A DNA stretch of 64,000 bases from Ruminococcus sp. (GTDB lineage: Bacteria > Bacillota > Clostridia > Oscillospirales > Acutalibacteraceae): NCBI GenBank assembly GCA_045647135.1, contig JAZRMA010000016.1, positions 2,889-66,888 of the forward strand. The letters are read 5' to 3'. Made by a program: the position numbers and the translations under genes. The first letter of the stretch is position 1. Each line of letters begins with the position of its first letter. Under the pieces are notes generated by a model that was not told the DNA's origin, did not search any database, and saw nothing but the letters and a program-made list of their open reading frames with translations. Shown piece after piece: positions 1 through 64,000 of this stretch.

Positions 1-555
1 TGCATGACCTGCGGAAAGTTTACCTTCGGAAACAAGTGCCAGAACATACTCAGGGAGCTTTAAGATTCTTAAAGCATTTGCAATTGCAGGTCTTGATTTG
101 CCCACAGATGTTGAAACCTCTTCCTGAGTCATATTGTAAGTTTCCATAAGTGTACGGTAACCTAAAGCTTCTTCAACGGGATTCAGGTTTTCTCTCTGCA
201 GATTTTCGATAAGAGCAAGTTCCATGGTCTTTTTATCGTCAAGACTGCGGATAATAACAGGAATTTCTGTCAGACCTGCCATGAGTGAAGCTCTGTATCT
301 ACGCTCACCGGCAACTATCTGATATCCGCCGCCAAAAATGGGACGAACAAGTATAGGCTGAAGCACACCATTCTCTCGGATACTTTCAGAAAGCTGCAGT
401 AAAGCTTCATCATCAAATTCTGTTCTTGGCTGATCCCTGTTAGGTTCAATCTCATCTATTCGAAGAGTGAGGGCACTGCCGCTTTCGATTTCGTTTTCGC
501 CAAAAAGCTTATCAAGACCCATGCCTTCTGCAAGGCCACCTATTCTTTTTGCCAT
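1..555 (-). CDS. parB: ParB/Spo0J chromosome partitioning protein (3' end runs off the window)
   Basis: Not in the ORF track. Manual translation from ATG at 555 gives MAKRIGG...QPRTEFD...GVLQPILVR...IVAGERRYRA...ALIENLQRENLNPVEEA; directly downstream of parA. Confidence 0.95.
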   Translation of the reverse strand, partial: MAKRIGGLAEGMGLDKLFGENEIESGSALTLRIDEIEPNRDQPRTEFDDEALLQLSESIRENGVLQPILVRPIFGGGYQIVAGERRYRASLMAGLTEIPVIIRSLDDKKTMELALIENLQRENLNPVEEALGYRTLMETYNMTQEEVSTSVGKSRPAIANALRILKLPEYVLALVSEGKLSAGHA

Positions 556-556
556 A

Positions 557-1333
557 TTATGCCCTCTCTTTCTTTAAAATCTCTTTTGAAAGCTCCATAT
601 AAGCCTGTGCGCCCTTTGAGGACTTATCGTAGTAAATAACAGGTTTTCCATAGCTTGGAGCCTCGGATATACGAACTCCTCTGGGAATTGGAGTGCCGTA
701 AACTTTTCGTGGAAAATACTTTTTAACCTCGTTTGCAACCTGCTGGGTAAGAAGAAGTCTGCCGTCGTACATTGTAAGGATTACACCTTCAACGTCAAGA
801 TAAGGATTGTATGTGCGCTTAACTCTGCGAATTGTATTCATAAGCTGAGCAAGACCCTCCAGAGCATAATACTCGCACTGAATGGGAATAAGCACTGTAT
901 CTGTGCAAGTAAGAGCGTTAACTGTTACCAGATTTAAAGATGGTGGACAATCGATAACAATGTAGTCAAAATCTGCTTTTATGGGAAGTATTGCATTCTT
1001 GAGGATAGCCTCTCGTTTATCCTTGTCCACAATCTCCAGCTCTGCCGCAGCCAAATCAAGACTTGAAGGAATAACATAGAGATTCTGAAAATTTGTCTGA
1101 ATGATGCATTCCGCCGCTTTTTTATCATTTACCAGTATATCGTAGGTCGAATACTTAGCGCTTCGGCGGTCAACCCCCACGCCGCTTGTGGCATTTCCCT
1201 GAGGGTCTATGTCAATGAGAAGGGTTTTCTTGCCCAGAGCGCCGAAAGATGCAGCAATATTTACTGCACTTGTGGTTTTTCCCACGCCGCCTTTCTGGTT
1301 AGAAACCGCCATAATCTTTGCCAATAAAATCAC
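557..1333 (-). CDS. parA: ParA/Soj ATPase (likely start TTG at 1324)
   Basis: Deviant Walker A KGGVGKTT, DIDPQGNA, IDCPPS, PIQCEYYALEG. Confidence 0.97.
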   Translation of the reverse strand: MILLAKIMAVSNQKGGVGKTTSAVNIAASFGALGKKTLLIDIDPQGNATSGVGVDRRSAKYSTYDILVNDKKAAECIIQTNFQNLYVIPSSLDLAAAELEIVDKDKREAILKNAILPIKADFDYIVIDCPPSLNLVTVNALTCTDTVLIPIQCEYYALEGLAQLMNTIRRVKRTYNPYLDVEGVILTMYDGRLLLTQQVANEVKKYFPRKVYGTPIPRGVRISEAPSYGKPVIYYDKSSKGAQAYMELSKEILKKERA

Positions 1334-1474
1334 CTTTTGCTTAAAATAATGTAAATATCGAAATCTAAATCATATTTTATCACAAATCGGGAAGATTTTA
1401 AAGAGTTTTTGCAAAAAACTTAAAGAAAGATAAATTTTGAGTATGAGCAAAAGTTGACAATTCAAAATTCAAAA

Positions 1475-1490
1475 TGTTTCACGTGAAACA
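1475..1490. promoter_or_regulatory. parS centromere site
   Basis: Perfect palindrome TGTTTCACGTGAAACA upstream of parAB. Confidence 0.95.
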
Positions 1491-1636
1491 TTATAGAAGC
1501 GCACTCTCAGCTTAGTCTACAAAACTTCCATAGGACGAGCGATTTGCTGAAAAATGCAGATTTAACGATAAATAAATACGCACAAGCAAATCAGGGGAGT
1601 GTGAGAAGTTTTGCGGATCAGTGGAGCTGTAAGAGT

Positions 1637-1817
1637 GCGTGACATCGAAGCGCCGAGCACCGTAGCCTCAAAAAGTTGAGTACGACACCGCAATTTGCCG
1701 AGCAGATTGTGAATTATCCTATACATTCGCAATCAGGTAAATTCGCGGAGTACGCTGACTTTTTGAGAACAGCGTAGGTGAACGAGGCGTGACATCGAAG
1801 CGCCGAGCACCGTAGCC
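1637..1817. repeat. Two identical 31-bp direct repeats (1637-1667 and 1787-1817) inside structured REP/MITE-like units
   Basis: GCGTGACATCGAAGCGCCGAGCACCGTAGCC occurs twice, 150 bp apart, in non-coding DNA. Confidence 0.85.
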
Positions 1818-1866
1818 CTCGAAAAGCCGTGCACATTATCAAAAATCAGTAATTTTTACAAACGCC

Positions 1867-1901
1867 AAAAGACGCACGGCAGAAAAGATTTACCGTGCGC
1901 C
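1867..1901 (-). terminator. Intrinsic terminator downstream of noc
   Basis: Minus-strand hairpin GGCGCACGGTA...GCCGTGCGTC followed by TTTT. Confidence 0.7.
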
Positions 1902-1980
1902 TTGAGGCAAGGGGTTCAGATAAGGAAATGGGTATGAGTGGACGGGTGCCGAAGCACCCTAAGGGGAAAGCATAATAAAA

Positions 1981-2838
1981 TTAAGCTGTTTTTTGTGGAG
2001 ATTTTTCTTTTTTGTCAGACTTCTCCAACGCTTCCTTTTTAGGTATCTGTACTGTATATTCTATGTACTCTTCGGTTTCCATTTTCTTTGAAACCGCATT
2101 GATACCCGAAAGCCGCATTGTGTCTACAGCTTTATTGATTGTATTTACAAATATCCGCACATCACGGATTATGAATTTCTTTTCTTGTTTAGGCGATTCA
2201 GAGTCTGAAACTGTTGCCCGACACAAAAGTTTTATCACGAGGTCCTCTGTATCTTTGGCGCTTAAGTTCTCTGCAACTATTCTGCTAAGCACTTCTTTTC
2301 GAATTTCTTCTTCGCTTATCCGCAATAGTGCTCTTGCATGTCTTTCAGAGAGTCCTGCTTGCAAAATCCAATCCTGCTCTTCCATTGAAAGCTTCAGAAG
2401 CCGAAGTTTATTGGCAACTGTAGATTGCTTTTTTCCAAGTCTTGCTGCAGCATCCTCTTGAGTAAGTCCGTATTTGCGAATAAGTCGGTTAATACCTCGT
2501 GCTTCTTCAAACATATTAAGGTCTGCTCGCTGAATATTTTCAAGCAATGCAAATATGGCTGACTCTTTATCTGTACATTTTATGAGTACACAGGGTACTT
2601 TTGTAAGTCCTGCCAGTACCGCCGCACGAAGTCTGCGTTCTCCCGCAACAAGCTCATATTCTGTCTGAGATAATCTTCGAACAGTTAAAGGTTGCAAAAT
2701 GCCGTTTGTAGCAATTGATTGTGCAAGAAGCCTTAGTTCATCTTCATCAAAAGATTTTCTGGGCTGAGTTTTGTTGGGACGAATCTGAATCGTTGATATT
2801 TCCAAAACTTTGTTTTCTTCTTTTGTCAAAAACTTCAT
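1981..2838 (-). CDS. noc: Nucleoid occlusion protein Noc-like ParB paralogue
   Basis: ParB N-domain (QPRKSFD, GILQPL, VAGERRLRA), HTH, C-terminal IRDVRIFVNTI; between rsmG and parA. Start set at MKFLTK (2838). Confidence 0.8.
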   Translation of the reverse strand: MKFLTKEENKVLEISTIQIRPNKTQPRKSFDEDELRLLAQSIATNGILQPLTVRRLSQTEYELVAGERRLRAAVLAGLTKVPCVLIKCTDKESAIFALLENIQRADLNMFEEARGINRLIRKYGLTQEDAAARLGKKQSTVANKLRLLKLSMEEQDWILQAGLSERHARALLRISEEEIRKEVLSRIVAENLSAKDTEDLVIKLLCRATVSDSESPKQEKKFIIRDVRIFVNTINKAVDTMRLSGINAVSKKMETEEYIEYTVQIPKKEALEKSDKKEKSPQKTA

Positions 2839-3020
2839 ACATACCACCAAAACATTTAGTCCCTTTGTTTTCTCTTGTCTATGTCTATATTTTAGCATCA
2901 TCTGCTTTAAAATTCTGTCGCAATATGAGTAAGTTTTATGAAGCTTTATTTGGATTGCTCCCGCATAATGTCGATATAACTTAAAAAAGAGACTTCCTAT
3001 TAAGGAAGCCTCTTCTTAAG

Positions 3021-3734
3021 TTAAAGGGGTTGTTTTTTAATTTTACTATTATGTCGCGGGTAAACAGGGTGGGTATGTGTTACCTTTTTTACTGCGATGA
3101 TAGTTCTCAGACTTTCATCTGAAAGAGTATACTCCTCGACGCTTTCTACCTTTCCGCCTAAAAGTTTAAGCGCATTTTCTGCATCGCTGAGTTCTTCTGC
3201 AGCAGCAGGACCCTTCATAGCAAGAAAAACTCCATCTTTTTTTACATAGGGCAGACAATATTCCGAAAGCACATTTAATCTTGCAACAGCACGAGAGGTT
3301 GCAACATCAAATTTTTCTCTGTATCTCTTATCTTTGCCACCATCTTCAGCTCTGCTGTGAACAATCTCTGCAGAAAGCCCAAGTTCCTGCAAAACATCAC
3401 TAAGGAAAACGAGTCTTTTATTAAGTCCGTCAAGAAGAGTAAGTCTGAGATCAGGCTTTGCAATAAGCAGGGGAATACCGGGAAAACCTGCACCTGTGCC
3501 AACATCAATTATTTTTGCATTGTCTTTTAAGTCATATTTTGTTAAAAGATACAAGCTGTCACAGAAATGCTTTACTATAACTTCTTTTTCTTCAGTAATT
3601 GCTGTAAGATTCATTTTCTCATTATAATCAACGAGCATTTTATAATACTTTTCAAATCTTTCAAGAGCAAGGGGAGAGAGTTCTAATCCAATATTTTTGC
3701 ACTCATCATAAAGACACTGAGTAAAACTCATCAT
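3021..3734 (-). CDS. rsmG: 16S rRNA m7G527 methyltransferase RsmG (GidB)
   Basis: NLTAIT, KHFCDS, DVGTGAGFPG, SRAVA; synteny. Confidence 0.97.
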   Translation of the reverse strand: MMSFTQCLYDECKNIGLELSPLALERFEKYYKMLVDYNEKMNLTAITEEKEVIVKHFCDSLYLLTKYDLKDNAKIIDVGTGAGFPGIPLLIAKPDLRLTLLDGLNKRLVFLSDVLQELGLSAEIVHSRAEDGGKDKRYREKFDVATSRAVARLNVLSEYCLPYVKKDGVFLAMKGPAAAEELSDAENALKLLGGKVESVEEYTLSDESLRTIIAVKKVTHTHPVYPRHNSKIKKQPL

Positions 3735-5632
3735 TGCTCACCGCCTTTTCTTTTGCCGCTTGAAAGCCAGATAACCAGCACACTTATGTCTGCAGGAGAA
3801 ACACCCGAAATACGACTTGCCTGAGCAATGTTGCGTGGTTTAATTTTATTGAGTTTTTCCTGAGCTTCCAGACGCAGTCCGGAAATCTCTTTGTAATCTA
3901 TATCAGAAGGAAGTTCTTTTCCCTGCATTCTCTGTACCTGCTCAACTCTGTCCAACTGTTTCTTTATGTATCCTGCATACTTGATTTCAATTTCAGCTTG
4001 TTCAAATACGCTGCGAAGAAACTCGGGGCGATTTACATCCACAGATTCTAAATCTTTGTAAGAAATCTGAGGTCTTCGAAGAAGATCAGCAAGGCTTACC
4101 CCTGAAACAACAGGAGATGTTTCACGTGAAACAAGAATTTCATTAAGCTCATCGGTAGGCGAAAGGGTAGTGGAGTTTATTCGTGTAAGTTCTTCTTCTA
4201 TTTGTTCTTGTTTTTTAAGAAATGCTTCCCATCGTTTGTCGGTAACAAGGCCAATCTTTCTACCTGTAGGAGTGAGTCTCTTATCTGCATTATCCTGACG
4301 AAGAATAAGTCTGTATTCACTGCGGGATGTCATCATTCTATAAGGCTCATTTGCACCTTTTGTAATAAGATCGTCAATAAGTGTACCAATGTAGGAAGAA
4401 GATCTCTCTAAAATCATAGGCTCTTTACCGAGAACAGAAAGAGCAGCATTAACACCTGCCACAAGACCTTGTGCCGCTGCTTCCTCGTAACCACTACTAC
4501 CATTGAATTGTCCTGCACCATAAAGGCCCTCAAAATCTTTAAATTCAAGAGTAGCAGACAAAGTCAAAGGATCAACACAATCATACTCGATCGCATATGC
4601 AGGACGCATAACAACAGCATTTTCCAGACCTTTGATAGTATGATAGAACTTAATCTGCACTTCTTCCGGCAAAGAAGAAGACATTCCCTGCAGATACATT
4701 TCTTCTGTATTGATACCGCAAGGCTCAATAAACAACTGGTGTCTTTCCTTATCGGGAAATCTCATGATTTTATCCTCTAAACTAGGACAATAACGAGGGC
4801 CGATACCCTCAATCATTCCGCCGTAGAGGGGACTTCTGTGAATATTTTCAAGGATAATATTCTTTGTGTTTTCATTTGTCCAGCTGATGTGACAAACAAC
4901 CGAATTATCTCCCATATTTTCTGTCATAAAAGAGAATGCTTCGGGAGGCTCATCTCCTGCCTGCTCCTGAAGTTCCGTAAAATCAATACTTGAACGAAGT
5001 ACTCTTGCAGGAGTTCCTGTTTTAAATCTGCGAAGGGGAAGACCTAAATTACGAAGACTTGTACCAAGACGAGTTGCTGCAAAAGTACCGTCAGGGCCGC
5101 CTTCATAGGAAACCTCGCCTACATAAATTCTGCCACCAAGGTATGTACCTGTGGCAATAATAAGTTTTTTTACCGAAAATTCTGCACCCATCTGAGTAAT
5201 AATCTGCCAGGGATATTCTTCATTCTCAGTTCTCTTAACATCAATAATTTCTGCTTGACGAAGCTGAAGATTTTCTTGAACCTCCAACTTGTGCTTCATT
5301 ACAGATGCATATTTAAGTCTATCGATCTGAGCACGAAGGGAATGAACCGCAGGACCTTTTCCGCGGTTGAGCATTCTCATCTGCAAAAAACATTCATCTG
5401 CAGTTTTTCCCATTTCTCCGCCGAGTGCATCGATTTCTCGAACCAAATGACCCTTTGCTGTGCCACCAATAGAAGGATTACATGGACAATTGCCCACAGC
5501 ATCCATATTTATTGTAAATATCACAGTACTGCAACCAAGTCTTGCAGACGCTAAAGCCGCTTCAATACCTGCATGACCTGCACCAATTACTGCTACATCA
5601 AAATTTCCTGCCTTATATGTTGTCATAAACAT
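3731..5632 (-). CDS. mnmG: tRNA uridine 5-carboxymethylaminomethyl modification enzyme MnmG (GidA)
   Basis: GAGHAGIEAA, CNPSIGG, GPRYCPSLEDK, AGQFNGSSGYEEAAAQG. Confidence 0.98.
   Translation of the reverse strand: MFMTTYKAGNFDVAVIGAGHAGIEAALASARLGCSTVIFTINMDAVGNCPCNPSIGGTAKGHLVREIDALGGEMGKTADECFLQMRMLNRGKGPAVHSLRAQIDRLKYASVMKHKLEVQENLQLRQAEIIDVKRTENEEYPWQIITQMGAEFSVKKLIIATGTYLGGRIYVGEVSYEGGPDGTFAATRLGTSLRNLGLPLRRFKTGTPARVLRSSIDFTELQEQAGDEPPEAFSFMTENMGDNSVVCHISWTNENTKNIILENIHRSPLYGGMIEGIGPRYCPSLEDKIMRFPDKERHQLFIEPCGINTEEMYLQGMSSSLPEEVQIKFYHTIKGLENAVVMRPAYAIEYDCVDPLTLSATLEFKDFEGLYGAGQFNGSSGYEEAAAQGLVAGVNAALSVLGKEPMILERSSSYIGTLIDDLITKGANEPYRMMTSRSEYRLILRQDNADKRLTPTGRKIGLVTDKRWEAFLKKQEQIEEELTRINSTTLSPTDELNEILVSRETSPVVSGVSLADLLRRPQISYKDLESVDVNRPEFLRSVFEQAEIEIKYAGYIKKQLDRVEQVQRMQGKELPSDIDYKEISGLRLEAQEKLNKIKPRNIAQASRISGVSPADISVLVIWLSSGKRKGGEQ
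4118..4133. promoter_or_regulatory. Second parS site, inside the mnmG coding sequence
   Basis: Perfect TGTTTCACGTGAAACA, read as VSRET in MnmG. Confidence 0.85.
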
Positions 5633-5671
5633 TCCTCTTTATGATGAGGCTCCCTTTATTAAAGGGGCAAA

Positions 5672-7051
5672 TTATTTTCCGACGCAGAAAGAGTGGAACA
5701 CATCATCCACAACTGCATCCGAAACATTTTCTCCTGTAAGTTCAAGAAGCTTATCGATAGCATCTTCAACACAAACTGTAACTGCATCAAAAGAAAATCC
5801 TGTAAACAGCGTGTTTTGTGCTTCTTCTAACGAATTCAAAGCATTCTGTGCTGCAATTCTCTGTCGTTCGGTTGTAAGAATACCACTACAAGGGTCAAAA
5901 TCCTTTGTACCGGTTACAGTTGCAACTGCTTCTTCCAAAGCTTCTTTTCCATCACCCTTTTTTGCACTGATTTCTACAATAAAAGGGATTTTTTCTTTTA
6001 TGTATTCTATATTTATCTTTCTCTGTAAATCTGTTTTATTAATAATAGCAATTGAGGGAACATCCGAAAGACTATCTATAAGTTTTAAGTCTTCTTCCGC
6101 AAGTTCTTCACTGCTGTCAAAAACACCAAGAACGAGAGAGCAGGAAGAAAGTCTCTCAAAAGTTCTGTCAACGCCGATTTTTTCTACAATATTGTCTGTT
6201 TCTCTGATACCTGCTGTATCACAAAGATTTAAGGTAACATTACCTATAATAACAGTTTCTTCTACAACATCACGGGTTGTTCCGGGGATTTCTGTAACAA
6301 TACTTTTCTGAAAACCTGAAAGCAGATTCATAAGTGTAGATTTACCTACATTAGGTCTGCCTGCAATAACAGTATCTATTCCGTGGAGAATAGCCTGACC
6401 ACGCTCATAATCCTTAATAAGTTCTTGAAAGTCCGACTTTGCTTTATTTAATGTTTCATCAATTGCTTTTGTAGTTACCTCAGGAATATCTTCTTCGGGA
6501 TAATCCGCCCAAGCACAAAGATGTCCTGCAAGCGAAACAAGATTACTTTTAATCTCGTTTGTTTTTTTGGTGAGTGCACCTGTACGAACACTTACTGCGG
6601 CACGAGCTGCTTGTTTGCTCTTTGCAGAAATAATATCCATAACAGCCTGTGCTTCTGAAAGATCCATTTTACCGTTTAAAAAAGCTCTCTTGGTAAATTC
6701 ACCGGGCTCTGCCAGAACTGCTCCGTTTTCAAGAACGGCTCTTAACACACTTCGTGTTACATAAAGACCGCCATGACAACAAAGTTCTACCACATCTTCT
6801 CCTGTATAGCTTTTTGGATTGCGATATAAAATAGCAACAACTTCATCTATCATTTCGCCATCTTTTACCGCTTTTCCATAAGATGCTTGATAACCTGAAA
6901 GAGAAGAGAGCGGTTTCTTATTTAAAGATACAAAAACTTTATCAGCAATCTCAATAGATTTATCTCCCGATATTCTGATAATTCCGATTCCGCCTTGTCC
7001 CTGAGCAGTACTGATTGCAGCTATTGTGTTGTTACTCATCTCGCTCACCAA
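5672..7051 (-). CDS. mnmE: tRNA modification GTPase MnmE (TrmE); alternative start ATG 7039
   Basis: TIAAIST, GRPNVGKS, GTTRD, DTAG, NKTD, C-terminal FCVGK. Confidence 0.98.
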   Translation of the reverse strand: MVSEMSNNTIAAISTAQGQGGIGIIRISGDKSIEIADKVFVSLNKKPLSSLSGYQASYGKAVKDGEMIDEVVAILYRNPKSYTGEDVVELCCHGGLYVTRSVLRAVLENGAVLAEPGEFTKRAFLNGKMDLSEAQAVMDIISAKSKQAARAAVSVRTGALTKKTNEIKSNLVSLAGHLCAWADYPEEDIPEVTTKAIDETLNKAKSDFQELIKDYERGQAILHGIDTVIAGRPNVGKSTLMNLLSGFQKSIVTEIPGTTRDVVEETVIIGNVTLNLCDTAGIRETDNIVEKIGVDRTFERLSSCSLVLGVFDSSEELAEEDLKLIDSLSDVPSIAIINKTDLQRKINIEYIKEKIPFIVEISAKKGDGKEALEEAVATVTGTKDFDPCSGILTTERQRIAAQNALNSLEEAQNTLFTGFSFDAVTVCVEDAIDKLLELTGENVSDAVVDDVFHSFCVGK

Positions 7052-7076
7052 CCTTAAATTATGTTTACATAATAAT

Positions 7077-7101
7077 AAAAGGGCGACAATCCGTCGCCCT
7101 T
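7077..7101 (-). terminator. Intrinsic terminator after jag
   Basis: AAGGGCGAC-loop-GTCGCCCTT with T-run on the minus strand. Confidence 0.7.
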
Positions 7102-7129
7102 TAGTACCGACGGGCCAAATCCGCCGAAA

Positions 7130-7909
7130 TTATTTATCAATTCTGCCGTAGAGAGCAGCACCCTCACCCTCGTTGATAGGAGTACGCTGAACTGTTTCAG
7201 CCTCTGTATCATAAGTGCGTCTGGGACGTCTGTCGTAACCACGACCACTTCTCTGATTTCGGTTATTTCTGCGAGGAGCTTTAGGATCCGGACCAATAAC
7301 AACATGACGGTTAAGGTTTTCTCCTTCACTCCAGGAAGTAGCACCGTTTACTTTTTGAACAGCAGTGTGGATAATACGTCTCTCGTAAGGGTTCATAGGC
7401 TCAAGACTTGTTTTATAACCTGTTTTAACAGCCTTAAAAGCAAGTTTTCTGCCTAATATTTCAAGTGTTTTTTCTCTTTTTTCGCGATAATCACCTGTGT
7501 TGATAGTAACTTTGAAGTATGCATTATCAACATGGTTAGCAACTAAACTTGTAAGATATTGAAGAGCATCAAGTGTTTCGCCGCGTCTGCCGATAACAGA
7601 GCCGACTTCTTCGCCTTCAAGATTAATTTCTACACCACTGTCTTCATTTTCTTTAATTTCAACAGTGATACTCTCAAGACCCATTGCCTTGAGTACATCT
7701 TTTATAAAATCTTCTGCTGCCTGAGCAGGAGTTGCTTTAATAAAAGCTCTGACTTTAGCAGGGCATCCTCCAAACAGACCAAGAATTTTCTTTTCTGCTC
7801 TCTGGATGATTTCAAACTCTGCTTCATAAGTTTCTACACCGAGCTGTCTGCAAGCATCTTCCTGTGCTAGAACTTCGGTTTCACCTACGCCAATAGCTTC
7901 TCTTACCAA
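7130..7909 (-). CDS. jag: RNA-binding protein Jag/EloR/KhpB (Jag_N, KH, R3H)
   Basis: IGRRGETLDALQYL (KH), PYERRIIH (R3H); downstream of yidC. Confidence 0.95.
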   Translation of the reverse strand: MVREAIGVGETEVLAQEDACRQLGVETYEAEFEIIQRAEKKILGLFGGCPAKVRAFIKATPAQAAEDFIKDVLKAMGLESITVEIKENEDSGVEINLEGEEVGSVIGRRGETLDALQYLTSLVANHVDNAYFKVTINTGDYREKREKTLEILGRKLAFKAVKTGYKTSLEPMNPYERRIIHTAVQKVNGATSWSEGENLNRHVVIGPDPKAPRRNNRNQRSGRGYDRRPRRTYDTEAETVQRTPINEGEGAALYGRIDK

Positions 7910-7980
7910 GATATCACCTTCTTGTATATTATTTAATATAAAAAGTAATTATTTTCTTTGTTAAGTACAGTATAATCTGA

Positions 7981-8898
7981 TTATCTGATTTTTCTGTAGC
8001 TTGCTTCTTTCTTTTCGAGAAGAGCTACTCTTGCTGCTTCGCCCTTTGCAATCATCATTCCGGGTCCGTAATAATGATGTAAAATCAAAGACTGAACAAA
8101 ACCAAGAACAGTTGAGCAAATCCAATAAAAACCAACTGCTGCAGGAACACTGTAAGAAATGTATGCAGAGAACAGGGGAAGAAGTAAAATCATTAACTTC
8201 ATGCATCCCTGCTGAGGCTGAGGATTACCCTTGCTGTTGAGTCTCTGAATAATAACCTGAGAACCAACAGATGTTACAAAGCTGAGTACAGGAATCATAA
8301 GATACCAGGAAAAACCGTAATCACTGGGTGTTTCCATAAGGTTGAATCCCATAAAATTAAAACTGTCACAGAATCCGCTGATCTGGTCAATAGAAAGACT
8401 TGAATCTGCAAAACAATTTCTTACGGATTCAACATCAAAATACTTCATAATATCAATTTCACTGCCGTAATTAGCGGAAGGAATAATATTAACACCAGGT
8501 ATTGCAATCAATGCATTTTTTGCATTCTCGATAGCTGCACTGTCAAGATGAAGAGTATTTGAAAGCGGATTTGCAACCGCCATATAAACACCAATCATCA
8601 GAAACATTGGAATAAGAGTAGAAAGACAGCCGCCGTAAGGACTAACACCTTCCTGAGCATAGAGTTTTTGAGTTTCTTCCTGAATCTTTTCTTTATTATT
8701 ACCGTATTTTTCGCGGATTTCTCTCTGCTTCGCCTGAAGTCTTGAGTTTTTAGCCATTGTCTTCTGCTGTTTTACAGAAGAAGGGAAAAGCAAAAGCTTA
8801 GTAATGATAGTAAAAATAAAAATAGCAAAAGCATAATTATGTATCAGCTGATAAACAGCCCAGAGTACATAACCAAAAAGGCTTCCTATAAATCCCAT
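7981..8898 (-). CDS. yidC: Membrane protein insertase YidC/SpoIIIJ (housekeeping copy)
   Basis: TKLLLFP, GVSPYGGCL, VPAAVGFYW; canonical rnpA-yidD-yidC-jag order. Start set at MGFIGS. Confidence 0.93.
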   Translation of the reverse strand: MGFIGSLFGYVLWAVYQLIHNYAFAIFIFTIITKLLLFPSSVKQQKTMAKNSRLQAKQREIREKYGNNKEKIQEETQKLYAQEGVSPYGGCLSTLIPMFLMIGVYMAVANPLSNTLHLDSAAIENAKNALIAIPGVNIIPSANYGSEIDIMKYFDVESVRNCFADSSLSIDQISGFCDSFNFMGFNLMETPSDYGFSWYLMIPVLSFVTSVGSQVIIQRLNSKGNPQPQQGCMKLMILLLPLFSAYISYSVPAAVGFYWICSTVLGFVQSLILHHYYGPGMMIAKGEAARVALLEKKEASYRKIR

Positions 8899-8902
8899 AA
8901 GC

Positions 8903-9142
8903 TTAACCTTTCTTTCGGGTCTTTTGTTTTTTCTGCGGTACAGGGTCATAACCGCCTTTTGAAAAAGGATTGCACCGCAAGAATCTCCAAAGTGCCAGAG
9001 CTGTTCCCTTAAAAGCACCGAAGCGTTCTATTGCTTCATACCCATACTGAGAGCAAGTAGGATAATACTTGCAAGCAGGAGGTTTTCGAGGGGAGATTCT
9101 TTTCTGATAAAAACGAATTAATTTAAGCAGAAATTTTTTCAT
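8903..9142 (-). CDS. yidD: Membrane protein insertion efficiency factor YidD
   Basis: [10 protein letters not shown]...[14 protein letters not shown]. Confidence 0.97.
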
Positions 9143-9486
9143 TATATATCCTCGCAGAGAATACCAGCCTGAGAGAGATGATTTCTCATACTTTTAAGGA
9201 TATCCGTACTTTTACGAAAAGGAGTTTTAGTACGTGCAACAAATACTATATCGTATCCAGAGCGTATATGCCCACTAATATTTCGGTAAGCTGCTCTTAT
9301 AATACGTCTTGAGCGATTACGCTCTACGGCTTTTCCAATTTTTTTACCGGTAGTTATTCCGATACGAAGGTTATTGTTTTTATTTTTTATAATGTAAGTA
9401 ACGAGATCCGGCGAGACATACGATTTACCTTTTGAGTATGCTCGCCTGAACTCTCTGTTTTCTTTTAAAGTGATAAGCTCACTCAT
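9142..9486 (-). CDS. rnpA: Ribonuclease P protein component
   Basis: RNR motif [14 protein letters not shown]. Confidence 0.97.
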
Positions 9487-9599
9487 TAATAACCACCTGT
9501 TTTTCTCTCAGTGGCAATATAGCCGTAACTTTCTGCTGATAAAAAGAAAGACCACAGTACGTGGTCCTCACTTTTAAGTTAGTAAGAAAATCTCTTAAC

Positions 9600-9734
9600 T
9601 TAGTAAGAAAGTCTCTTTCTGCCTTTTGCTCTTCTGCGAGCAAGAACCTTGCGTCCGTTTCTATCGGACATTCTCTTTCTGAAGCCGTGCTCCTTCTTTC
9701 TATGGAGCTTCTTGGGTTGATATGTTCTGAGCAT
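9600..9734 (-). CDS. rpmH: 50S ribosomal protein L34 (44 aa)
   Basis: [22 protein letters not shown]...; AAAGGAGG RBS upstream of ATG 9734. Confidence 0.98.
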
Positions 9735-9773
9735 ATTAATCCTCCTTTCGGATACATAACCTTGCAATATAGC

Positions 9774-9802
9774 ATTATACTTGAAATTTTCCGTATAGTC
9801 AA
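9774..9802 (-). promoter_or_regulatory. SigA promoter of the rpmH operon
   Basis: TTGACT-17 bp-TATAAT. Confidence 0.75.
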
Positions 9803-9986
9803 TATAATTTTTAATTTTTTTCTTCTTTTTTCGAATATATTTTTTTCTTAAAATTTTCAAACAGAATCATATACTACATCTTGTATTTATTCAGTGTTTA
9901 ACATACAATTTGCAGATATTTGTTTTGCTCATATTTAGGACTATATTATAGATGGTATAATTACATATATATATGTGAAAAAACTA

Positions 9987-10015
9987 TTGCATTTGCTACT
10001 GATTTTTGATAAAAT
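9987..10015 (+). promoter_or_regulatory. SigA promoter of dnaA
   Basis: TTGCAT-17 bp-TAAAAT with extended -10 TG. Confidence 0.6.
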
Positions 10016-10141
10016 AAAAAAGTAAATATGATATAGTGGATATTTAGCTGAATTTTTTATTTTTATTTTTTATCCATACAAAAAGTTTCAGAAATTTACG
10101 ATTTTGAGGGAAAACAGATATTGATTTAAGGAGGTATAACT

Positions 10142-11458
10142 ATGGAATCCTTCAGCGATGCATGGGGCGTTATTTGCGAATATTGCAAATCAAAAATTAC
10201 AGATGTAGCCTATAAAATGTGGATCAGCCGCATTAAACCTATTGACCTGGATTTTGATAATTCTACTATCAAATTAATGGTACCTACCGAGTTTCACAAA
10301 GAAACTCTTGAGAGATGCTACACATCTCTTATAAACGATGCTTGTAAAGAAATTTTTGGTACAGCTTTCGAGCTTTCCATTACAACACCGGACAAAAAAG
10401 ATATTACTCCGGACATGGAAAAAGCAGCAGACCCCAGTTCTATTTATGATTACACTTTTGCAAACTTCATTGTTGGACCTTCCAACAAATTTGCACATGC
10501 CGCAGCACAAGCTGTTGCTGCAAATCCTGCTGGTGCTTACAACCCGCTTCTTATTTACGGAAGCTCAGGTCTTGGTAAAACTCACCTTCTTTATGCAATC
10601 GGTAATGAAATAAAAAATAACAACTCAAGTGTAAATATTGTTTATGCTAAGGGTGATGAATTCACAAACGAGCTTATCAAGGCTATCGGCGATGCTACCA
10701 CAGCAGAATTTAAACAGAAATACAGACACGCTGATATTCTTCTTGTGGATGACGTTCAGTTTATTGCAGGAAGAAACAGTACACAGGAAGAATTCTTCCA
10801 TACATTCAATGCTCTTTATGAGGACCATAAACAGATTGTACTTATTTCTGACCGTCCTCCAAAAGATATGAAAATTCTTGATGACAGACTCCGTTCTCGT
10901 TTTGAATCAGGACTTATTGCAGATTTACAAGCCCCCGATATTGAAACAAGAATCGCAATCATCAAAAAGAAAGCTGATATTCTTCAGGTTCCTATTTCTG
11001 ATGATCTCGCTGATTTTATCGCTCAGAGAATAAAATCAAACATCCGTCAGCTTGAAGGTGTTGTAAAGAAACTCAAAGCAAGATACTTGCTTAATAATGA
11101 AAAAATTACTCAGGCTATTGTTTCTGAGGCAATTTCCGATATTCTTAACAATGATGCAACTCCCGAACAGACTCTTGGAAAAATTATTGACGAAGTAGCT
11201 CGTACCTTCGGTGTTTCTGCTGATGATATCCGTTCTCATAAAACTAAAAAAGCAAATATCAGTCATCCAAGATATGTTGCTATTTATATTACAAGAGAAC
11301 TTACAGGTATGACTATGGTTGATATTGGTAAAGCTTTCGGCAATATGCATTATTCTTCTATTGTTTATGCTACCCAGCAGATTGATAAGAAGATTCAGAA
11401 AGATATTACTCTTAAAGAAACTATCGAAGATATTATGAAAAATATAAGAGATAATTAA
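10142..11458 (+). CDS. dnaA: Chromosomal replication initiator DnaA
   Basis: YNPLLIYGSSGLGKTHL, LVDDVQF, QEEFFHTFN, RLRSRF, NIRQLEG. Confidence 0.99.
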   Translation: MESFSDAWGVICEYCKSKITDVAYKMWISRIKPIDLDFDNSTIKLMVPTEFHKETLERCYTSLINDACKEIFGTAFELSITTPDKKDITPDMEKAADPSSIYDYTFANFIVGPSNKFAHAAAQAVAANPAGAYNPLLIYGSSGLGKTHLLYAIGNEIKNNNSSVNIVYAKGDEFTNELIKAIGDATTAEFKQKYRHADILLVDDVQFIAGRNSTQEEFFHTFNALYEDHKQIVLISDRPPKDMKILDDRLRSRFESGLIADLQAPDIETRIAIIKKKADILQVPISDDLADFIAQRIKSNIRQLEGVVKKLKARYLLNNEKITQAIVSEAISDILNNDATPEQTLGKIIDEVARTFGVSADDIRSHKTKKANISHPRYVAIYITRELTGMTMVDIGKAFGNMHYSSIVYATQQIDKKIQKDITLKETIEDIMKNIRDN

Positions 11459-11697
11459 TACATATTTTTCAACATTTTAATAAACATTAACATTTAAGTT
11501 TTCAACATATTATAAAACACAATTTCCTCGGAAATAAAAATGTTAAAAACTACTAATTTATTAAAATAATCTTTAATAAATAATTTTTCCCTATTTTACT
11601 GAGTTTAAATAGGTTATTAACATATTAACCTTCTCTATTACAACAACTATATATAATATATCATTTCATATTTTTATTTGAGAAAGGACGTACAAAA
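11459..11697. other. oriC unwinding region (dnaA-dnaN spacer); the upstream rpmH-dnaA spacer 9735-10141 is the likely second part
   Basis: Very AT-rich; DnaA-box-like 9-mers at 11466, 11499, 11541 (reverse), 11614 and 11622; trio-like CTATTACAACAACTA at 11635-11649, then an AT run. Confidence 0.8.
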
Positions 11698-12804
11698 ATG
11701 AAATTTACTGTTATGCGTTCAGATATAGTTTCTGCTGTACAGAATGTATCCCGTGCAGTTTCTACAAAAGCAACTCTTCCTGCTTTGGAAGGTATCCTTA
11801 TTAAAGCCTATGACAATACACTTACACTTTCAGGATACGATCTTGAACTTGCAATAACAACTTCACTTGAAGCAACAGTTGCTGTTGAGGGAGAGATTGT
11901 TGTAGGTGCAAAACTGTTCCTTGAAATTGTAAGAAAACTTCCTGAAGAAATCGTTACATTTGAAACAGACGAGCGTATGATCATCTACATCAATTCAGGT
12001 AATGCTTCTTATCAGATTGTTGGCATTTCTTCTATGGAATATCCCGAAATGCCTGAATTTACTGCTCTGGATGAAATTAAAATTTCTGCAGGTATACTTC
12101 ACAATATGATCAGACAAACAATTTACGCTGTTTCTGATAACATTAATAAGCCTATCTACACAGGTTCTCTCTTTGATATTAAAGAAAAAGTAATGAGAAT
12201 TGTTGCTATTGACGGTTATCGTATGGCAATCAGACAGGAAAATATTGATACAGACATTGAACAGAAATTTATCGTTCCCGGTAAGATGCAGAGCGAAATT
12301 CTTAAGCTGATAAATGATGATGAAAAAGAAGTTTTAATTGTTGTCGGTCAGCGTCATGTATCTTTTACAATTGATAACTATTCTGTAGTATCCAGATTAA
12401 TTGAAGGTAACTTCCTTGATTACAGAACAACAGTACCTAAGGGTGAGGATACACTTATCCGTATCAATACCCGTTCACTTATTAATTCTGTTGACAGAAT
12501 TGCTCTTATTACAAGTGACAGAGTACAGAGTCCTGTAAGATTCAGCATCACTCAGGACGAAATTAAACTTTCTTGCAAAACTGCAGTAGGCAGAGCAAAC
12601 GATGAAATTCCTGTATCTACAATCGGTAAAGAAGTAGAAATAGGATTTAACAATAAATATGTTCTTGAAGCTCTTAAAAATACAGAATGTGACGAGGTTA
12701 CTCTTGTTCTCAACGGCAGTCTTTCTCCTATGATTATAAGACCTGTTGATGGTGAAGAGTTTATTTTCCTTGTTGTTCCTATGAGGTTAAATGATGAAAT
12801 CTGA
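11698..12804 (+). CDS. dnaN: DNA polymerase III beta clamp
   Basis: 368 aa, [27 protein letters not shown]; follows dnaA. Confidence 0.98.
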
Positions 12805-13012
12805 TAAAATTATAATTAATGATGAATTTATAAAACTTGACAGTCTTATGAAATTTTCCGGTCTTTGTGCAACAGGCGGCGAAGCAAAACTTCTTATCCA
12901 GAGCGGTCAGGTGCTTGTTAACGGCGAAGTTTGCACAATGAGAGGCAAGAAAATGCGAGATGGAGACAAAGCTCAGTATGGAGATAGAATTGTAGAGGTG
13001 TCTGTTCGTTGA
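12791..13012 (+). CDS. yaaA: S4-domain RNA-binding protein YaaA
   Basis: FIKLDSLMK...GGEAK...VNGE...RGKK; synteny. Confidence 0.92.
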
Positions 13013-14103
13013 AAGTAGTGTCCCTGAAATTTTCCGATTTTCGTAATCTCAAGGACAATATAATATATCCCTGTGAAGAAACAAATGTTATTTATGGAGA
13101 TAATGCTCAAGGAAAAACAAATCTTTTAGAGGCAATATGGCTTTTTTCCGGCGGTCATTCTTTCAGAGGATCGAAAGAAAGTGAACTTACAAAATTCGGT
13201 AGTAAAAATTCACTTATCGAAATGGAATTCGAAAGTCAAGGAAGAAATCAGACTGCGTCCATACTTTTCAGTGGTAATAAAAAGCAAATACATATTAATG
13301 ATGTAAAAAAGTCTTCTTCTGCTTATCTTTCAGAATGTTTCGGTTGTGTGGTTTTTTCACCGGAACACTTGGCACTTGTTAAAAACGGCCCATCACTGCG
13401 ACGCAGATTTATTGACGGAGCAATTTGTCAGCAGAATATTAAATTTGCTGTTTTGCTTTCTCAGTATAATCGTACTCTTGTACAGAGAAATTCTTTACTT
13501 AAAGAAATTTATAAGCATCCTGAACTTAAAGAAACTCTTTGCATTTGGGATGATTCATTAATTTTACTCGGTGCAAAGATAATTTTTAAACGACTTCAGT
13601 ATATAAACAAGTTGAATATTATTGCAAAAGAATATCACTCAGGTATATCAAAAGGAAAAGAAGAACTCCTGATTGATTATATAAGTTCTGCAGGAATTAA
13701 TCTTTCTGATAAAGAAGAAGATATTATACAAAAGCTTAAATCAGGTTTTGAAAAATGCCGAAAAGAAGATATAAAACTTTCATGCACTAATTGTGGCCCT
13801 CACAGAGATGATCTTGAATTTTATATAAATTCTATGAAAGCAAAATCTTTTGGATCTCAGGGTCAGCAGAGAAGTATTGTTCTTTCGCTTAAACTTGCAG
13901 AAGCAAAGATGCTTTGGGAGTATTTTGATGAACCTCCTGTAGTTTTGCTTGATGATGTTCTTTCTGAAATCGATAGAAATAGACAAGAATTTTTACTTGA
14001 TAATTCAAAGGGCTGTCAGACTTTTATTACAGGCTGCGAACCACCTGTAACAGAAGGAGAAAATATAAAAGTTTTTACAATCAGTAATGGTGAGGTTATT
14101 TAA
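13009..14103 (+). CDS. recF: DNA replication/repair protein RecF
   Basis: [31 protein letters not shown]. Confidence 0.98.
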
Positions 14104-14382
14104 ATGTATCTGCATTTAGGACAGGATACAGTAGTATCTGCAGAAACTATAATTGGTATTTATGATATGGATACTTCGACTGTTTCAAAATGGTCAAGAG
14201 AATATTTAAATCGTGCAGAAAAAGAAGGCAGAGTTATAAATGTCTCGTTTTTTGACCTTCCTAAATCCTTTATTGTTTGCAGAGAAACAGAAAATGATAA
14301 TAAGATAGAAAGAGTTTATATAAGTCCTCTTTCAAGTCAGACTCTTTTAAAACGTTTACATAGCTCTCAGCTTATTAAATAA
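14104..14382 (+). CDS. remB: RemB/YaaB (DUF370 family) protein
   Basis: MYLHLG...IIGIYD...KSFIV...YISPLSSQTL; between recF and gyrB. Confidence 0.85.
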   Translation: MYLHLGQDTVVSAETIIGIYDMDTSTVSKWSREYLNRAEKEGRVINVSFFDLPKSFIVCRETENDNKIERVYISPLSSQTLLKRLHSSQLIK

Positions 14383-14418
14383 TTTTTATTGAAAATAAAT
14401 TATTGAAGGTGATGATTT

Positions 14419-15240
14419 ATGAATAAAGATTTGAAAAGATGTCCTTACTGTTCAAGAAAGATAAATTATTGGAGACGCTTGCTTGAAGTAAGTAAGGGTG
14501 AACATACCTGTAAAAACTGCAAAAAAATATCAAATATAAAGCAGAATCCGATTATTTGGATTATACTTATTCTTTGTTGTCTTTTTGCTCTTCTTATTAT
14601 GGTATTTTACTTTTCATCAGCAAAAAATATTCAGAATACTTTTGATGATACAGGAAAAATGAAGTTTCTTGTAAAACTCTTCTTTGGTGATTTTAAAGAG
14701 GTGAAATGGGTACTTTGGGAAATTTTTCCCTTTATTGTATTTTATTTTGTTTCTCCTTTATTTATTGAATATGCACCTCAGAAGAGATTTATGGAACAGA
14801 CTCAATCAAAAATAGATCTTACAGTTCCTTTTTCAAATACGTCTTCTACACCTAAAGTAAAAACAGAAACAAGTAAAAGAAATATTCCAAAAATAAAAGA
14901 ACCTGCTTTTTCAGGGGTTTATGAAGATATATCTTCTTCATCTTCAAATAGTATTGATAAAACAAGAGCATTTAAAGTTTCTGATTCTTCAGAATATTTT
15001 AAAGAAGAAAAAAATGAAAAAGAAGAAGTTATGACAGATATAAATATTCAGAAAAACTCTGTCTCAAATTCTTATTCAAGCGATACTCCGCTTATAAAGG
15101 TTACTCATAATACTCCTTCTATAGAAACAGAAGAAGATGTTAAAGAATATGTTCCTACAAAGGACAGAACAAAAGAAACAAAGATTGCAGAAAAAGAGAG
15201 GTTAACTCCTCCAAATTATTCTGCTAACAGAAAATTTTAA
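14419..15240 (+). CDS. Hypothetical membrane protein: CxxC-x19-CxxC zinc ribbon, two TM helices, low-complexity tail
   Basis: CPYC...CKNC, two hydrophobic segments, S/E/K-rich C-terminus; GAAGGTG RBS. Confidence 0.75.
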   Translation: MNKDLKRCPYCSRKINYWRRLLEVSKGEHTCKNCKKISNIKQNPIIWIILILCCLFALLIMVFYFSSAKNIQNTFDDTGKMKFLVKLFFGDFKEVKWVLWEIFPFIVFYFVSPLFIEYAPQKRFMEQTQSKIDLTVPFSNTSSTPKVKTETSKRNIPKIKEPAFSGVYEDISSSSSNSIDKTRAFKVSDSSEYFKEEKNEKEEVMTDINIQKNSVSNSYSSDTPLIKVTHNTPSIETEEDVKEYVPTKDRTKETKIAEKERLTPPNYSANRKF

Positions 15241-15258
15241 ATAAATTAAAACGAATAA

Positions 15259-17262
<2,004 letters not shown>

Positions 17263-17285
17263 TTTCGGGGAAAGGAGAAATAATT

Positions 17286-19862
17286 ATGGCAACAAAAAAA
17301 GAAAAATCTTATATGGTTGACGAAAGCTCATTTGCCAACACAAAAATTATTGATGTTGATGTAAATCGCGAAATGCGTCAGTCCTTCCTCGATTATTCAA
17401 TGTCAGTTATTGTGTCCCGTGCACTTCCTGATGTTCGTGACGGATTAAAGCCTGTTCACAGAAGAATTCTTTACACAATGTATGAAAAAGGACTTACTCC
17501 CGAAAAGGCGTACAGAAAATGTGCAGATACAGTAGGTTCTGTGCTGGGTTCTTATCATCCCCATGGTGACGCTTCTGTTTATGATGCAATGGTAAGACTT
17601 GCACAGGATTTCTCTATGAGATATATGCTTGTAGACGGACATGGTAACTTCGGTTCCGTTGACGGTGACCCCCCTGCTGCATACAGATATACAGAGTCAA
17701 AGATGAGCAAACTTTCTACAGAAATGCTTGCTGATATTGATAAAGATACTGTTGATTTTATGCCCAACTTCGACGACCGTCTTGAAGAGCCTACAGTACT
17801 TCCTTCAAGATTCCCGAATCTGCTTGTAAATGGTTCGGGCGGTATCGCAGTTGGTATGGCAACAAACATTCCTCCTCACAATCTCTGCGAAGTTATTGAT
17901 ACAATGTGTTTGCTTATTGATAATCCCGATGCAGAAATTCCTGAGCTTATGGAGTGTCTGCCCGGACCTGATTTCCCCACAGGCGGTATGATTATGGGCA
18001 GAAGCGGTATCCGTGCTGCTTATATGACAGGCCGTGGCAAAATTACAGTTCGTGCAAGAGCAGAAATTGTTGAGGAAAAGAACGGCAGATTCAAGATTAT
18101 TGTTACAGAACTTCCTTATCAGGTTAATAAGGCAAGACTTATCGAATATATTGCAGACCTTGTAAATGAAAAGAGAATTGAAGGTATCTCGAATATAGAG
18201 GACCACTCTGACAGAGAAGGTATGCATATTGAGATTGATATAAAGCGTGACGCTTCTCCTCAGGTTGTTCTCAATCAGCTTTACAGCTATACTCAGCTCC
18301 AGACCACCTTTGGTGTTATTATGCTGGCAATCGTAAATGGTGAGCCTAAGATTCTTAATCTTAAGGAAATGCTCACTCATTATATTGATTTTCAGGAAGA
18401 AGTTATTACCCGCCGTACTGCATACGACCTTAAAAAAGCAGAGGAAAGAATGCATATTTTAGAGGGCTTAAAGATTGCTCTCGATAATATCGACGAGGTT
18501 ATTGCTACAATCCGTGCAAGTAAGGATACTCCAGAGGCTGTAGCAAAACTTATGGAGAAATTTGCACTTTCAGAGATTCAGGCTCAGGCTATTGTGCAGA
18601 TGAGACTTCGTCAGCTCACAGGTCTTGAGAGAGAAAAAATTGAAGAAGAAATCAAAGAACTTCAGATTAAAATTACAGACCTCAAAGATATTCTTGCAAG
18701 TCACGAAAGAAGAATGCAGATTATTAAAGTTGAGGCTACTGAAATCAGAAATAAATACGCAGACGACAGAAGAACAGAAATCTGTGCAATCAGCGGTGAG
18801 GTTGATATTGAAGATCTTATTCCTGAGGAACAGTGCGTTGTTACTTATACTCGTTTCGGTTATATCAAGCGTCAGACCACCGATACCTACAAGATTCAGA
18901 ATCGTGGCGGTCGAGGTGTTGCAGGTATGACCAGAAGAGAAGAGGACGTGGCAACTGAGCTTATGATTACAGGTTCTCACGACTATATTCTCTTCTTCTC
19001 TGATAAAGGTCGAGTTTACAGACTCAAGTGTTACGAAATTCCTGAAGGTAGTCGTCAGTCAAAGGGTATGAATATTGCAAATCTTCTGCCTCTTACAGGA
19101 GACGAAAAGATTACCTCTATGATTCGTGTTCCTGATTTTGAAGAGGATAAGTATCTTGTAATGGTAACCCGTCAGGGTATTATCAAAAGAATTTCTCTTA
19201 ATGCTTACAATACAAACCGTAAAGGTGGTCTTATTGCCCTTGAACTTAACGAGGGTGATGAACTTGCTTGGGTAAGAATGACCAACGGCAATGATTCTAT
19301 TATTATCGCCACAAAGAAAGGTTATGCAATCCGCTTTGACGAAAATAATGTTCGTCCTATGGGCAGACTTGCTCGTGGTGTTCGTGCTATAAGACTTCGT
19401 GATGGAGATCAGGTTGTTGGTATGTCTGTAGCTCGTGAAGGCGGTAAAGTACTTACAGTATCTGAAACAGGCTACGGCAGACTTTCTGAGATTGACAACT
19501 ACAGACTTCAGTCAAGAGGCGGTAAGGGTATTATTAACTACCATGTTGAGAAATACGGCGATGTTGCTGCTATCAAGGTTGTTGACATTGAAGATGATAT
19601 TATTCTTGTTTCTGAAGATGGTATTATTATCCGTATTCTTGCAAGTTCCATTCGCGTATGTGCCCGTCCTTCAAAGGGTGTTACGGTAATGCGTATCAAG
19701 GATGGTAACAAGGTTGTTGCTGCCGCAAGAGCACCTCACGAAGAGGATGCGGTTGCTCTTGAAGCAGAAGAAATCGACCCCGAAGAAGAAGCTCTTGACG
19801 CCGTTATCGACGAGGAAGAAGAAATCATCCTCGATGATGCAGAAGAAGCAATTGAGGAATAA
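17286..19862 (+). CDS. gyrA: DNA gyrase subunit A
   Basis: [22 protein letters not shown], GyrA-box QNRGGRG, acidic tail. Confidence 0.99.
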
Positions 19863-19882
19863 TTAAATATATACATTATAAA

Positions 19883-19917
19883 AAAACCAGTGAGCAGAAT
19901 TTCTACTCACTGGTTTT
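19883..19917. terminator. Bidirectional terminator between gyrA and the yfhO-like gene
   Basis: AAAACCAGTGAG-loop-CTCACTGGTTTT between convergent genes. Confidence 0.85.
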
Positions 19918-19932
19918 AATTTTGGTATTAAC

Positions 19933-22900
19933 TTAATTTTCGTCAGATATATTATCTGTAGAGGAATCAGAGTCAGTTAAATATATTTCAGCTACTTCAA
20001 CTGTGTCAATAATTCTATTATCCTCAATAAATTCTGAATTTTCTATATTTTCAAATTCTTCAAGATTGAGGGTTTCTTCTATTGTTAAATTATTGGCTTC
20101 TTCAATGATAAAGTATACATCGTCGGAAATTTTTTCTTTTACTGCAGGGTCAAAGAGCCATACAACAGGTTTGGCAAACTTTTTGTTTCTCATAAATTTT
20201 GATGTACATACAGCAAAGAAGATAAGAACAATAAGTGCACCTGCAAAAATTACTGCGCCAAACTTAAAGCCTGCAGGAGTGTAAGAAAACTCAATTGTGT
20301 GCTCACCTTTTGTAAGTGATACACAACACATTCCGCCTTCGCGTGCTTTGTCCATATTTTCCGGTTCTTTTGAATCGGGGTAAATAACACCGAGGGGTAT
20401 AACATCCTGCTCAATGCCGTCAACTTTAACTGTCCAGCCCTTTTCGTAAGGAATAGAGGTGTAAAGAACGCCGTCGCGGTTTGCATAGATTGTACCCTTA
20501 AGCTCTGTGTCGGAGACATGAGTTGTCTGAAGAGTTGACTGCTTTAATACCTCAATACCTCTTCTGTAAACATCCTCGTTGAGATAATAGAGGTGTGCAC
20601 GAATCCAGGAACTTCTCTTGAGATTACCCTGGAATGATACTGTATCACCTTCATTTACTTTACCAATAGCGGCAATATGAGGTTGCTCAATATTAATTTC
20701 GCGAAGCTGAGTGCTGTTTATGCTGATTTTTCCTTTTCCTTCAGGACCGCTTATATAGAAGAAAGAATATACATAACCCTCTTTTGGTACTTGGAAATTG
20801 TATTTAACATTTGTTGTGCCGGAGGTTGTATAGCCGATTTCCATTCCGTCGGAATATTTAACAGAAGGATCTACATTATGCTCTGTTGATGTTTTTTCAA
20901 TAGGAGTGTAAAGAGGCTCTTCTATTCCTGTAGCTTTTCTCCAAAAATCAATCTGATTTTCAAAGGGATTTACATAAGCCTCAGAAGGATCCGAATTTGC
21001 ATCGAGCTGTTTATTTTTGTCGTTTGTTTTTGGAAGTTCAAAATTCTCGAGTTCTTTGTTTGCAAGGAAGCCCATATTAATGTAATCTGTGTTTTCGTAA
21101 AGAGTTACATTACCTGCTGTATCAGACATCTGCATAAAAGGTTCGCCATAACTCTTGCCGCTTCTTGCAATAAGGTAACGGATATTAAAAAGCACGTTGG
21201 TTACGGGAGATGAATCGTAATATGTGTAACGGTTACCGCCTAAATATCCTGCACCGCCCATATCACCAAAGTATTTGTTGAATGTGGCATTTGCCATGGA
21301 ATTGAACATGGAAAGACCATTGTAATCATAGATAGAACCATCATTGAGGGTATATGCATTTGTAGTCTCAATTCGGTAAATATCGGGAGTTTCGGTTTCT
21401 TTTCTTGCTTCAATTCTTTCTAATAATAGAGTTATATTTTCTTTTTCTGTAGGATATCCGATTTTTGTAGTAGAACCAACGGTGTCAACACTGACAATAG
21501 TGGTAACACACATTTCGCCCATAACAATCAGACAAAGGAAAACCGAAAGAAACCGCTTTGGTACAAGTTTAAGAACATATAGCAGTATGGCTGCAATCAT
21601 AAAGACGCCTATAATTATACATGCTGTGAATATATTCTCGTTAAAAGGTGTGCGGTTTGTAGTGCCGTCTTCTACTACTATAAATTTTCTGAAATAGTAA
21701 AGAAGGATAAACATGGAGAAGACAAGAGTTGTGATGATAACATCAATGTAGTTGCTGTCTTTAAGAACAAGATATGCTCTGTAACCCATATAAATAATAA
21801 GGAAACTGAAGAGGAAACTGAATCTGTAAGGCAGCATATTGGGATAATGGAATCCGTGCCACATAAAGTCAAGTCTTCTGAAAATAAAACTGATTACAAA
21901 GAACATTAAAGTAGAAACACAGAAAATCTTTTCGCCTTTTTTAATTTTCTTTGAGCAGAAGAATATACCAAGAAGAACAAGACAAAGAAGTCCACAACCA
22001 ATATTAGGCATACCTTCTGTTGAAGTAGGAGATATAAACGAAAGAGCATTGCTGAGTATTTTATGGAAAGCATCAAGCACACCTGCGGTGTTATCTGTAC
22101 CAATGTTGATGTCAAAACCTTTAGGCATACCTGTTGTCTGCTTATAGCAGTTTTGCAGAGCAAGGTAAGCAGGTATGGTAACTATGGCAGTCAACATAAG
22201 AGAAATCCCTGCACTGATTGCTGTACGAAGAAGGTCTTTTGCTGCTTTTCTGAGGCTTACCCAGCAGGATGCTGTATAGCCGATAGCAGTAAGGAATACT
22301 GCAACACAGATGAAAAGACCGATGTAATAGTTGAAAATAACAGAGAGAGCAAGGGAAATAATGAAAAGTTTGTACTTGCCGTCACGAAGCAGACAAACTG
22401 TGCCTGCAACTACCAAAGGAAGCATTGCCACAGAGTCAAGCCAGATAATGTTCCAATAATAACCCATATTAAAGGAACAAAGGGCAAACATTGTTGAGAA
22501 AAATACCGTTGCAAGACTGCATTTTTTGAAAATAATCTTAAAGCAGATTGCTGTAAACATTCCTGCAAGAGAAAGTTTGATTACGGTTGCAACTACAATG
22601 TAGCTTGAAAGAACATCCGAAGAGAAAAATGCAGAACAGAAGTTGAGAGGGCTGAAAAGGTAGTAAGATCCCATTGCAATAAAGTTTACACCCATACCCA
22701 CAGACCAGGTCCAGAAAAGTGAACCGCCGGACTGGAGTTTATCGTGTAATTCTACAAGGAATGGGAAGTACTGATGCCACATATCAACAACGTGCATCTG
22801 TTGTGTACCCCAGGGATTTTCAGTTTCAACATAAACATCTATACCAATAAGGTCACTGAACTGGTACAGAATATAGTTGACGCCGGTTTTAAGAATACCG

Positions 22901-23058
22901 AAAGGTGCCACATTCTCAACAGCAAAGCCGATAGCAAGAAGCACAAAGGGAATAATAAAAGAAAGTGCTATGAACTTGCCCGAACCGTCGCCTTTTGAAC
23001 GGGCGTTTTTAATAAGAGTTTTCATAGTGGGGAATTTGGCGGATTTTGCCTTGACCAT
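19933..23058 (-). CDS. YfhO-family polytopic glycosyltransferase (GT-C type)
   Basis: DMWHQYFPF, YYLFSP, WHGFHYPNMLPYRFSF, TSIPYEKGWTVKVDG; many TM helices. Confidence 0.9.
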   Translation of the reverse strand: MVKAKSAKFPTMKTLIKNARSKGDGSGKFIALSFIIPFVLLAIGFAVENVAPFGILKTGVNYILYQFSDLIGIDVYVETENPWGTQQMHVVDMWHQYFPFLVELHDKLQSGGSLFWTWSVGMGVNFIAMGSYYLFSPLNFCSAFFSSDVLSSYIVVATVIKLSLAGMFTAICFKIIFKKCSLATVFFSTMFALCSFNMGYYWNIIWLDSVAMLPLVVAGTVCLLRDGKYKLFIISLALSVIFNYYIGLFICVAVFLTAIGYTASCWVSLRKAAKDLLRTAISAGISLMLTAIVTIPAYLALQNCYKQTTGMPKGFDINIGTDNTAGVLDAFHKILSNALSFISPTSTEGMPNIGCGLLCLVLLGIFFCSKKIKKGEKIFCVSTLMFFVISFIFRRLDFMWHGFHYPNMLPYRFSFLFSFLIIYMGYRAYLVLKDSNYIDVIITTLVFSMFILLYYFRKFIVVEDGTTNRTPFNENIFTACIIIGVFMIAAILLYVLKLVPKRFLSVFLCLIVMGEMCVTTIVSVDTVGSTTKIGYPTEKENITLLLERIEARKETETPDIYRIETTNAYTLNDGSIYDYNGLSMFNSMANATFNKYFGDMGGAGYLGGNRYTYYDSSPVTNVLFNIRYLIARSGKSYGEPFMQMSDTAGNVTLYENTDYINMGFLANKELENFELPKTNDKNKQLDANSDPSEAYVNPFENQIDFWRKATGIEEPLYTPIEKTSTEHNVDPSVKYSDGMEIGYTTSGTTNVKYNFQVPKEGYVYSFFYISGPEGKGKISINSTQLREINIEQPHIAAIGKVNEGDTVSFQGNLKRSSWIRAHLYYLNEDVYRRGIEVLKQSTLQTTHVSDTELKGTIYANRDGVLYTSIPYEKGWTVKVDGIEQDVIPLGVIYPDSKEPENMDKAREGGMCCVSLTKGEHTIEFSYTPAGFKFGAVIFAGALIVLIFFAVCTSKFMRNKKFAKPVVWLFDPAVKEKISDDVYFIIEEANNLTIEETLNLEEFENIENSEFIEDNRIIDTVEVAEIYLTDSDSSTDNISDEN

Positions 23059-23215
23059 ACACAAAAACCTCCCGTAAATTAATAGGATTTCTGCATAAAT
23101 AAAACTTATTTATACACATAGATATACATATTAATTATAACACGAGAATGTATAAAGGTAAACTCTTTTTAATAAAAAGATAAAAATTATTTTATGCAAT
23201 ATTAATCGGATTTCA

Positions 23216-23244
23216 TAGACTTTTTGTTTTGTTGATGTTATAAT
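23216..23244 (+). promoter_or_regulatory. SigA promoter of the GT2-gtrA operon
   Basis: TAGACT-17 bp-TATAAT with extended -10 TG. Confidence 0.65.
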
Positions 23245-23299
23245 ACTTTTAGGTATGTAATTCAGGTTACTGAATATTCTGATACGAGGTGAAGGAATA

Positions 23300-24244
23300 A
23301 TGAAAACTGTTGATATTGTAGTACCTTGCTATAATGAAGAAGAAGTACTTCCCGAATTTGTAAGGGTGACAAACGAGGTTATCGCAACTCTGCCCGAGTA
23401 CAGCTTCCGCTATATTCTTGTAAACGATGGCAGTAAAGACAAAACCCTCTTAACAATGATAAAACTCGCAGAACAGTTTGAGAATGTAAAGTATATTTCT
23501 TTTGCAAGGAATTTTGGCAAAGAGGCTGCTATGTATGCAGGACTTGAGCATACAACTGCTGACCTTGTAATTGTTATGGATGCAGACCTGCAGCATCCCC
23601 CTGCAATGTTCCCCGAGATGCTCAAAGGTATCGAAGAGGGTCACGATTGCTGTGCTCTTTACAGAGAAGAAAAAGAGAGAAAAGACGGTCTCCTTCGTCG
23701 CGGCTTCTCTAAGCTCTTCTTCAAGATGCAGAATTCTATGTCTTCCGTAAAAATGCCCTACGGTGCAGTTGACTACCGAGTTATGACAAGACAGATGATT
23801 GACTCTATCCTTTCTCTTTCCGAGGTACAGAGATTTTCCAAGGGTATTTTCTGCTGGGTAGGCTTTGACACAAAGTGGATTCCTTACGAAAATGTTGAGA
23901 GAACAATCGGTACATCAAGCTGGAGTTTCTGGGGGCTTTTCAAGTATGCCATTGACGGAATCACTTCTTTCTCGGTTTCTCCTCTTAAGTTTATCTTTGT
24001 TTTGGGAATTCTGATGTTCTTCGGCTCAATTTTAGGTATGCTCGGCATTATTATCGAAGCTCTTGTTACAGGAGATTTTGGCTCAGGTTATGCTACAATT
24101 GTTTGTGTAATGCTGTTTATTGGCGGACTTATTGAGCTTTCTATCGGTATTATCGGTGAGTATCTGGGAAGAGTTTACATCGAAACAAAGAAAAGACCCA
24201 TTTACATCGCAAAGGTTAAGAACATCGAAAAAAACGAGAAATAA
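23300..24244 (+). CDS. GT2 undecaprenyl-phosphate glycosyltransferase (GtrB/CsbB-like)
   Basis: VPCYNEE, NDGSKD, RNFGKEAA, DADLQHPP, two C-terminal TMs, GEYLGRVY...KRP. Confidence 0.93.
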   Translation: MKTVDIVVPCYNEEEVLPEFVRVTNEVIATLPEYSFRYILVNDGSKDKTLLTMIKLAEQFENVKYISFARNFGKEAAMYAGLEHTTADLVIVMDADLQHPPAMFPEMLKGIEEGHDCCALYREEKERKDGLLRRGFSKLFFKMQNSMSSVKMPYGAVDYRVMTRQMIDSILSLSEVQRFSKGIFCWVGFDTKWIPYENVERTIGTSSWSFWGLFKYAIDGITSFSVSPLKFIFVLGILMFFGSILGMLGIIIEALVTGDFGSGYATIVCVMLFIGGLIELSIGIIGEYLGRVYIETKKRPIYIAKVKNIEKNEK

Positions 24245-24246
24245 TT

Positions 24247-24852
24247 ATGGAAAAATTACTTAACGTCTATAAGAAACACAAAGAAATAATTAATTATATA
24301 ATCGTCGGCGGTCTTACAACATTAGTCCGTTGGGGAACAACTGTTATTTTTGAAAATCTGTTTGCAGGATTTATGAGCGAGGGAGTACTTCGCGACACTC
24401 TTATCACAGCAGTTTCCCTTATTATTACAATTCTCTTTGCCTTCCCGCCAAATAAGCTTATTGTTTTTGAGAGCAAGAGTTTTTGCAAGAATATTGTAGG
24501 CATTGAGTTTATTGCCTTTATTTCTGCAAGAGCGGCGGCAAGTATTATTGAGCTTGTGGGTATTCCGCTTATCTGCGAGGTTACCTCAATGAACATCACT
24601 GTGGCAACAATGATAGTAAGTGTTGTTGTGTTGGTGGTAAACTACATCTTCAGCAAACTTTTTATCTTTAAAAACAGAGAAGGTAAAAAAGATAAGAAAG
24701 ACAAAAAAGATAAAAAGGGAGAAAAAGAATCTCTCGGCAAAAGAGCAAAGGACAAGCTTATCGGCACAACCCTTATAGTTATCTGCTCTGTAGTGGCTGT
24801 TGTTTCTATCTCGTTCTGGGTAGTTGATACCATCTCTAAAATTTTTGGATAA
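24247..24852 (+). CDS. GtrA-family flippase with extra C-terminal TM
   Basis: YIIVGGLTTLV, NKLIVF, VVNYIFSKLFIF. Confidence 0.85.
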   Translation: MEKLLNVYKKHKEIINYIIVGGLTTLVRWGTTVIFENLFAGFMSEGVLRDTLITAVSLIITILFAFPPNKLIVFESKSFCKNIVGIEFIAFISARAAASIIELVGIPLICEVTSMNITVATMIVSVVVLVVNYIFSKLFIFKNREGKKDKKDKKDKKGEKESLGKRAKDKLIGTTLIVICSVVAVVSISFWVVDTISKIFG

Positions 24853-24866
24853 TTTTTAAAAAAATC

Positions 24867-24901
24867 AAGGCTGTCTCACAAAATGTGGGACAGCCTTTTT
24901 T
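24867..24901. terminator. Terminator between convergent genes
   Basis: AAGGCTGTCTCACA-aaa-TGTGGGACAGCCTTTTTT. Confidence 0.8.
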
Positions 24902-24914
24902 GTACTGAAAAAAT

Positions 24915-25781
24915 TTAATTATTTTTTTCTGCTTTCAATCCTGTAAGTTTTTCAAAAATAGGAAGCTCGTAAGGCGGAAAGTAAAGTCCCCACAAAGTAC
25001 CGTTATGAGAAAACTCAAGTATGTAATAGTGAGTGAAGGTAATATGCTTTCCGTCTGCAGACTCAATATGCTTTCTGTACATCGGGTCGGTGTAGGGAAC
25101 TCTTTTGTTCCACCCAAAAGTTCGGACAGAATCATTAACTTTGCGAATATATTGCATAGTTTCAAGAGGTACAGCAAAACTATCAAAAACTGTGGAAACA
25201 CAAAAGTTATTGTTCTCTTTGTAGAAAAAATAATCTGTGTTTTCGTACGGGGGTGATTTTTTGTGCAGAGAAATTGGAGTTACCTTTCCGTTAATAAGTC
25301 TGTAATGAAAGAAGAGTACATCTGCCAGAATATAGTCATCGGGAATATTAAGCTCTTTTTGACTTTGTTTTTGAAGTTCATCTCTTTTTTTTATACAGTT
25401 CGCAAACTCTTCTTTTTTTATAAGTATGTTTCCGCGAAAATTATAAATGCGTGGAAGCAGAAAATATAATCCGTAACTTATGACAGCAATAAAGATGATA
25501 ATTAAAAAGTATTTTTCGTTGGGAATATTTTTTCTGCCGAAAAGATATGATACAATTTCCAAGGTTACGGTAAAACCAAGCAAAAGAAAAAAGTAAGGAA
25601 GATACATAAAAAACAAGGGAAGACTAAGTTTTTTGTCTAAGGCATTCTTTGTTTTGTACCAAAGATTCCACTTATCAGAGGTTTCTCGGGAAACATCGCA
25701 AATATTGAATTCTTTGCCGTTAGGGTATCTGTTAGAGTCGTCTTCTGTTCTGTCAACTTCGAGGAAAGGTTTAACTTCCAT
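24915..25781 (-). CDS. Hypothetical membrane protein (two TM helices)
   Basis: Start re-set to MEVKPF after a GGAGG RBS; the longer track ORF overlaps lepA. Confidence 0.75.
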   Translation of the reverse strand: MEVKPFLEVDRTEDDSNRYPNGKEFNICDVSRETSDKWNLWYKTKNALDKKLSLPLFFMYLPYFFLLLGFTVTLEIVSYLFGRKNIPNEKYFLIIIFIAVISYGLYFLLPRIYNFRGNILIKKEEFANCIKKRDELQKQSQKELNIPDDYILADVLFFHYRLINGKVTPISLHKKSPPYENTDYFFYKENNNFCVSTVFDSFAVPLETMQYIRKVNDSVRTFGWNKRVPYTDPMYRKHIESADGKHITFTHYYILEFSHNGTLWGLYFPPYELPIFEKLTGLKAEKNN

Positions 25782-25800
25782 AGCAAAACCTCCATAAAAC

Positions 25801-27621
25801 TTAGTCTGTATCAAGCTTGAGCACAGCCATAAATGCTTCCTGGGGAACTTCAACAGTACCCAGCTGACGCATACGCTTTTTACCTTCCTTCTGTTTTTCA
25901 AGAAGCTTTTTCTTACGGGTAATGTCACCGCCGTAGCACTTTGCAAGAACATCCTTACGCATAGCCTTAACGGTTTCACGGGCAATAATCTTGCCACCGA
26001 TACAAGCCTGAATGGGAACTTCAAAGAGCTGTCTGGGGATTTTCTCCTTGAGCTTTTCTGCCATCTTTCTTGCTCTGGGGTATGCCTTTTCTGCGTGGAT
26101 AATAAAGGAAAGTGCGTCAACAACATCGCCGTTGAGCATAATATCAAGTTTTACAAGCTGACTCTGTCTGTACTCCTTGAGTTCGTAGTCAAAGGAGGCA
26201 TAGCCTCGGGTTCTGGATTTAAGAGTATCAAAGAAGTCGTAAACGATTTCTGCAAGGGGAAGTTCGTAGTGAATGTCAACTCGGTCGGAGTCGATGTAGG
26301 TCATACCAATGAATACGCCGCGTCGCTCCTGACAAAGCTCCATAATGTTGCCTACATAGTCAGAAGGTGCATAGATGTGAGCGTTTGTAAAGGGCTCTTC
26401 TGCGCTCTGGATGAGAGAAGGCTCGGGGTAGTTTGTGGGGTTGTCAATCATCTTGACCGTACCGTCGGTAAGAGTGATTTTGTAGCTAACCGAAGGAGCA
26501 GTTGTAATAAGGTCAAGGTTAAATTCTCTTTCAAGTCTTTCCTGTATAATCTCCATGTGATGAAGTCCGAGGAAGCCGCAACGGAAGCCAAAGCCGAGAG
26601 CAACAGAGGTTTCTGCTTCGTAAGTAAGAGATGCGTCGTTGAGTTTGAGTTTTTCAAGTGCATCACGAAGGTCGCCATATTTTGCACCGTCAGCAGGATA
26701 AATACCGCAGTAAACCATAGACTGAATCTCTCGGTAACCGGGCAGAGGAAACTCTGCAGGATTTTTAGTAAGAGTTACGGTGTCGCCAACCTTTGCATCA
26801 CCAAGTGTTTTGATTGATGCGGTGATGTATCCAACTTCGCCTGCATAGAGGGTATCTCTCTGCTGTGATGCTACAGCACCCATATTGCCGAGCTCAACAA
26901 CAGAAAACACAGAGCCTGTCTGCATAAGTTTGAATTCGTCACCAACACTGATTTGTCCTTCTTTAATGCGGACATAGATGATAACACCCTTATAGCTGTC
27001 GTAGATGCTGTCAAAAATCATAGCCCTGAGAGGTGCATTGATGTCACCTTCGGGTGCAGGAACATCCTGAACAATTCGCTCCATAACAGAGTGGATGTTG
27101 ATGCCGTTCTTTGCGGAAATTTCGGGGGCATCCTGTGCGGGAATGCCTATAATATCCTCAATCTCGTTCTTGATACGGGCAGGGTCTGCTGATAAAAGGT
27201 CAATTTTATTTACAACGGGAACGATTTCAAGACCCGAGTCAACAGCCAGATAAGTGTTGGCAAGAGTCTGTGCCTCGATACCCTGAGTTGCGTCAACAAC
27301 AAGTACTGCACCCTCGCAAGCAGCAAGACTGCGGGAAACTTCGTAGTTAAAGTCAACATGGCCGGGGGTGTCGATAAGATTAAAGGTATATTCCTCGCCA
27401 TCGTCTGCTTTGTACTTAAGAGTTACCGCTCTTGCTTTAATAGTAATACCGCGCTCTTTTTCAAGCTCCATATCGTCAAGAATCTGGTCCTGCATCTGAC
27501 GTTCTGTAACAGAGCTTGTCTGCTCAAGAATACGGTCAGCAAGGGTAGATTTGCCGTGGTCTATGTGGGCAATAATGCTGAAATTTCTAATTTTACTCTG
27601 ATCGAATGCCAAGAGTATCAC
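25801..27621 (-). CDS. lepA: Elongation factor 4 LepA
   Basis: [42 protein letters not shown]. Confidence 0.99.
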
Positions 27622-27771
27622 CTCAAAACATAAAAATACACTTTAATTATATCACATTGTTTTTTTAGTGACAATAGCACTGCATAATTTTATTTTCTTC
27701 TTAAAGCTTTTTGTTGTAAAACCTTTAGTTTTGTGATATAAAAGTCATAGAAACAAAAGGAGTGATTTAAT

Positions 27772-28218
27772 ATGACAAAAGCAGATAAGGCAAAAGAGCT
27801 TTTTTTAAAAGGATATAACTGTTCTCAGGCGGTTTTTGGTGCTTTTTGCGAAGACTTCGGTATAGAATTTAACATAGGAGTTAAAATTTCTTCGGGTTTT
27901 GGCGGAGGTTTTGCGAGACGTCGGGAGGTTTGTGGTGCTGTAAGCGGTGCAGTAATGGTGCTTTCGCTCCTGCATGGCTACACAGACGCCCAAGCAAAAG
28001 AGGAAAAAATTAAGCTTTACGAAGAAATAAGAGGTGTTCTCGCTGAGTTTGAAGAGGAAGTAGGCAGCATTATCTGTCGTGACCTTCTCGGATTAGAAGA
28101 AAAAGCATCTTCTCCTATACCTGAAGACAGAACAAAGAAATATTACGAAAAGCGTCCTTGTGCCGAACTTGTTTATACTGCGGCAAAATTTGTTGAGGAG
28201 CATATTGCAAAACTTTAA
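27772..28218 (+). CDS. C-GCAxxG-C-C family putative redox protein
   Basis: GYNCSQAV, GFGGG, VCGAVSGA, SIICRDL, RPC. Confidence 0.88.
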   Translation: MTKADKAKELFLKGYNCSQAVFGAFCEDFGIEFNIGVKISSGFGGGFARRREVCGAVSGAVMVLSLLHGYTDAQAKEEKIKLYEEIRGVLAEFEEEVGSIICRDLLGLEEKASSPIPEDRTKKYYEKRPCAELVYTAAKFVEEHIAKL

Positions 28219-28274
28219 ATTTTAGTTCTTGTAAACCGCAAAAATTCATATTCTTTAGAGATAAACTATGGGAG

Positions 28275-29156
28275 ATGAAATTTTTGCAAAAATACTCGGT
28301 AAATCCTCAATATCCTTTTACCTTTATAAGAACCCGCTATGCAGTAAGATGCCTGCAGAAAAAATATCCGCAAATTATTAAAATGATAAGAGGCGGATGC
28401 AGTGAGCAGGGCAGGGACATTTTTCTATTGAGATTTGGTAAAGGTGAGAAAAAGGTTTTAGTTACAGCCGCCATTCATGGCAGAGAGTATGTAACCACAG
28501 GTTTTCTTTTGAAAATTTTGGAGCTTTATGCGGAATACTTTTGCGAAAACACATTCATGGAGTGTGTAAGTATCCGCAATTTATTAGACGAATTTTCTTT
28601 TTATATTATTCCACAATGCAACCCTGATTCTGTGGAAATCTCCTTGAGAAGAGCAAAGCCTTCGGTGAAAATAGAGAATTACATTCCATACTGTTATAAG
28701 GATAACGCAAGGGGTGTAAATTTAAATGCAAATTTTCCATATTTGTGGGAGTATGTACCAAAAGAGAGAAACGGCGGAGAGTATTCGGCTTCAGAGAAAG
28801 AAACCCGATTTCTTATGGATGTTTGCAGAAAATATGAGTTTGAAAAAATGATTTCTCTGCATACCCGCGGAGGATGTGTATATTGGCGGGATAAGGGAAA
28901 CGGAGAAATTACAGGCGATAAAGAATTTGCCCATAAGCTATCACATCTTTGTAAACTGAAACTTTGCAAAGAAACAGAAGATATTAAATCTTATTCGGGC
29001 GGATTTGAAAACTGGTTTCGTTATGAATTTAAAAGACCTGCTGTTTGTGTGGAGCTTGTGAATGACGAGGATGCACCTTTTGATTTGTGTTGTCGGGAAT
29101 TTTACACATACACAGACTGGCAGAATACAAAGAACATACTTTTAACAGTAAAATAA
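28275..29156 (+). CDS. M14 zinc carboxypeptidase (gamma-D-glutamyl-mDAP peptidase-like)
   Basis: HGRE zinc motif, NPD, NARGVNLN, SLH, CVEL. Confidence 0.82.
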   Translation: MKFLQKYSVNPQYPFTFIRTRYAVRCLQKKYPQIIKMIRGGCSEQGRDIFLLRFGKGEKKVLVTAAIHGREYVTTGFLLKILELYAEYFCENTFMECVSIRNLLDEFSFYIIPQCNPDSVEISLRRAKPSVKIENYIPYCYKDNARGVNLNANFPYLWEYVPKERNGGEYSASEKETRFLMDVCRKYEFEKMISLHTRGGCVYWRDKGNGEITGDKEFAHKLSHLCKLKLCKETEDIKSYSGGFENWFRYEFKRPAVCVELVNDEDAPFDLCCREFYTYTDWQNTKNILLTVK

Positions 29157-29160
29157 AAAG

Positions 29161-29196
29161 AAATCCACCCGCTTTATTTATTGCGGGTGGATTTTT
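29161..29196. terminator. Bidirectional terminator
   Basis: AAATCCACCCGC-loop-GCGGGTGGATTTTT. Confidence 0.8.
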
Positions 29197-29197
29197 G

Positions 29198-29737
29198 TTA
29201 TAAAACTTTTCTCATAACCTCTGTGTAAGTGAGTTTTCCGTTTATACGGTCAGATCGCATAAGAGAAATTGAGTTTACTTGCATACGCTTTTTGGTAAGG
29301 ACTTTTGTCATAAGTTCTTTTGTGAAAGACGGAGCAGGAGTAAATTGTCTGCAAAGTGTAATGTGAGCCTTGAAAGGCTTTGTGTCAATTTTAAAGCCTC
29401 TATCAACAAGATTTTTTCTGATAGACATTGCAAGGGATTCGAGGTTCTTATTGCTCACTGTCTTTGCAAAACAGATACTGCCGTCTCTTGAAGAAAACTC
29501 GCCGAATCCCTCAAAGGTTAACTCAAAGGGATTTATATCTACCGCTTTTATAGCATCAGATGCCGAGCGGATATTGTTACTCTCGCCGATAAAAGCAAGG
29601 GTTAAGTGGAGATTTTCTTTTCGGGAGATGTTTGCGTAAGCGCTGTGTTCTTTTAAAAGAAGTGCACAGGAGTATAGATCGTCGGCAATTTCTTTTGTCA
29701 GATTTATTGCAACAAAAAGTCTGGGCATATTATTCAC
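29198..29737 (-). CDS. thpR: RNA 2',3'-cyclic phosphodiesterase (2H family)
   Basis: RLFVAI; two HxT motifs (LHLTL, AHITL). Confidence 0.9.
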   Translation of the reverse strand: MNNMPRLFVAINLTKEIADDLYSCALLLKEHSAYANISRKENLHLTLAFIGESNNIRSASDAIKAVDINPFELTFEGFGEFSSRDGSICFAKTVSNKNLESLAMSIRKNLVDRGFKIDTKPFKAHITLCRQFTPAPSFTKELMTKVLTKKRMQVNSISLMRSDRINGKLTYTEVMRKVL

Positions 29738-32141
29738 CCTTTAAAGCTTTGAAATGTTTGTCGGCAATTCGTACCGCACCCATAGCGTCTTTCGAATAAT
29801 AGTCTGCACCTATCATATCTGCATATTCCTGAGAGAGCACAGCACCGCCAACAGCTACTTTTGTATGGGGTGATTTTTTTCGCAGGAGTTTTATGGTACG
29901 CTCCATTGAGGGTACTGTGGTGGTCATAAGAGCAGAAAGTGCAACCAAAGTTGCGCCGGTTTTCTCTGTTGTTTCAAGAATAGTTTCTTCTGACACATCC
30001 TTGCCAAGATCGATAACATCGTAGCCGTAGTTTTCCAGCAGAATTTTTACGATATTCTTGCCAATGTCGTGAATGTCGCCCTTGACTGTGGCAACGATGA
30101 TTTTCTCTCCATTTTCGGAAGAATCGGCAGACATTGAAAGCACATCCTTAACTTCTGTAAATGCAGCCTTTGCTGCTTCTGCACTCATAAGAAGCTGGGG
30201 GAGATAAACTTTATTTTCTTCAAATCCGCGACCCACCACATCAAGAGCGGGAATGATATGGGAGTTGACAATATCAAGAGGAGCTGACTCTTTGAGAAGT
30301 TCTTTTGCAAGGAGTGAGCTCTCTTCGCAAAGCCCTGAGATGATAGTGTCTTTTAAAGTCAGTTTTCCTGTGTGGGCAGGTATGATGTTACCCGTATCTT
30401 CCATAGACATAACTTTGTCTATGATATTCTTTGCAAAAGTTTGCAGTTCGTCTGATGTATCAGAAGCGTTGTCATATCCTTCAAAATCCCTGCGACAAGC
30501 GTTAATCATATTCTCGGAATGGGGATTCATAATTGCAGAGGAAAGTCCGCACCTGAGCGCAAGAGAGAAGAATTCTGAGTTGACATAATCTCTGTGTGGC
30601 AGACCGAAAGAGATGTTGGAAACACCTAAAACTGTCTTGATTCCCATATTGGTGAGCTCTTCGATTGCCTCTAAGGTAACTTTTGCGGCGTTTTCGTCGG
30701 CACTGATTGCCATTGTTAAGGTGTCTACAATAATATTCTTTTTATCGATTCCGTAGCTTTCGGCTGTTTTTATTATTTTTTTTGCAATTTTTACTCGATC
30801 TTTTGCGGTTTCGGGAATGCCATCTTCGTCAAGGGTAAGGGCAACGATAACACCGCCGTATTTTTTTGCAAGGGGGAATACAGCCTTCATAGATTCTTCT
30901 TTGCCATTTACGGAGTTTATCATAGGCTTACCATTGTAAGTTCGCAGAGCTTTCTCTAAAGCGGCAGGGTCAGAGGTGTCAATCTGCAAGGGTGCATCGC
31001 AGACTCCCTGCAAATCTTCTATAACCTTCTTCATAACTGCAGGCTCGTCAATTTCGGGCAGACCGCAGTTTACATCAAGCACTTGTGCACCTGCCTGCTG
31101 CTGAAAAAGTCCTTCGCGCATAATGAATGCGTAGTCGCCTTCACGCAAGGCTTCTTTAACCTTCTTTTTGCCTGTGGGGTTGATACGCTCACCGATAATA
31201 ACGGGAGTGTCAGAAAATTCAACTGTGTGTGTATAAGAAGAGACAATAGTGTGATTCTTCTTTTCCATAGTTTTAACGGGATTATTTAACAGTAAATCGT
31301 GGGCAGTCTTTATATATTCGGGAGTTGTACCACAGCAACCGCCAATGACAGAAGCTCCGATTTTTGCGGATTTTACCATTTCTTTTGCATACTCTTCGGG
31401 GGTTACATCAAAAACAATTCTGCCGTTTTCGCTGCGGGGCAGACCTGCGTTGGGACTTATTATAAGAGGAGTGGAAGAATATTCTGCAAAGGTGCGTAGA
31501 ATTTCGTTCATCTTATTAGGTCCTAAAGAGCAGTTCATACCAATGGCATCAACACAAAGACCTTCAAGAAGTGCAATCATAGAAAGGGCGTCGGCACCTG
31601 TCATGAGCTTTTCTTTTTCGTCGTAAACATTTGTGACAAAAATGGGAAGGTCACAGTTTTCTTTTGCGGCAAGGACAGCGGCTTTAGTTTCGTAAGCATC
31701 GTTCATTGTTTCGATAAGCACAAGGTCTGCACCCTTTGCACCTATGCGGATAACCTTTGCAAAAGCCTCTACTGCATCCTCAAAATAAAGGTCGCCGAAG
31801 GGCTTTAAGATTTTACCGAGAGGACCGATGTCCAATGCAATATAACGTTTTTTGCCGCCAACAGAGTCAACAGCTTTTTTTGCACAGTTCAGAGCGGCAT
31901 TAACGATCGAGTCAAGTTCTGATTCAGAAAACTTGAGTGGATTTGCACCGAAGGTGTTGGTGCTTATAATATCGGACCCCGCCTCAAGATAAGATTGGTG
32001 GATTTCGGTGATGGCATCGGGGTTTGTTATGTTGAGACGCTCGGGAAGTTCGCCTGTTTTTAAGCCTCTTTTCTGAAGCTCGGTGCCCATAGCACCGTCA
32101 AAGAACAAGAGCTCTTTTCCGAGTTTTTCTTTTATATTCAT
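29730..32141 (-). CDS. metH: Cobalamin-dependent methionine synthase (Hcy, pterin and B12-binding domains; split form)
   Basis: DGAMGT, GGCCGTTP, IGERINPTG, GDIHDIGKN. Confidence 0.92.
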   Translation of the reverse strand: MNIKEKLGKELLFFDGAMGTELQKRGLKTGELPERLNITNPDAITEIHQSYLEAGSDIISTNTFGANPLKFSESELDSIVNAALNCAKKAVDSVGGKKRYIALDIGPLGKILKPFGDLYFEDAVEAFAKVIRIGAKGADLVLIETMNDAYETKAAVLAAKENCDLPIFVTNVYDEKEKLMTGADALSMIALLEGLCVDAIGMNCSLGPNKMNEILRTFAEYSSTPLIISPNAGLPRSENGRIVFDVTPEEYAKEMVKSAKIGASVIGGCCGTTPEYIKTAHDLLLNNPVKTMEKKNHTIVSSYTHTVEFSDTPVIIGERINPTGKKKVKEALREGDYAFIMREGLFQQQAGAQVLDVNCGLPEIDEPAVMKKVIEDLQGVCDAPLQIDTSDPAALEKALRTYNGKPMINSVNGKEESMKAVFPLAKKYGGVIVALTLDEDGIPETAKDRVKIAKKIIKTAESYGIDKKNIIVDTLTMAISADENAAKVTLEAIEELTNMGIKTVLGVSNISFGLPHRDYVNSEFFSLALRCGLSSAIMNPHSENMINACRRDFEGYDNASDTSDELQTFAKNIIDKVMSMEDTGNIIPAHTGKLTLKDTIISGLCEESSLLAKELLKESAPLDIVNSHIIPALDVVGRGFEENKVYLPQLLMSAEAAKAAFTEVKDVLSMSADSSENGEKIIVATVKGDIHDIGKNIVKILLENYGYDVIDLGKDVSEETILETTEKTGATLVALSALMTTTVPSMERTIKLLRKKSPHTKVAVGGAVLSQEYADMIGADYYSKDAMGAVRIADKHFKALKGE

Positions 32142-32146
32142 ATGTA

Positions 32147-32740
32147 TCAATCCTTTCGGGATTTTACGATTGCAGTAACGGATTTTGTGGGGGTTAAAAG
32201 CATGGAGTCGGTCATAGAAAGACCGATGTTAATGTGTGATGAAAGCAAGCTGAGAATTTCGGGCTGCATGAAAAGAGGTAAATCTCCGTATCCGGGAGAA
32301 AATCTTTCCTGACAGGGAACTTTAAAAACTTCACCGCACAGATAATCGCAGAAGCACTCAATAGCTGCGGTTGCACAGCCGTCTGTAATAACTGCTTTTG
32401 AAGGGGATAAGGTGCTGTAACGACTTATAAGCATATCTGCACCGATACCGATTGTGGCGGCAAAGATGTAGGCTTTTGAGCTGTTTCCGAGGAATTTTTT
32501 CAGAGATTTGCTCTCGGCTTTGCAGAATCCGAAATCCACAACATCACCGTCAAAATTTACACTGACCTCGGTGTAAACTGCACGAAGAGTGAGTTTTTCT
32601 TTGAGTTCTGCAAGACATTCCGTGCATAAAGAGATAAGCTTTTCGTCGGTGGAGTTTCTGCAACCGCTGTAAAGCATAATATCCTTGTAAGGAACACAGA
32701 GCTCCTTCGGGTCGAGGTTTAAAACTTTAATCTCGTTCAT
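32147..32740 (-). CDS. Methionine synthase activation-domain protein
   Basis: FAATIG, RFSPGYGDLP, PTKSVTAI; between metF and metH. Confidence 0.88.
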   Translation of the reverse strand: MNEIKVLNLDPKELCVPYKDIMLYSGCRNSTDEKLISLCTECLAELKEKLTLRAVYTEVSVNFDGDVVDFGFCKAESKSLKKFLGNSSKAYIFAATIGIGADMLISRYSTLSPSKAVITDGCATAAIECFCDYLCGEVFKVPCQERFSPGYGDLPLFMQPEILSLLSSHINIGLSMTDSMLLTPTKSVTAIVKSRKD

Positions 32741-32742
32741 AA

Positions 32743-33606
32743 TTAACCTTTTATTATCTCCGAGAGATTTCGCTGAATCTCAGCTGCAACATCGGGTTTG
32801 TTCATAGAATAAACATGAACATTCTTTATCCCTGATGCATAGAGGTCGATAATCTGCTCGGTAGCATAGGCAATACCTGCCTGTTTCATAGCCGCAGGAT
32901 TGTCGCCGTATTTGTCTGCGATTTTGATAAATCTTTTGGGAAGTACCGTGCCCGAAAGTTCGCAGGAACGCATAATCTGACGGGCGTTTGTAATGGGCAT
33001 AATTCCTGCAACAATGGGGACAAAAATGCCTTTGCGGTGGAGCTTGTCGATGTAGCTGTAAAGAATGTCGTTGTTAAAAAACATCTGGGTTGTGAGGAAG
33101 GAACAGCCTGCTTCTACCTTTTTGCCGATGTTTACAATATCTGCCTCAAGTGACTCGCTCTCAAGATGGCCTTCGGGATAACAGGCACCGCCGATACAAA
33201 AGCCGCCGAAATCCACGATTTCGCGAATAAGCTCGGATGCGTACTTGTAGTCTGTGGAGTGGTTGCCTTCTTTTGGAATATCACCCCGAAGAGCAAGAAT
33301 ATTCTCGATACCCTCTGCTCTGAGTTTTTTAAGCTGTGAGTGTACGGTCTCCTTTGAGGAAGAAACGCAGGTAAGGTGGGCAAGAGTGGGAACACCATAG
33401 GTGCTTTCAATATCCTTTGCAATTGAAACGGTGTACTCGCTTGTACCGCCGCCTGCACCATAGGTAACACTCATATAATCAGGATTTAGCTTTGCTATAT
33501 CGAGAGCCGCCTGCTCTACTTTTTCGTATAAATCGGAGGTTTTTGGAGGAAAAACCTCGAAAGAAAGTGTGGGTTTATCCTCTCTGAAAAGTTCGGATAA
33601 TTTCAT
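32743..33606 (-). CDS. metF: 5,10-methylenetetrahydrofolate reductase
   Basis: SFEVFPPK, SVTYGAGG, AHLTC, LALRGD, TQMFF. Confidence 0.96.
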   Translation of the reverse strand: MKLSELFREDKPTLSFEVFPPKTSDLYEKVEQAALDIAKLNPDYMSVTYGAGGGTSEYTVSIAKDIESTYGVPTLAHLTCVSSSKETVHSQLKKLRAEGIENILALRGDIPKEGNHSTDYKYASELIREIVDFGGFCIGGACYPEGHLESESLEADIVNIGKKVEAGCSFLTTQMFFNNDILYSYIDKLHRKGIFVPIVAGIMPITNARQIMRSCELSGTVLPKRFIKIADKYGDNPAAMKQAGIAYATEQIIDLYASGIKNVHVYSMNKPDVAAEIQRNLSEIIKG

Positions 33607-33634
33607 ATTATACACACCCTTTTGTATATTTGTT

Positions 33635-33664
33635 TATACCCCGAACAGAACTGCTCGGGGTATA
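33635..33664 (-). terminator. Hairpin between aspS and metF
   Basis: TATACCCCGA-loop-TCGGGGTATA; weak U tract. Confidence 0.5.
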
Positions 33665-33677
33665 ATTTTTATTATAA

Positions 33678-35462
33678 TTATTCTTTTTCGTCAGCAACAA
33701 TTGCAAGACCGAGTACGTCAAGGTTTTCCTTCTCAACAGGAGCAGGACACTGAGACATAAGCTCGGAAGCATTCTGTACCTTGGGGAATGCGGTAACATC
33801 ACGAAGAGAATCTGCACCGCAGAGAATCATTGTAATACGGTCAAGACCGATACCCATACCGCCGTGAGGAGGTGCACCGTATCTGTAAGCATCTACAAGG
33901 AAGCCGAACTTGAGAGCAATCTCTTCGTCGGTCATCTTGAGTGCACGGAACATCTTCTGCTGAAGCTCGGGGTTGGAAATACGGATAGAGCCTGAAGAAA
34001 GTTCAACGCCGTTGAGGGTAAGGTCGTAAGCTTTTGCGATAACCTTTGAGGGATCTGTGTCGAGGTACTCAAGACACTCTTCCTTAGGCATTGTGAAGGG
34101 ATGGTGCATAGCAACCCATTCGCCTGACTCCTCGTCTTTCTCGAAGAAGGGGAAGTCTACAATCCAAAGGAACTTGTACTCGTCGGGGATAATATCAAGA
34201 CGCTTTGCAATAATACCGCGGAGAGCACCAAGGGTAGAGAGTACGACAGAGTCTTTGTCTGCAACGAAGAGAACAACATCGCCTTTTTCGGCACCAACAC
34301 GATTAAGAATTGCCTCAAGCTCGCCCTCTGCCATAAATTTTGCAAAGGAGCAGTTGGGAGTATCCTCAACCCATCTTACAAAGGCAAGACCCTTTGCACC
34401 GATACCGCGAACATATTCTGTGAGCTTGTCGATTTCTTTTCTGGTATAGGTAGAAGCTGCGTTTTTTGCAACTATTGCACGAACAGAGCCACCTGCTTCG
34501 ATTGCACCTGTGAATACACCGAAACCGCAATCTTTTACCATATCGGAGATGTTCTGAATTTCCATACCGAAGCGGATATCGGGTTTGTCGGAGCCGAAAC
34601 GCTCCATAGCATCCTTGTAGCTCATTCTCTCAAAGGGAGTTTGAAGCTCTTTGCCGAGAACATCTTTGAAAATACGCTTCATAAGGCCTTCGTTAATCTC
34701 GAGAATATCCTCAACATCAACGAAGGAAAGCTCCATATCGATCTGTGTGAATTCAGGCTGACGGTCAGCACGGAGGTCTTCATCACGGAAGCAACGAGCG
34801 AGCTGAATGTAACGGTCAAATCCCGAAAGCATAAGAAGCTGCTTGTAAATCTGGGGTGACTGGGGAAGAGCATAGAAACAGCCCTTGTGGATTCTTGAAG
34901 GAACAAGATAGTCACGAGCGCCTTCGGGAGTAGACTTCATCATCATAGGTGTTTCAACCTCGATAAATCCATTCTCGTAGAAATAGTCACGAGCAGACTT
35001 GCAGATTTCATTTCTCATCATAAGATTCTTCTGCAGGGGTCTGCGACGAAGGTCAAGATATCTGTAACGAAGACGAAGTTCTTCGTTTGTGTTAAGGTCA
35101 TCGATAATCTCAAAGGGGGTTGTTTCTGCCTTTGAAAGAAGACGAAGGTCACAAACATCAATTTCAATGTTGCCTGTGGGGATATCAGGGTTCTTTGAAC
35201 TTCTTTCGCGAACTGTACCCTTTGCACATACTACATACTCACTGCGGAGTGTCTGTGCTTTCTCAAAAATTTCTTTGTCAGTTTTATCGTCAAAAGCAAG
35301 CTGAACAATACCTGTGCGGTCACGAAGATCAACGAAAACAAGCTGGCCCAGGTCACGCTGTTTCTGAACCCAACCGCAAACGGTTACTTCCTCGCCGATG
35401 TTTGTGTCTCTCAGATCGCCACAATATATGGATCTTTTAAGACCTGTCATAAATTCTGCCAT
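33678..35462 (-). CDS. aspS: Aspartate--tRNA ligase
   Basis: RLRYRYLDLR, ALPQSPQ, FRDEDLRADRQPEFTQ, PPHGG. Confidence 0.98.
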   Translation of the reverse strand: MAEFMTGLKRSIYCGDLRDTNIGEEVTVCGWVQKQRDLGQLVFVDLRDRTGIVQLAFDDKTDKEIFEKAQTLRSEYVVCAKGTVRERSSKNPDIPTGNIEIDVCDLRLLSKAETTPFEIIDDLNTNEELRLRYRYLDLRRRPLQKNLMMRNEICKSARDYFYENGFIEVETPMMMKSTPEGARDYLVPSRIHKGCFYALPQSPQIYKQLLMLSGFDRYIQLARCFRDEDLRADRQPEFTQIDMELSFVDVEDILEINEGLMKRIFKDVLGKELQTPFERMSYKDAMERFGSDKPDIRFGMEIQNISDMVKDCGFGVFTGAIEAGGSVRAIVAKNAASTYTRKEIDKLTEYVRGIGAKGLAFVRWVEDTPNCSFAKFMAEGELEAILNRVGAEKGDVVLFVADKDSVVLSTLGALRGIIAKRLDIIPDEYKFLWIVDFPFFEKDEESGEWVAMHHPFTMPKEECLEYLDTDPSKVIAKAYDLTLNGVELSSGSIRISNPELQQKMFRALKMTDEEIALKFGFLVDAYRYGAPPHGGMGIGLDRITMILCGADSLRDVTAFPKVQNASELMSQCPAPVEKENLDVLGLAIVADEKE

Positions 35463-35479
35463 TGTTTATACCTCCCGAA

Positions 35480-36781
35480 TTATTCTGCAAAGCTTACAGC
35501 GTCTGAAAGATCTGCTGCAAGCAGGTTTTCAATAAATATATTTGGGTCGTTGATTAAGACCTCTGTCTGACTTCCGCTTTCCATATTTTTAAGGATTGCT
35601 TTGCCTTCTTCAATTTCGTTATCACCAAGAACCATGGAATACTTTGCACCGATTTTGTTTGCGTATTTCATCTGTGCCTTGAGTCCTCTGCCTACGATGT
35701 CGAACTGTGCGCCGAGACCTGTCTCGCGGACGGTTCTTACAAGCTCAAAGGCTTTGAGCTGAGCTTTGTCGCCAAGGGCCGCAACGTAAAGCATATCGGT
35801 TTCGGGTGCAGGGATTTCGATGCCTTCTGCATCCATTACCATCAGGAGTCGCTCAAGACCGATAGCAAAGCCTAAGGAAGCAAGAGGCTGTCCGCCCAAT
35901 TCCTCCATAAGTCCGTTGTATCTGCCGCCACCGCAAACTGTGGACTGGGCACCGATATTGTCGGAGATGAACTCGAAAACTGTATTTGTATAGTAGTCAA
36001 GGCCGCGAACGATAGAGGAGTTAACTGTAAAGTTTACATCTGCAGCCTTAAGGTACTGCTGAACCTTCTTGAAGTGATTGTCACATTCCTCGCAGAGAAA
36101 ATCTGTAATCTTGGGAGCATTCTGAGCGATTTCCTTGCAAACAGGACTCTTGCAGTCGAGGATTCTCATAGGATTTTTCTCAAGTCTTGAAAGACAAGTA
36201 CCGCAAAGTGTATCTGTGTACTGAGAGAAGTATTCTTTGAGAGCCTTGTGGTAGTTCTTTCTGCACTCGGGACAGCCGATGGAGTTTATTTCAAGGTGAA
36301 TGTTAAAAAGACCGAGTCTGTCAAAGATTGATTTTGCGGCACAGATAAGCTCTGCGTCGGCAATGGGGTCGGATGCTCCGTAAACCTCCATACCGAACTG
36401 GTGGAATTCACGCTGACGACCTGCCTGAGGCTTTTCGTAGCGATAGCAGGTTGTAAAGTAATGAGCCTTTATGGGCAGACCATCGTTGTAGAGGCCGTGC
36501 TCAAGCAAAGCTCTTGCGGCACCTGCGGTACCCTCGGGACGAAGAGTCAGGGATTCACCGCCTTTGGTTTCGAAGGTGTACATTTCTTTCTGAACAACAT
36601 CTGTACCTTCACCCACACCGCGCTGGAAGAGCTTTGTCTGTTCAAAAACAGGGGTGCGGATTTCCGAGAAACCGTAAACTCTTGCTTCGTCAGAGAGAAT
36701 CTTCTCTACAAACTGCCATTTATAACTGTCACGAGGAAGAATGTCCTCTGTGCCCTTGATTTTTTTTGCGATAAGTGCCAT
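35480..36781 (-). CDS. hisS: Histidine--tRNA ligase
   Basis: LRPEGTA, RYEKPQAGR, RGLDYY, GGGRY. Confidence 0.98.
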   Translation of the reverse strand: MALIAKKIKGTEDILPRDSYKWQFVEKILSDEARVYGFSEIRTPVFEQTKLFQRGVGEGTDVVQKEMYTFETKGGESLTLRPEGTAGAARALLEHGLYNDGLPIKAHYFTTCYRYEKPQAGRQREFHQFGMEVYGASDPIADAELICAAKSIFDRLGLFNIHLEINSIGCPECRKNYHKALKEYFSQYTDTLCGTCLSRLEKNPMRILDCKSPVCKEIAQNAPKITDFLCEECDNHFKKVQQYLKAADVNFTVNSSIVRGLDYYTNTVFEFISDNIGAQSTVCGGGRYNGLMEELGGQPLASLGFAIGLERLLMVMDAEGIEIPAPETDMLYVAALGDKAQLKAFELVRTVRETGLGAQFDIVGRGLKAQMKYANKIGAKYSMVLGDNEIEEGKAILKNMESGSQTEVLINDPNIFIENLLAADLSDAVSFAE

Positions 36782-36910
36782 TTGGCATCATCCTTTCCGG
36801 AGTTTTAAAATAATGATATTTATACATTATATATAGTATCACAGAAGTTACGAGTTTTCAATAAAAAAATATCCGACCCTGAAAGAGTCGGATATAAAAG
36901 TATAGGTGGG

Positions 36911-37438
36911 TTATTTTTTTATTTTGATGCGTTTAAAGATAAGGCAAAGAAGAGTACCGCCCACAATACCTGCGATTCCCTGAAATACATTAGGAAGAAC
37001 AGATGGAAGAGCACCTGCGGCACCGTAGCCCAAGAGGTATGCTTCGAATACAAAGTAGCCTCCAACCATTACTGTTTCGGCACAAACGGCGGCAAAGACT
37101 ATGAAGATAATGGAAAGACCTTTGCTTTTGTCCGCAAGATTTTTTACTGCATAAAGCACAAGACCTGCAAAGAGAGCCATCAGGGCTTTAATTACCAAAG
37201 TACCCGGTGCATACTGGGCATAACCCATAAGAATGTCTGCAAGCATAGAGCCGATACCTGCTGCCAGAGCTGCATACAGAGGAGAGAGCAGGAATGCCGC
37301 AAGAATAATTACCACATCACCCAGATTAACATAACCGCCTGTGGGTGTTATTGCGAGTTTTATAAATGTTGCAACACAGCACAAGGCTGCCAGAAGAGAG
37401 GCGGTGACTAAATTTATAAGATGAGATTGTTTTTTCAT
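36911..37438 (-). CDS. ECF transporter S component, probably for vitamin B6 (inferred from the neighbouring regulator)
   Basis: PTGGYVNLGD, GIGSMLAD, PGTLVIKA; about 6 TMs; divergent from a MocR/PdxR gene. Confidence 0.8.
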   Translation of the reverse strand: MKKQSHLINLVTASLLAALCCVATFIKLAITPTGGYVNLGDVVIILAAFLLSPLYAALAAGIGSMLADILMGYAQYAPGTLVIKALMALFAGLVLYAVKNLADKSKGLSIIFIVFAAVCAETVMVGGYFVFEAYLLGYGAAGALPSVLPNVFQGIAGIVGGTLLCLIFKRIKIKK

Positions 37439-37470
37439 ATTGTAAATCCTCCTTTATGTCCGAGCATTAT

Positions 37471-37514
37471 TATACAGCAAACTGAACATATTGAAATATT
37501 CAGTTTGTTATAAT
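37471..37514. promoter_or_regulatory. Inverted-repeat operator between the ECF-S and MocR genes
   Basis: TATACAGCAAACTGAA-12 bp-TTCAGTTTGTTATATA (16-bp arms, 2 mismatches). Confidence 0.65.
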
Positions 37515-37547
37515 ATAATAATACCAGATTTACTTTGGAGGAAAAAT

Positions 37548-38948
37548 ATGCTAACTTATATTTTGGATAAGTCTACAAAGAGAACTCTTACAAAACAGCT
37601 TTACGAGAGGATAAAAAGGGATATACTTACGGGAAAACTTCTGTCAGGAGAAAAACTTCCGTCAAAACGTGTGCTGTCTGAGCATCTAAAAATAAGTGTG
37701 ATTACAGTAGAAAATGCTTATGAGCAACTTTTGGCGGAAGGCTATATTTTTTCAAGAGAGCGCAGCGGATATTATGTCAGTCAGATAGACACAATGTGGG
37801 TTGCAGAGAGCAACACAACTCACCATATCGGACAGCCTTCTGCAGAAAAAGCAGAAGATGACTTGATTATGGATTTTAAGACAAACAGAATATGTGATTC
37901 GGGATTTCCTTGCACGGTTATGTCAAAAATAATGAGGCAGGTGCTTGCAGAAAAAAGAGGACTGCTGGAACCCTTAGAGTTTTGCGGGGTTAAAGAACTA
38001 AGAGAAGCAATATCAGGGTACCTGTACAGATTCAGGGAAATATCAGTAAGTCCCGATCAGATAATCGTGGGTGCAGGTACGGAATACTTGTATCATCTTA
38101 TTATTCAGCTTCTGGGCAGAGATAAGTGCTATGCTCTGGAAACACCGGGGTATAACAAAATTGCAAGAATTTATGAGTGTAACAACGTATCTTACAAATA
38201 TGTACCGGTAGATAAGGAAGGTTTTTCTGCAGAACATCTTAAAAAGACGGATGCACAGATAATACATATTTCTCCGACACATCATTTTCCGACGGGTGTT
38301 GCTATGCCGATCAGGCGCAGACAGGAGCTGTTGCACTGGGCAGGAGAATCGGAAGACCGATATATTATAGAAGATGATTATGACAGTGAGTTCAGGTTTT
38401 CGGGTCATCCCATTGCTCCTTTGATTAGTCTGGATGCAAAGAAGGTAATTTATATTAATACTTTTTCAAAAAGTATTACCCCTGCGGTACGAATAAGTTA
38501 TATGATATTGCCCGAGGAGCTTATGGAGAAATACAAAAAAAGTATGAGTTTCTATTCTTGTTCTGTTTCGGGAATTGATCAGTATTTGTTGGCAAGGTTT
38601 ATTAGTGAAGGATATTTTGAACGGCATATAAATCGGATGAAGACTCAATACAGAGCAAAGCGGGATGCGTTGATAAAGGCGTTGAAAGAGAGCAGCTTTT
38701 CCTCAGAGATTGAAATATCCGAAGAGGATGCAGGGTTACATTTTTTGATGAAAATAAAAACAGATATGTGTGACGATGAATTTTGCCGCAGGGCATATCA
38801 GAGGGGAATAAGAGTGGCTTTTTTATCTGAATATATGCAGGGGTTCGGCGAAGATGAGCAACATACTTTGGTTATAAATTATTCGGGGTTAGAGGAAGAG
38901 AATCTTCAAAAAGCCATAAAAGCTTTAGCTCGGGTGTTAGAACAATAA
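37548..38948 (+). CDS. MocR/GabR-family (PdxR-like) PLP-dependent regulator
   Basis: GntR wHTH (GEKLPSKR...TVENAYEQLLAEGY) plus aminotransferase domain (IEDDYDSEF, TFSKS); start after GGAGG. Confidence 0.92.
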   Translation: MLTYILDKSTKRTLTKQLYERIKRDILTGKLLSGEKLPSKRVLSEHLKISVITVENAYEQLLAEGYIFSRERSGYYVSQIDTMWVAESNTTHHIGQPSAEKAEDDLIMDFKTNRICDSGFPCTVMSKIMRQVLAEKRGLLEPLEFCGVKELREAISGYLYRFREISVSPDQIIVGAGTEYLYHLIIQLLGRDKCYALETPGYNKIARIYECNNVSYKYVPVDKEGFSAEHLKKTDAQIIHISPTHHFPTGVAMPIRRRQELLHWAGESEDRYIIEDDYDSEFRFSGHPIAPLISLDAKKVIYINTFSKSITPAVRISYMILPEELMEKYKKSMSFYSCSVSGIDQYLLARFISEGYFERHINRMKTQYRAKRDALIKALKESSFSSEIEISEEDAGLHFLMKIKTDMCDDEFCRRAYQRGIRVAFLSEYMQGFGEDEQHTLVINYSGLEEENLQKAIKALARVLEQ

Positions 38949-38950
38949 AG

Positions 38951-38985
38951 AAAAAAGGCAGTACACATCGTACTGCCTTTTTTTT
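38951..38985. terminator. Bidirectional terminator
   Basis: AAAAAAGGCAGTAC-loop-GTACTGCCTTTTTT. Confidence 0.85.
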
Positions 38986-38989
38986 ATAA

Positions 38990-39880
38990 TTAAACATCGT
39001 AGGTTTTGTCAAGCTTTTTAAGCTCGTTGTATGTATCGATTTCGATGATATCGTCGAAGGAGCACTCTCTTACATAAATTTTGTATTCGTCCTTAAAATA
39101 TTCCAGTGCTACCTGGTCCCAATATCTTTCTTTACCGCCGGGAGACTGGAATACCTGCTTGATGTGTCCAACAAGACGGGATCCGTCTGCTTCGTCCCAG
39201 TAAGAAATACCGAACATATGGTGGCAGTTTGTGCCGCCTACAAGGAGTTTCTTGATAACACCGCTGTCGTTGGTTTCGAAGCACCAGTCGTCAGTTTTAT
39301 CAACAGGTACACCGAGGTAGTTGGAGTGATACTGATATTTTGTGATGAGCTTGGGGTTGTAGAGCACAAGGTCGCCCTCAAGCACATAAGCATTCTTTAA
39401 GAGGTAACTTGCACAAACAGCGGAAGAAATGTTGTTTGCTTCGTTATACTGGGGATTTTCGATGAACTTGATCATAGGATAATCATAAAGAAGCTGGTCG
39501 AACTGTTCTGCAAGATATCCTCTTACAATGTATATTTCGTTGATACCTGCAGCAACAACAGCATCAAGAAGGGTTGTGATGATACGCTTGCCGTTAACTC
39601 TTATGAGGGGCTTGGGTGTGTTGAGGGTAACGGGTACCATTCTTGAACCAAAGCCTGCTGCAATAAAGATGGCTCTCTTTACTCTGTAAGGTTCAAGAGC
39701 ATCAAGACCTGCGGCGGTAATTACACCGTCCTCAAGATAACCCATAGCGGTAAGCTCGGAAAGACACTTGTTTACTGTGCCGACAGACATTTTTGTTTCT
39801 GTTGCGATTGTTCGCTGGGGAATGGACTTGTGCTTATCGGAAAGAAACACAAGTACATCAAATTGTTTTTTGGAAATCAT
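38990..39880 (-). CDS. Winged-HTH fused to LicC-like cytidylyltransferase (CTP:phosphocholine or phosphonate type)
   Basis: N-terminal QRTIATETKMSVGTVNK HTH; AAGFGSRM...PKPL, NNISS, EGD, YWD and EIDT motifs. Confidence 0.85.
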   Translation of the reverse strand: MISKKQFDVLVFLSDKHKSIPQRTIATETKMSVGTVNKCLSELTAMGYLEDGVITAAGLDALEPYRVKRAIFIAAGFGSRMVPVTLNTPKPLIRVNGKRIITTLLDAVVAAGINEIYIVRGYLAEQFDQLLYDYPMIKFIENPQYNEANNISSAVCASYLLKNAYVLEGDLVLYNPKLITKYQYHSNYLGVPVDKTDDWCFETNDSGVIKKLLVGGTNCHHMFGISYWDEADGSRLVGHIKQVFQSPGGKERYWDQVALEYFKDEYKIYVRECSFDDIIEIDTYNELKKLDKTYDV

Positions 39881-39964
39881 AATAACACCGTTTCCTTATT
39901 TATATTTAGTGAGTATTTTTGAACATTCGAAAGTGAAAAACAAAGGTTTTTTTGAGCAAATAAA

Positions 39965-39992
39965 CCCTCTGCAGCAAATTTTTTGCAGAGGG
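39965..39992 (-). terminator. Hairpin downstream of the small TM-protein gene
   Basis: CCCTCTGCA-loop-TGCAGAGGG, followed by TTTATTT on the minus strand. Confidence 0.7.
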
Positions 39993-40025
39993 CATATTTT
40001 ATTTGATTTTTGAACAAAGGGAGAT

Positions 40026-40268
40026 TTAGTTTTCCTTTTTGTTTGTTTCTGCTGTCATAACGTCAGCGGTTTCACCAAAACCGCCTGTGAGCTCGCCTTC
40101 AACCTCTTTGTTGCGGTTTTCGTCGATACCCAGCTTTTCGCTTACCTTGTGCTTAACGCGACGAAGATAAACAGCGATAACAGCACCGATTGTAACAGCA
40201 GCACCTGCAACAGCAGCAAATACCATTGACATAGTAGCGGCATCGATATATGCATTAAAATTAATCAT
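40026..40268 (-). CDS. Small single-pass membrane protein (80 aa) with N-terminal AYID motif
   Basis: GGAGG RBS, own promoter and terminator; one hydrophobic helix followed by RRVKHK. Confidence 0.85.
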   Translation of the reverse strand: MINFNAYIDAATMSMVFAAVAGAAVTIGAVIAVYLRRVKHKVSEKLGIDENRNKEVEGELTGGFGETADVMTAETNKKEN

Positions 40269-40308
40269 TATAAATTCCTCCGGATTTTAAACTTAAATGA
40301 ACACCAAC

Positions 40309-40337
40309 ATTATAATTTAGTGTGCACAAAAAGTCAA
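40309..40337 (-). promoter_or_regulatory. SigA promoter of the 80-aa gene
   Basis: TTGACT-17 bp-TATAAT. Confidence 0.75.
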
Positions 40338-40360
40338 TTATAATCGAATAAATTGCGGTT

Positions 40361-42466
40361 TTATTTTGAGTTTTTCTGATTTTGTTTCTCGAGAATACGG
40401 TTGTAAATATATTTTGCACCGGCAAGACCGCTTTCGCCAACATTGTAGATGTTGCGGTTAAGAGCCTCGGTAATCTGTTTTTCGTACTTTTCGGGATTAC
40501 TGAGAAGAGTTGCAACTACATCGGGCACGGTAGCAAGATTTTCTTTGTCCAGAGAGATACCAACCTGATCTTTCCAGGAAATTTCTGTGGGAACAAGAGG
40601 AATCTTTTTGTAGTTGGGGTTGAGCACCTTCATGGGTGTGTTTATGAACATAGAAGGTTTCTTGGTAGCGTAAGAGAATTCGTAAGCGATACCTGACCAG
40701 TCGGTAATGAGAAGGTCGGATTCCCAGATTGTGCGGTTGGAGGAGAAGTCCATTTCGATAACAAAATCGTCGCCGTCACAGCCTTCGTATTTCTTAACGA
40801 TAGCATCCATCTTTGCGGGGAAGCGCTTGATGTATTCGGGATGGGGACGAAGGATAACCTTGTTGCCTTTGTGGAGAAGTCCCTCCATAAGCTCGTCAAG
40901 GCAGTACTCGAGAATGTTATCTTCCTGCCAGGAGGGAGCAAGAAGAATCTGCTTTTTGTCCTTCTTTACCTGCTCCATCTTATCGTACATCTTGCAGAGG
41001 TTATCAATAAGACCGAATCCTACAGGCACAAGAGTTTTCTCGGGGAGGTTGTAGAGCTTCTCGGTAGCGCGGATTTCGTCTATATGATGAGGACCTACAC
41101 AGAAGATTGTGTCAAAGTGGTCATAAGCGCCCTCGCGTACACACATGGTGGTACTTGTGGGGCCGTGGAAAGTGTAGATATACTCAACATCTTTTCTTAC
41201 ATAAGAGCGTTTGATGTAGTATTTTTCAAGGTCGGGAGTTGTCATAAGAACTATATCTGCATCTATCTTCATCATAAAGGTGATGATTTTCTTGGGTCCG
41301 ATATAGTAGGCACGAATGCGGTTGTTTTCCTCTGCTTTTTTGAAGATCGCATCGTTCGGATCGTTTGTTACATAGTGAATGGTGAGAGCTGTGTTTTTGA
41401 GGAGCTCATTGATAATATTCTCAAAGTATTTGTAGAAACCGCTCTTCTCTGAGTAAATAACAAGCTTTTTATTAACAATCGAGAAGAAGCGTTTGTAGTC
41501 TGCTTTTTCTCTCTTGGAGTTTTCGTCCTTTTTAAAGAATCCGTTTTTGCTCTTTGTATCCAGAGCCTCAATTGCGGCAAGCTCTTTGCGGCTTGCTTCC
41601 AGCTCTTCGTAGTCAACATACTTTTTGGGAGGTATAATTGTATTGAGGAGCAGAAGCTGAAGGATAGCAAAGAGATTACTTGCAACCCAATAGAGTGCAA
41701 TACCTGCAGGAACAAAGAAGCCGAGGTAAAGAGAAAGACCAACAGAGAACACCATTGTGCCGTATTTATTACCCTTGCTCTGTTCTGCCTGAAGAACATT
41801 GATTTTGTTCTGAATAAAGCAGAGAAGCCAGGAGGAAAAACCTGCAATTACGGGAGAGAGTACATAAATAAGCTCGTCACCCATTACCTGAGAGGGTGTA
41901 GCAGAAAGGTCAAGGCCCAAAAACTGAAGGTCGAAATCCTTTGCGTTCTCAATAGCGGTTTTGCCGTCATTGCTTTTTGCAATATCTGCAAAACTTTCGG
42001 GGTTGCTCTTTATTGCGTGCATAGAGTCAATCTCCACAGAGTTCGACTGAAGGTCTGCCTGTGCAGTTATGTTGATTTCGTTTCTGACAGGTTCGGGAGT
42101 TTTGAAAATATAGGTAAAGGGATGATAGATAACAGCCACAACACCTAAGAGAAGTATAATCTGAATAACAAGAGGAATCAGACTTGCAAAAGGATTGTAC
42201 TTTTGCTTTTTGAACATAGCATTCTGTTCTTCGCCGATTCTTTCTTTATCGCCGTAGAATTTTGCTTTGAGTCTGTTGATAGCAGGCTGGATTTTAACGA
42301 TTTTGATTGCGTTTTTGTGCACCCAGATGCCAACAGGCAGAAGAATTACCTTTGTGATAAGAGTAAAAAAGATAATTGCAAGGCCATAGTTGGAAACCAG
42401 AGAGTGACAAAATTCCATAACATATCCAAGCGGAATAGCGAGCCAGGACGTAATGGTATCAAACAT
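40361..42466 (-). CDS. Fusion protein: YidC/Oxa1 insertase domain plus TagB/TagF-like CDP-alcohol phosphotransferase domain
   Basis: N-half: NYGLAIIFFTLITKVILLP, NPFASLIP, FLGLDLS, VPAGIALYWVASN. C-half: TFHG, ILLAPSW, LRPHP, SDLLITDWSGIAYEF. Confidence 0.88.
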   Translation of the reverse strand: MFDTITSWLAIPLGYVMEFCHSLVSNYGLAIIFFTLITKVILLPVGIWVHKNAIKIVKIQPAINRLKAKFYGDKERIGEEQNAMFKKQKYNPFASLIPLVIQIILLLGVVAVIYHPFTYIFKTPEPVRNEINITAQADLQSNSVEIDSMHAIKSNPESFADIAKSNDGKTAIENAKDFDLQFLGLDLSATPSQVMGDELIYVLSPVIAGFSSWLLCFIQNKINVLQAEQSKGNKYGTMVFSVGLSLYLGFFVPAGIALYWVASNLFAILQLLLLNTIIPPKKYVDYEELEASRKELAAIEALDTKSKNGFFKKDENSKREKADYKRFFSIVNKKLVIYSEKSGFYKYFENIINELLKNTALTIHYVTNDPNDAIFKKAEENNRIRAYYIGPKKIITFMMKIDADIVLMTTPDLEKYYIKRSYVRKDVEYIYTFHGPTSTTMCVREGAYDHFDTIFCVGPHHIDEIRATEKLYNLPEKTLVPVGFGLIDNLCKMYDKMEQVKKDKKQILLAPSWQEDNILEYCLDELMEGLLHKGNKVILRPHPEYIKRFPAKMDAIVKKYEGCDGDDFVIEMDFSSNRTIWESDLLITDWSGIAYEFSYATKKPSMFINTPMKVLNPNYKKIPLVPTEISWKDQVGISLDKENLATVPDVVATLLSNPEKYEKQITEALNRNIYNVGESGLAGAKYIYNRILEKQNQKNSK

Positions 42467-42518
42467 ATATCATACCTCCGTTTTGTAAGGGACAAAAGCC
42501 CATAAGTATACATCATAT

Positions 42519-42547
42519 ATTATAACCCAAGAGAGGTACGGTGTCAA
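42519..42547 (-). promoter_or_regulatory. Consensus SigA promoter of the YidC-fusion gene
   Basis: TTGACA-17 bp-TATAAT. Confidence 0.8.
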
Positions 42548-42703
42548 TTGTAGACGAACACAGCAAAAGAGCGGAGATGTCCGAAGGGAATGGTAATTTT
42601 GACAATACACCCGAAAAAATTGTAATAATTGTGTTGTTGAAAACCAGGGTCGGATATGATATATAAAGTATATAAAATGAATTTATAAACAGGAGATATA
42701 TAT

Positions 42704-43948
42704 ATGGAAGGAAAAACAAAGCGTCTTACCATAATCTTTGCGTTGATAATGGTGTTTATTTTTGTGCTTGTTCTGGTTTTCGGTCTTGTCGGAAAAAACA
42801 AAGGGGACGATAGTGCAGAGAATGTGACCGAACGCACAACCGAGGTGGTTACAGAGGAAGTTTTTGCTACTCAGAAAGAGGAATTTGTTGAGCCTGAAGA
42901 AAAAGATACTCTTACGCTTTCTTTTATCGGTGACTGTATTATCGGTAGCGAATCGGGTAAAATCAACGATGGTAATTTTTCTTATATGGCGGCAAACTCT
43001 CCTCATACCTATTTCTTTGAGAAGGTAGTTAGTGAACTTTCAAAGGACGATTTTACAATTGCAAATATGGAGTGTGTTATTACCGACCGAGACCTTGAAA
43101 AGATCGGCAAGGACTATGACCCTGCTTTCTGGTACAAAACACCTACCTCCAATACGGATATACTCACTCTGGGCTCGGTAGAGGTTACAGGTATTGTTAA
43201 TAATCATATTGGCGACTATGGTGATGACGGTTATGATGATACTGTTGTGGCACTTAAATCTCATGGTTTGCAGGTGGGCGAAAACCTTAAGCCCCTTTAC
43301 ATAGAGAAAAACGGAATTAAAATCGGACTTCTCTGCTGTAACCTTTGGAGCAGTTACAATGTTTCTTATATAGAAGAAGCTTTGGAGACTATGCAGGATG
43401 AGTGCGAGTATAAGATTGTATTCTTCCACGGCGGCGAAGAAGGAATCCATGAGCCTGATAACTATAAAATAGATGCTTGCAGATATTTGGCAAATTCGGG
43501 ACTTTGCGACCTTATCGTAGGCAGTCATCCCCATGTGCTTCAGCCTATGGAGGTTGTAAACGATGTGCCCATCCTTTATTCCTTGGGTAATTTCTGCTAC
43601 TCAGCTGCGAATTATCCCGATAATCAGACTGTGATTTTCAGAGTAGAGCTTAAAAAGGAAGAAAATAAGATTAATACGGAAACAGATCTTATTCCTTGCT
43701 ATGTGTACACAGGATATATGAATAATTATCAGCCTATGATTATGCCTGAAGGCGAGGACAGAAAAAATACTCTGGCACTTATGAACAGCAAGGTTCAGTA
43801 CAGAGTAGAAACAACATCCTCTGAATTGGAGCCTACAACAGAAGAGCCTACTTTACCGCCCATAGAAACTCTGCCTGCTGACGACTCTGTGCAGGATGAT
43901 TACTATGGAGACGAAGATGGATTCCAGGGTGTGCCCATGCCTTATTGA
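42704..43948 (+). CDS. CapA/PgsA-family membrane-anchored metallophosphoesterase
   Basis: N-terminal TM; GD, NME, NNHIGDYG, HGG, GSHPH, YSLGNF motifs. Confidence 0.88.
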   Translation: MEGKTKRLTIIFALIMVFIFVLVLVFGLVGKNKGDDSAENVTERTTEVVTEEVFATQKEEFVEPEEKDTLTLSFIGDCIIGSESGKINDGNFSYMAANSPHTYFFEKVVSELSKDDFTIANMECVITDRDLEKIGKDYDPAFWYKTPTSNTDILTLGSVEVTGIVNNHIGDYGDDGYDDTVVALKSHGLQVGENLKPLYIEKNGIKIGLLCCNLWSSYNVSYIEEALETMQDECEYKIVFFHGGEEGIHEPDNYKIDACRYLANSGLCDLIVGSHPHVLQPMEVVNDVPILYSLGNFCYSAANYPDNQTVIFRVELKKEENKINTETDLIPCYVYTGYMNNYQPMIMPEGEDRKNTLALMNSKVQYRVETTSSELEPTTEEPTLPPIETLPADDSVQDDYYGDEDGFQGVPMPY

Positions 43949-44045
43949 CAAGAAAAAAGAGCAAATAAAAATTTTTGAAAAAGATATTGAAATTACAAAG
44001 AGTTTGTGATAATATAGTCGGGTAGCACAAATATGTGTGAACTTT

Positions 44046-44121
<76 letters not shown>

Positions 44122-44122
44122 G

Positions 44123-44149
44123 AAAAGGACTACTCAGGTAGTCCTTTTT
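44123..44149 (+). terminator. tRNA terminator
   Basis: AAAAGGACTAC-tcag-GTAGTCCTTTTT. Confidence 0.85.
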
Positions 44150-44331
44150 CTTTTTCTGCAGAACACGAAAGGTTTACTTACAATCGGATTTGTTGATTGC
44201 GTCAGTAAGGTAGCGCAGTTAAATATGAAGAAAACGAAACAATGTGTTACATTTTGGAAATGTTTGTTGACTTTATCAAAATGTAGTGATATGATGGCTA
44301 TAGAGAAATTTGCAGAAAAGGAGGCGAAATT

Positions 44332-44535
44332 ATGAAAAAAATTATTGCTCTTGTAATGGTAGTTCTTCTTGCTATCGGTGTTCTCTGCGGTTGTGCATCT
44401 ATGAGAAAGTGCGATTCTTGCGGTGCAAAGGGTGCAGGCAACAAATACGAAGGCAAACACCTCTGTGATAACTGCTACTCTATCGTTGAGGCTGCTCAGA
44501 ATCTTGGCAATCTTGACCTCGGCAGTCTTTCTTAA
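44332..44535 (+). CDS. Small lipoprotein with CxxC...CxxC motif
   Basis: Signal peptide and lipobox VLCG-C; CDSC and CDNC; AAGGAGG RBS; promoter TTGACT-17-TATGAT at 44267-44295. Confidence 0.8.
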   Translation: MKKIIALVMVVLLAIGVLCGCASMRKCDSCGAKGAGNKYEGKHLCDNCYSIVEAAQNLGNLDLGSLS

Positions 44536-44591
44536 TCAATAAAGCGAACAAAAAGACCTTATCTTTGTTAAGTCAAAGGTAAGGTCTCTTT

Positions 44592-44792
44592 TTATTCTTC
44601 AATATATTCCATTATGTCCTCAACTTTGCAGTTAAGGATTTTGCAAAAGGTGTCTATGGTGTGGGTGCTGACGCTTTCGTTTCTTTTAAGCCTTGTTATC
44701 TGTGCGGGGCTTATTTTATATGTTTTAATCAGAGTGTACTGGGTAACACCTTTCTCTTTCATTGTATGCCACAGTTTATCGTAAACAATCAT
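44592..44792 (-). CDS. Cro/C1-type (XRE) HTH regulator
   Basis: IVYDKLW...TQYTL...ITRLKRNESVS...ILNCKVEDIME. Confidence 0.88.
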   Translation of the reverse strand: MIVYDKLWHTMKEKGVTQYTLIKTYKISPAQITRLKRNESVSTHTIDTFCKILNCKVEDIMEYIEE

Positions 44793-44826
44793 ACTTTGCA
44801 AGCCTCACTTATATGTAAAGTTCCAC

Positions 44827-44880
44827 TTGCATATTAACCGATTATGGTGTATAATCATATTAACCAATATCGGTTAATAT
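44827..44880 (+). promoter_or_regulatory. SigA promoter overlapped by two palindromic operators
   Basis: TTGCAT-17-TATAAT (44827-44855); ATATTAACC-6-GGTTAATAT (44857-44880) and an imperfect copy starting at 44831. Confidence 0.75.
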
Positions 44881-44899
44881 ATTCAAAGGGGCGTTTTGT

Positions 44900-45478
44900 A
44901 TGAGTTGGTTTTTGGCAGTTATAATAAATCTTTTCTTTTTTGCTTGGGCGGCGGGTTTTGTTGGCTATGGAATAATGATGCTTTTTTCACGGACATACAA
45001 ATCTAATTTTAGCGCGAGGATTGGAGGCGTTGTTTTCATAGCTATAGGTTTGATTGGTGCTTGGATGACAAAATTCTTGTTTGATAGATTCCCTGCTAAC
45101 AATCGGACTAATATGATATTGTTAACATTGGGTATTTTTGCGTTTGTTGGTCTTGTGATAGGATCAATTTATATCAAGGGCGACGTAATGATAGGAGGTC
45201 TGTTTGAAAAGAGATCAGATAAATTTCGAAAGGTTTTTGGTATTGTTTTAATAGTTATTGCTCTGATTTTTGCGTCCATAAGTATTATTGGCGGAATTTC
45301 TGAGAATAAGGGTAATGATAATTCGAAAACTACCTGCGGGGTTTGTCATAGAACCTTCAAAGAAGGTAGTGATAACGCAAGAAGCATTGCAAGGAGCAAT
45401 ATGTGCGAAAATTGTCACGACAACTTTGAGTGGAGACAAGAAGTTCAGGATTATATCGATAATCAGCCCGTTGACTGA
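44900..45478 (+). CDS. Four-TM membrane protein with C-terminal CxxCH...CxxCH domain
   Basis: Four hydrophobic segments; CGVCH and CENCH. Confidence 0.78.
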   Translation: MSWFLAVIINLFFFAWAAGFVGYGIMMLFSRTYKSNFSARIGGVVFIAIGLIGAWMTKFLFDRFPANNRTNMILLTLGIFAFVGLVIGSIYIKGDVMIGGLFEKRSDKFRKVFGIVLIVIALIFASISIIGGISENKGNDNSKTTCGVCHRTFKEGSDNARSIARSNMCENCHDNFEWRQEVQDYIDNQPVD

Positions 45479-45538
45479 TTTGCGACATAAATAAGATAAG
45501 GGAGCGGATAAAAAATCCGCTCCCTTTTTAGTGCAAAA

Positions 45539-46348
45539 TTATAAATTGATTTTAAAAAGCTTTACTGCGTTTTTATACATAATCTTATCGTAGGTTTCTT
45601 CGGAAACCTTTTCTTTGAATTCATTAAAATATTCCTGATACAGACTGCGGTCCCCGCGGCCGTTGTTAAGGTAGGTGTCTTTGCCGTCGATGGGGGAGTC
45701 GGAGCCGAAGAGCAGGCGGTCATCTCCGCATTTGTTTATGAATTCCAGAGCGCTTTTGGTGCTTACCCAAGTTGTGTCGCCGTAAAGATTTTCTCGCTGT
45801 GCACAAAGTTCGATTGCCTCTTTGTTATCAGAGCCAAGACCCAAGTGTACCATTACAAAGGGAATTTTTGTGTATATCTTTGCCATTTCAAAAAGTCGCT
45901 GAGGGTTATCGTCGTAGCCTGTGCCTGTATGACTTACAACAGGTAAATTAAGCTCTGCGGCAAGGTCGATGTATTTTCTTGATTCCTCGGATGTAAAGGC
46001 ACAGCCGGCGTGATAGGGGTGGAACTTGAGAGCCTTTATAATATCAAGATTTTTTTCGATAAGTGTGCGAAGTTCGGGTGTAATATCCTCCATGGGCTTG
46101 ACCCAGTGCATAATACCGATTTTTTTGGGATTTTCCCTTGCGAATTTAATTGATCTTTCAAGACATTCGATTTGAGATTTTTGAAATTCCTTGGGAATAA
46201 GATTTCGTTCGTGGTCGTGGGATGCAACCTCGGTGTTAGAAACAATTGCATAGTCTATGCCGTATTTATCTATTGAATATAGCACATCTTCTTCTGTCAT
46301 ATGAAATCCCAGACCTGTGCCTATGTGTACGTGAGTGTCGATAATCAT
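45539..46348 (-). CDS. Amidohydrolase_2-family metallohydrolase
   Basis: IIDTHVH, KFHP, SHTG, VHLG, LLFGSDSP. Confidence 0.88.
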   Translation of the reverse strand: MIIDTHVHIGTGLGFHMTEEDVLYSIDKYGIDYAIVSNTEVASHDHERNLIPKEFQKSQIECLERSIKFARENPKKIGIMHWVKPMEDITPELRTLIEKNLDIIKALKFHPYHAGCAFTSEESRKYIDLAAELNLPVVSHTGTGYDDNPQRLFEMAKIYTKIPFVMVHLGLGSDNKEAIELCAQRENLYGDTTWVSTKSALEFINKCGDDRLLFGSDSPIDGKDTYLNNGRGDRSLYQEYFNEFKEKVSEETYDKIMYKNAVKLFKINL

Positions 46349-46459
46349 AAGAAAACTCCTTTCTTTTTTGCCTTTTAATTATAACACAAATCAATGATTA
46401 TATAAAGAGGAGTTTGCAAAATTAAAGCCGTCGGGAAAATCCGACGACTTTTGTGCATT

Positions 46460-47200
46460 TTATTTGAACATAGAAACAGGGTCGATACCGCTTTCTTTGG
46501 AGGCGGCAGACGCACACACTACATAAACATCACCAATTTTGCAACCGAATACGCTGACATTTGCATTTTCGGTGGTTGCATCAACCTTGTAGTATTTTTC
46601 ACCACCAAAGGAGGCAGAACCTGTTTCGGAATTTGTCAGGTCAAGTCCGAAGGATGAGGTTGCAAGTAACTCTACGGATTCTTCCAGATTTTTGTCCTTA
46701 AGGTCTGCGTTGTTTGCATCGAGCAGCATAACAATAACGTTTGCATCAAGGATGTTGTCACTTGATACAAGCTGAGCGTACATATCGTAAACAACACCAG
46801 ATGTCTTTAAAGTGGACGCAAGCTTGTCGTTTTTAAGGTCAGCCTCTGTAACGCCTAACAAAGTGGCTATATCAGCATCGCTTAAAAAGTTCCACTTTTC
46901 GTCAGCGGTAAAGGAAAGACCCGAGAATGCGCTCATATAGATGTTGTCGGAAACAGTACCGCGGAAAATTTCTGTTTCGCCTGCTTCGATTACAGCCCCG
47001 CCTTCGGGAAGAGTAGTGTCAGCGGTGGTTGTGGGAGCAGTAGAAGGGGCAGTGGTGGTAGTAACAACGGCATCGGTTGCAGGAGCTGTTGTTTCGGGAG
47101 CGATAGTTGTGGTTGTGTTCTCGTTTGAGTTGTCTTTGCCGCAGGCTGCAAAAGAAAGGAGCATCATAGCAGCAAGAAGAATTGCAAATAATTTTTTCAT
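46460..47200 (-). CDS. Lipoprotein (paralogue 3) with Thr/Pro linker
   Basis: Lipobox FAA-C; motif RG-x4-NIY...W-x-F shared with neighbours. Confidence 0.82.
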   Translation of the reverse strand: MKKLFAILLAAMMLLSFAACGKDNSNENTTTTIAPETTAPATDAVVTTTTAPSTAPTTTADTTLPEGGAVIEAGETEIFRGTVSDNIYMSAFSGLSFTADEKWNFLSDADIATLLGVTEADLKNDKLASTLKTSGVVYDMYAQLVSSDNILDANVIVMLLDANNADLKDKNLEESVELLATSSFGLDLTNSETGSASFGGEKYYKVDATTENANVSVFGCKIGDVYVVCASAASKESGIDPVSMFK

Positions 47201-47240
47201 TTCGTATTTCCTCCGTTTTTATTTAATATTATCCGAAATA

Positions 47241-47852
47241 TTATCCGAAGCAAGCTTCACAATCTGCTACGGTGTATTCGTCAGTACAAGCGGCAACAAT
47301 AAGAATGGTTGCACTTGCTTTTTTTCTGCCGTAAAAGGTAGCATAGCCTGTGGCTCCGGTATTTGTTTTTGTTGTGGCGCAAAGTCTGAGGTAAGTTTCG
47401 CCGCAGAGGTTAACCTCTTCGCTTGTAATGCCTGCGCTTGTGTCCAGTGTGGTTTCTCCGATCATAGCGCGAAGAAGCTCATCTGTGTTTGAAAAATTTT
47501 TAAATTCCTCGTGGTTGTTGTTTACAAAAAGCACACCCACAGAGTGAGTTCCGTCCGAGGAATAGCAGGTCATATCGTATGCTATTCCGATTTCGTCGAA
47601 GATTTCGTTGAGCCTTTCGGAGTCAAGGAGCTTGCCTGCGTGCTCTGTGTTGGAGAGAAGCTCTTCGTTGGATGCAAAGGTCCAGTCTGACGGGGCTGTG
47701 TAGGTGAGGTCTGCAAAGGAGTTTGTATATACTCTGTTTTCTGTTTCTCCTCGTACAAGCATTGCTTTGGCAGAATCATCTCCGTTATCTTTACAAGCAC
47801 AAAGGGATAGGATAAGCAAAAGACACAGCATAGCTGAAAGAAGTTTTTTCAT
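47241..47852 (-). CDS. Lipoprotein (paralogue 2)
   Basis: Lipobox LCA-C; RGETENRVYTNSFADLTYTAPSDWTF. Confidence 0.82.
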   Translation of the reverse strand: MKKLLSAMLCLLLILSLCACKDNGDDSAKAMLVRGETENRVYTNSFADLTYTAPSDWTFASNEELLSNTEHAGKLLDSERLNEIFDEIGIAYDMTCYSSDGTHSVGVLFVNNNHEEFKNFSNTDELLRAMIGETTLDTSAGITSEEVNLCGETYLRLCATTKTNTGATGYATFYGRKKASATILIVAACTDEYTVADCEACFG

Positions 47853-47955
47853 ATTTTGGCCTCCTTATTACAATAGAAAGTTTAGCACTCCCTTTAAAAT
47901 AAGTCAACTGCACACTTTAAGAAAAATCGGGCAGGATTATTCCTGCCCGAAAAAG

Positions 47956-48564
47956 TCAGCTTAGCATTGAGTCAAAGTCAATTAATTCTGCGTTGATTGA
48001 AGGTACGGTTGCATAAATCTGCACCATATAATCGTCAACACCTCGCAGATAAACATACTTGGTTAAGGGGTTGTTTTTGTCTTGAATTTCAATAGTTACT
48101 TTTATGTAAGTGTTGCCGCCGATTGTGATTTCGCTTTCGTCAATAAATGTAGAATATGGGCTGTATTCAAGAGCAGCCTGAAGCACATCGGTTACATATT
48201 CTTTGGCAGTCAGGGTCTTGCCCGCAGTTGCGGTTAAGTTTTCAAAGGCAATATATATGCTGCCGTTGGTGCGGTGATCAACAGCCATCATATCGAATTC
48301 TTCACCTTGAATCTTGACTGCATCCTGAGGAAGAAATTCCCAACCGTCAGGTTTTGTGAGGGTAAGGTTTAAATAGGCGTTTTTGTATACATTGCCGTTT
48401 ATTTCACCTTTTGTGGGGTCTTTCGGTGTTTCTGAGGCTAAGCTGTTGGTTACATAATTGGTTGCGTGATTGTGATTGTCACCGCTTGAGCTTAGCTGAT
48501 TGTTGCAGCCCGTAAGGAAAAAAACAATCAGCATAGAAAAAATAACAGGTAAAAACTTTTTCAT
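47956..48564 (-). CDS. Lipoprotein (paralogue 1)
   Basis: Lipobox LTG-C; KGEINGNVYKNAYLNLTLTKPDGWEF. Confidence 0.82.
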   Translation of the reverse strand: MKKFLPVIFSMLIVFFLTGCNNQLSSSGDNHNHATNYVTNSLASETPKDPTKGEINGNVYKNAYLNLTLTKPDGWEFLPQDAVKIQGEEFDMMAVDHRTNGSIYIAFENLTATAGKTLTAKEYVTDVLQAALEYSPYSTFIDESEITIGGNTYIKVTIEIQDKNNPLTKYVYLRGVDDYMVQIYATVPSINAELIDFDSMLS

Positions 48565-48573
48565 AAAAACCTC

Positions 48574-50589
48574 TTACTGAATAAGATAAGGTGTCTTTTC
48601 GTTGATGATTGCGTTGCCTGCAGACATTCCTGCACACCATTTCTGAATCGCTGTTGCATCGCGGATGTTGAGGACATCAGAGGTGATTACATTACCGCAG
48701 AAGGATTGTTTTGAGGTAAGAGTTGTAATACCTGCAAGGCCCTTCTGAATGAGGGTGGCATCCTTAACATTGATGGTGCCCGAAAGGTCGGTGTCTCCCA
48801 TAAGAACAGTTTCTGCAAAATCAGCCTTGATCCATCTTGCGTATACTGCAAGGTTAGAGTCAAAAACAACCGTATCCTTTGTGATTTTTGCTCCGCCGGA
48901 TTTGGATGTGTACCAGCCTTTGAATGCATAACCTGTACGGGTGGGAGTGGGAAGCTCACCATAGGTTGAGCCTACTGTATATTCTTTTGTGTAAAGCAGG
49001 TCTGAGGTTTCGTTCTGAGTTGGAGCAGATGCGTTTGAATCGGTGAGACTGATGTCGGAAATATAGAAAGTACCTGCTTTGTCAAAATAAGGATGCATAT
49101 GAGCGCCATCGTTTACCTGCTTGGACATATCAATGGTGTATTCCTGCCATTGTGTAGAGAGGGTAATAGAGGTAGTGTCGGATGTATAACCCCAACGGAT
49201 GAACATTTTTGCTCCGTCAACAGAGGACTTTGCTCTGAATCGGAGAAGCATGGATTTGTTGTCGCCTGCATTGAAGTTGTAGTTGGGACTCTTGTTTGTC
49301 TGGGTTTTAAAGAGCAGATCTTTGCCTGATGCACCTGCTGTTTTGCCCTCGATAACAAGGGAGGAAGAAGAATTGAGATCTTCGTAAAGGCTTACTGTAT
49401 AAACAGAGTTATCTCTGCTCTGATAATATTGCTCGAAGTTGTCCTTGTCAAAAGACATCATATAGTTTGTGTCTGAGTGGTTGCCGTAGAAATCAAGAGT
49501 GGTTTTTGTGGGTTTCCATATAGGATAGAACACAAAACCGGTACCCATAATACCTCCATCACGAAGCCACTCGGCACCGAAGCCGTAGGTTTCGCCGGGA
49601 GTGTACACTTTTCTTTCGTAGTTGTTGTTGCGGATATTCTGTAGTGACTGCCAGCCTGCTGCATTACAGTACCAAGCGTTGTCGCTTGTGCGGCATACAT
49701 TATAGCCTGCAAAGGTATAACCTGTGTAGTTAAAGGAGTTTTCGGGAATTGCGATGGTATCTCCGTATTTAATGTTCATAGCACTCATACTGCCTGTGCC
49801 GCCGTTTGCATTAAAAGAAAAGGAGGAAGAAGTTGCAAGAGCGTTTGTGGGATAGCAGATTTCCTGCACTTTGTTACCGCAATACTCAATCCAGGACTGG
49901 AGGTTTACATAACAGCTCATATAGTTTGTGCCGTTGGTTTTCAGGGTGTTGGAGTCAATCTGAGGCTTGTTTGCGTGTTTGTTGAAGTAAGTAGCAGAGT
50001 TTACCCACCAGTAGCCCGAGGAGGTGTTTGCTTTGTCCTTCTTAATCTCTAAAACTGTGAAGCCTTTGGGGTCGAGGGTGGTTGATGAACCTGAGTAACC
50101 GATTACAACAGAAGCGTGAGTACCTGTGTAAACGATAACGGGTTTGCCGAGAGCAAGTTGGTTATAAATTGCTTTATAGGTAGCAGCGTTTTTGCCGATG
50201 CCCTCGGTTACGCGGGTCATCTTGACAGGATATTTTTTTGTAAGGTTGTTTGCGTTGTTAGCGTAAGTTGAGCTGTCAAGAGTCTTGCAGAACTTTGACA
50301 AAGCATCTCCACGACTCAGGTAATTATAATCCTGACCGGGAACACGGTAGTTTGTTGTTACACCGCCATAGGTGTAGGAGCCGAGGCAGTAGCCCTGAAC
50401 GGTTGCCATACTTGCCCAGTAGCAATGACCTTCTGTGTCTGTATGGGGCTGATACACTCGGGAAATCTGCAGAGCAGGAATCTTTGCATAGGTTGCGGCA
50501 GAGGTTTCTACCACAGAAAGTGTAGCAAAGGCAGACATAATCATTATCAGCGTAAGTATAACAGATAAAACAGATTTAAATTTTTTCAT
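48574..50589 (-). CDS. Secreted modular protein: papain/C39-like domain, InlB-B/Flg_new repeats, CBM-like module, C-terminal dockerin
   Basis: Signal peptide; CYWAS and HASVVIGY; FNANGGTG, LPTPTRTGYAFKGWY; GDTDLSGTINVKDATLIQK. Confidence 0.78.
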   Translation of the reverse strand: MKKFKSVLSVILTLIMIMSAFATLSVVETSAATYAKIPALQISRVYQPHTDTEGHCYWASMATVQGYCLGSYTYGGVTTNYRVPGQDYNYLSRGDALSKFCKTLDSSTYANNANNLTKKYPVKMTRVTEGIGKNAATYKAIYNQLALGKPVIVYTGTHASVVIGYSGSSTTLDPKGFTVLEIKKDKANTSSGYWWVNSATYFNKHANKPQIDSNTLKTNGTNYMSCYVNLQSWIEYCGNKVQEICYPTNALATSSSFSFNANGGTGSMSAMNIKYGDTIAIPENSFNYTGYTFAGYNVCRTSDNAWYCNAAGWQSLQNIRNNNYERKVYTPGETYGFGAEWLRDGGIMGTGFVFYPIWKPTKTTLDFYGNHSDTNYMMSFDKDNFEQYYQSRDNSVYTVSLYEDLNSSSSLVIEGKTAGASGKDLLFKTQTNKSPNYNFNAGDNKSMLLRFRAKSSVDGAKMFIRWGYTSDTTSITLSTQWQEYTIDMSKQVNDGAHMHPYFDKAGTFYISDISLTDSNASAPTQNETSDLLYTKEYTVGSTYGELPTPTRTGYAFKGWYTSKSGGAKITKDTVVFDSNLAVYARWIKADFAETVLMGDTDLSGTINVKDATLIQKGLAGITTLTSKQSFCGNVITSDVLNIRDATAIQKWCAGMSAGNAIINEKTPYLIQ

Positions 50590-50822
50590 ACTTTGTGCCT
50601 CCTTAAAGCCATGTGATTTACACACAAAAATTATACAATGAAAAAATGATTACTGTCAATAAAAACGAGGGTAATATTTGACCTTTATGTAGCATATTTT
50701 ATAAACATTTTAAATTACTGCGATTTGTAGAGAAAAAACTATTGAAAAATAGGGGAAAATAGCATATAATGTCCCTGTATGAGTTATCTCAACTTTTAAT
50801 TTCAGAAAGGAGTAGCAACATA

Positions 50823-51515
50823 ATGAACTATTCTCATGAAGTACAGAAAATGTGTACTGTTGCAAAAGGACCCAAGCATGGTGCCGCACCCATTCCCGAA
50901 GAGGGCAAGTGGGTAAAATCCTATCAGATTTCCGACATTTCCGGTCTTTCTCACGGTGTAGGCTGGTGTGCACCCCAGCAGGGTACATGTAAGCTCACAC
51001 TCAACGTTAAGAACGGTATTGTGGAAGAGGCTCTTGTTGAGACTCTCGGTTGCTCCGGTATGACTCACTCCGCAGCTATGGCTGCAGAGATTCTTCCCGG
51101 TAAGACTCTCCTTGAGTGCCTTAACACAGACCTCGTTTGTGACGCTATCAACACAGCTATGAGAAACATCTTCGAGCAGCTCGCTTACGGCAGAAGCCAG
51201 ACAGCATTCTCCGAGGACGGTCTTCCCATCGGCGCAGGCCTTGAGGACCTTGGTAAGGGTCTTCGTTCTCAGGTTGGTACAATGTTCTCTACAAAGGACA
51301 AGGGTGTTCGTTACATGGAAATGGCAGAAGGCTATGTTCTTAAGACAGCTCTTGACGAGAACAATGAGGTTATCGGCTATCAGTTCGTTAAGCTCGGCAA
51401 GATGATGGAGGATATCCGTCACGGCATGAGCCCCGACGAGGCATATAAGAACAACATCGGTCAGTACGGTCGCTTCGATGGCGCAGCTAAGTACATTGAC
51501 CCTCGTGAAGAATAA
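50823..51515 (+). CDS. NifU/IscU-N-like protein associated with GGGtGRT genes
   Basis: GWCAPQQGTC, GCSGMTHS, LVCDA; start MNYSHE after AAGGAG; promoter TTGAAA-17-TATAAT at 50742-50770. Confidence 0.8.
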   Translation: MNYSHEVQKMCTVAKGPKHGAAPIPEEGKWVKSYQISDISGLSHGVGWCAPQQGTCKLTLNVKNGIVEEALVETLGCSGMTHSAAMAAEILPGKTLLECLNTDLVCDAINTAMRNIFEQLAYGRSQTAFSEDGLPIGAGLEDLGKGLRSQVGTMFSTKDKGVRYMEMAEGYVLKTALDENNEVIGYQFVKLGKMMEDIRHGMSPDEAYKNNIGQYGRFDGAAKYIDPREE

Positions 51516-51532
51516 TAAGGGAGGTTAAAGTA

Positions 51533-52537
51533 ATGGCTGTTACATTTGAAAGCATGGACAGAAGAATGCCCAAGATCAACGCTTGCATGGCTGAGTACGG
51601 CATCAAGGATCTTGAAGAGGCAAGAGCTATCTGTCTTGAAAAGGGTTTTGACCCCGATGAAATCGTAAAGGGCGTACAGCCCATCGCATTTGAGAACGCT
51701 TCCTGGGCATACACACTTGGTTGTGCAGTAGCAATCAAGAAGGGTTGCACAACAGCTGCTGACGCTGCTGAAGCAATCGGTATCGGTCTTGAGGCATTCT
51801 GTATCCCCGGCTCTGTTGCAGAGCAGAGAAACGTTGGTCTCGGCCACGGTAACCTCGGCGCAATGCTCCTCAGAGACGAGACAAAGTGCTTTGCATTCCT
51901 TGCAGGCCACGAGTCCTTTGCAGCTGCAGAGGGTGCTATCGGTATCGCAAGAAGTGCTAACAAGGCTCGTAAAGAGCCCCTCCGTGTTATCCTCAACGGT
52001 CTCGGTAAGGATGCTGCTTACATCATCTCCAGAATCAACGGCTTTACATATGTAGAGACAGAGTTCGATTATTTCACAGGCGAGCTCAAGGTTCTTGAGG
52101 AGAAGGCATTCTCCGAAGGCGAGAGAGCTGCAGTTCGTTGCTACGGCGCAGACGATGTTCGCGAAGGCGTAGCTATCATGCAGAAGGAAGATGTTGGTGT
52201 TTCCATCACAGGTAACTCCACTAACCCCACAAGATTCCAGCACCTCGTTGCAGGTACTTACAAGAAGTGGGCACTCGAGAACGGCGTTAAGTACTTCTCA
52301 GTAGCTTCCGGCGGCGGCACAGGCCGTACACTCCACCCCGATAACATGGGTGCAGGTCCTGCTTCCTATGGTCTTACAGACTCCATGGGTCGTATGCACG
52401 GCGACGCTCAGTTTGCAGGTTCTTCTTCTGTTCCTGCTCACGTTGAGATGATGGGCCTTATCGGTATGGGTAACAACCCCATGGTTGGTGCAACAGTTGC
52501 TTGCGCAGTTGCAGTTTACGAGGCAGCAAACAAGTAA
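51533..52537 (+). CDS. GGGtGRT family protein
   Basis: Signature ASGGGTGRTLHPDN; GHESFAAAEG. Confidence 0.93.
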   Translation: MAVTFESMDRRMPKINACMAEYGIKDLEEARAICLEKGFDPDEIVKGVQPIAFENASWAYTLGCAVAIKKGCTTAADAAEAIGIGLEAFCIPGSVAEQRNVGLGHGNLGAMLLRDETKCFAFLAGHESFAAAEGAIGIARSANKARKEPLRVILNGLGKDAAYIISRINGFTYVETEFDYFTGELKVLEEKAFSEGERAAVRCYGADDVREGVAIMQKEDVGVSITGNSTNPTRFQHLVAGTYKKWALENGVKYFSVASGGGTGRTLHPDNMGAGPASYGLTDSMGRMHGDAQFAGSSSVPAHVEMMGLIGMGNNPMVGATVACAVAVYEAANK

Positions 52538-52570
52538 TTTGAATTAATAATAATTACCGCAAGGTATAAG

Positions 52571-52600
52571 AAAAGGCTTCCGAGTTTTCGGAAGCCTTTT
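52571..52600. terminator. Bidirectional terminator
   Basis: AAAAGGCTTCCGA-loop-TCGGAAGCCTTTT. Confidence 0.85.
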
Positions 52601-52612
52601 GTTGTTTGTGTT

Positions 52613-53881
52613 TTATCGGGTTACGCCGAAGATGTGGGAAAGATAGAAGCAGGGGAGGTCGTATTTTTCGTCCCAGATATATGTGATGCCGATGCCTGTA
52701 TCTTTAAATACATCGTATGTCATATTTTCGTAGTGAATGGGGCTCTGCTTAAAGTCGTTGAAGAATTTGGTGTAGATATATTCAATCTGTTCGTCATTAA
52801 TAACATATTCTTTTTTGCCGGTACGGGTGCCGTATACAGCGTAAACATTCTCGCCAACGATTGCATAGCGATATGATTCTTTGTCGATAGCGGTGCTGTA
52901 CTTTTCACCGTTGGGTCTTGTGTGAGAATAGCTTACGATAAGCTCTGCACTTCTTACCTGTGCGGCATCGTCAAGAACCTTGTTGTGAGTAATTGGTGCG
53001 AGGCCGAGGCTCTTTCTCTCTTCGTTTACTAACTTGAGGAAGCCTTCCTCGATTCTCCAGAGGGTCTCGGTGGAAATCATATCACCATCAATAGAGTCGA
53101 TGGGTTTGTAGTTTTCGGGAGGTGTGGGCTTTGTGGGGTTAGTGGGCTCCTCGGGCTCAGCAGTAGTTGTTACAGTAGTGGGAACAGTGGGCTCCTCGGG
53201 CTCAGCAGTAGTTGTTACAGTAGTAGGAACAGTAGGCTCCTCGGGCTCAGCGGTAGTTGTTACAGTAGTGGGAACAGTAGGCTCCTCGGGCTCAGCGGTA
53301 GTTGTTACAGTAGTGGGAACAGTAGGCTCCTCGGGCTCAGTAGTTGTTGTTACAGTAGTGGGAACAGTAGGTTCCTCGGGCTCTGCAGTTGTTGTTACAG
53401 TAGTGGGAACAGTAGGCTCCTCAGGCTCAGCGGTAGTTGTTACAGTAGTGGGAACAGTAGGCTCCTCGGGCTCTGCAGTAGTTGTTACAGTAGTAGGAAC
53501 AGTAGGCTCCTCGGATTCTGCGGTGGTTGTCTCCTCGGTTTTGTTTTCTTCCACCGGGAACAAATCAACAATAGAAGCAACCTTTTTCTGTATCCATGTT
53601 GCATCAACAATGTTAACTCGGGTGTTGCCGTCAACATCGCTGATGAGAAGCTGGTCTTCTGTAAGAGTTGTAAGGCCTGCGATGTGCTTCTGAATAATTG
53701 TAGCGTCTTTGATGGAAACGCGGCTGTCAAAGTCGGAATCACCGAATGAAACCTTGACAAGCTTAACCGAAGATGTAGAAACAGGAACTTCGGTTTTTGT
53801 GCCGTACTCCACAGCAAATGTGGGACAGATGCTGAGAATAATCAGGCAAATTGAAAGTAGAACAGATATACGTTTTTTCAT
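52613..53881 (-). CDS. Secreted dockerin + Pro/Thr/Glu repeat linker + CAP (SCP) domain protein
   Basis: Start MKKRIS after GGAGG; dockerin GDSDFDSRVSIKDATIIQK...DVDGN; CAP motifs LVNEER, SHTRPNG, GENV, SPIHYENM. Confidence 0.85.
   Translation of the reverse strand: MKKRISVLLSICLIILSICPTFAVEYGTKTEVPVSTSSVKLVKVSFGDSDFDSRVSIKDATIIQKHIAGLTTLTEDQLLISDVDGNTRVNIVDATWIQKKVASIVDLFPVEENKTEETTTAESEEPTVPTTVTTTAEPEEPTVPTTVTTTAEPEEPTVPTTVTTTAEPEEPTVPTTVTTTTEPEEPTVPTTVTTTAEPEEPTVPTTVTTTAEPEEPTVPTTVTTTAEPEEPTVPTTVTTTAEPEEPTNPTKPTPPENYKPIDSIDGDMISTETLWRIEEGFLKLVNEERKSLGLAPITHNKVLDDAAQVRSAELIVSYSHTRPNGEKYSTAIDKESYRYAIVGENVYAVYGTRTGKKEYVINDEQIEYIYTKFFNDFKQSPIHYENMTYDVFKDTGIGITYIWDEKYDLPCFYLSHIFGVTR
53141..53522. 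repeat. Coding 45-bp tandem repeat, about 8.5 copies (AEPEEPTVPTTVTTT)
   Basis: Directly visible; units differ mainly at synonymous positions. Confidence 0.97.
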
Positions 53882-54123
53882 AATATCCCTCCAATAAAAA
53901 ATACGAGAAAAATTGTAGCACTTGAGGCGGATAATGTCAAGAAAACTATGTAAATAAAAAGGGTGTGTAACCGAAGCTGTACACCGAAAAAATATACAGC
54001 TCCGATTTTTGCCGTACAAAACTTTATACCTAATTGAGCAACTCTAAAAAATCAAAAAACTTGAAATAGAGAGAAGCAGATGATATAATTACACAATACA
54101 TTATATTTATAGGGGATGACTTT

Positions 54124-55866
54124 ATGAGCGATGTTATGTTTGTGGTTCCTGCGTTTGAGGCTGATATTTTAAACGAGTGTAACGGAACACTTCTTCTTGC
54201 GACGATTCTCAAAGAAAACGGAATAGATGTAGATATATACAGATATTATCAATCGGGAGATAAGAAGAGTTTTGCTGATTTTGTAGATGTTTCCGTAAAA
54301 AACATACTCGCAAAGGAACCAAAGATAGTATCCTTTTATTGTCGCGGCGATTGCTACCTTGCAAATATAAGGGTGGCAGAAAAAATCAAAGAAATTAATC
54401 CTTGTGTTTTTATTGTTTTTGGCGGTCCTCAGGCAGATATTTCAGCAAGAGAGACCATCGAGCGTATTCCTTTTGTTGACTATTGCTGTAGCGGTGAAGG
54501 AGAAACTACGATTTATCCTTTGTTTAGTGGCTTATTGAATGGCACGGATGTTCTCCATATCAGAGGCCTTACATACAGAAATGACCGTGGTGAAGTTGTG
54601 TCGAATCCTCGTCCGGAGTTGCTTTTGGATTTGGACGAGCTTCCTATAGAGGACTATGGTTTTATCCCCGAAGAGATTCGATCTCAACCAAAAGAAAAAA
54701 ACAAAGCGGTGACTATCGGTGTGGGCAGAGGTTGCCCCTATAACTGTGCCTATTGCTCTACAAGTATGTTCTGGCAAAGAAAGTTCAGAATTAAAAGTCC
54801 CAAAAGAATTCTTCTGGAGATGAAAAATATCGAGAAGGTATTCGGAGTTAACAGATGTGTATTTGATCACGATCTTTTTACTGCCAACAAGAGCAAGGTT
54901 TATGAGTTTTGCAAGTTGCTCAAAGAGAGCGGAGAAAATAGGCGTTGGTCTTGTTCCTCCAGAGCAGATACCATTGACAAAGAGCTTGTGGATGAGATGG
55001 TATCTTCGGGTATGACTGCCATTTATTTAGGAATTGAAACAGGTTCTCCCAGAATGCAGAAGCTCATCCACAAGAATCTGAATCTGGACAAAACCTATGA
55101 GATAATAAAGCATCTTCTTCAGAAAGGTGTTTATGTTTGTGCATCTTTTATCTACGGGTTTCCTGAGGAAACAGAGGACGATTTAGAAGAGACACTGCAG
55201 TTTATGTATCGGCTGATGAAACTGGGAATTTCGGGGGTTCAGATGCATTTGTGTGCAATTTTTCCCGGAACAGAGTATTACAATACATATAAGGATCAGC
55301 TTGTGCTTTCGGAAACATTTTCTGATCAGGTCGGAAGCTTTGGCGTTGCTGAGAATATGTCTTTCATTAAAGCAAACAAGGATTTGTTCCCCTTTTATTA
55401 TGAATATCGCAGTGAGCTAAGAGACAGATTCAGCGGTCTTTCAAAGCAGGCATTCATGATAATAGAAATGTACAAGAAGCTCATAGCGCTTGACAGTGAG
55501 AAGTTTGCAGGAATGCGTTTGGTGGATTTGTTTCTTGCTGTTAATGAAGCCAATAAAGCAAGCGCTGAGTTAACAGAGAAGTCCGGACACACAGAACCAA
55601 AGGTAGAGCGTATTTGTAACTATCTGGCAACGGTTTGTGATAAAGAAGATATGGAAATATACAGAGAGGTGTTTACCTTCCATTACGATTTGCAAGCGGC
55701 TAATAATATGGAAGGCAACCACGCTGATGTGAAAATTTACGGAATTGATATAGATGCAGTGGTAAAAGGAAAATCTTTGAGCGAAATTGAAAGAAAACCT
55801 GTTATGGTATACATTAACAAGGTGGGAAAAACAGTTTCCTATGTAATAAAACCTTTTGGAATATAA
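54124..55866 (+). CDS. B12-binding-domain radical SAM enzyme
   Basis: FGGPQA, SGEGE, GRGCPYNCAYC, GIETGS, GFPEET; promoter TTGAAA-17-TATAAT at 54061-54089. Confidence 0.9.
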   Translation: MSDVMFVVPAFEADILNECNGTLLLATILKENGIDVDIYRYYQSGDKKSFADFVDVSVKNILAKEPKIVSFYCRGDCYLANIRVAEKIKEINPCVFIVFGGPQADISARETIERIPFVDYCCSGEGETTIYPLFSGLLNGTDVLHIRGLTYRNDRGEVVSNPRPELLLDLDELPIEDYGFIPEEIRSQPKEKNKAVTIGVGRGCPYNCAYCSTSMFWQRKFRIKSPKRILLEMKNIEKVFGVNRCVFDHDLFTANKSKVYEFCKLLKESGENRRWSCSSRADTIDKELVDEMVSSGMTAIYLGIETGSPRMQKLIHKNLNLDKTYEIIKHLLQKGVYVCASFIYGFPEETEDDLEETLQFMYRLMKLGISGVQMHLCAIFPGTEYYNTYKDQLVLSETFSDQVGSFGVAENMSFIKANKDLFPFYYEYRSELRDRFSGLSKQAFMIIEMYKKLIALDSEKFAGMRLVDLFLAVNEANKASAELTEKSGHTEPKVERICNYLATVCDKEDMEIYREVFTFHYDLQAANNMEGNHADVKIYGIDIDAVVKGKSLSEIERKPVMVYINKVGKTVSYVIKPFGI

Positions 55867-55881
55867 AAACGAAAAATGCCT

Positions 55882-55913
55882 AAAGGGAGCAGATTGAAAA
55901 AATCTGCTCCCTT
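55882..55913. terminator. Bidirectional terminator
   Basis: AAAGGGAGCAGATT-loop-AATCTGCTCCCTTT. Confidence 0.8.
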
Positions 55914-55937
55914 TAATAATATTATTGAATAAAAATT

Positions 55938-56459
55938 TTAGTCACCGTAGGTGTTGTCACCTTCGATAATAATTCTGTCGCTTTCTGTGTCAATCTCAAT
56001 TGTGATTATCCAGTTGTTGTACTGAACCTGCTTTTTGTCGCAAACGGTTGTGATAAGGTCGTCGATGTATTCTTCTGTTGAGAAATTGTTTGTGTTGTAC
56101 TCAAAGAGCTTCTGCAGGCAGATAATGCCGTTGTAGGCACTGCAAACCTGAGCTTGTTCTTCGTTGGTATCAGAGGGAGTCTGCAGGTAAACAGTAAGCG
56201 CAGCTTTGGCAAAGTTTTTGTCCAGCACTTTTTCGGCATTGATATCCTTAATGGTTTTTCTGAAACGAGCCATTCCATAATCGTCGTCGGTGTCCCAATC
56301 CAGTTGACCCTCGCAGCCTTCAAAGCCTGCTTCCAGTTCTTCTTTGCTCACCAGAATTGTTTTTGTAGGTTTGTTTCCTGAGTTGTCGGCCTTTTTGCCA
56401 CAAGCGCAGACGGAGAAGCATAAAATAATAACTACAAGAAGAGAAAATAATCTTTTCAT
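55938..56459 (-). CDS. Hypothetical lipoprotein
   Basis: MKRLFS...VCA-C lipobox; GAGGTG RBS. Confidence 0.8.
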   Translation of the reverse strand: MKRLFSLLVVIILCFSVCACGKKADNSGNKPTKTILVSKEELEAGFEGCEGQLDWDTDDDYGMARFRKTIKDINAEKVLDKNFAKAALTVYLQTPSDTNEEQAQVCSAYNGIICLQKLFEYNTNNFSTEEYIDDLITTVCDKKQVQYNNWIITIEIDTESDRIIIEGDNTYGD

Positions 56460-56486
56460 TTTGCACCTCAACAACGGGTGTTAATA

Positions 56487-56909
56487 TTAATCAAGGGTTG
56501 ACTTTATATTGGAAAATTCGCCTTTTCTGTCTTGATATCCGACGAGCACATCAACGTCGGAATCTGCAAAGATTTCTTTTGTTTCTTCGAACAAAGTGTC
56601 AATTAAAGTGTTTATGGTTTCCTCGTAGCTGTTTTCTGCCATAGTTAACATTGCGCCGCCTTCCAGAGAATCGGGAGAGTATGTCTTGCACCAATAATCT
56701 ATATCCAGGGAAATAACAACAGCGTAAGCGCCATAATTTTCATCAAATTTTCCGCTGATGTCAAGCCCTTCGTAAGCTCCGTTTTGTTTTGCTATATGTC
56801 GGTTTGCCTCAACAATTAAGTCCTCTTTGGAGGGTGGTGTATCTTTGCCGCAAGCACAAAGTGATATGCCTAAAATAACGACCATAAGTAACATTATAAA
56901 TCTTTTCAT
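56487..56909 (-). CDS. Hypothetical lipoprotein
   Basis: MKRFIM...LCA-C lipobox; AAGGAG RBS. Confidence 0.8.
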   Translation of the reverse strand: MKRFIMLLMVVILGISLCACGKDTPPSKEDLIVEANRHIAKQNGAYEGLDISGKFDENYGAYAVVISLDIDYWCKTYSPDSLEGGAMLTMAENSYEETINTLIDTLFEETKEIFADSDVDVLVGYQDRKGEFSNIKSTLD

Positions 56910-56923
56910 TTTAAAAACTCCTT

Positions 56924-57145
56924 TTAATTGTAATTTTCTAATTCATCGAGAAGATTGTTATAATCATCAACATCTTGTCTGAATCGGTCTGCGTTTTGTT
57001 TTGCATTATCATATTCATTTTCAAGTTGTCCTATGTGTTCTCTCAATCGGTTTTCCTCATCGTATTCGTTGTTTGTGCTTTCTTTGCAAGCACAAAGAAA
57101 CATTCCTAAAATAACTGCCAAAATTAATACTAAAAGCTTCCTTAT
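56924..57145 (-). CDS. Small coiled-coil lipoprotein with apparent ATA start (or start-loss pseudogene)
   Basis: ATA-RKLLVLILAVILGMFLCA-C completes the signal peptide; RBS upstream; in-frame stop further upstream. Confidence 0.65.
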   Translation of the reverse strand: MRKLLVLILAVILGMFLCACKESTNNEYDEENRLREHIGQLENEYDNAKQNADRFRQDVDDYNNLLDELENYN

Positions 57146-57201
57146 AAAATCACCTACTCCTCAAAACCGAATGATATAGAATAAAACTCCTTGTTAATTT
57201 G

Positions 57202-57230
57202 ATTATATATCTTATAAATCTATATGTCAA
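57202..57230 (-). promoter_or_regulatory. Consensus SigA promoter of the lipoprotein operon
   Basis: TTGACA-17 bp-TATAAT. Confidence 0.8.
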
Positions 57231-57311
57231 CAAAAATATATCTTGTAGTTCTACATAATCTGCAAAGAGTGGATTTATACTATATACAGAAGTCTGGTGG
57301 AGGTGCAAGGT

Positions 57312-57626
57312 ATGGATTATATAGAGTGGTTTTATAAGCGTGTGTATGAGCTCAGAACTCAGAAGGGTGTTTCTGCAAGAGAGATGAGCCTTTCTTTAGG
57401 ACAAAGCGAGAGCTATATAAATAAGATTGAAAACAAGCGGACCTTGCCCTCGTTTACGGGCTTTATTTACATCTGTGAGTATTTAGGAATTACGCCCGAG
57501 GAGTTTTTTGACACTCAGTCCGCTTCTCCAAAGAAGACAAAGGAGCTTACTGCAGAACTTGAAAAATTAACACCCGAGCAAGCAGAACATATTCTGCAGA
57601 TTGTCAGAGATATAACAGGAAAATAA
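57312..57626 (+). CDS. XRE-family HTH regulator
   Basis: LRTQKGVSAREMSLSLGQSESYINKIEN...ICEYLGITPEEFF; GGAGG RBS. Confidence 0.9.
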   Translation: MDYIEWFYKRVYELRTQKGVSAREMSLSLGQSESYINKIENKRTLPSFTGFIYICEYLGITPEEFFDTQSASPKKTKELTAELEKLTPEQAEHILQIVRDITGK

Positions 57627-57683
57627 AAACACACCCCGAAGATAATTGCTTCGGGGTGTTGTTGTGTGAAAAGTTATTTGTTT

Positions 57684-58448
57684 TTAGAAATCAAAGGTTT
57701 CTGCGGATTCGTTGTCGGAATCTGTGCTGCTTATGTCAGCTGGGATGATATCATCCTCAATGGTGGTTTCGGCAAGTTCTTCCTCAACATCAGCAAGGAT
57801 TGAATCCAGATTGTCGAGGATTGCTTTGACCTCGGTGTCGGGGGTGAGGATAATATCCTCTTCGAAATCGATGCTTGTGTCTTCGTCGTTAAGGTCTGCA
57901 AGAAGGTCGAGGTAGCTTAAGTCTGCAGATTCATCAGAATAGGGATATTCCTTTGTTTTTTTTGCAGGAGCAGAGGATTTGCTCTTGAGTGTGCCTGCAA
58001 CGGATACAGCCTTGCCCTTTATACGCTGTGCAACCTCAGGAGCTTTGGTTCCCAGTATAACCTGAGCCTTTTTCTTTGCTTTGTAAGCTTTGATTGCGGT
58101 ATTGTCCTGAGCCTGCTTGATTTTAGCAGAAAGCTCTGCGCGGAAAGCCTCTTTGCACTCGTCAACGGAATGGGCTTCTTTAAGCTGTTCGTAGCGTTCC
58201 TCGGCTCTTTCAAGGCGAAGCTTCAAGTGATTGATTTCTTTTACTGCAAAGTTTGCTTTGCTCTTGTTTTTTGCAAGAGTGCCTTCAATATATAATTTAC
58301 CGATTTCAGCATAAACGGCGATAAGTCGGCTGCGGTCGGTTTCCATAATGCGCTCAAGACGCATCATCTGTGCTTTAATTCTGCTTTTTTCGATAACTTC
58401 TCTTGTTGCGTCAAGAAAAAGATCACTGAGTCTTGGAGTTTTGCTCAT
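57684..58448 (-). CDS. Hypothetical protein: coiled-coil N-half, highly acidic C-terminus
   Basis: 254-aa ORF with GAGG RBS and hairpin terminator at about 57632-57659. Confidence 0.7.
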   Translation of the reverse strand: MSKTPRLSDLFLDATREVIEKSRIKAQMMRLERIMETDRSRLIAVYAEIGKLYIEGTLAKNKSKANFAVKEINHLKLRLERAEERYEQLKEAHSVDECKEAFRAELSAKIKQAQDNTAIKAYKAKKKAQVILGTKAPEVAQRIKGKAVSVAGTLKSKSSAPAKKTKEYPYSDESADLSYLDLLADLNDEDTSIDFEEDIILTPDTEVKAILDNLDSILADVEEELAETTIEDDIIPADISSTDSDNESAETFDF

Positions 58449-58625
58449 ATATTAAACCTCATTTCTCTTAACCCCTGAGGGATACTTTTATACCTATACT
58501 ATATTATGGCACTATTCTCGGATAAAATCAACAAAAATTTGCAAAAGTGCTTTAAACTTGATTCTTCCCGTGCTATAATACATAAAGAATAATATGCTTA
58601 TAGCTTTATATATAAGGAGGATATA

Positions 58626-59318
58626 ATGGCAAACGTAGTTGTTAAGAATATCGCTTGTCCAAAATGCAGCGAGTCTACAGAGGCAAAGCTGTACATGAGT
58701 ATAAATGCTACTAACGAGCCTACCCTGAGAGCCGATGTGCTCGACGAAAGACTTTTTAAATTCAGATGTTCTGCCTGCGGACACGAGGCAAGACTTACAT
58801 ATCCTGTTCTTTATAACGATATGAGGAATCGTTTTATGGTTTATATGATTCCCGAGATCGACCGTTTTCAGCTTGAGGATGTAGAACTTGAGCAGAAATA
58901 TGAAAGACTAAGAGGCATCAGAAAACGAATTGCATCAGATTTCAACAGCTTTAAAGAAAAAGTGTTTATATTTGAATCAGGTCTTGACGATATGGCGGTG
59001 GAGATTACCAAACTTGTAATTTCCGAAATGGTGGCAAAAAAATATGACATTCCCCATGTGGAAGAGGGCTACCTCTCCATGTATGACCGAGAGAAGAACA
59101 CAATGGGTTTTACCTTCTTTGTGGGGAAAGACCACGAACCTTATGTTCAGTCTGCAAGACTTGAAATTTACGGCAAGGCTGTTACAATTGTAAGCGAGCT
59201 GGCAATCAAAGACAGAAAACTTTCGGGTTTTATTAAGGTTGACAGAGAGTGGGCACAGAATGTGCTTTACAGATACAAGCGTATGAAACAGCTGGACCGC
59301 ACTGCAGAGGAAGCTTAA
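58626..59318 (+). CDS. CpXC-domain protein
   Basis: CPKC...SINAT...CSACG...PVLYND...EKVFIFESGLDD. Confidence 0.82.
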   Translation: MANVVVKNIACPKCSESTEAKLYMSINATNEPTLRADVLDERLFKFRCSACGHEARLTYPVLYNDMRNRFMVYMIPEIDRFQLEDVELEQKYERLRGIRKRIASDFNSFKEKVFIFESGLDDMAVEITKLVISEMVAKKYDIPHVEEGYLSMYDREKNTMGFTFFVGKDHEPYVQSARLEIYGKAVTIVSELAIKDRKLSGFIKVDREWAQNVLYRYKRMKQLDRTAEEA

Positions 59319-59924
59319 ATGACACAGTTTGAAAGAATGATGGCGGAGCTTCCTTATCATAGCGACGATGAAACCCGCAGAATTATGATGAACACAAGAA
59401 AGCTTTTGTTTGAATTTAATTCTACGCCTCCCGAGAATACAGAGAGGAAAACCGAAATTCTCAAAGAACTTTTGGGAAAAACAGGAGAAAGTTTTTATAT
59501 TGAAGCGCCTTTTCGTTGCGATTATGGCTGTAATATAGAACTGGGTGAGAATTTTTACTCAAACTATAACCTGACCGTACTCGATTGCAATAAGGTTGTG
59601 TTTGGCGATAATGTGCTTGTGGCACCCAATGTTACTATTACCGCAGCAGGACATCCCGTTCATCCTGATTCGCGAAAAAAGTACGAGTACGGGATTCCTG
59701 TTAAAATCGGCAACAATGTGTGGCTTGGTGCCAATGTGGTTATTTGTCCCGGGGTTACCATTGGTGACGGTTCGGTTATCGGAGCAGGTAGTGTGGTTAC
59801 AAAGGATATCCCCGAAAATGTAGTGGCTTTCGGAAATCCTTGCAAGGTTTATCGCGATATAACCGACGAGGACAGACCTCTTTACTATAAAGACAGACCT
59901 TTTGATGTAGACGATTACTTATAA
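59319..59924 (+). CDS. Maltose/galactoside O-acetyltransferase family
   Basis: PFRCDYGCNI, hexapeptide repeats, IGAGSVVTKDIP, GNPC. Confidence 0.92.
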   Translation: MTQFERMMAELPYHSDDETRRIMMNTRKLLFEFNSTPPENTERKTEILKELLGKTGESFYIEAPFRCDYGCNIELGENFYSNYNLTVLDCNKVVFGDNVLVAPNVTITAAGHPVHPDSRKKYEYGIPVKIGNNVWLGANVVICPGVTIGDGSVIGAGSVVTKDIPENVVAFGNPCKVYRDITDEDRPLYYKDRPFDVDDYL

Positions 59925-59966
59925 AAATCAAGACCTCCCGTAGATTCGGGAGGTCTTTTTGTGTCT

Positions 59967-60860
59967 TTAACTTAAAATAAGTTTTGCTTTTTCTATATCT
60001 TTTGAAATTTGTTCTTTAAGTGCAGTGAGGTCTGTAAATTTCCTTTCTTCTCTTATAAAATCCACTAGCTCAACAGTACATTTCTCGCCGTAAAAATCTC
60101 CGCTGAAATCAAGAAGATAGGTTTCTACTGTCGGAGCATCAGCGCCCACGGTGGGTTTTGTTCCAATGTTGGTAACAGAATCAAAAACCCTGCCGTTTAT
60201 ATGTGCTTTAGTAGCATATACGCCGAAAAAGGGAAGGAGTTTAGTGTTATCAACATCTATGTTAAGAGTAGGGGTGCTTATGGTACGGCCGATGGCGTTT
60301 CCGTGAATAATTTTTCCCGAAAGGGAGTAAGGTCTGTTAAGAAGCTTGTTTACAAGGGGAATGTTACCCTCGGAAAGAAGTTTGCGGATTGCGGTGGAGG
60401 AAACAGGGTTTCCTGCTAGGGTTAATTCCTCTGAACATATGAGGGTCAGGTTATATTTTTCACACAAAGTGCGGAGGGTGTTTACATCAGCCGAAGCACC
60501 TTTTGCAAAACGATAATTATAACCGCAAGAGATAACCTTTGCGTTAAGATGTGTGCAAAGTACATCGCGTACAAACTCTTCGGCGGTCATATCTCGTACG
60601 CTCAGGAAGGTGGCGTTTACAAGAATCTGAGCACCGCATTTTTCGATAAGAGTTTGTTTTTCTTTTTCGGTTGTCAGGAGCTTCGAGTTTGCCTTGCCGG
60701 GATTATCGCAGAAGGTGAAAACTACACTTACAAGGCCTTCTTGCCGGCTGTTTTCGATAACCTTCTGATGAGCTGAGTGTACTCCGTCAAATCTGCCGAG
60801 AGCCACGGCGGTAGGTTCTTTGAGTGAACAGGGGTAACTTAAAATCTCCATAGTTTTCAT
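59967..60860 (-). CDS. ribF: Bifunctional riboflavin kinase/FAD synthetase
   Basis: GRFDGVHSAH, SSTAIR, GRTISTPTLN, GVY, NIGTKPT, IREERKF. Confidence 0.92.
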   Translation of the reverse strand: MKTMEILSYPCSLKEPTAVALGRFDGVHSAHQKVIENSRQEGLVSVVFTFCDNPGKANSKLLTTEKEKQTLIEKCGAQILVNATFLSVRDMTAEEFVRDVLCTHLNAKVISCGYNYRFAKGASADVNTLRTLCEKYNLTLICSEELTLAGNPVSSTAIRKLLSEGNIPLVNKLLNRPYSLSGKIIHGNAIGRTISTPTLNIDVDNTKLLPFFGVYATKAHINGRVFDSVTNIGTKPTVGADAPTVETYLLDFSGDFYGEKCTVELVDFIREERKFTDLTALKEQISKDIEKAKLILS

Positions 60861-60906
60861 CCTCCTTTCTAAAGATTAAGGGCGGAGTGCTCCGCCCTTA
60901 TGTAGT

Positions 60907-62988
60907 TTAATCTTCGGTAGTTGTTTTATTCTCGTTTGTGCTTTCTGCAGGGGTTTCGTCAACCTTTGTGCTATCTTCGGCAGGAGCAACGATTTCTTCC
61001 ACACCTGCACCGTCTTCGTCGTCAAATGCAAGACCAAAAAGCTCGTCGAGTCTTTCGCTGTCGGGAATGTTGAGAGTACTCTGTGCAACCTCTGCTTCTG
61101 CTTGATGAGCCATAGTCTCTACTTCTGCAATTGCGTCCTCTTTGATTTCTGTTGCAGAAACTTCGTTGAAGTACTGCTTGTACCATACGAGGAAAACATA
61201 AACTGTCCATACGTTTCTGCTAGTGTCTGCAACGCCGTTGAAGTGGTCGTCGAGCCAACGGAGAAGAATATCAATGTTGAAGAACTTCTGTGCTGTGGGA
61301 GACTGGAATTCTTCTTTAACAACATTGTAGTATTTTTCGTCTCTGAGCCATACACGAGTGGGTACGGGGAATCCGAGTTTTTCTTTTTCTGCGGTTTCCT
61401 GAGGAAGATGACGAAGAGCTGCCTGACGCAAAGCGTACTTGGTGTTGTTGCGGTTAACTCTGAGCTTTGCAGGAATTTTTGATGCAACTTTCCATACCTC
61501 TTTATCGAGGAAAGGCACACGAAGCTCCAGAGAGTTTGCCATACTCATTCTGTCTGCTTTGAGGAGGATGTCGCCAACCATCCAAAGATTGATGTCAAGG
61601 TACTGCATCTTGGTAACATCGTCGTACTTTCTTGCTCTGCGATAGAAGTTGCGGGTTAAATCCTGAGGACGAGTTGCGATAGAGGGGTCCTTCAGGAGTT
61701 CGCATTTTTCTTCGTAGTTATACATAAAAGCGTTGCCGATAAAGGCTTCTTCAAGAGGATCGCAAGCGCGGATGAGGTAGTCTCTGCCTTTGATGTCGGG
61801 CATTTTAAGAGCAAGTTTTTTGAGAAGCTTTCGAAGGAAATAGGGAACAACCTTGTGGTATACCTTCTGATTCATAGGTGAACGGTAAACCTGATAACCG
61901 CCGAAAAGCTCGTCGGCACCCTCGCCTGAGAGCACAACCTTTACATATTTACTTGCAAGGTTGGATACAAAGTAGAGTGCTATGCAAGAAGGATCAGCAA
62001 GGGGCTGGTCCATAAAGTACTGAATACGGGGGATTGACTCCCAGTATTCTTCACTTGTAATAACCTTTGTGTGATGGTCAACGCCGATTTTTTCTGAAAG
62101 ACGCTGTGCCCAACTGATTTCGTTATATTTTTCGCCGAAGTCGAAGCCTACGGTAAAGGTTTTCTGATCTGCAAAGTAGGTGGAAACATAGCTTGAGTCA
62201 ACACCTGAAGAGAGGAAACAGCCGACCTCAACATCTGCAATCTTGTGAGCGTTAACAGAATTTTCAAAAGCAGTCTCAATCATATCAACCGCTTCTTCCT
62301 CTGTAAGCTTCTCGTCAGGCTCAAATTTTGCTTCAAAGTATCTTTCTACGTGTATATCGCCGTCTTTGTATATAAGGAAATGACCGGGAAGCAGACAGTA
62401 AATACCCTCAAAGAATGTTTCCGGAGGAACTACATACTGGAAAGAAAGGTAGTTGTCCAGAGCGGAAACATTGAATTTCTTTTCGTATTTGGGGTGCTCT
62501 AAGATACTCTTGATTTCTGAGCCGTACACAAGGTCGCCGTCAATAAGAGTATAGTGCATGGGCTTGATGCCGAAGAAATCTCGGGCAATAAATACAGAGC
62601 CGTCCTCTTTGTTGTAGATAGCAAAGCCGAACATACCTCTGAGCTTTTGCAGAAGCTCAATTCCCCACTGCTCGTAGCCGTGGATAAGCACTTCGCTGTC
62701 GGTTTCGGTGTAGAAGTTGTGACCCGCTTCTACGAGTTCCTGGCGAAGCTCTTTGTAGTTGTAAATCTCGCCGTTAAAGGTAAGCACAAGGGATTTATCT
62801 TCGTTATAAATGGGCTGGTGACCTGCGTCAACATCAATGATGCTGAGTCGACGGAAGCCCATAGAGATTTTATCATCTTCAAAAAAACCGCTGGAGTCAG
62901 GGCCGCGATGGGTGATAACATCGGTCATGCTCTTTATTGTTTTGCTGCGGTCAACAATCTGACCTGTAAAGCCGCAAATACCGCACAT
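60907..62988 (-). CDS. asnB: Glutamine-hydrolysing asparagine synthase-family amidotransferase with acidic tail
   Basis: Ntn start MCGICG, HRGPD, RRLSIID, FNGEIYN, LSSGVDSS, SGEGADELFGGY. Confidence 0.95.
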   Translation of the reverse strand: MCGICGFTGQIVDRSKTIKSMTDVITHRGPDSSGFFEDDKISMGFRRLSIIDVDAGHQPIYNEDKSLVLTFNGEIYNYKELRQELVEAGHNFYTETDSEVLIHGYEQWGIELLQKLRGMFGFAIYNKEDGSVFIARDFFGIKPMHYTLIDGDLVYGSEIKSILEHPKYEKKFNVSALDNYLSFQYVVPPETFFEGIYCLLPGHFLIYKDGDIHVERYFEAKFEPDEKLTEEEAVDMIETAFENSVNAHKIADVEVGCFLSSGVDSSYVSTYFADQKTFTVGFDFGEKYNEISWAQRLSEKIGVDHHTKVITSEEYWESIPRIQYFMDQPLADPSCIALYFVSNLASKYVKVVLSGEGADELFGGYQVYRSPMNQKVYHKVVPYFLRKLLKKLALKMPDIKGRDYLIRACDPLEEAFIGNAFMYNYEEKCELLKDPSIATRPQDLTRNFYRRARKYDDVTKMQYLDINLWMVGDILLKADRMSMANSLELRVPFLDKEVWKVASKIPAKLRVNRNNTKYALRQAALRHLPQETAEKEKLGFPVPTRVWLRDEKYYNVVKEEFQSPTAQKFFNIDILLRWLDDHFNGVADTSRNVWTVYVFLVWYKQYFNEVSATEIKEDAIAEVETMAHQAEAEVAQSTLNIPDSERLDELFGLAFDDEDGAGVEEIVAPAEDSTKVDETPAESTNENKTTTED

Positions 62989-63116
62989 AATATCAGTTCC
63001 TCTCAAAGAAAAAATAGATTAACGTATTCTCTAAGTTTAGTTCTTCAGGTTTGTTAGCAGGGGAGTGGGCGATTTAAGAAAGGTGTTAGTCCCATACCCG
63101 CAATATCCTATGATGT

Positions 63117-63145
63117 AGTATAACATAAAATTTTCTAAAAGTCTA
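63117..63145 (-). promoter_or_regulatory. SigA promoter of asnB (about 120-nt leader)
   Basis: TAGACT-17 bp-TATACT with extended -10 TG. Confidence 0.6.
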
Positions 63146-63185
63146 TAAATCCTTTTATTAAGTCTAAAATTCTTGTTTCAATAGT

Positions 63186-63350
63186 GAAGACCCCGAGTGG
63201 AGTGTCTCGGGGTCTTCGGAAAATAAAGGGGTTGCAAGCTGTTGCTTGCGGTCAACCTAAGAATATGGCAACAAGCTCAGGGTTTATGATTATTGCCATA
63301 TTGCTTAGGCTGACCAATAGGAGTGAGGGTGATGAAAAAGTCTTGCGCTA
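63186..63350 (-). ncRNA. Candidate structured small RNA
   Basis: Three hairpins; mismatches in the long stem are G-U pairs only on the minus strand; upstream TATAAT. Confidence 0.5.
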
Positions 63351-63438
63351 TGATTATATTATATCCGAAGGTCTAAGAAATTTGGTGAATATCCTGTTAA
63401 GTTAAATAAAACTTTTGCTGTATTTTTTATTAAAAATA

Positions 63439-63477
63439 AAACAAATGTTTGATTTTTTGCAAATCATATGTTATAGT
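63439..63477 (+). promoter_or_regulatory. lexA promoter with overlapping SOS-box-like palindrome
   Basis: AAAC-AAAT-GTTT (63439-63450) overlaps the -35 of TTGATT-17-TATAGT. Confidence 0.65.
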
Positions 63478-63527
63478 ATATTTGGATTTGTGTTAGTTTT
63501 ATTAAATTGTATACAGGAGGAAGCTCT

Positions 63528-64000
63528 ATGAAGCCATTGACCAAAAGTCAGCAGAAGGTGTTTGACTATATCAGCGAGTGTGCACAGCAGTCCAGAGTGC
63601 CCTCGGTAAGAGAAATTTGCGTAGCCACAGGACTTAAATCTACATCTACGGTTCATCTGCACCTGAAATCTTTGGAAGAAAAAGGCCTTATCGAAAGAGA
63701 AAAAGGCATTAATCGTTGCATAAAACTCAGCAAGACCGAAGCTTCCTCTCAGATTCCCGTTGTGGGCAGGGTAACCGCAGGTTTGCCCATACTTGCTGTT
63801 GAGGAGATTGAAAGTTATATTCCTGTAAGTGAGAGTGTGCGTCGCGGCCGAGAGTTGTTTGCCCTCAGAGTTATGGGTGAGAGTATGCTCTATGCAGGCA
63901 TTCTTGACGGAGACCTGGTAATTGTACATCGTACACCTGTTGCGAATAACGGTGATATTGTTGTTGCTATGATTGACGACGAAGCTACCGTTAAGCGTTT
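63528..64000 (+). CDS. lexA: SOS repressor LexA (3' end runs off the window)
   Basis: Not in the ORF track. Manual translation: MKPLTKSQQKVFDYI...PSVREIC...STSTVHLHL...PVVGRVTAGLPILA...GESM; AGGAGG RBS. Confidence 0.96.
   Translation, partial: MKPLTKSQQKVFDYISECAQQSRVPSVREICVATGLKSTSTVHLHLKSLEEKGLIEREKGINRCIKLSKTEASSQIPVVGRVTAGLPILAVEEIESYIPVSESVRRGRELFALRVMGESMLYAGILDGDLVIVHRTPVANNGDIVVAMIDDEATVKR

What the first reader, a model, noticed from the sequence alone, without database searches (positions are those of the whole stretch)
38990..43948. Candidate new envelope system: YidC insertase fused to a TagF-like phosphotransferase, with a small TM protein, an HTH-LicC and a CapA-type phosphoesterase
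Seen: the genome already has its housekeeping yidC (7981-8898), yet 40361-42466 is one uninterrupted 701-aa ORF. Its first ~280 aa are a second YidC. Its last ~370 aa carry TagB/TagF glycerophosphotransferase motifs, with both conserved His positions present (TFHG, RPHP). Co-oriented downstream are an 80-aa single-TM gene and a LicC-like cytidylyltransferase; a CapA-family metallophosphoesterase is divergent. Established: TagB/F enzymes transfer phospho-alcohol from CDP donors, LicC/PntC-type enzymes make such donors, and YidC inserts small N-out membrane proteins. Inference: a pathway in which a CDP-activated head group (choline, glycerol or phosphonate) is transferred in the cytoplasm onto a proteinaceous carrier that the fused YidC then inserts. 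This would couple modification to export without a lipid carrier. I know of no characterised pathway of this kind.
Basis: partly seen in the sequence, partly recalled or inferred. Interest (0 to 1): 0.85.

Follow-up and report, generated by a model that had tools for sequence, protein, structure and literature searches.

The report
YidC-TagF peptide relay decorating cell surfaces
A spare membrane-insertase gene is fused to a teichoic-acid-type transferase and travels with a tiny tyrosine-bearing membrane peptide and LtaS-like enzymes, together likely forming an undescribed route that would carry phosphonate or phosphate head groups across the membrane onto the cell surface.

Summary
The 701-aa ORF joins a YidC core (groove lysine kept) to a TagF-like domain (both histidines kept), and the fusion is common in gut Clostridia. 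The 80-aa peptide accompanies it in 79 of 80 loci; its one invariant residue is a tyrosine. CapA is a bystander. The four parts occur fused in several combinations, including peptide-TagF beside YidC-LtaS-like. Donor genes swap: aminoethylphosphonate, methylphosphonate, choline kinase, phosphoramidate-like. Best reading: TagF loads a CMP-activated head group on the peptide tyrosine, YidC moves it out, and the LtaS-like enzyme puts it on a surface polymer. Surface decoration is about 85% likely; the peptide as covalent carrier about 50%, a lipid carrier about 30%. No step is shown biochemically. Ten literature searches found no description. This scan found the same system before on other genomes.

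The parts
40361..42466 (-). 701-aa fusion gene: YidC/Oxa1 core plus TagF-like phosphotransferase domain
   Evidence: AlphaFold2 model mean pLDDT 86
41642..42388 (-). YidC domain (residues 27-275): five TM helices and the cytoplasmic helix pair; K39 aligns with E. coli R366; Q102, Y259, W260, S263, N264, Q270 groove positions kept
40376..41479 (-). TagF-like GT-B domain (about residues 330-697), H434 and H542 invariant; belongs to a clade separate from canonical TagF
40026..40268 (-). 80-aa single-TM peptide: short N-tail with Y7-x-D9, TM helix, basic patch, acidic tail; candidate head-group carrier; no Pfam or NCBIfam family
38990..39880 (-). Winged HTH + LicC/PntC-type cytidylyltransferase (296 aa); candidate donor-activating enzyme
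42519..42547 (-). 12/12 sigma-70 consensus match upstream of the fusion gene
   Evidence: pattern match only; 13 sites found in the region against 11.8 in shuffles
40309..40337 (-). 11/12 sigma-70 consensus match upstream of the peptide gene; kept in 9 of the 11 closest loci, 13 of 70 loci overall
   Evidence: pattern match only
39965..39992 (.). Hairpin between the peptide gene and the cytidylyltransferase gene; possible terminator
   Evidence: listed for the + strand
42704..43948 (+). PGA_cap (CapA-type) metallophosphoesterase with N-terminal TM; judged a neighbour, not part of the system
7981..9018 (-). Housekeeping yidC (reference point, not part of the system)

Best explanation
The fusion, the 80-aa peptide, the cytidylyltransferase and two LtaS-like genes elsewhere in the genome belong to one co-inherited module that likely relays a phosphonate or phosphate head group across the membrane on the peptide's invariant tyrosine. 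Steps: (1) the cytidylyltransferase would activate a scavenged amino-phosphonate or amino-phosphate, most likely 2-aminoethylphosphonate, to its CMP conjugate (family shown, substrate inferred). (2) The cytoplasmic TagF-like domain would transfer the head group to the peptide's tyrosine hydroxyl (fold and catalytic histidines shown, acceptor inferred). (3) The fused YidC groove would carry the short loaded N-tail to the outer face, probably repeatedly (YidC core and groove charge shown, transport inferred). (4) An LtaS/EptA-like enzyme would take the group on its threonine and pass it to a surface polymer (fold, residues and co-occurrence shown, reaction inferred). The peptide would stand in for the phospholipid donor that known LtaS/EptA enzymes use. 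Confidence is about 0.85 that the module decorates the surface with such head groups and about 0.5 for this carrier mechanism.
For: Peptide in 79 of 80 fusion loci; the miss is a contig cut inside the fusion. In an even sample of 301 Clostridia genomes the peptide profile hits 8, including all 5 fusion genomes. LtaS-like family in exactly the 7 of 151 family genomes with the fusion and 0 of the other 144; inside 54 of 80 loci and elsewhere in 20 of 22 genomes searched whose locus lacks it; two copies in this genome. These have five predicted N-terminal helices and an alkaline-phosphatase-type domain with invariant D213, T250, H400, H405, D457, H458; best sequence match LtaS, best fold matches PbgA/YejM; the Thr aligns with the nucleophile Cys position of phosphonate monoester hydrolase. 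The parts are found fused in different ways: YidC-TagF-sulfatase, sulfatase-YidC-TagF and signal peptidase-YidC-TagF, peptide-sulfatase, and peptide-TagF next to YidC-like-sulfatase (23 of 23 stand-alone TagF-like genes). Tyr is kept in 71 of 71, 120 of 120, 23 of 23 and 50 of 52 aligned peptides (the other two have a gap there), never Phe; Asp varies in the last set. The peptide has the two shapes of classic YidC clients: 35 short-tailed forms and 36 signal-peptide forms, 34 of them with a signal-peptidase-type site right before the Tyr. The groove charge is kept: K at the R366 position in 70 of 71 fusions; in 26 of 26 YidC-sulfatase forms it is lost there and a K appears at the Q527 position, also a groove residue (PMC8920935). 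Neighbouring donor genes are all for activated P-head groups: Ppm/Ppd/AEP transaminase, choline kinase fusions, methylphosphonate synthase, phosphonate ABC importer. A tyrosine relay on a small membrane protein has a precedent in DltX (PMC13721041).
Against: No step has biochemical support. From established knowledge (recalled), TagF-family acceptors are polyol or sugar hydroxyls, not phenols, and all characterised LtaS/EptA-type donors are lipids. In the predicted inserted topology the Tyr faces out while the TagF site faces in, so a cycle needs the tail to move back through YidC, for which I know no precedent. A YidC gene was found in only 8 of 23 metagenome loci of 10 kb or more, although 22 had the peptide. 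Two of the 8 peptide hits (G141, G183) showed no partner gene in the stretch fetched. The cargo source in this genome is not found: no PEP mutase, no choline kinase, no match to the MFS importer seen beside sister enzymes; the genome is 87% complete. By structure alone TagF (Z 20.6) is tied with UDP-GlcNAc 2-epimerases (Z 20.0). A negatively charged client tail need not pair with the groove charge (PMC8920935).
Confidence: 0.5

Rival explanations
1. Lipid-carrier version: the TagF-like domain loads the head group on a membrane lipid or lipid-linked sugar, the YidC-peptide complex lets it cross the membrane, and the LtaS-like enzyme uses it as an ordinary lipid donor. The peptide is a structural subunit whose Tyr binds or gates.
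For: Fits the known chemistry of TagB/TagF acceptors and LtaS/EptA donors (established knowledge, recalled). Explains the same co-occurrence and fusions. A CDP-alcohol phosphatidyltransferase motif occurs in only 1 of 80 loci, so the TagF-like enzyme could be the lipid-loading step.
Against: Does not explain as directly why Tyr never becomes Phe, or why a signal-peptidase-type site falls exactly before it in 34 of 36 long forms and a signal peptidase is fused or adjacent in some loci.
Confidence: 0.3
2. Private chaperone: the YidC domain only inserts the peptide and the polytopic LtaS-like enzymes. The TagF-like domain modifies a lipid-linked glycan in the cytoplasm, as TagB does, and the glycan leaves by a normal flippase.
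For: The groove is canonical in the fusion. YidC is missing from 15 of 23 long metagenome loci. The genome has canonical TagF-family polymer genes that could supply a glycan.
Against: Leaves no role for an outward-facing transferase that co-occurs exactly. A housekeeping YidC is already present. YidC is fused sometimes to the inner and sometimes to the outer enzyme, which suggests one complex across the membrane.
Confidence: 0.12
3. End-product peptide (closest to a literal reading of the first-stage text): the peptide is modified once, inserted and displayed as the final surface product, with CapA as the processing or recycling enzyme.
For: The peptide gene has its own strong promoter-like site here and in 9 of the 11 closest loci. 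CapA is adjacent in 11 of 80 loci.
Against: CapA's closest homologues in the family sample lie in genomes without the module, and 5 of 6 fusion-bearing relatives have no match. The LtaS-like enzymes co-occur exactly. In many genomes the peptide is part of the TagF enzyme or of the LtaS-like enzyme.
Confidence: 0.05

Closest known systems
TagF / TagB / TarL / Cps3D CDP-alditol phosphotransferases (PF04464; PDB 3L7K, 8VA1, 8QOY)
   Same: GT-B fold with TagF as top match; profile match over 326 columns, probability 99.1; H434 and H542 align with the two family histidines.
   Different: Forms its own clade (122 of 122 module enzymes, support 0.98, apart from 38 canonical ones); fused to YidC or to the peptide; neighbours are LicC/PntC-type enzymes and phosphonate genes; likely a single transfer, not polymerisation (inferred).
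YidC/SpoIIIJ/Oxa1 insertases and their clients Pf3 coat and M13 procoat
   Same: Five-TM core, groove charge and groove polar residues; the peptide has the short-tail or signal-peptide shape of these clients (client shapes recalled).
   Different: Second copy, 26% identical to the housekeeping one, outside the rnpA-yidC-jag locus, fused to an enzyme, with a clade-specific invariant loop QNxxxVLQxEQ.
LtaS / EptA (MCR-1) / PbgA-YejM membrane-anchored alkaline-phosphatase-superfamily proteins
   Same: The unlinked partners have five predicted N-terminal helices, the metal-ligand pattern and an invariant Thr.
   Different: A separate family with no NCBIfam match at E 1e-10, tied to a cytoplasmic TagF-like enzyme and a peptide; known members draw on bulk phospholipids (recalled).
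Dlt pathway (DltB, DltX, DltD) for D-alanylation of lipoteichoic acid
   Same: Logic proposed here: cytoplasmic donor, transfer to a tyrosine on a small membrane protein, then an outer enzyme (PMC13721041 passage).
   Different: No part matched an MBOAT or Dlt family; acyl transfer there, phospho/phosphonyl transfer proposed here; YidC instead of an MBOAT.
Lic and Pnt pathways (LicC 1JYK; PntC 6PD1; Rice et al. 2019, PMC6697681)
   Same: The cytidylyltransferase matches LicC over its whole domain (E 1e-31); its clade includes members inside AEP operons.
   Different: No licA or ppm found in this genome; the attaching step is not LicD. Rice et al. state that steps after activation remain unknown.

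Membership tests
YidC/Oxa1 insertase | Profile match above curated cut-off | tested here: met
   PF02096 109 bits (cut-off 35), TIGR03592 105 bits (cut-off 84.3)
YidC/Oxa1 insertase | Five-TM core with cytoplasmic helix pair | tested here: met
   Helix pattern of the AlphaFold2 model and hydropathy; the N-half was not fold-searched on its own
YidC/Oxa1 insertase | Positive residue in the hydrophilic groove (E. coli R366) | tested here: met
   K39 aligns with R366; K in 70 of 71 fusions
YidC/Oxa1 insertase | Inserts membrane proteins | not testable with these tools
   Needs complementation or proteoliposome assay
Housekeeping YidC | Sole copy in the rnpA-yidC-jag locus | tested here: not met
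   That locus holds a separate gene at 7981-9018, 26% identical
TagF/TagB family (PF04464) | Profile match and GT-B fold | tested here: met
   49 bits over cut-off 22.1; TagF top in Foldseek and VIA-align, Z 20.6, rmsd 5.3, 337 aligned, tied with epimerases at Z 20.0
TagF/TagB family (PF04464) | Two active-site histidines | tested here: met
   H434 and H542 invariant in 122 of 122 module enzymes and aligned with the canonical WHG and (R/K)xH His; the canonical set was picked by the WH[AG] motif and its link to TagF H444/H584 is recalled
Canonical teichoic-acid primase/polymerase | Falls among canonical TagF-like enzymes | tested here: not met
   Separate clade, support 0.98, against 38 canonical sequences from one family
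Canonical teichoic-acid primase/polymerase | Transfers alditol-phosphate to a lipid-linked polyol or sugar | not testable with these tools
   Needs an enzyme assay
LicC (phosphocholine cytidylyltransferase) | Choline-pocket residues W136, Y190, D192, D105 and metal ligands E216, D218 | tested here: inconclusive
   W, Y, D192, E216, D218 kept; D105 is Glu as in T. denticola PntC; the aromatic box does not separate LicC from PntC (PMC6697681 section 8)
Lic pathway | Choline kinase LicA in the genome | tested here: inconclusive
   Not found in this genome (87% complete) nor in 22 of 23 genomes searched
Pnt pathway (de novo) | PEP mutase in the genome | tested here: inconclusive
   Not found here; found in 3 of 23 genomes searched; present in 24 of 80 fusion loci
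LtaS/EptA-type transferase (unlinked partners C17:48211-49944, C7:24187-25959) | N-terminal TM domain, alkaline-phosphatase fold, metal ligands and Thr nucleophile | tested here: met
   only the C17 protein was folded
LtaS/EptA-type transferase (unlinked partners C17:48211-49944, C7:24187-25959) | Uses a phospholipid as head-group donor | not testable with these tools
   This is the open point between the best reading and the first rival
Dlt system | MBOAT membrane enzyme and DltX/DltD homologues | tested here: not met
   No such family for the four window proteins or 71 peptides; analogy of logic only
CapA as part of this module | Co-occurs with the fusion across genomes | tested here: not met
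   11 of 80 loci, all close kin; closest family homologues lie in genomes without the module

The most novel reading that the evidence does not exclude
A YidC insertase has been turned into a transporter for a covalently loaded peptide arm: a TagF-like enzyme makes a tyrosyl phospho(no)ester on a tiny membrane peptide, the YidC groove cycles that arm across the membrane, and LtaS-like enzymes unload it on surface polymers. This lipid-free relay is the missing attachment machinery for aminoethylphosphonate in gut Clostridia and for methylphosphonate in marine microbes.
Probability: 0.35. Interest if true: 0.95.

Novelty: categorically new. Interest (0 to 1): 0.8.

Why it matters
Most bacterial phosphonate synthesis is thought to go to cell surfaces, yet the steps after CMP activation are stated to be unknown (PMC6697681). 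This module sits next to aminoethylphosphonate operons, methylphosphonate synthase, choline kinase fusions and phosphoramidate-like genes, so it names testable candidates for the attaching step. Methylphosphonate on surface polymers is the proposed source of methane in oxygenated ocean water (recalled). If the peptide is the carrier, it is a new way to move an activated group across a membrane and a new job for YidC. Even under the lipid rival the four-part machine is not described in the papers searched.

Tried and rejected
Complex prediction of the fusion with peptide residues 1-62 gave no verdict (best score 0.27, mark 0.32); it is not used as evidence either way. No RNA holder was listed for the region. 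The ESM Atlas gave no answer. Plasmid tblastn with the C-half found no match. CapA as a stand-in for the LtaS-like partner, my first idea from its position, was rejected. An invariant Ser/Thr eight positions from the Tyr as the acceptor was rejected: it is Gly in 5 of 125 and varies further in metagenome forms. A free N-terminal amine as the acceptor was set aside because 23 peptide-TagF fusions have no signal-peptidase site before the Tyr. My early note that the genome has no other TagF-family gene was wrong: one search found two canonical ones on C29. The one Phosphonate-bd match in this genome is weak (E 1.6e-10, partial) and is not taken as an AEP importer. A weak inovirus coat match for 1 of 71 peptides (E 6.5e-4) is not taken as homology. 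Four papers I tried by recalled id are not held, so what I recall from them is marked as recalled. Literature searches; none listed a paper on this module.
Full report
Observation. The window encodes, on the minus strand, a 701-aa protein (40361-42466), an 80-aa protein (40026-40268) and a 296-aa protein (38990-39880), with a 414-aa protein divergent (42704-43948). Pfam and NCBIfam place a YidC domain at residues 27-275 and a Glyphos_transf domain at 330-607 of the long protein, both over their cut-offs; the 296-aa protein is HTH + NTP transferase; the 414-aa protein is PGA_cap; the 80-aa protein matches nothing. A separate housekeeping yidC lies at 7981-9018, 26% identical to the fused domain. 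The genome is a 2.06-Mb assembly, 87% complete; the closest named loci are Oscillospiraceae and Ruminococcus assemblies.

The fusion is real and widespread. A protein search gave 5400 matches among 8000 scored candidates; 117 of the 120 listed carry both domains. A genome scan confirmed 580 of 599 candidate stretches and returned 79 loci. In an even sample it is patchy: 5 of 300 scored Clostridia genomes, this one included, with one genome not scored, and 7 of 151 genomes of the same family. The AlphaFold2 model (mean pLDDT 86) shows the YidC helix pattern followed by a two-lobed alpha/beta domain. K39 aligns with E. coli R366. The C-half's best structural matches are TagF, TarL and Cps3D, though VIA-align ties TagF (Z 20.6) with UDP-GlcNAc 2-epimerases (Z 20.0). 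A profile comparison with 38 canonical TagF-like proteins, which I picked by their WH[AG] motif, aligns 326 columns at probability 99.1 and puts H434 and H542 on the two family histidines; the module enzymes form their own clade (122 of 122, support 0.98).

The peptide. A profile built from a sequence cluster finds it in 79 of 80 loci; the miss, L079, is a contig that ends inside the fusion. It lies within 350 bases of the fusion in 65 of the 70 loci with both genes whole. In the 301-genome sample it hits 8 genomes: the 5 with the fusion, one where it is fused to a TagF-like gene, and two with no partner in the stretch I fetched. It has Y-x-D, a TM helix, a basic patch and a charged tail, which by the positive-inside rule puts the Tyr outside once inserted (inference). 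In 35 of 71 the Tyr follows a tail of 2-16 residues; in 36 it follows 23-29 residues that look like a signal peptide, and 34 of those end in a signal-peptidase-type site just before the Tyr. Tyr is present in 71 of 71 aligned peptides (these were taken from profile hits, none of which failed the motif check), 120 of 120 listed profile hits, 23 of 23 cases found through the TagF domain alone and 50 of 52 metagenome hits, the other two having a gap. Asp is 48 of 52 in that last set.

The fourth part. A family of about 580-aa membrane proteins is the next commonest neighbour: 54 of 80 loci have a match. This genome has two copies away from the window, at C17:48211-49944 and C7:24187-25959. In the 151-genome family sample this family occurs in exactly the 7 genomes with the fusion. 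Of 22 genomes I searched whose fusion locus lacks it, 20 have it elsewhere (four further genomes had it in the locus, and three partner-less loci were not searched). Kin are not independent, so these are counts, not a test. The model of the C17 protein (pLDDT 90) has five long N-terminal helices and an alkaline-phosphatase-type domain; LtaS is the best sequence match and PbgA/YejM the best fold match; D213, T250, H400, H405, D457 and H458 are invariant in 43 sequences.

The parts are re-dealt. I found YidC-TagF-sulfatase, sulfatase-YidC-TagF and signal peptidase-YidC-TagF proteins and peptide-sulfatase proteins. In other Clostridia the TagF-like gene stands alone, starts with the Y-I-D-P-TM module (23 of 23) and lies beside a roughly 900-aa YidC-like-sulfatase protein. 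In those 26 proteins the TM1 groove charge is replaced by N, Q or S and a Lys appears at the Q527 position in all 26; R366, S520, N521 and Q527 are groove residues (PMC8920935, passages). In 80 metagenome loci around stand-alone TagF-like genes all parts can be separate: among the 23 loci of 10 kb or more, 22 have the peptide, 17 a LicC-like gene, 11 a sulfatase match and 8 a YidC. So peptide and TagF-like enzyme are the tightest pair, and a private YidC is common but not seen everywhere.

Cargo. Donor genes vary while the module stays. Among the 80 fusion loci, clusters of PEP mutase (22), phosphonopyruvate decarboxylase (23) and AEP transaminase (20) occur, as do 5 cytidylyltransferase-choline kinase fusions. 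Metagenome loci add methylphosphonate synthase (L110, E 1.7e-196 to PDB 6B9S; similar proteins in L100, L149, L174), a PPDK-like plus C26 amidotransferase pair (L103, L116, L162; its likeness to the Campylobacter phosphoramidate pathway is recalled) and a phosphonate ABC importer (L158). The window's cytidylyltransferase matches S. pneumoniae LicC (E 1e-31) and keeps its aromatic box, but has Glu at LicC D105 like T. denticola PntC; Rice et al. report that the AEP-preferring A. rimae PntC also keeps the box (PMC6697681, section 8). Its clade holds four members inside AEP operons, and two sister enzymes lie beside a GlpT/PgtP-type importer. Of 23 genomes chosen because their locus lacks donor genes, 3 have PEP mutase and 1 a choline kinase match. 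With neither, the simplest substrate is one that arrives with its phosphorus attached, so scavenged AEP is my best guess (about 55%), phosphoethanolamine or phosphocholine next. No importer was identified here.

CapA. It flanks the fusion in 11 of 80 loci, all at 70% identity or more to this fusion. In the family sample its closest matches (43% and 39%) are in genomes without the TagF-like gene, and 5 of the 6 fusion-bearing relatives have no match. I treat it as a neighbour.

Mechanism. Shown: the four parts, their folds and catalytic residues, their co-inheritance and their fusions. Inferred: everything about flow. A cytoplasmic enzyme that uses CMP-activated donors and an outer enzyme that needs a membrane-bound donor require a carrier between them. 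The peptide, a TM anchor with one irreplaceable hydroxyl near the outer face, fits that gap, and a private YidC explains how its short tail crosses. Because the peptide is often part of the TagF enzyme, single use would cost one enzyme per head group, so a cycle is more plausible. Several LtaS-like copies per single fusion (1-5) suggest one supply line serving several acceptors; this genome has canonical TagF-family polymer genes as one possible acceptor. Against: phenolic acceptors are unknown for TagF enzymes and non-lipid donors for LtaS/EptA enzymes, and I know no case of YidC moving a tail back in (all recalled). I give 0.5 to the peptide relay, 0.3 to a lipid carrier, 0.12 to a chaperone-only YidC and 0.05 to the peptide as end product.

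What is known. Ten searches of the held library listed no paper on this module; most subscription journals are not held. I read passages and sections 8 and 10 of PMC6697681, three passages of 10.1101/2021.04.07.438883, which notes Selenomonas phosphonate clusters with multiple sulfatases but does not mention YidC or glycerophosphotransferase, passages of PMC13721041 and of PMC8920935; other papers I saw only as listings. I read no supplements; those of Rice et al. and of the phosphonate inventory could hold gene annotations that bear on novelty. Databases name these proteins simply 'membrane protein insertase YidC'. This scan has noted the system before: 16 findings by words and look-alike stretches in 21 genomes; these are unchecked AI notes and are not counted as support.

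Verdict. A real, conserved four-part envelope module that I could not find described. Its role in surface decoration with phosphonate or phosphate head groups is likely (about 0.85); its carrier is unresolved. It is built from known folds but matches no known system, so I class it as categorically new, interest 0.8.

Noticed in passing
G000:C17:48211-49944 (+) and G000:C7:24187-25959 (-), loci L180 and L181: Two LtaS-like genes outside the window that are the likely outer partners of the fusion.
   Followed up: yes
G000:C29:5323-9626: Two canonical TagF-family genes (PF04464) among polysaccharide genes; a possible acceptor polymer locus.
   Followed up: partly
G000:C19:54489-55340: A gene that reads as LicD-like (my reading of the translation) in a genome where no choline kinase was found; it could draw on the same cytidylyltransferase.
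   Followed up: no
L110:192-8517; also L100, L149, L174: Peptide, TagF-like enzyme and cytidylyltransferase next to methylphosphonate synthase, with PEP mutase or decarboxylase, Fe-ADH and sulfatase-like genes in AT-rich metagenome contigs; no YidC match in these loci.
   Followed up: partly
L116:5307-14119; also L103, L162: The module beside a PPDK-like kinase, a C26 amidotransferase and a nucleotidyltransferase, suggesting a phosphoramidate cargo.
   Followed up: partly
L080-L092, L186-L194: YidC-like-sulfatase fusions in which the groove charge has moved from TM1 to TM5 in 26 of 26.
   Followed up: yes
L001 and L063: One genome carries two divergent copies of the fusion and peptide, 92% and 53% identical to this one.
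   Followed up: no
L031:10001-12040: The fusion match has no single long ORF here, so it is broken or mis-assembled; two peptide-sulfatase fusions lie nearby.
   Followed up: no
L178:3636-5239 (G141): A signal-peptide form of the peptide with no TagF-like or YidC gene in 14 kb, next to an unrelated 465-aa gene and polysaccharide genes; perhaps a different partner set.
   Followed up: no
window 19933-24852: YfhO-family membrane protein divergent from a GT2 gene and a 201-aa membrane protein: looks like an ordinary three-part surface glycosylation set.
   Followed up: no
window 44046-44121: tRNA-Thr(GGT) just downstream of the capA-like gene, followed by small variable genes.
   Followed up: no
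window 46460-48564: Three tandem lipoprotein-like genes of 202-246 aa; the family recurs near the fusion only in close relatives.
   Followed up: no
window 36911-38948: ECF S-component gene divergent from a GntR-aminotransferase (MocR-type) regulator; probably vitamin B6 uptake (inferred), unrelated to the module.
   Followed up: no
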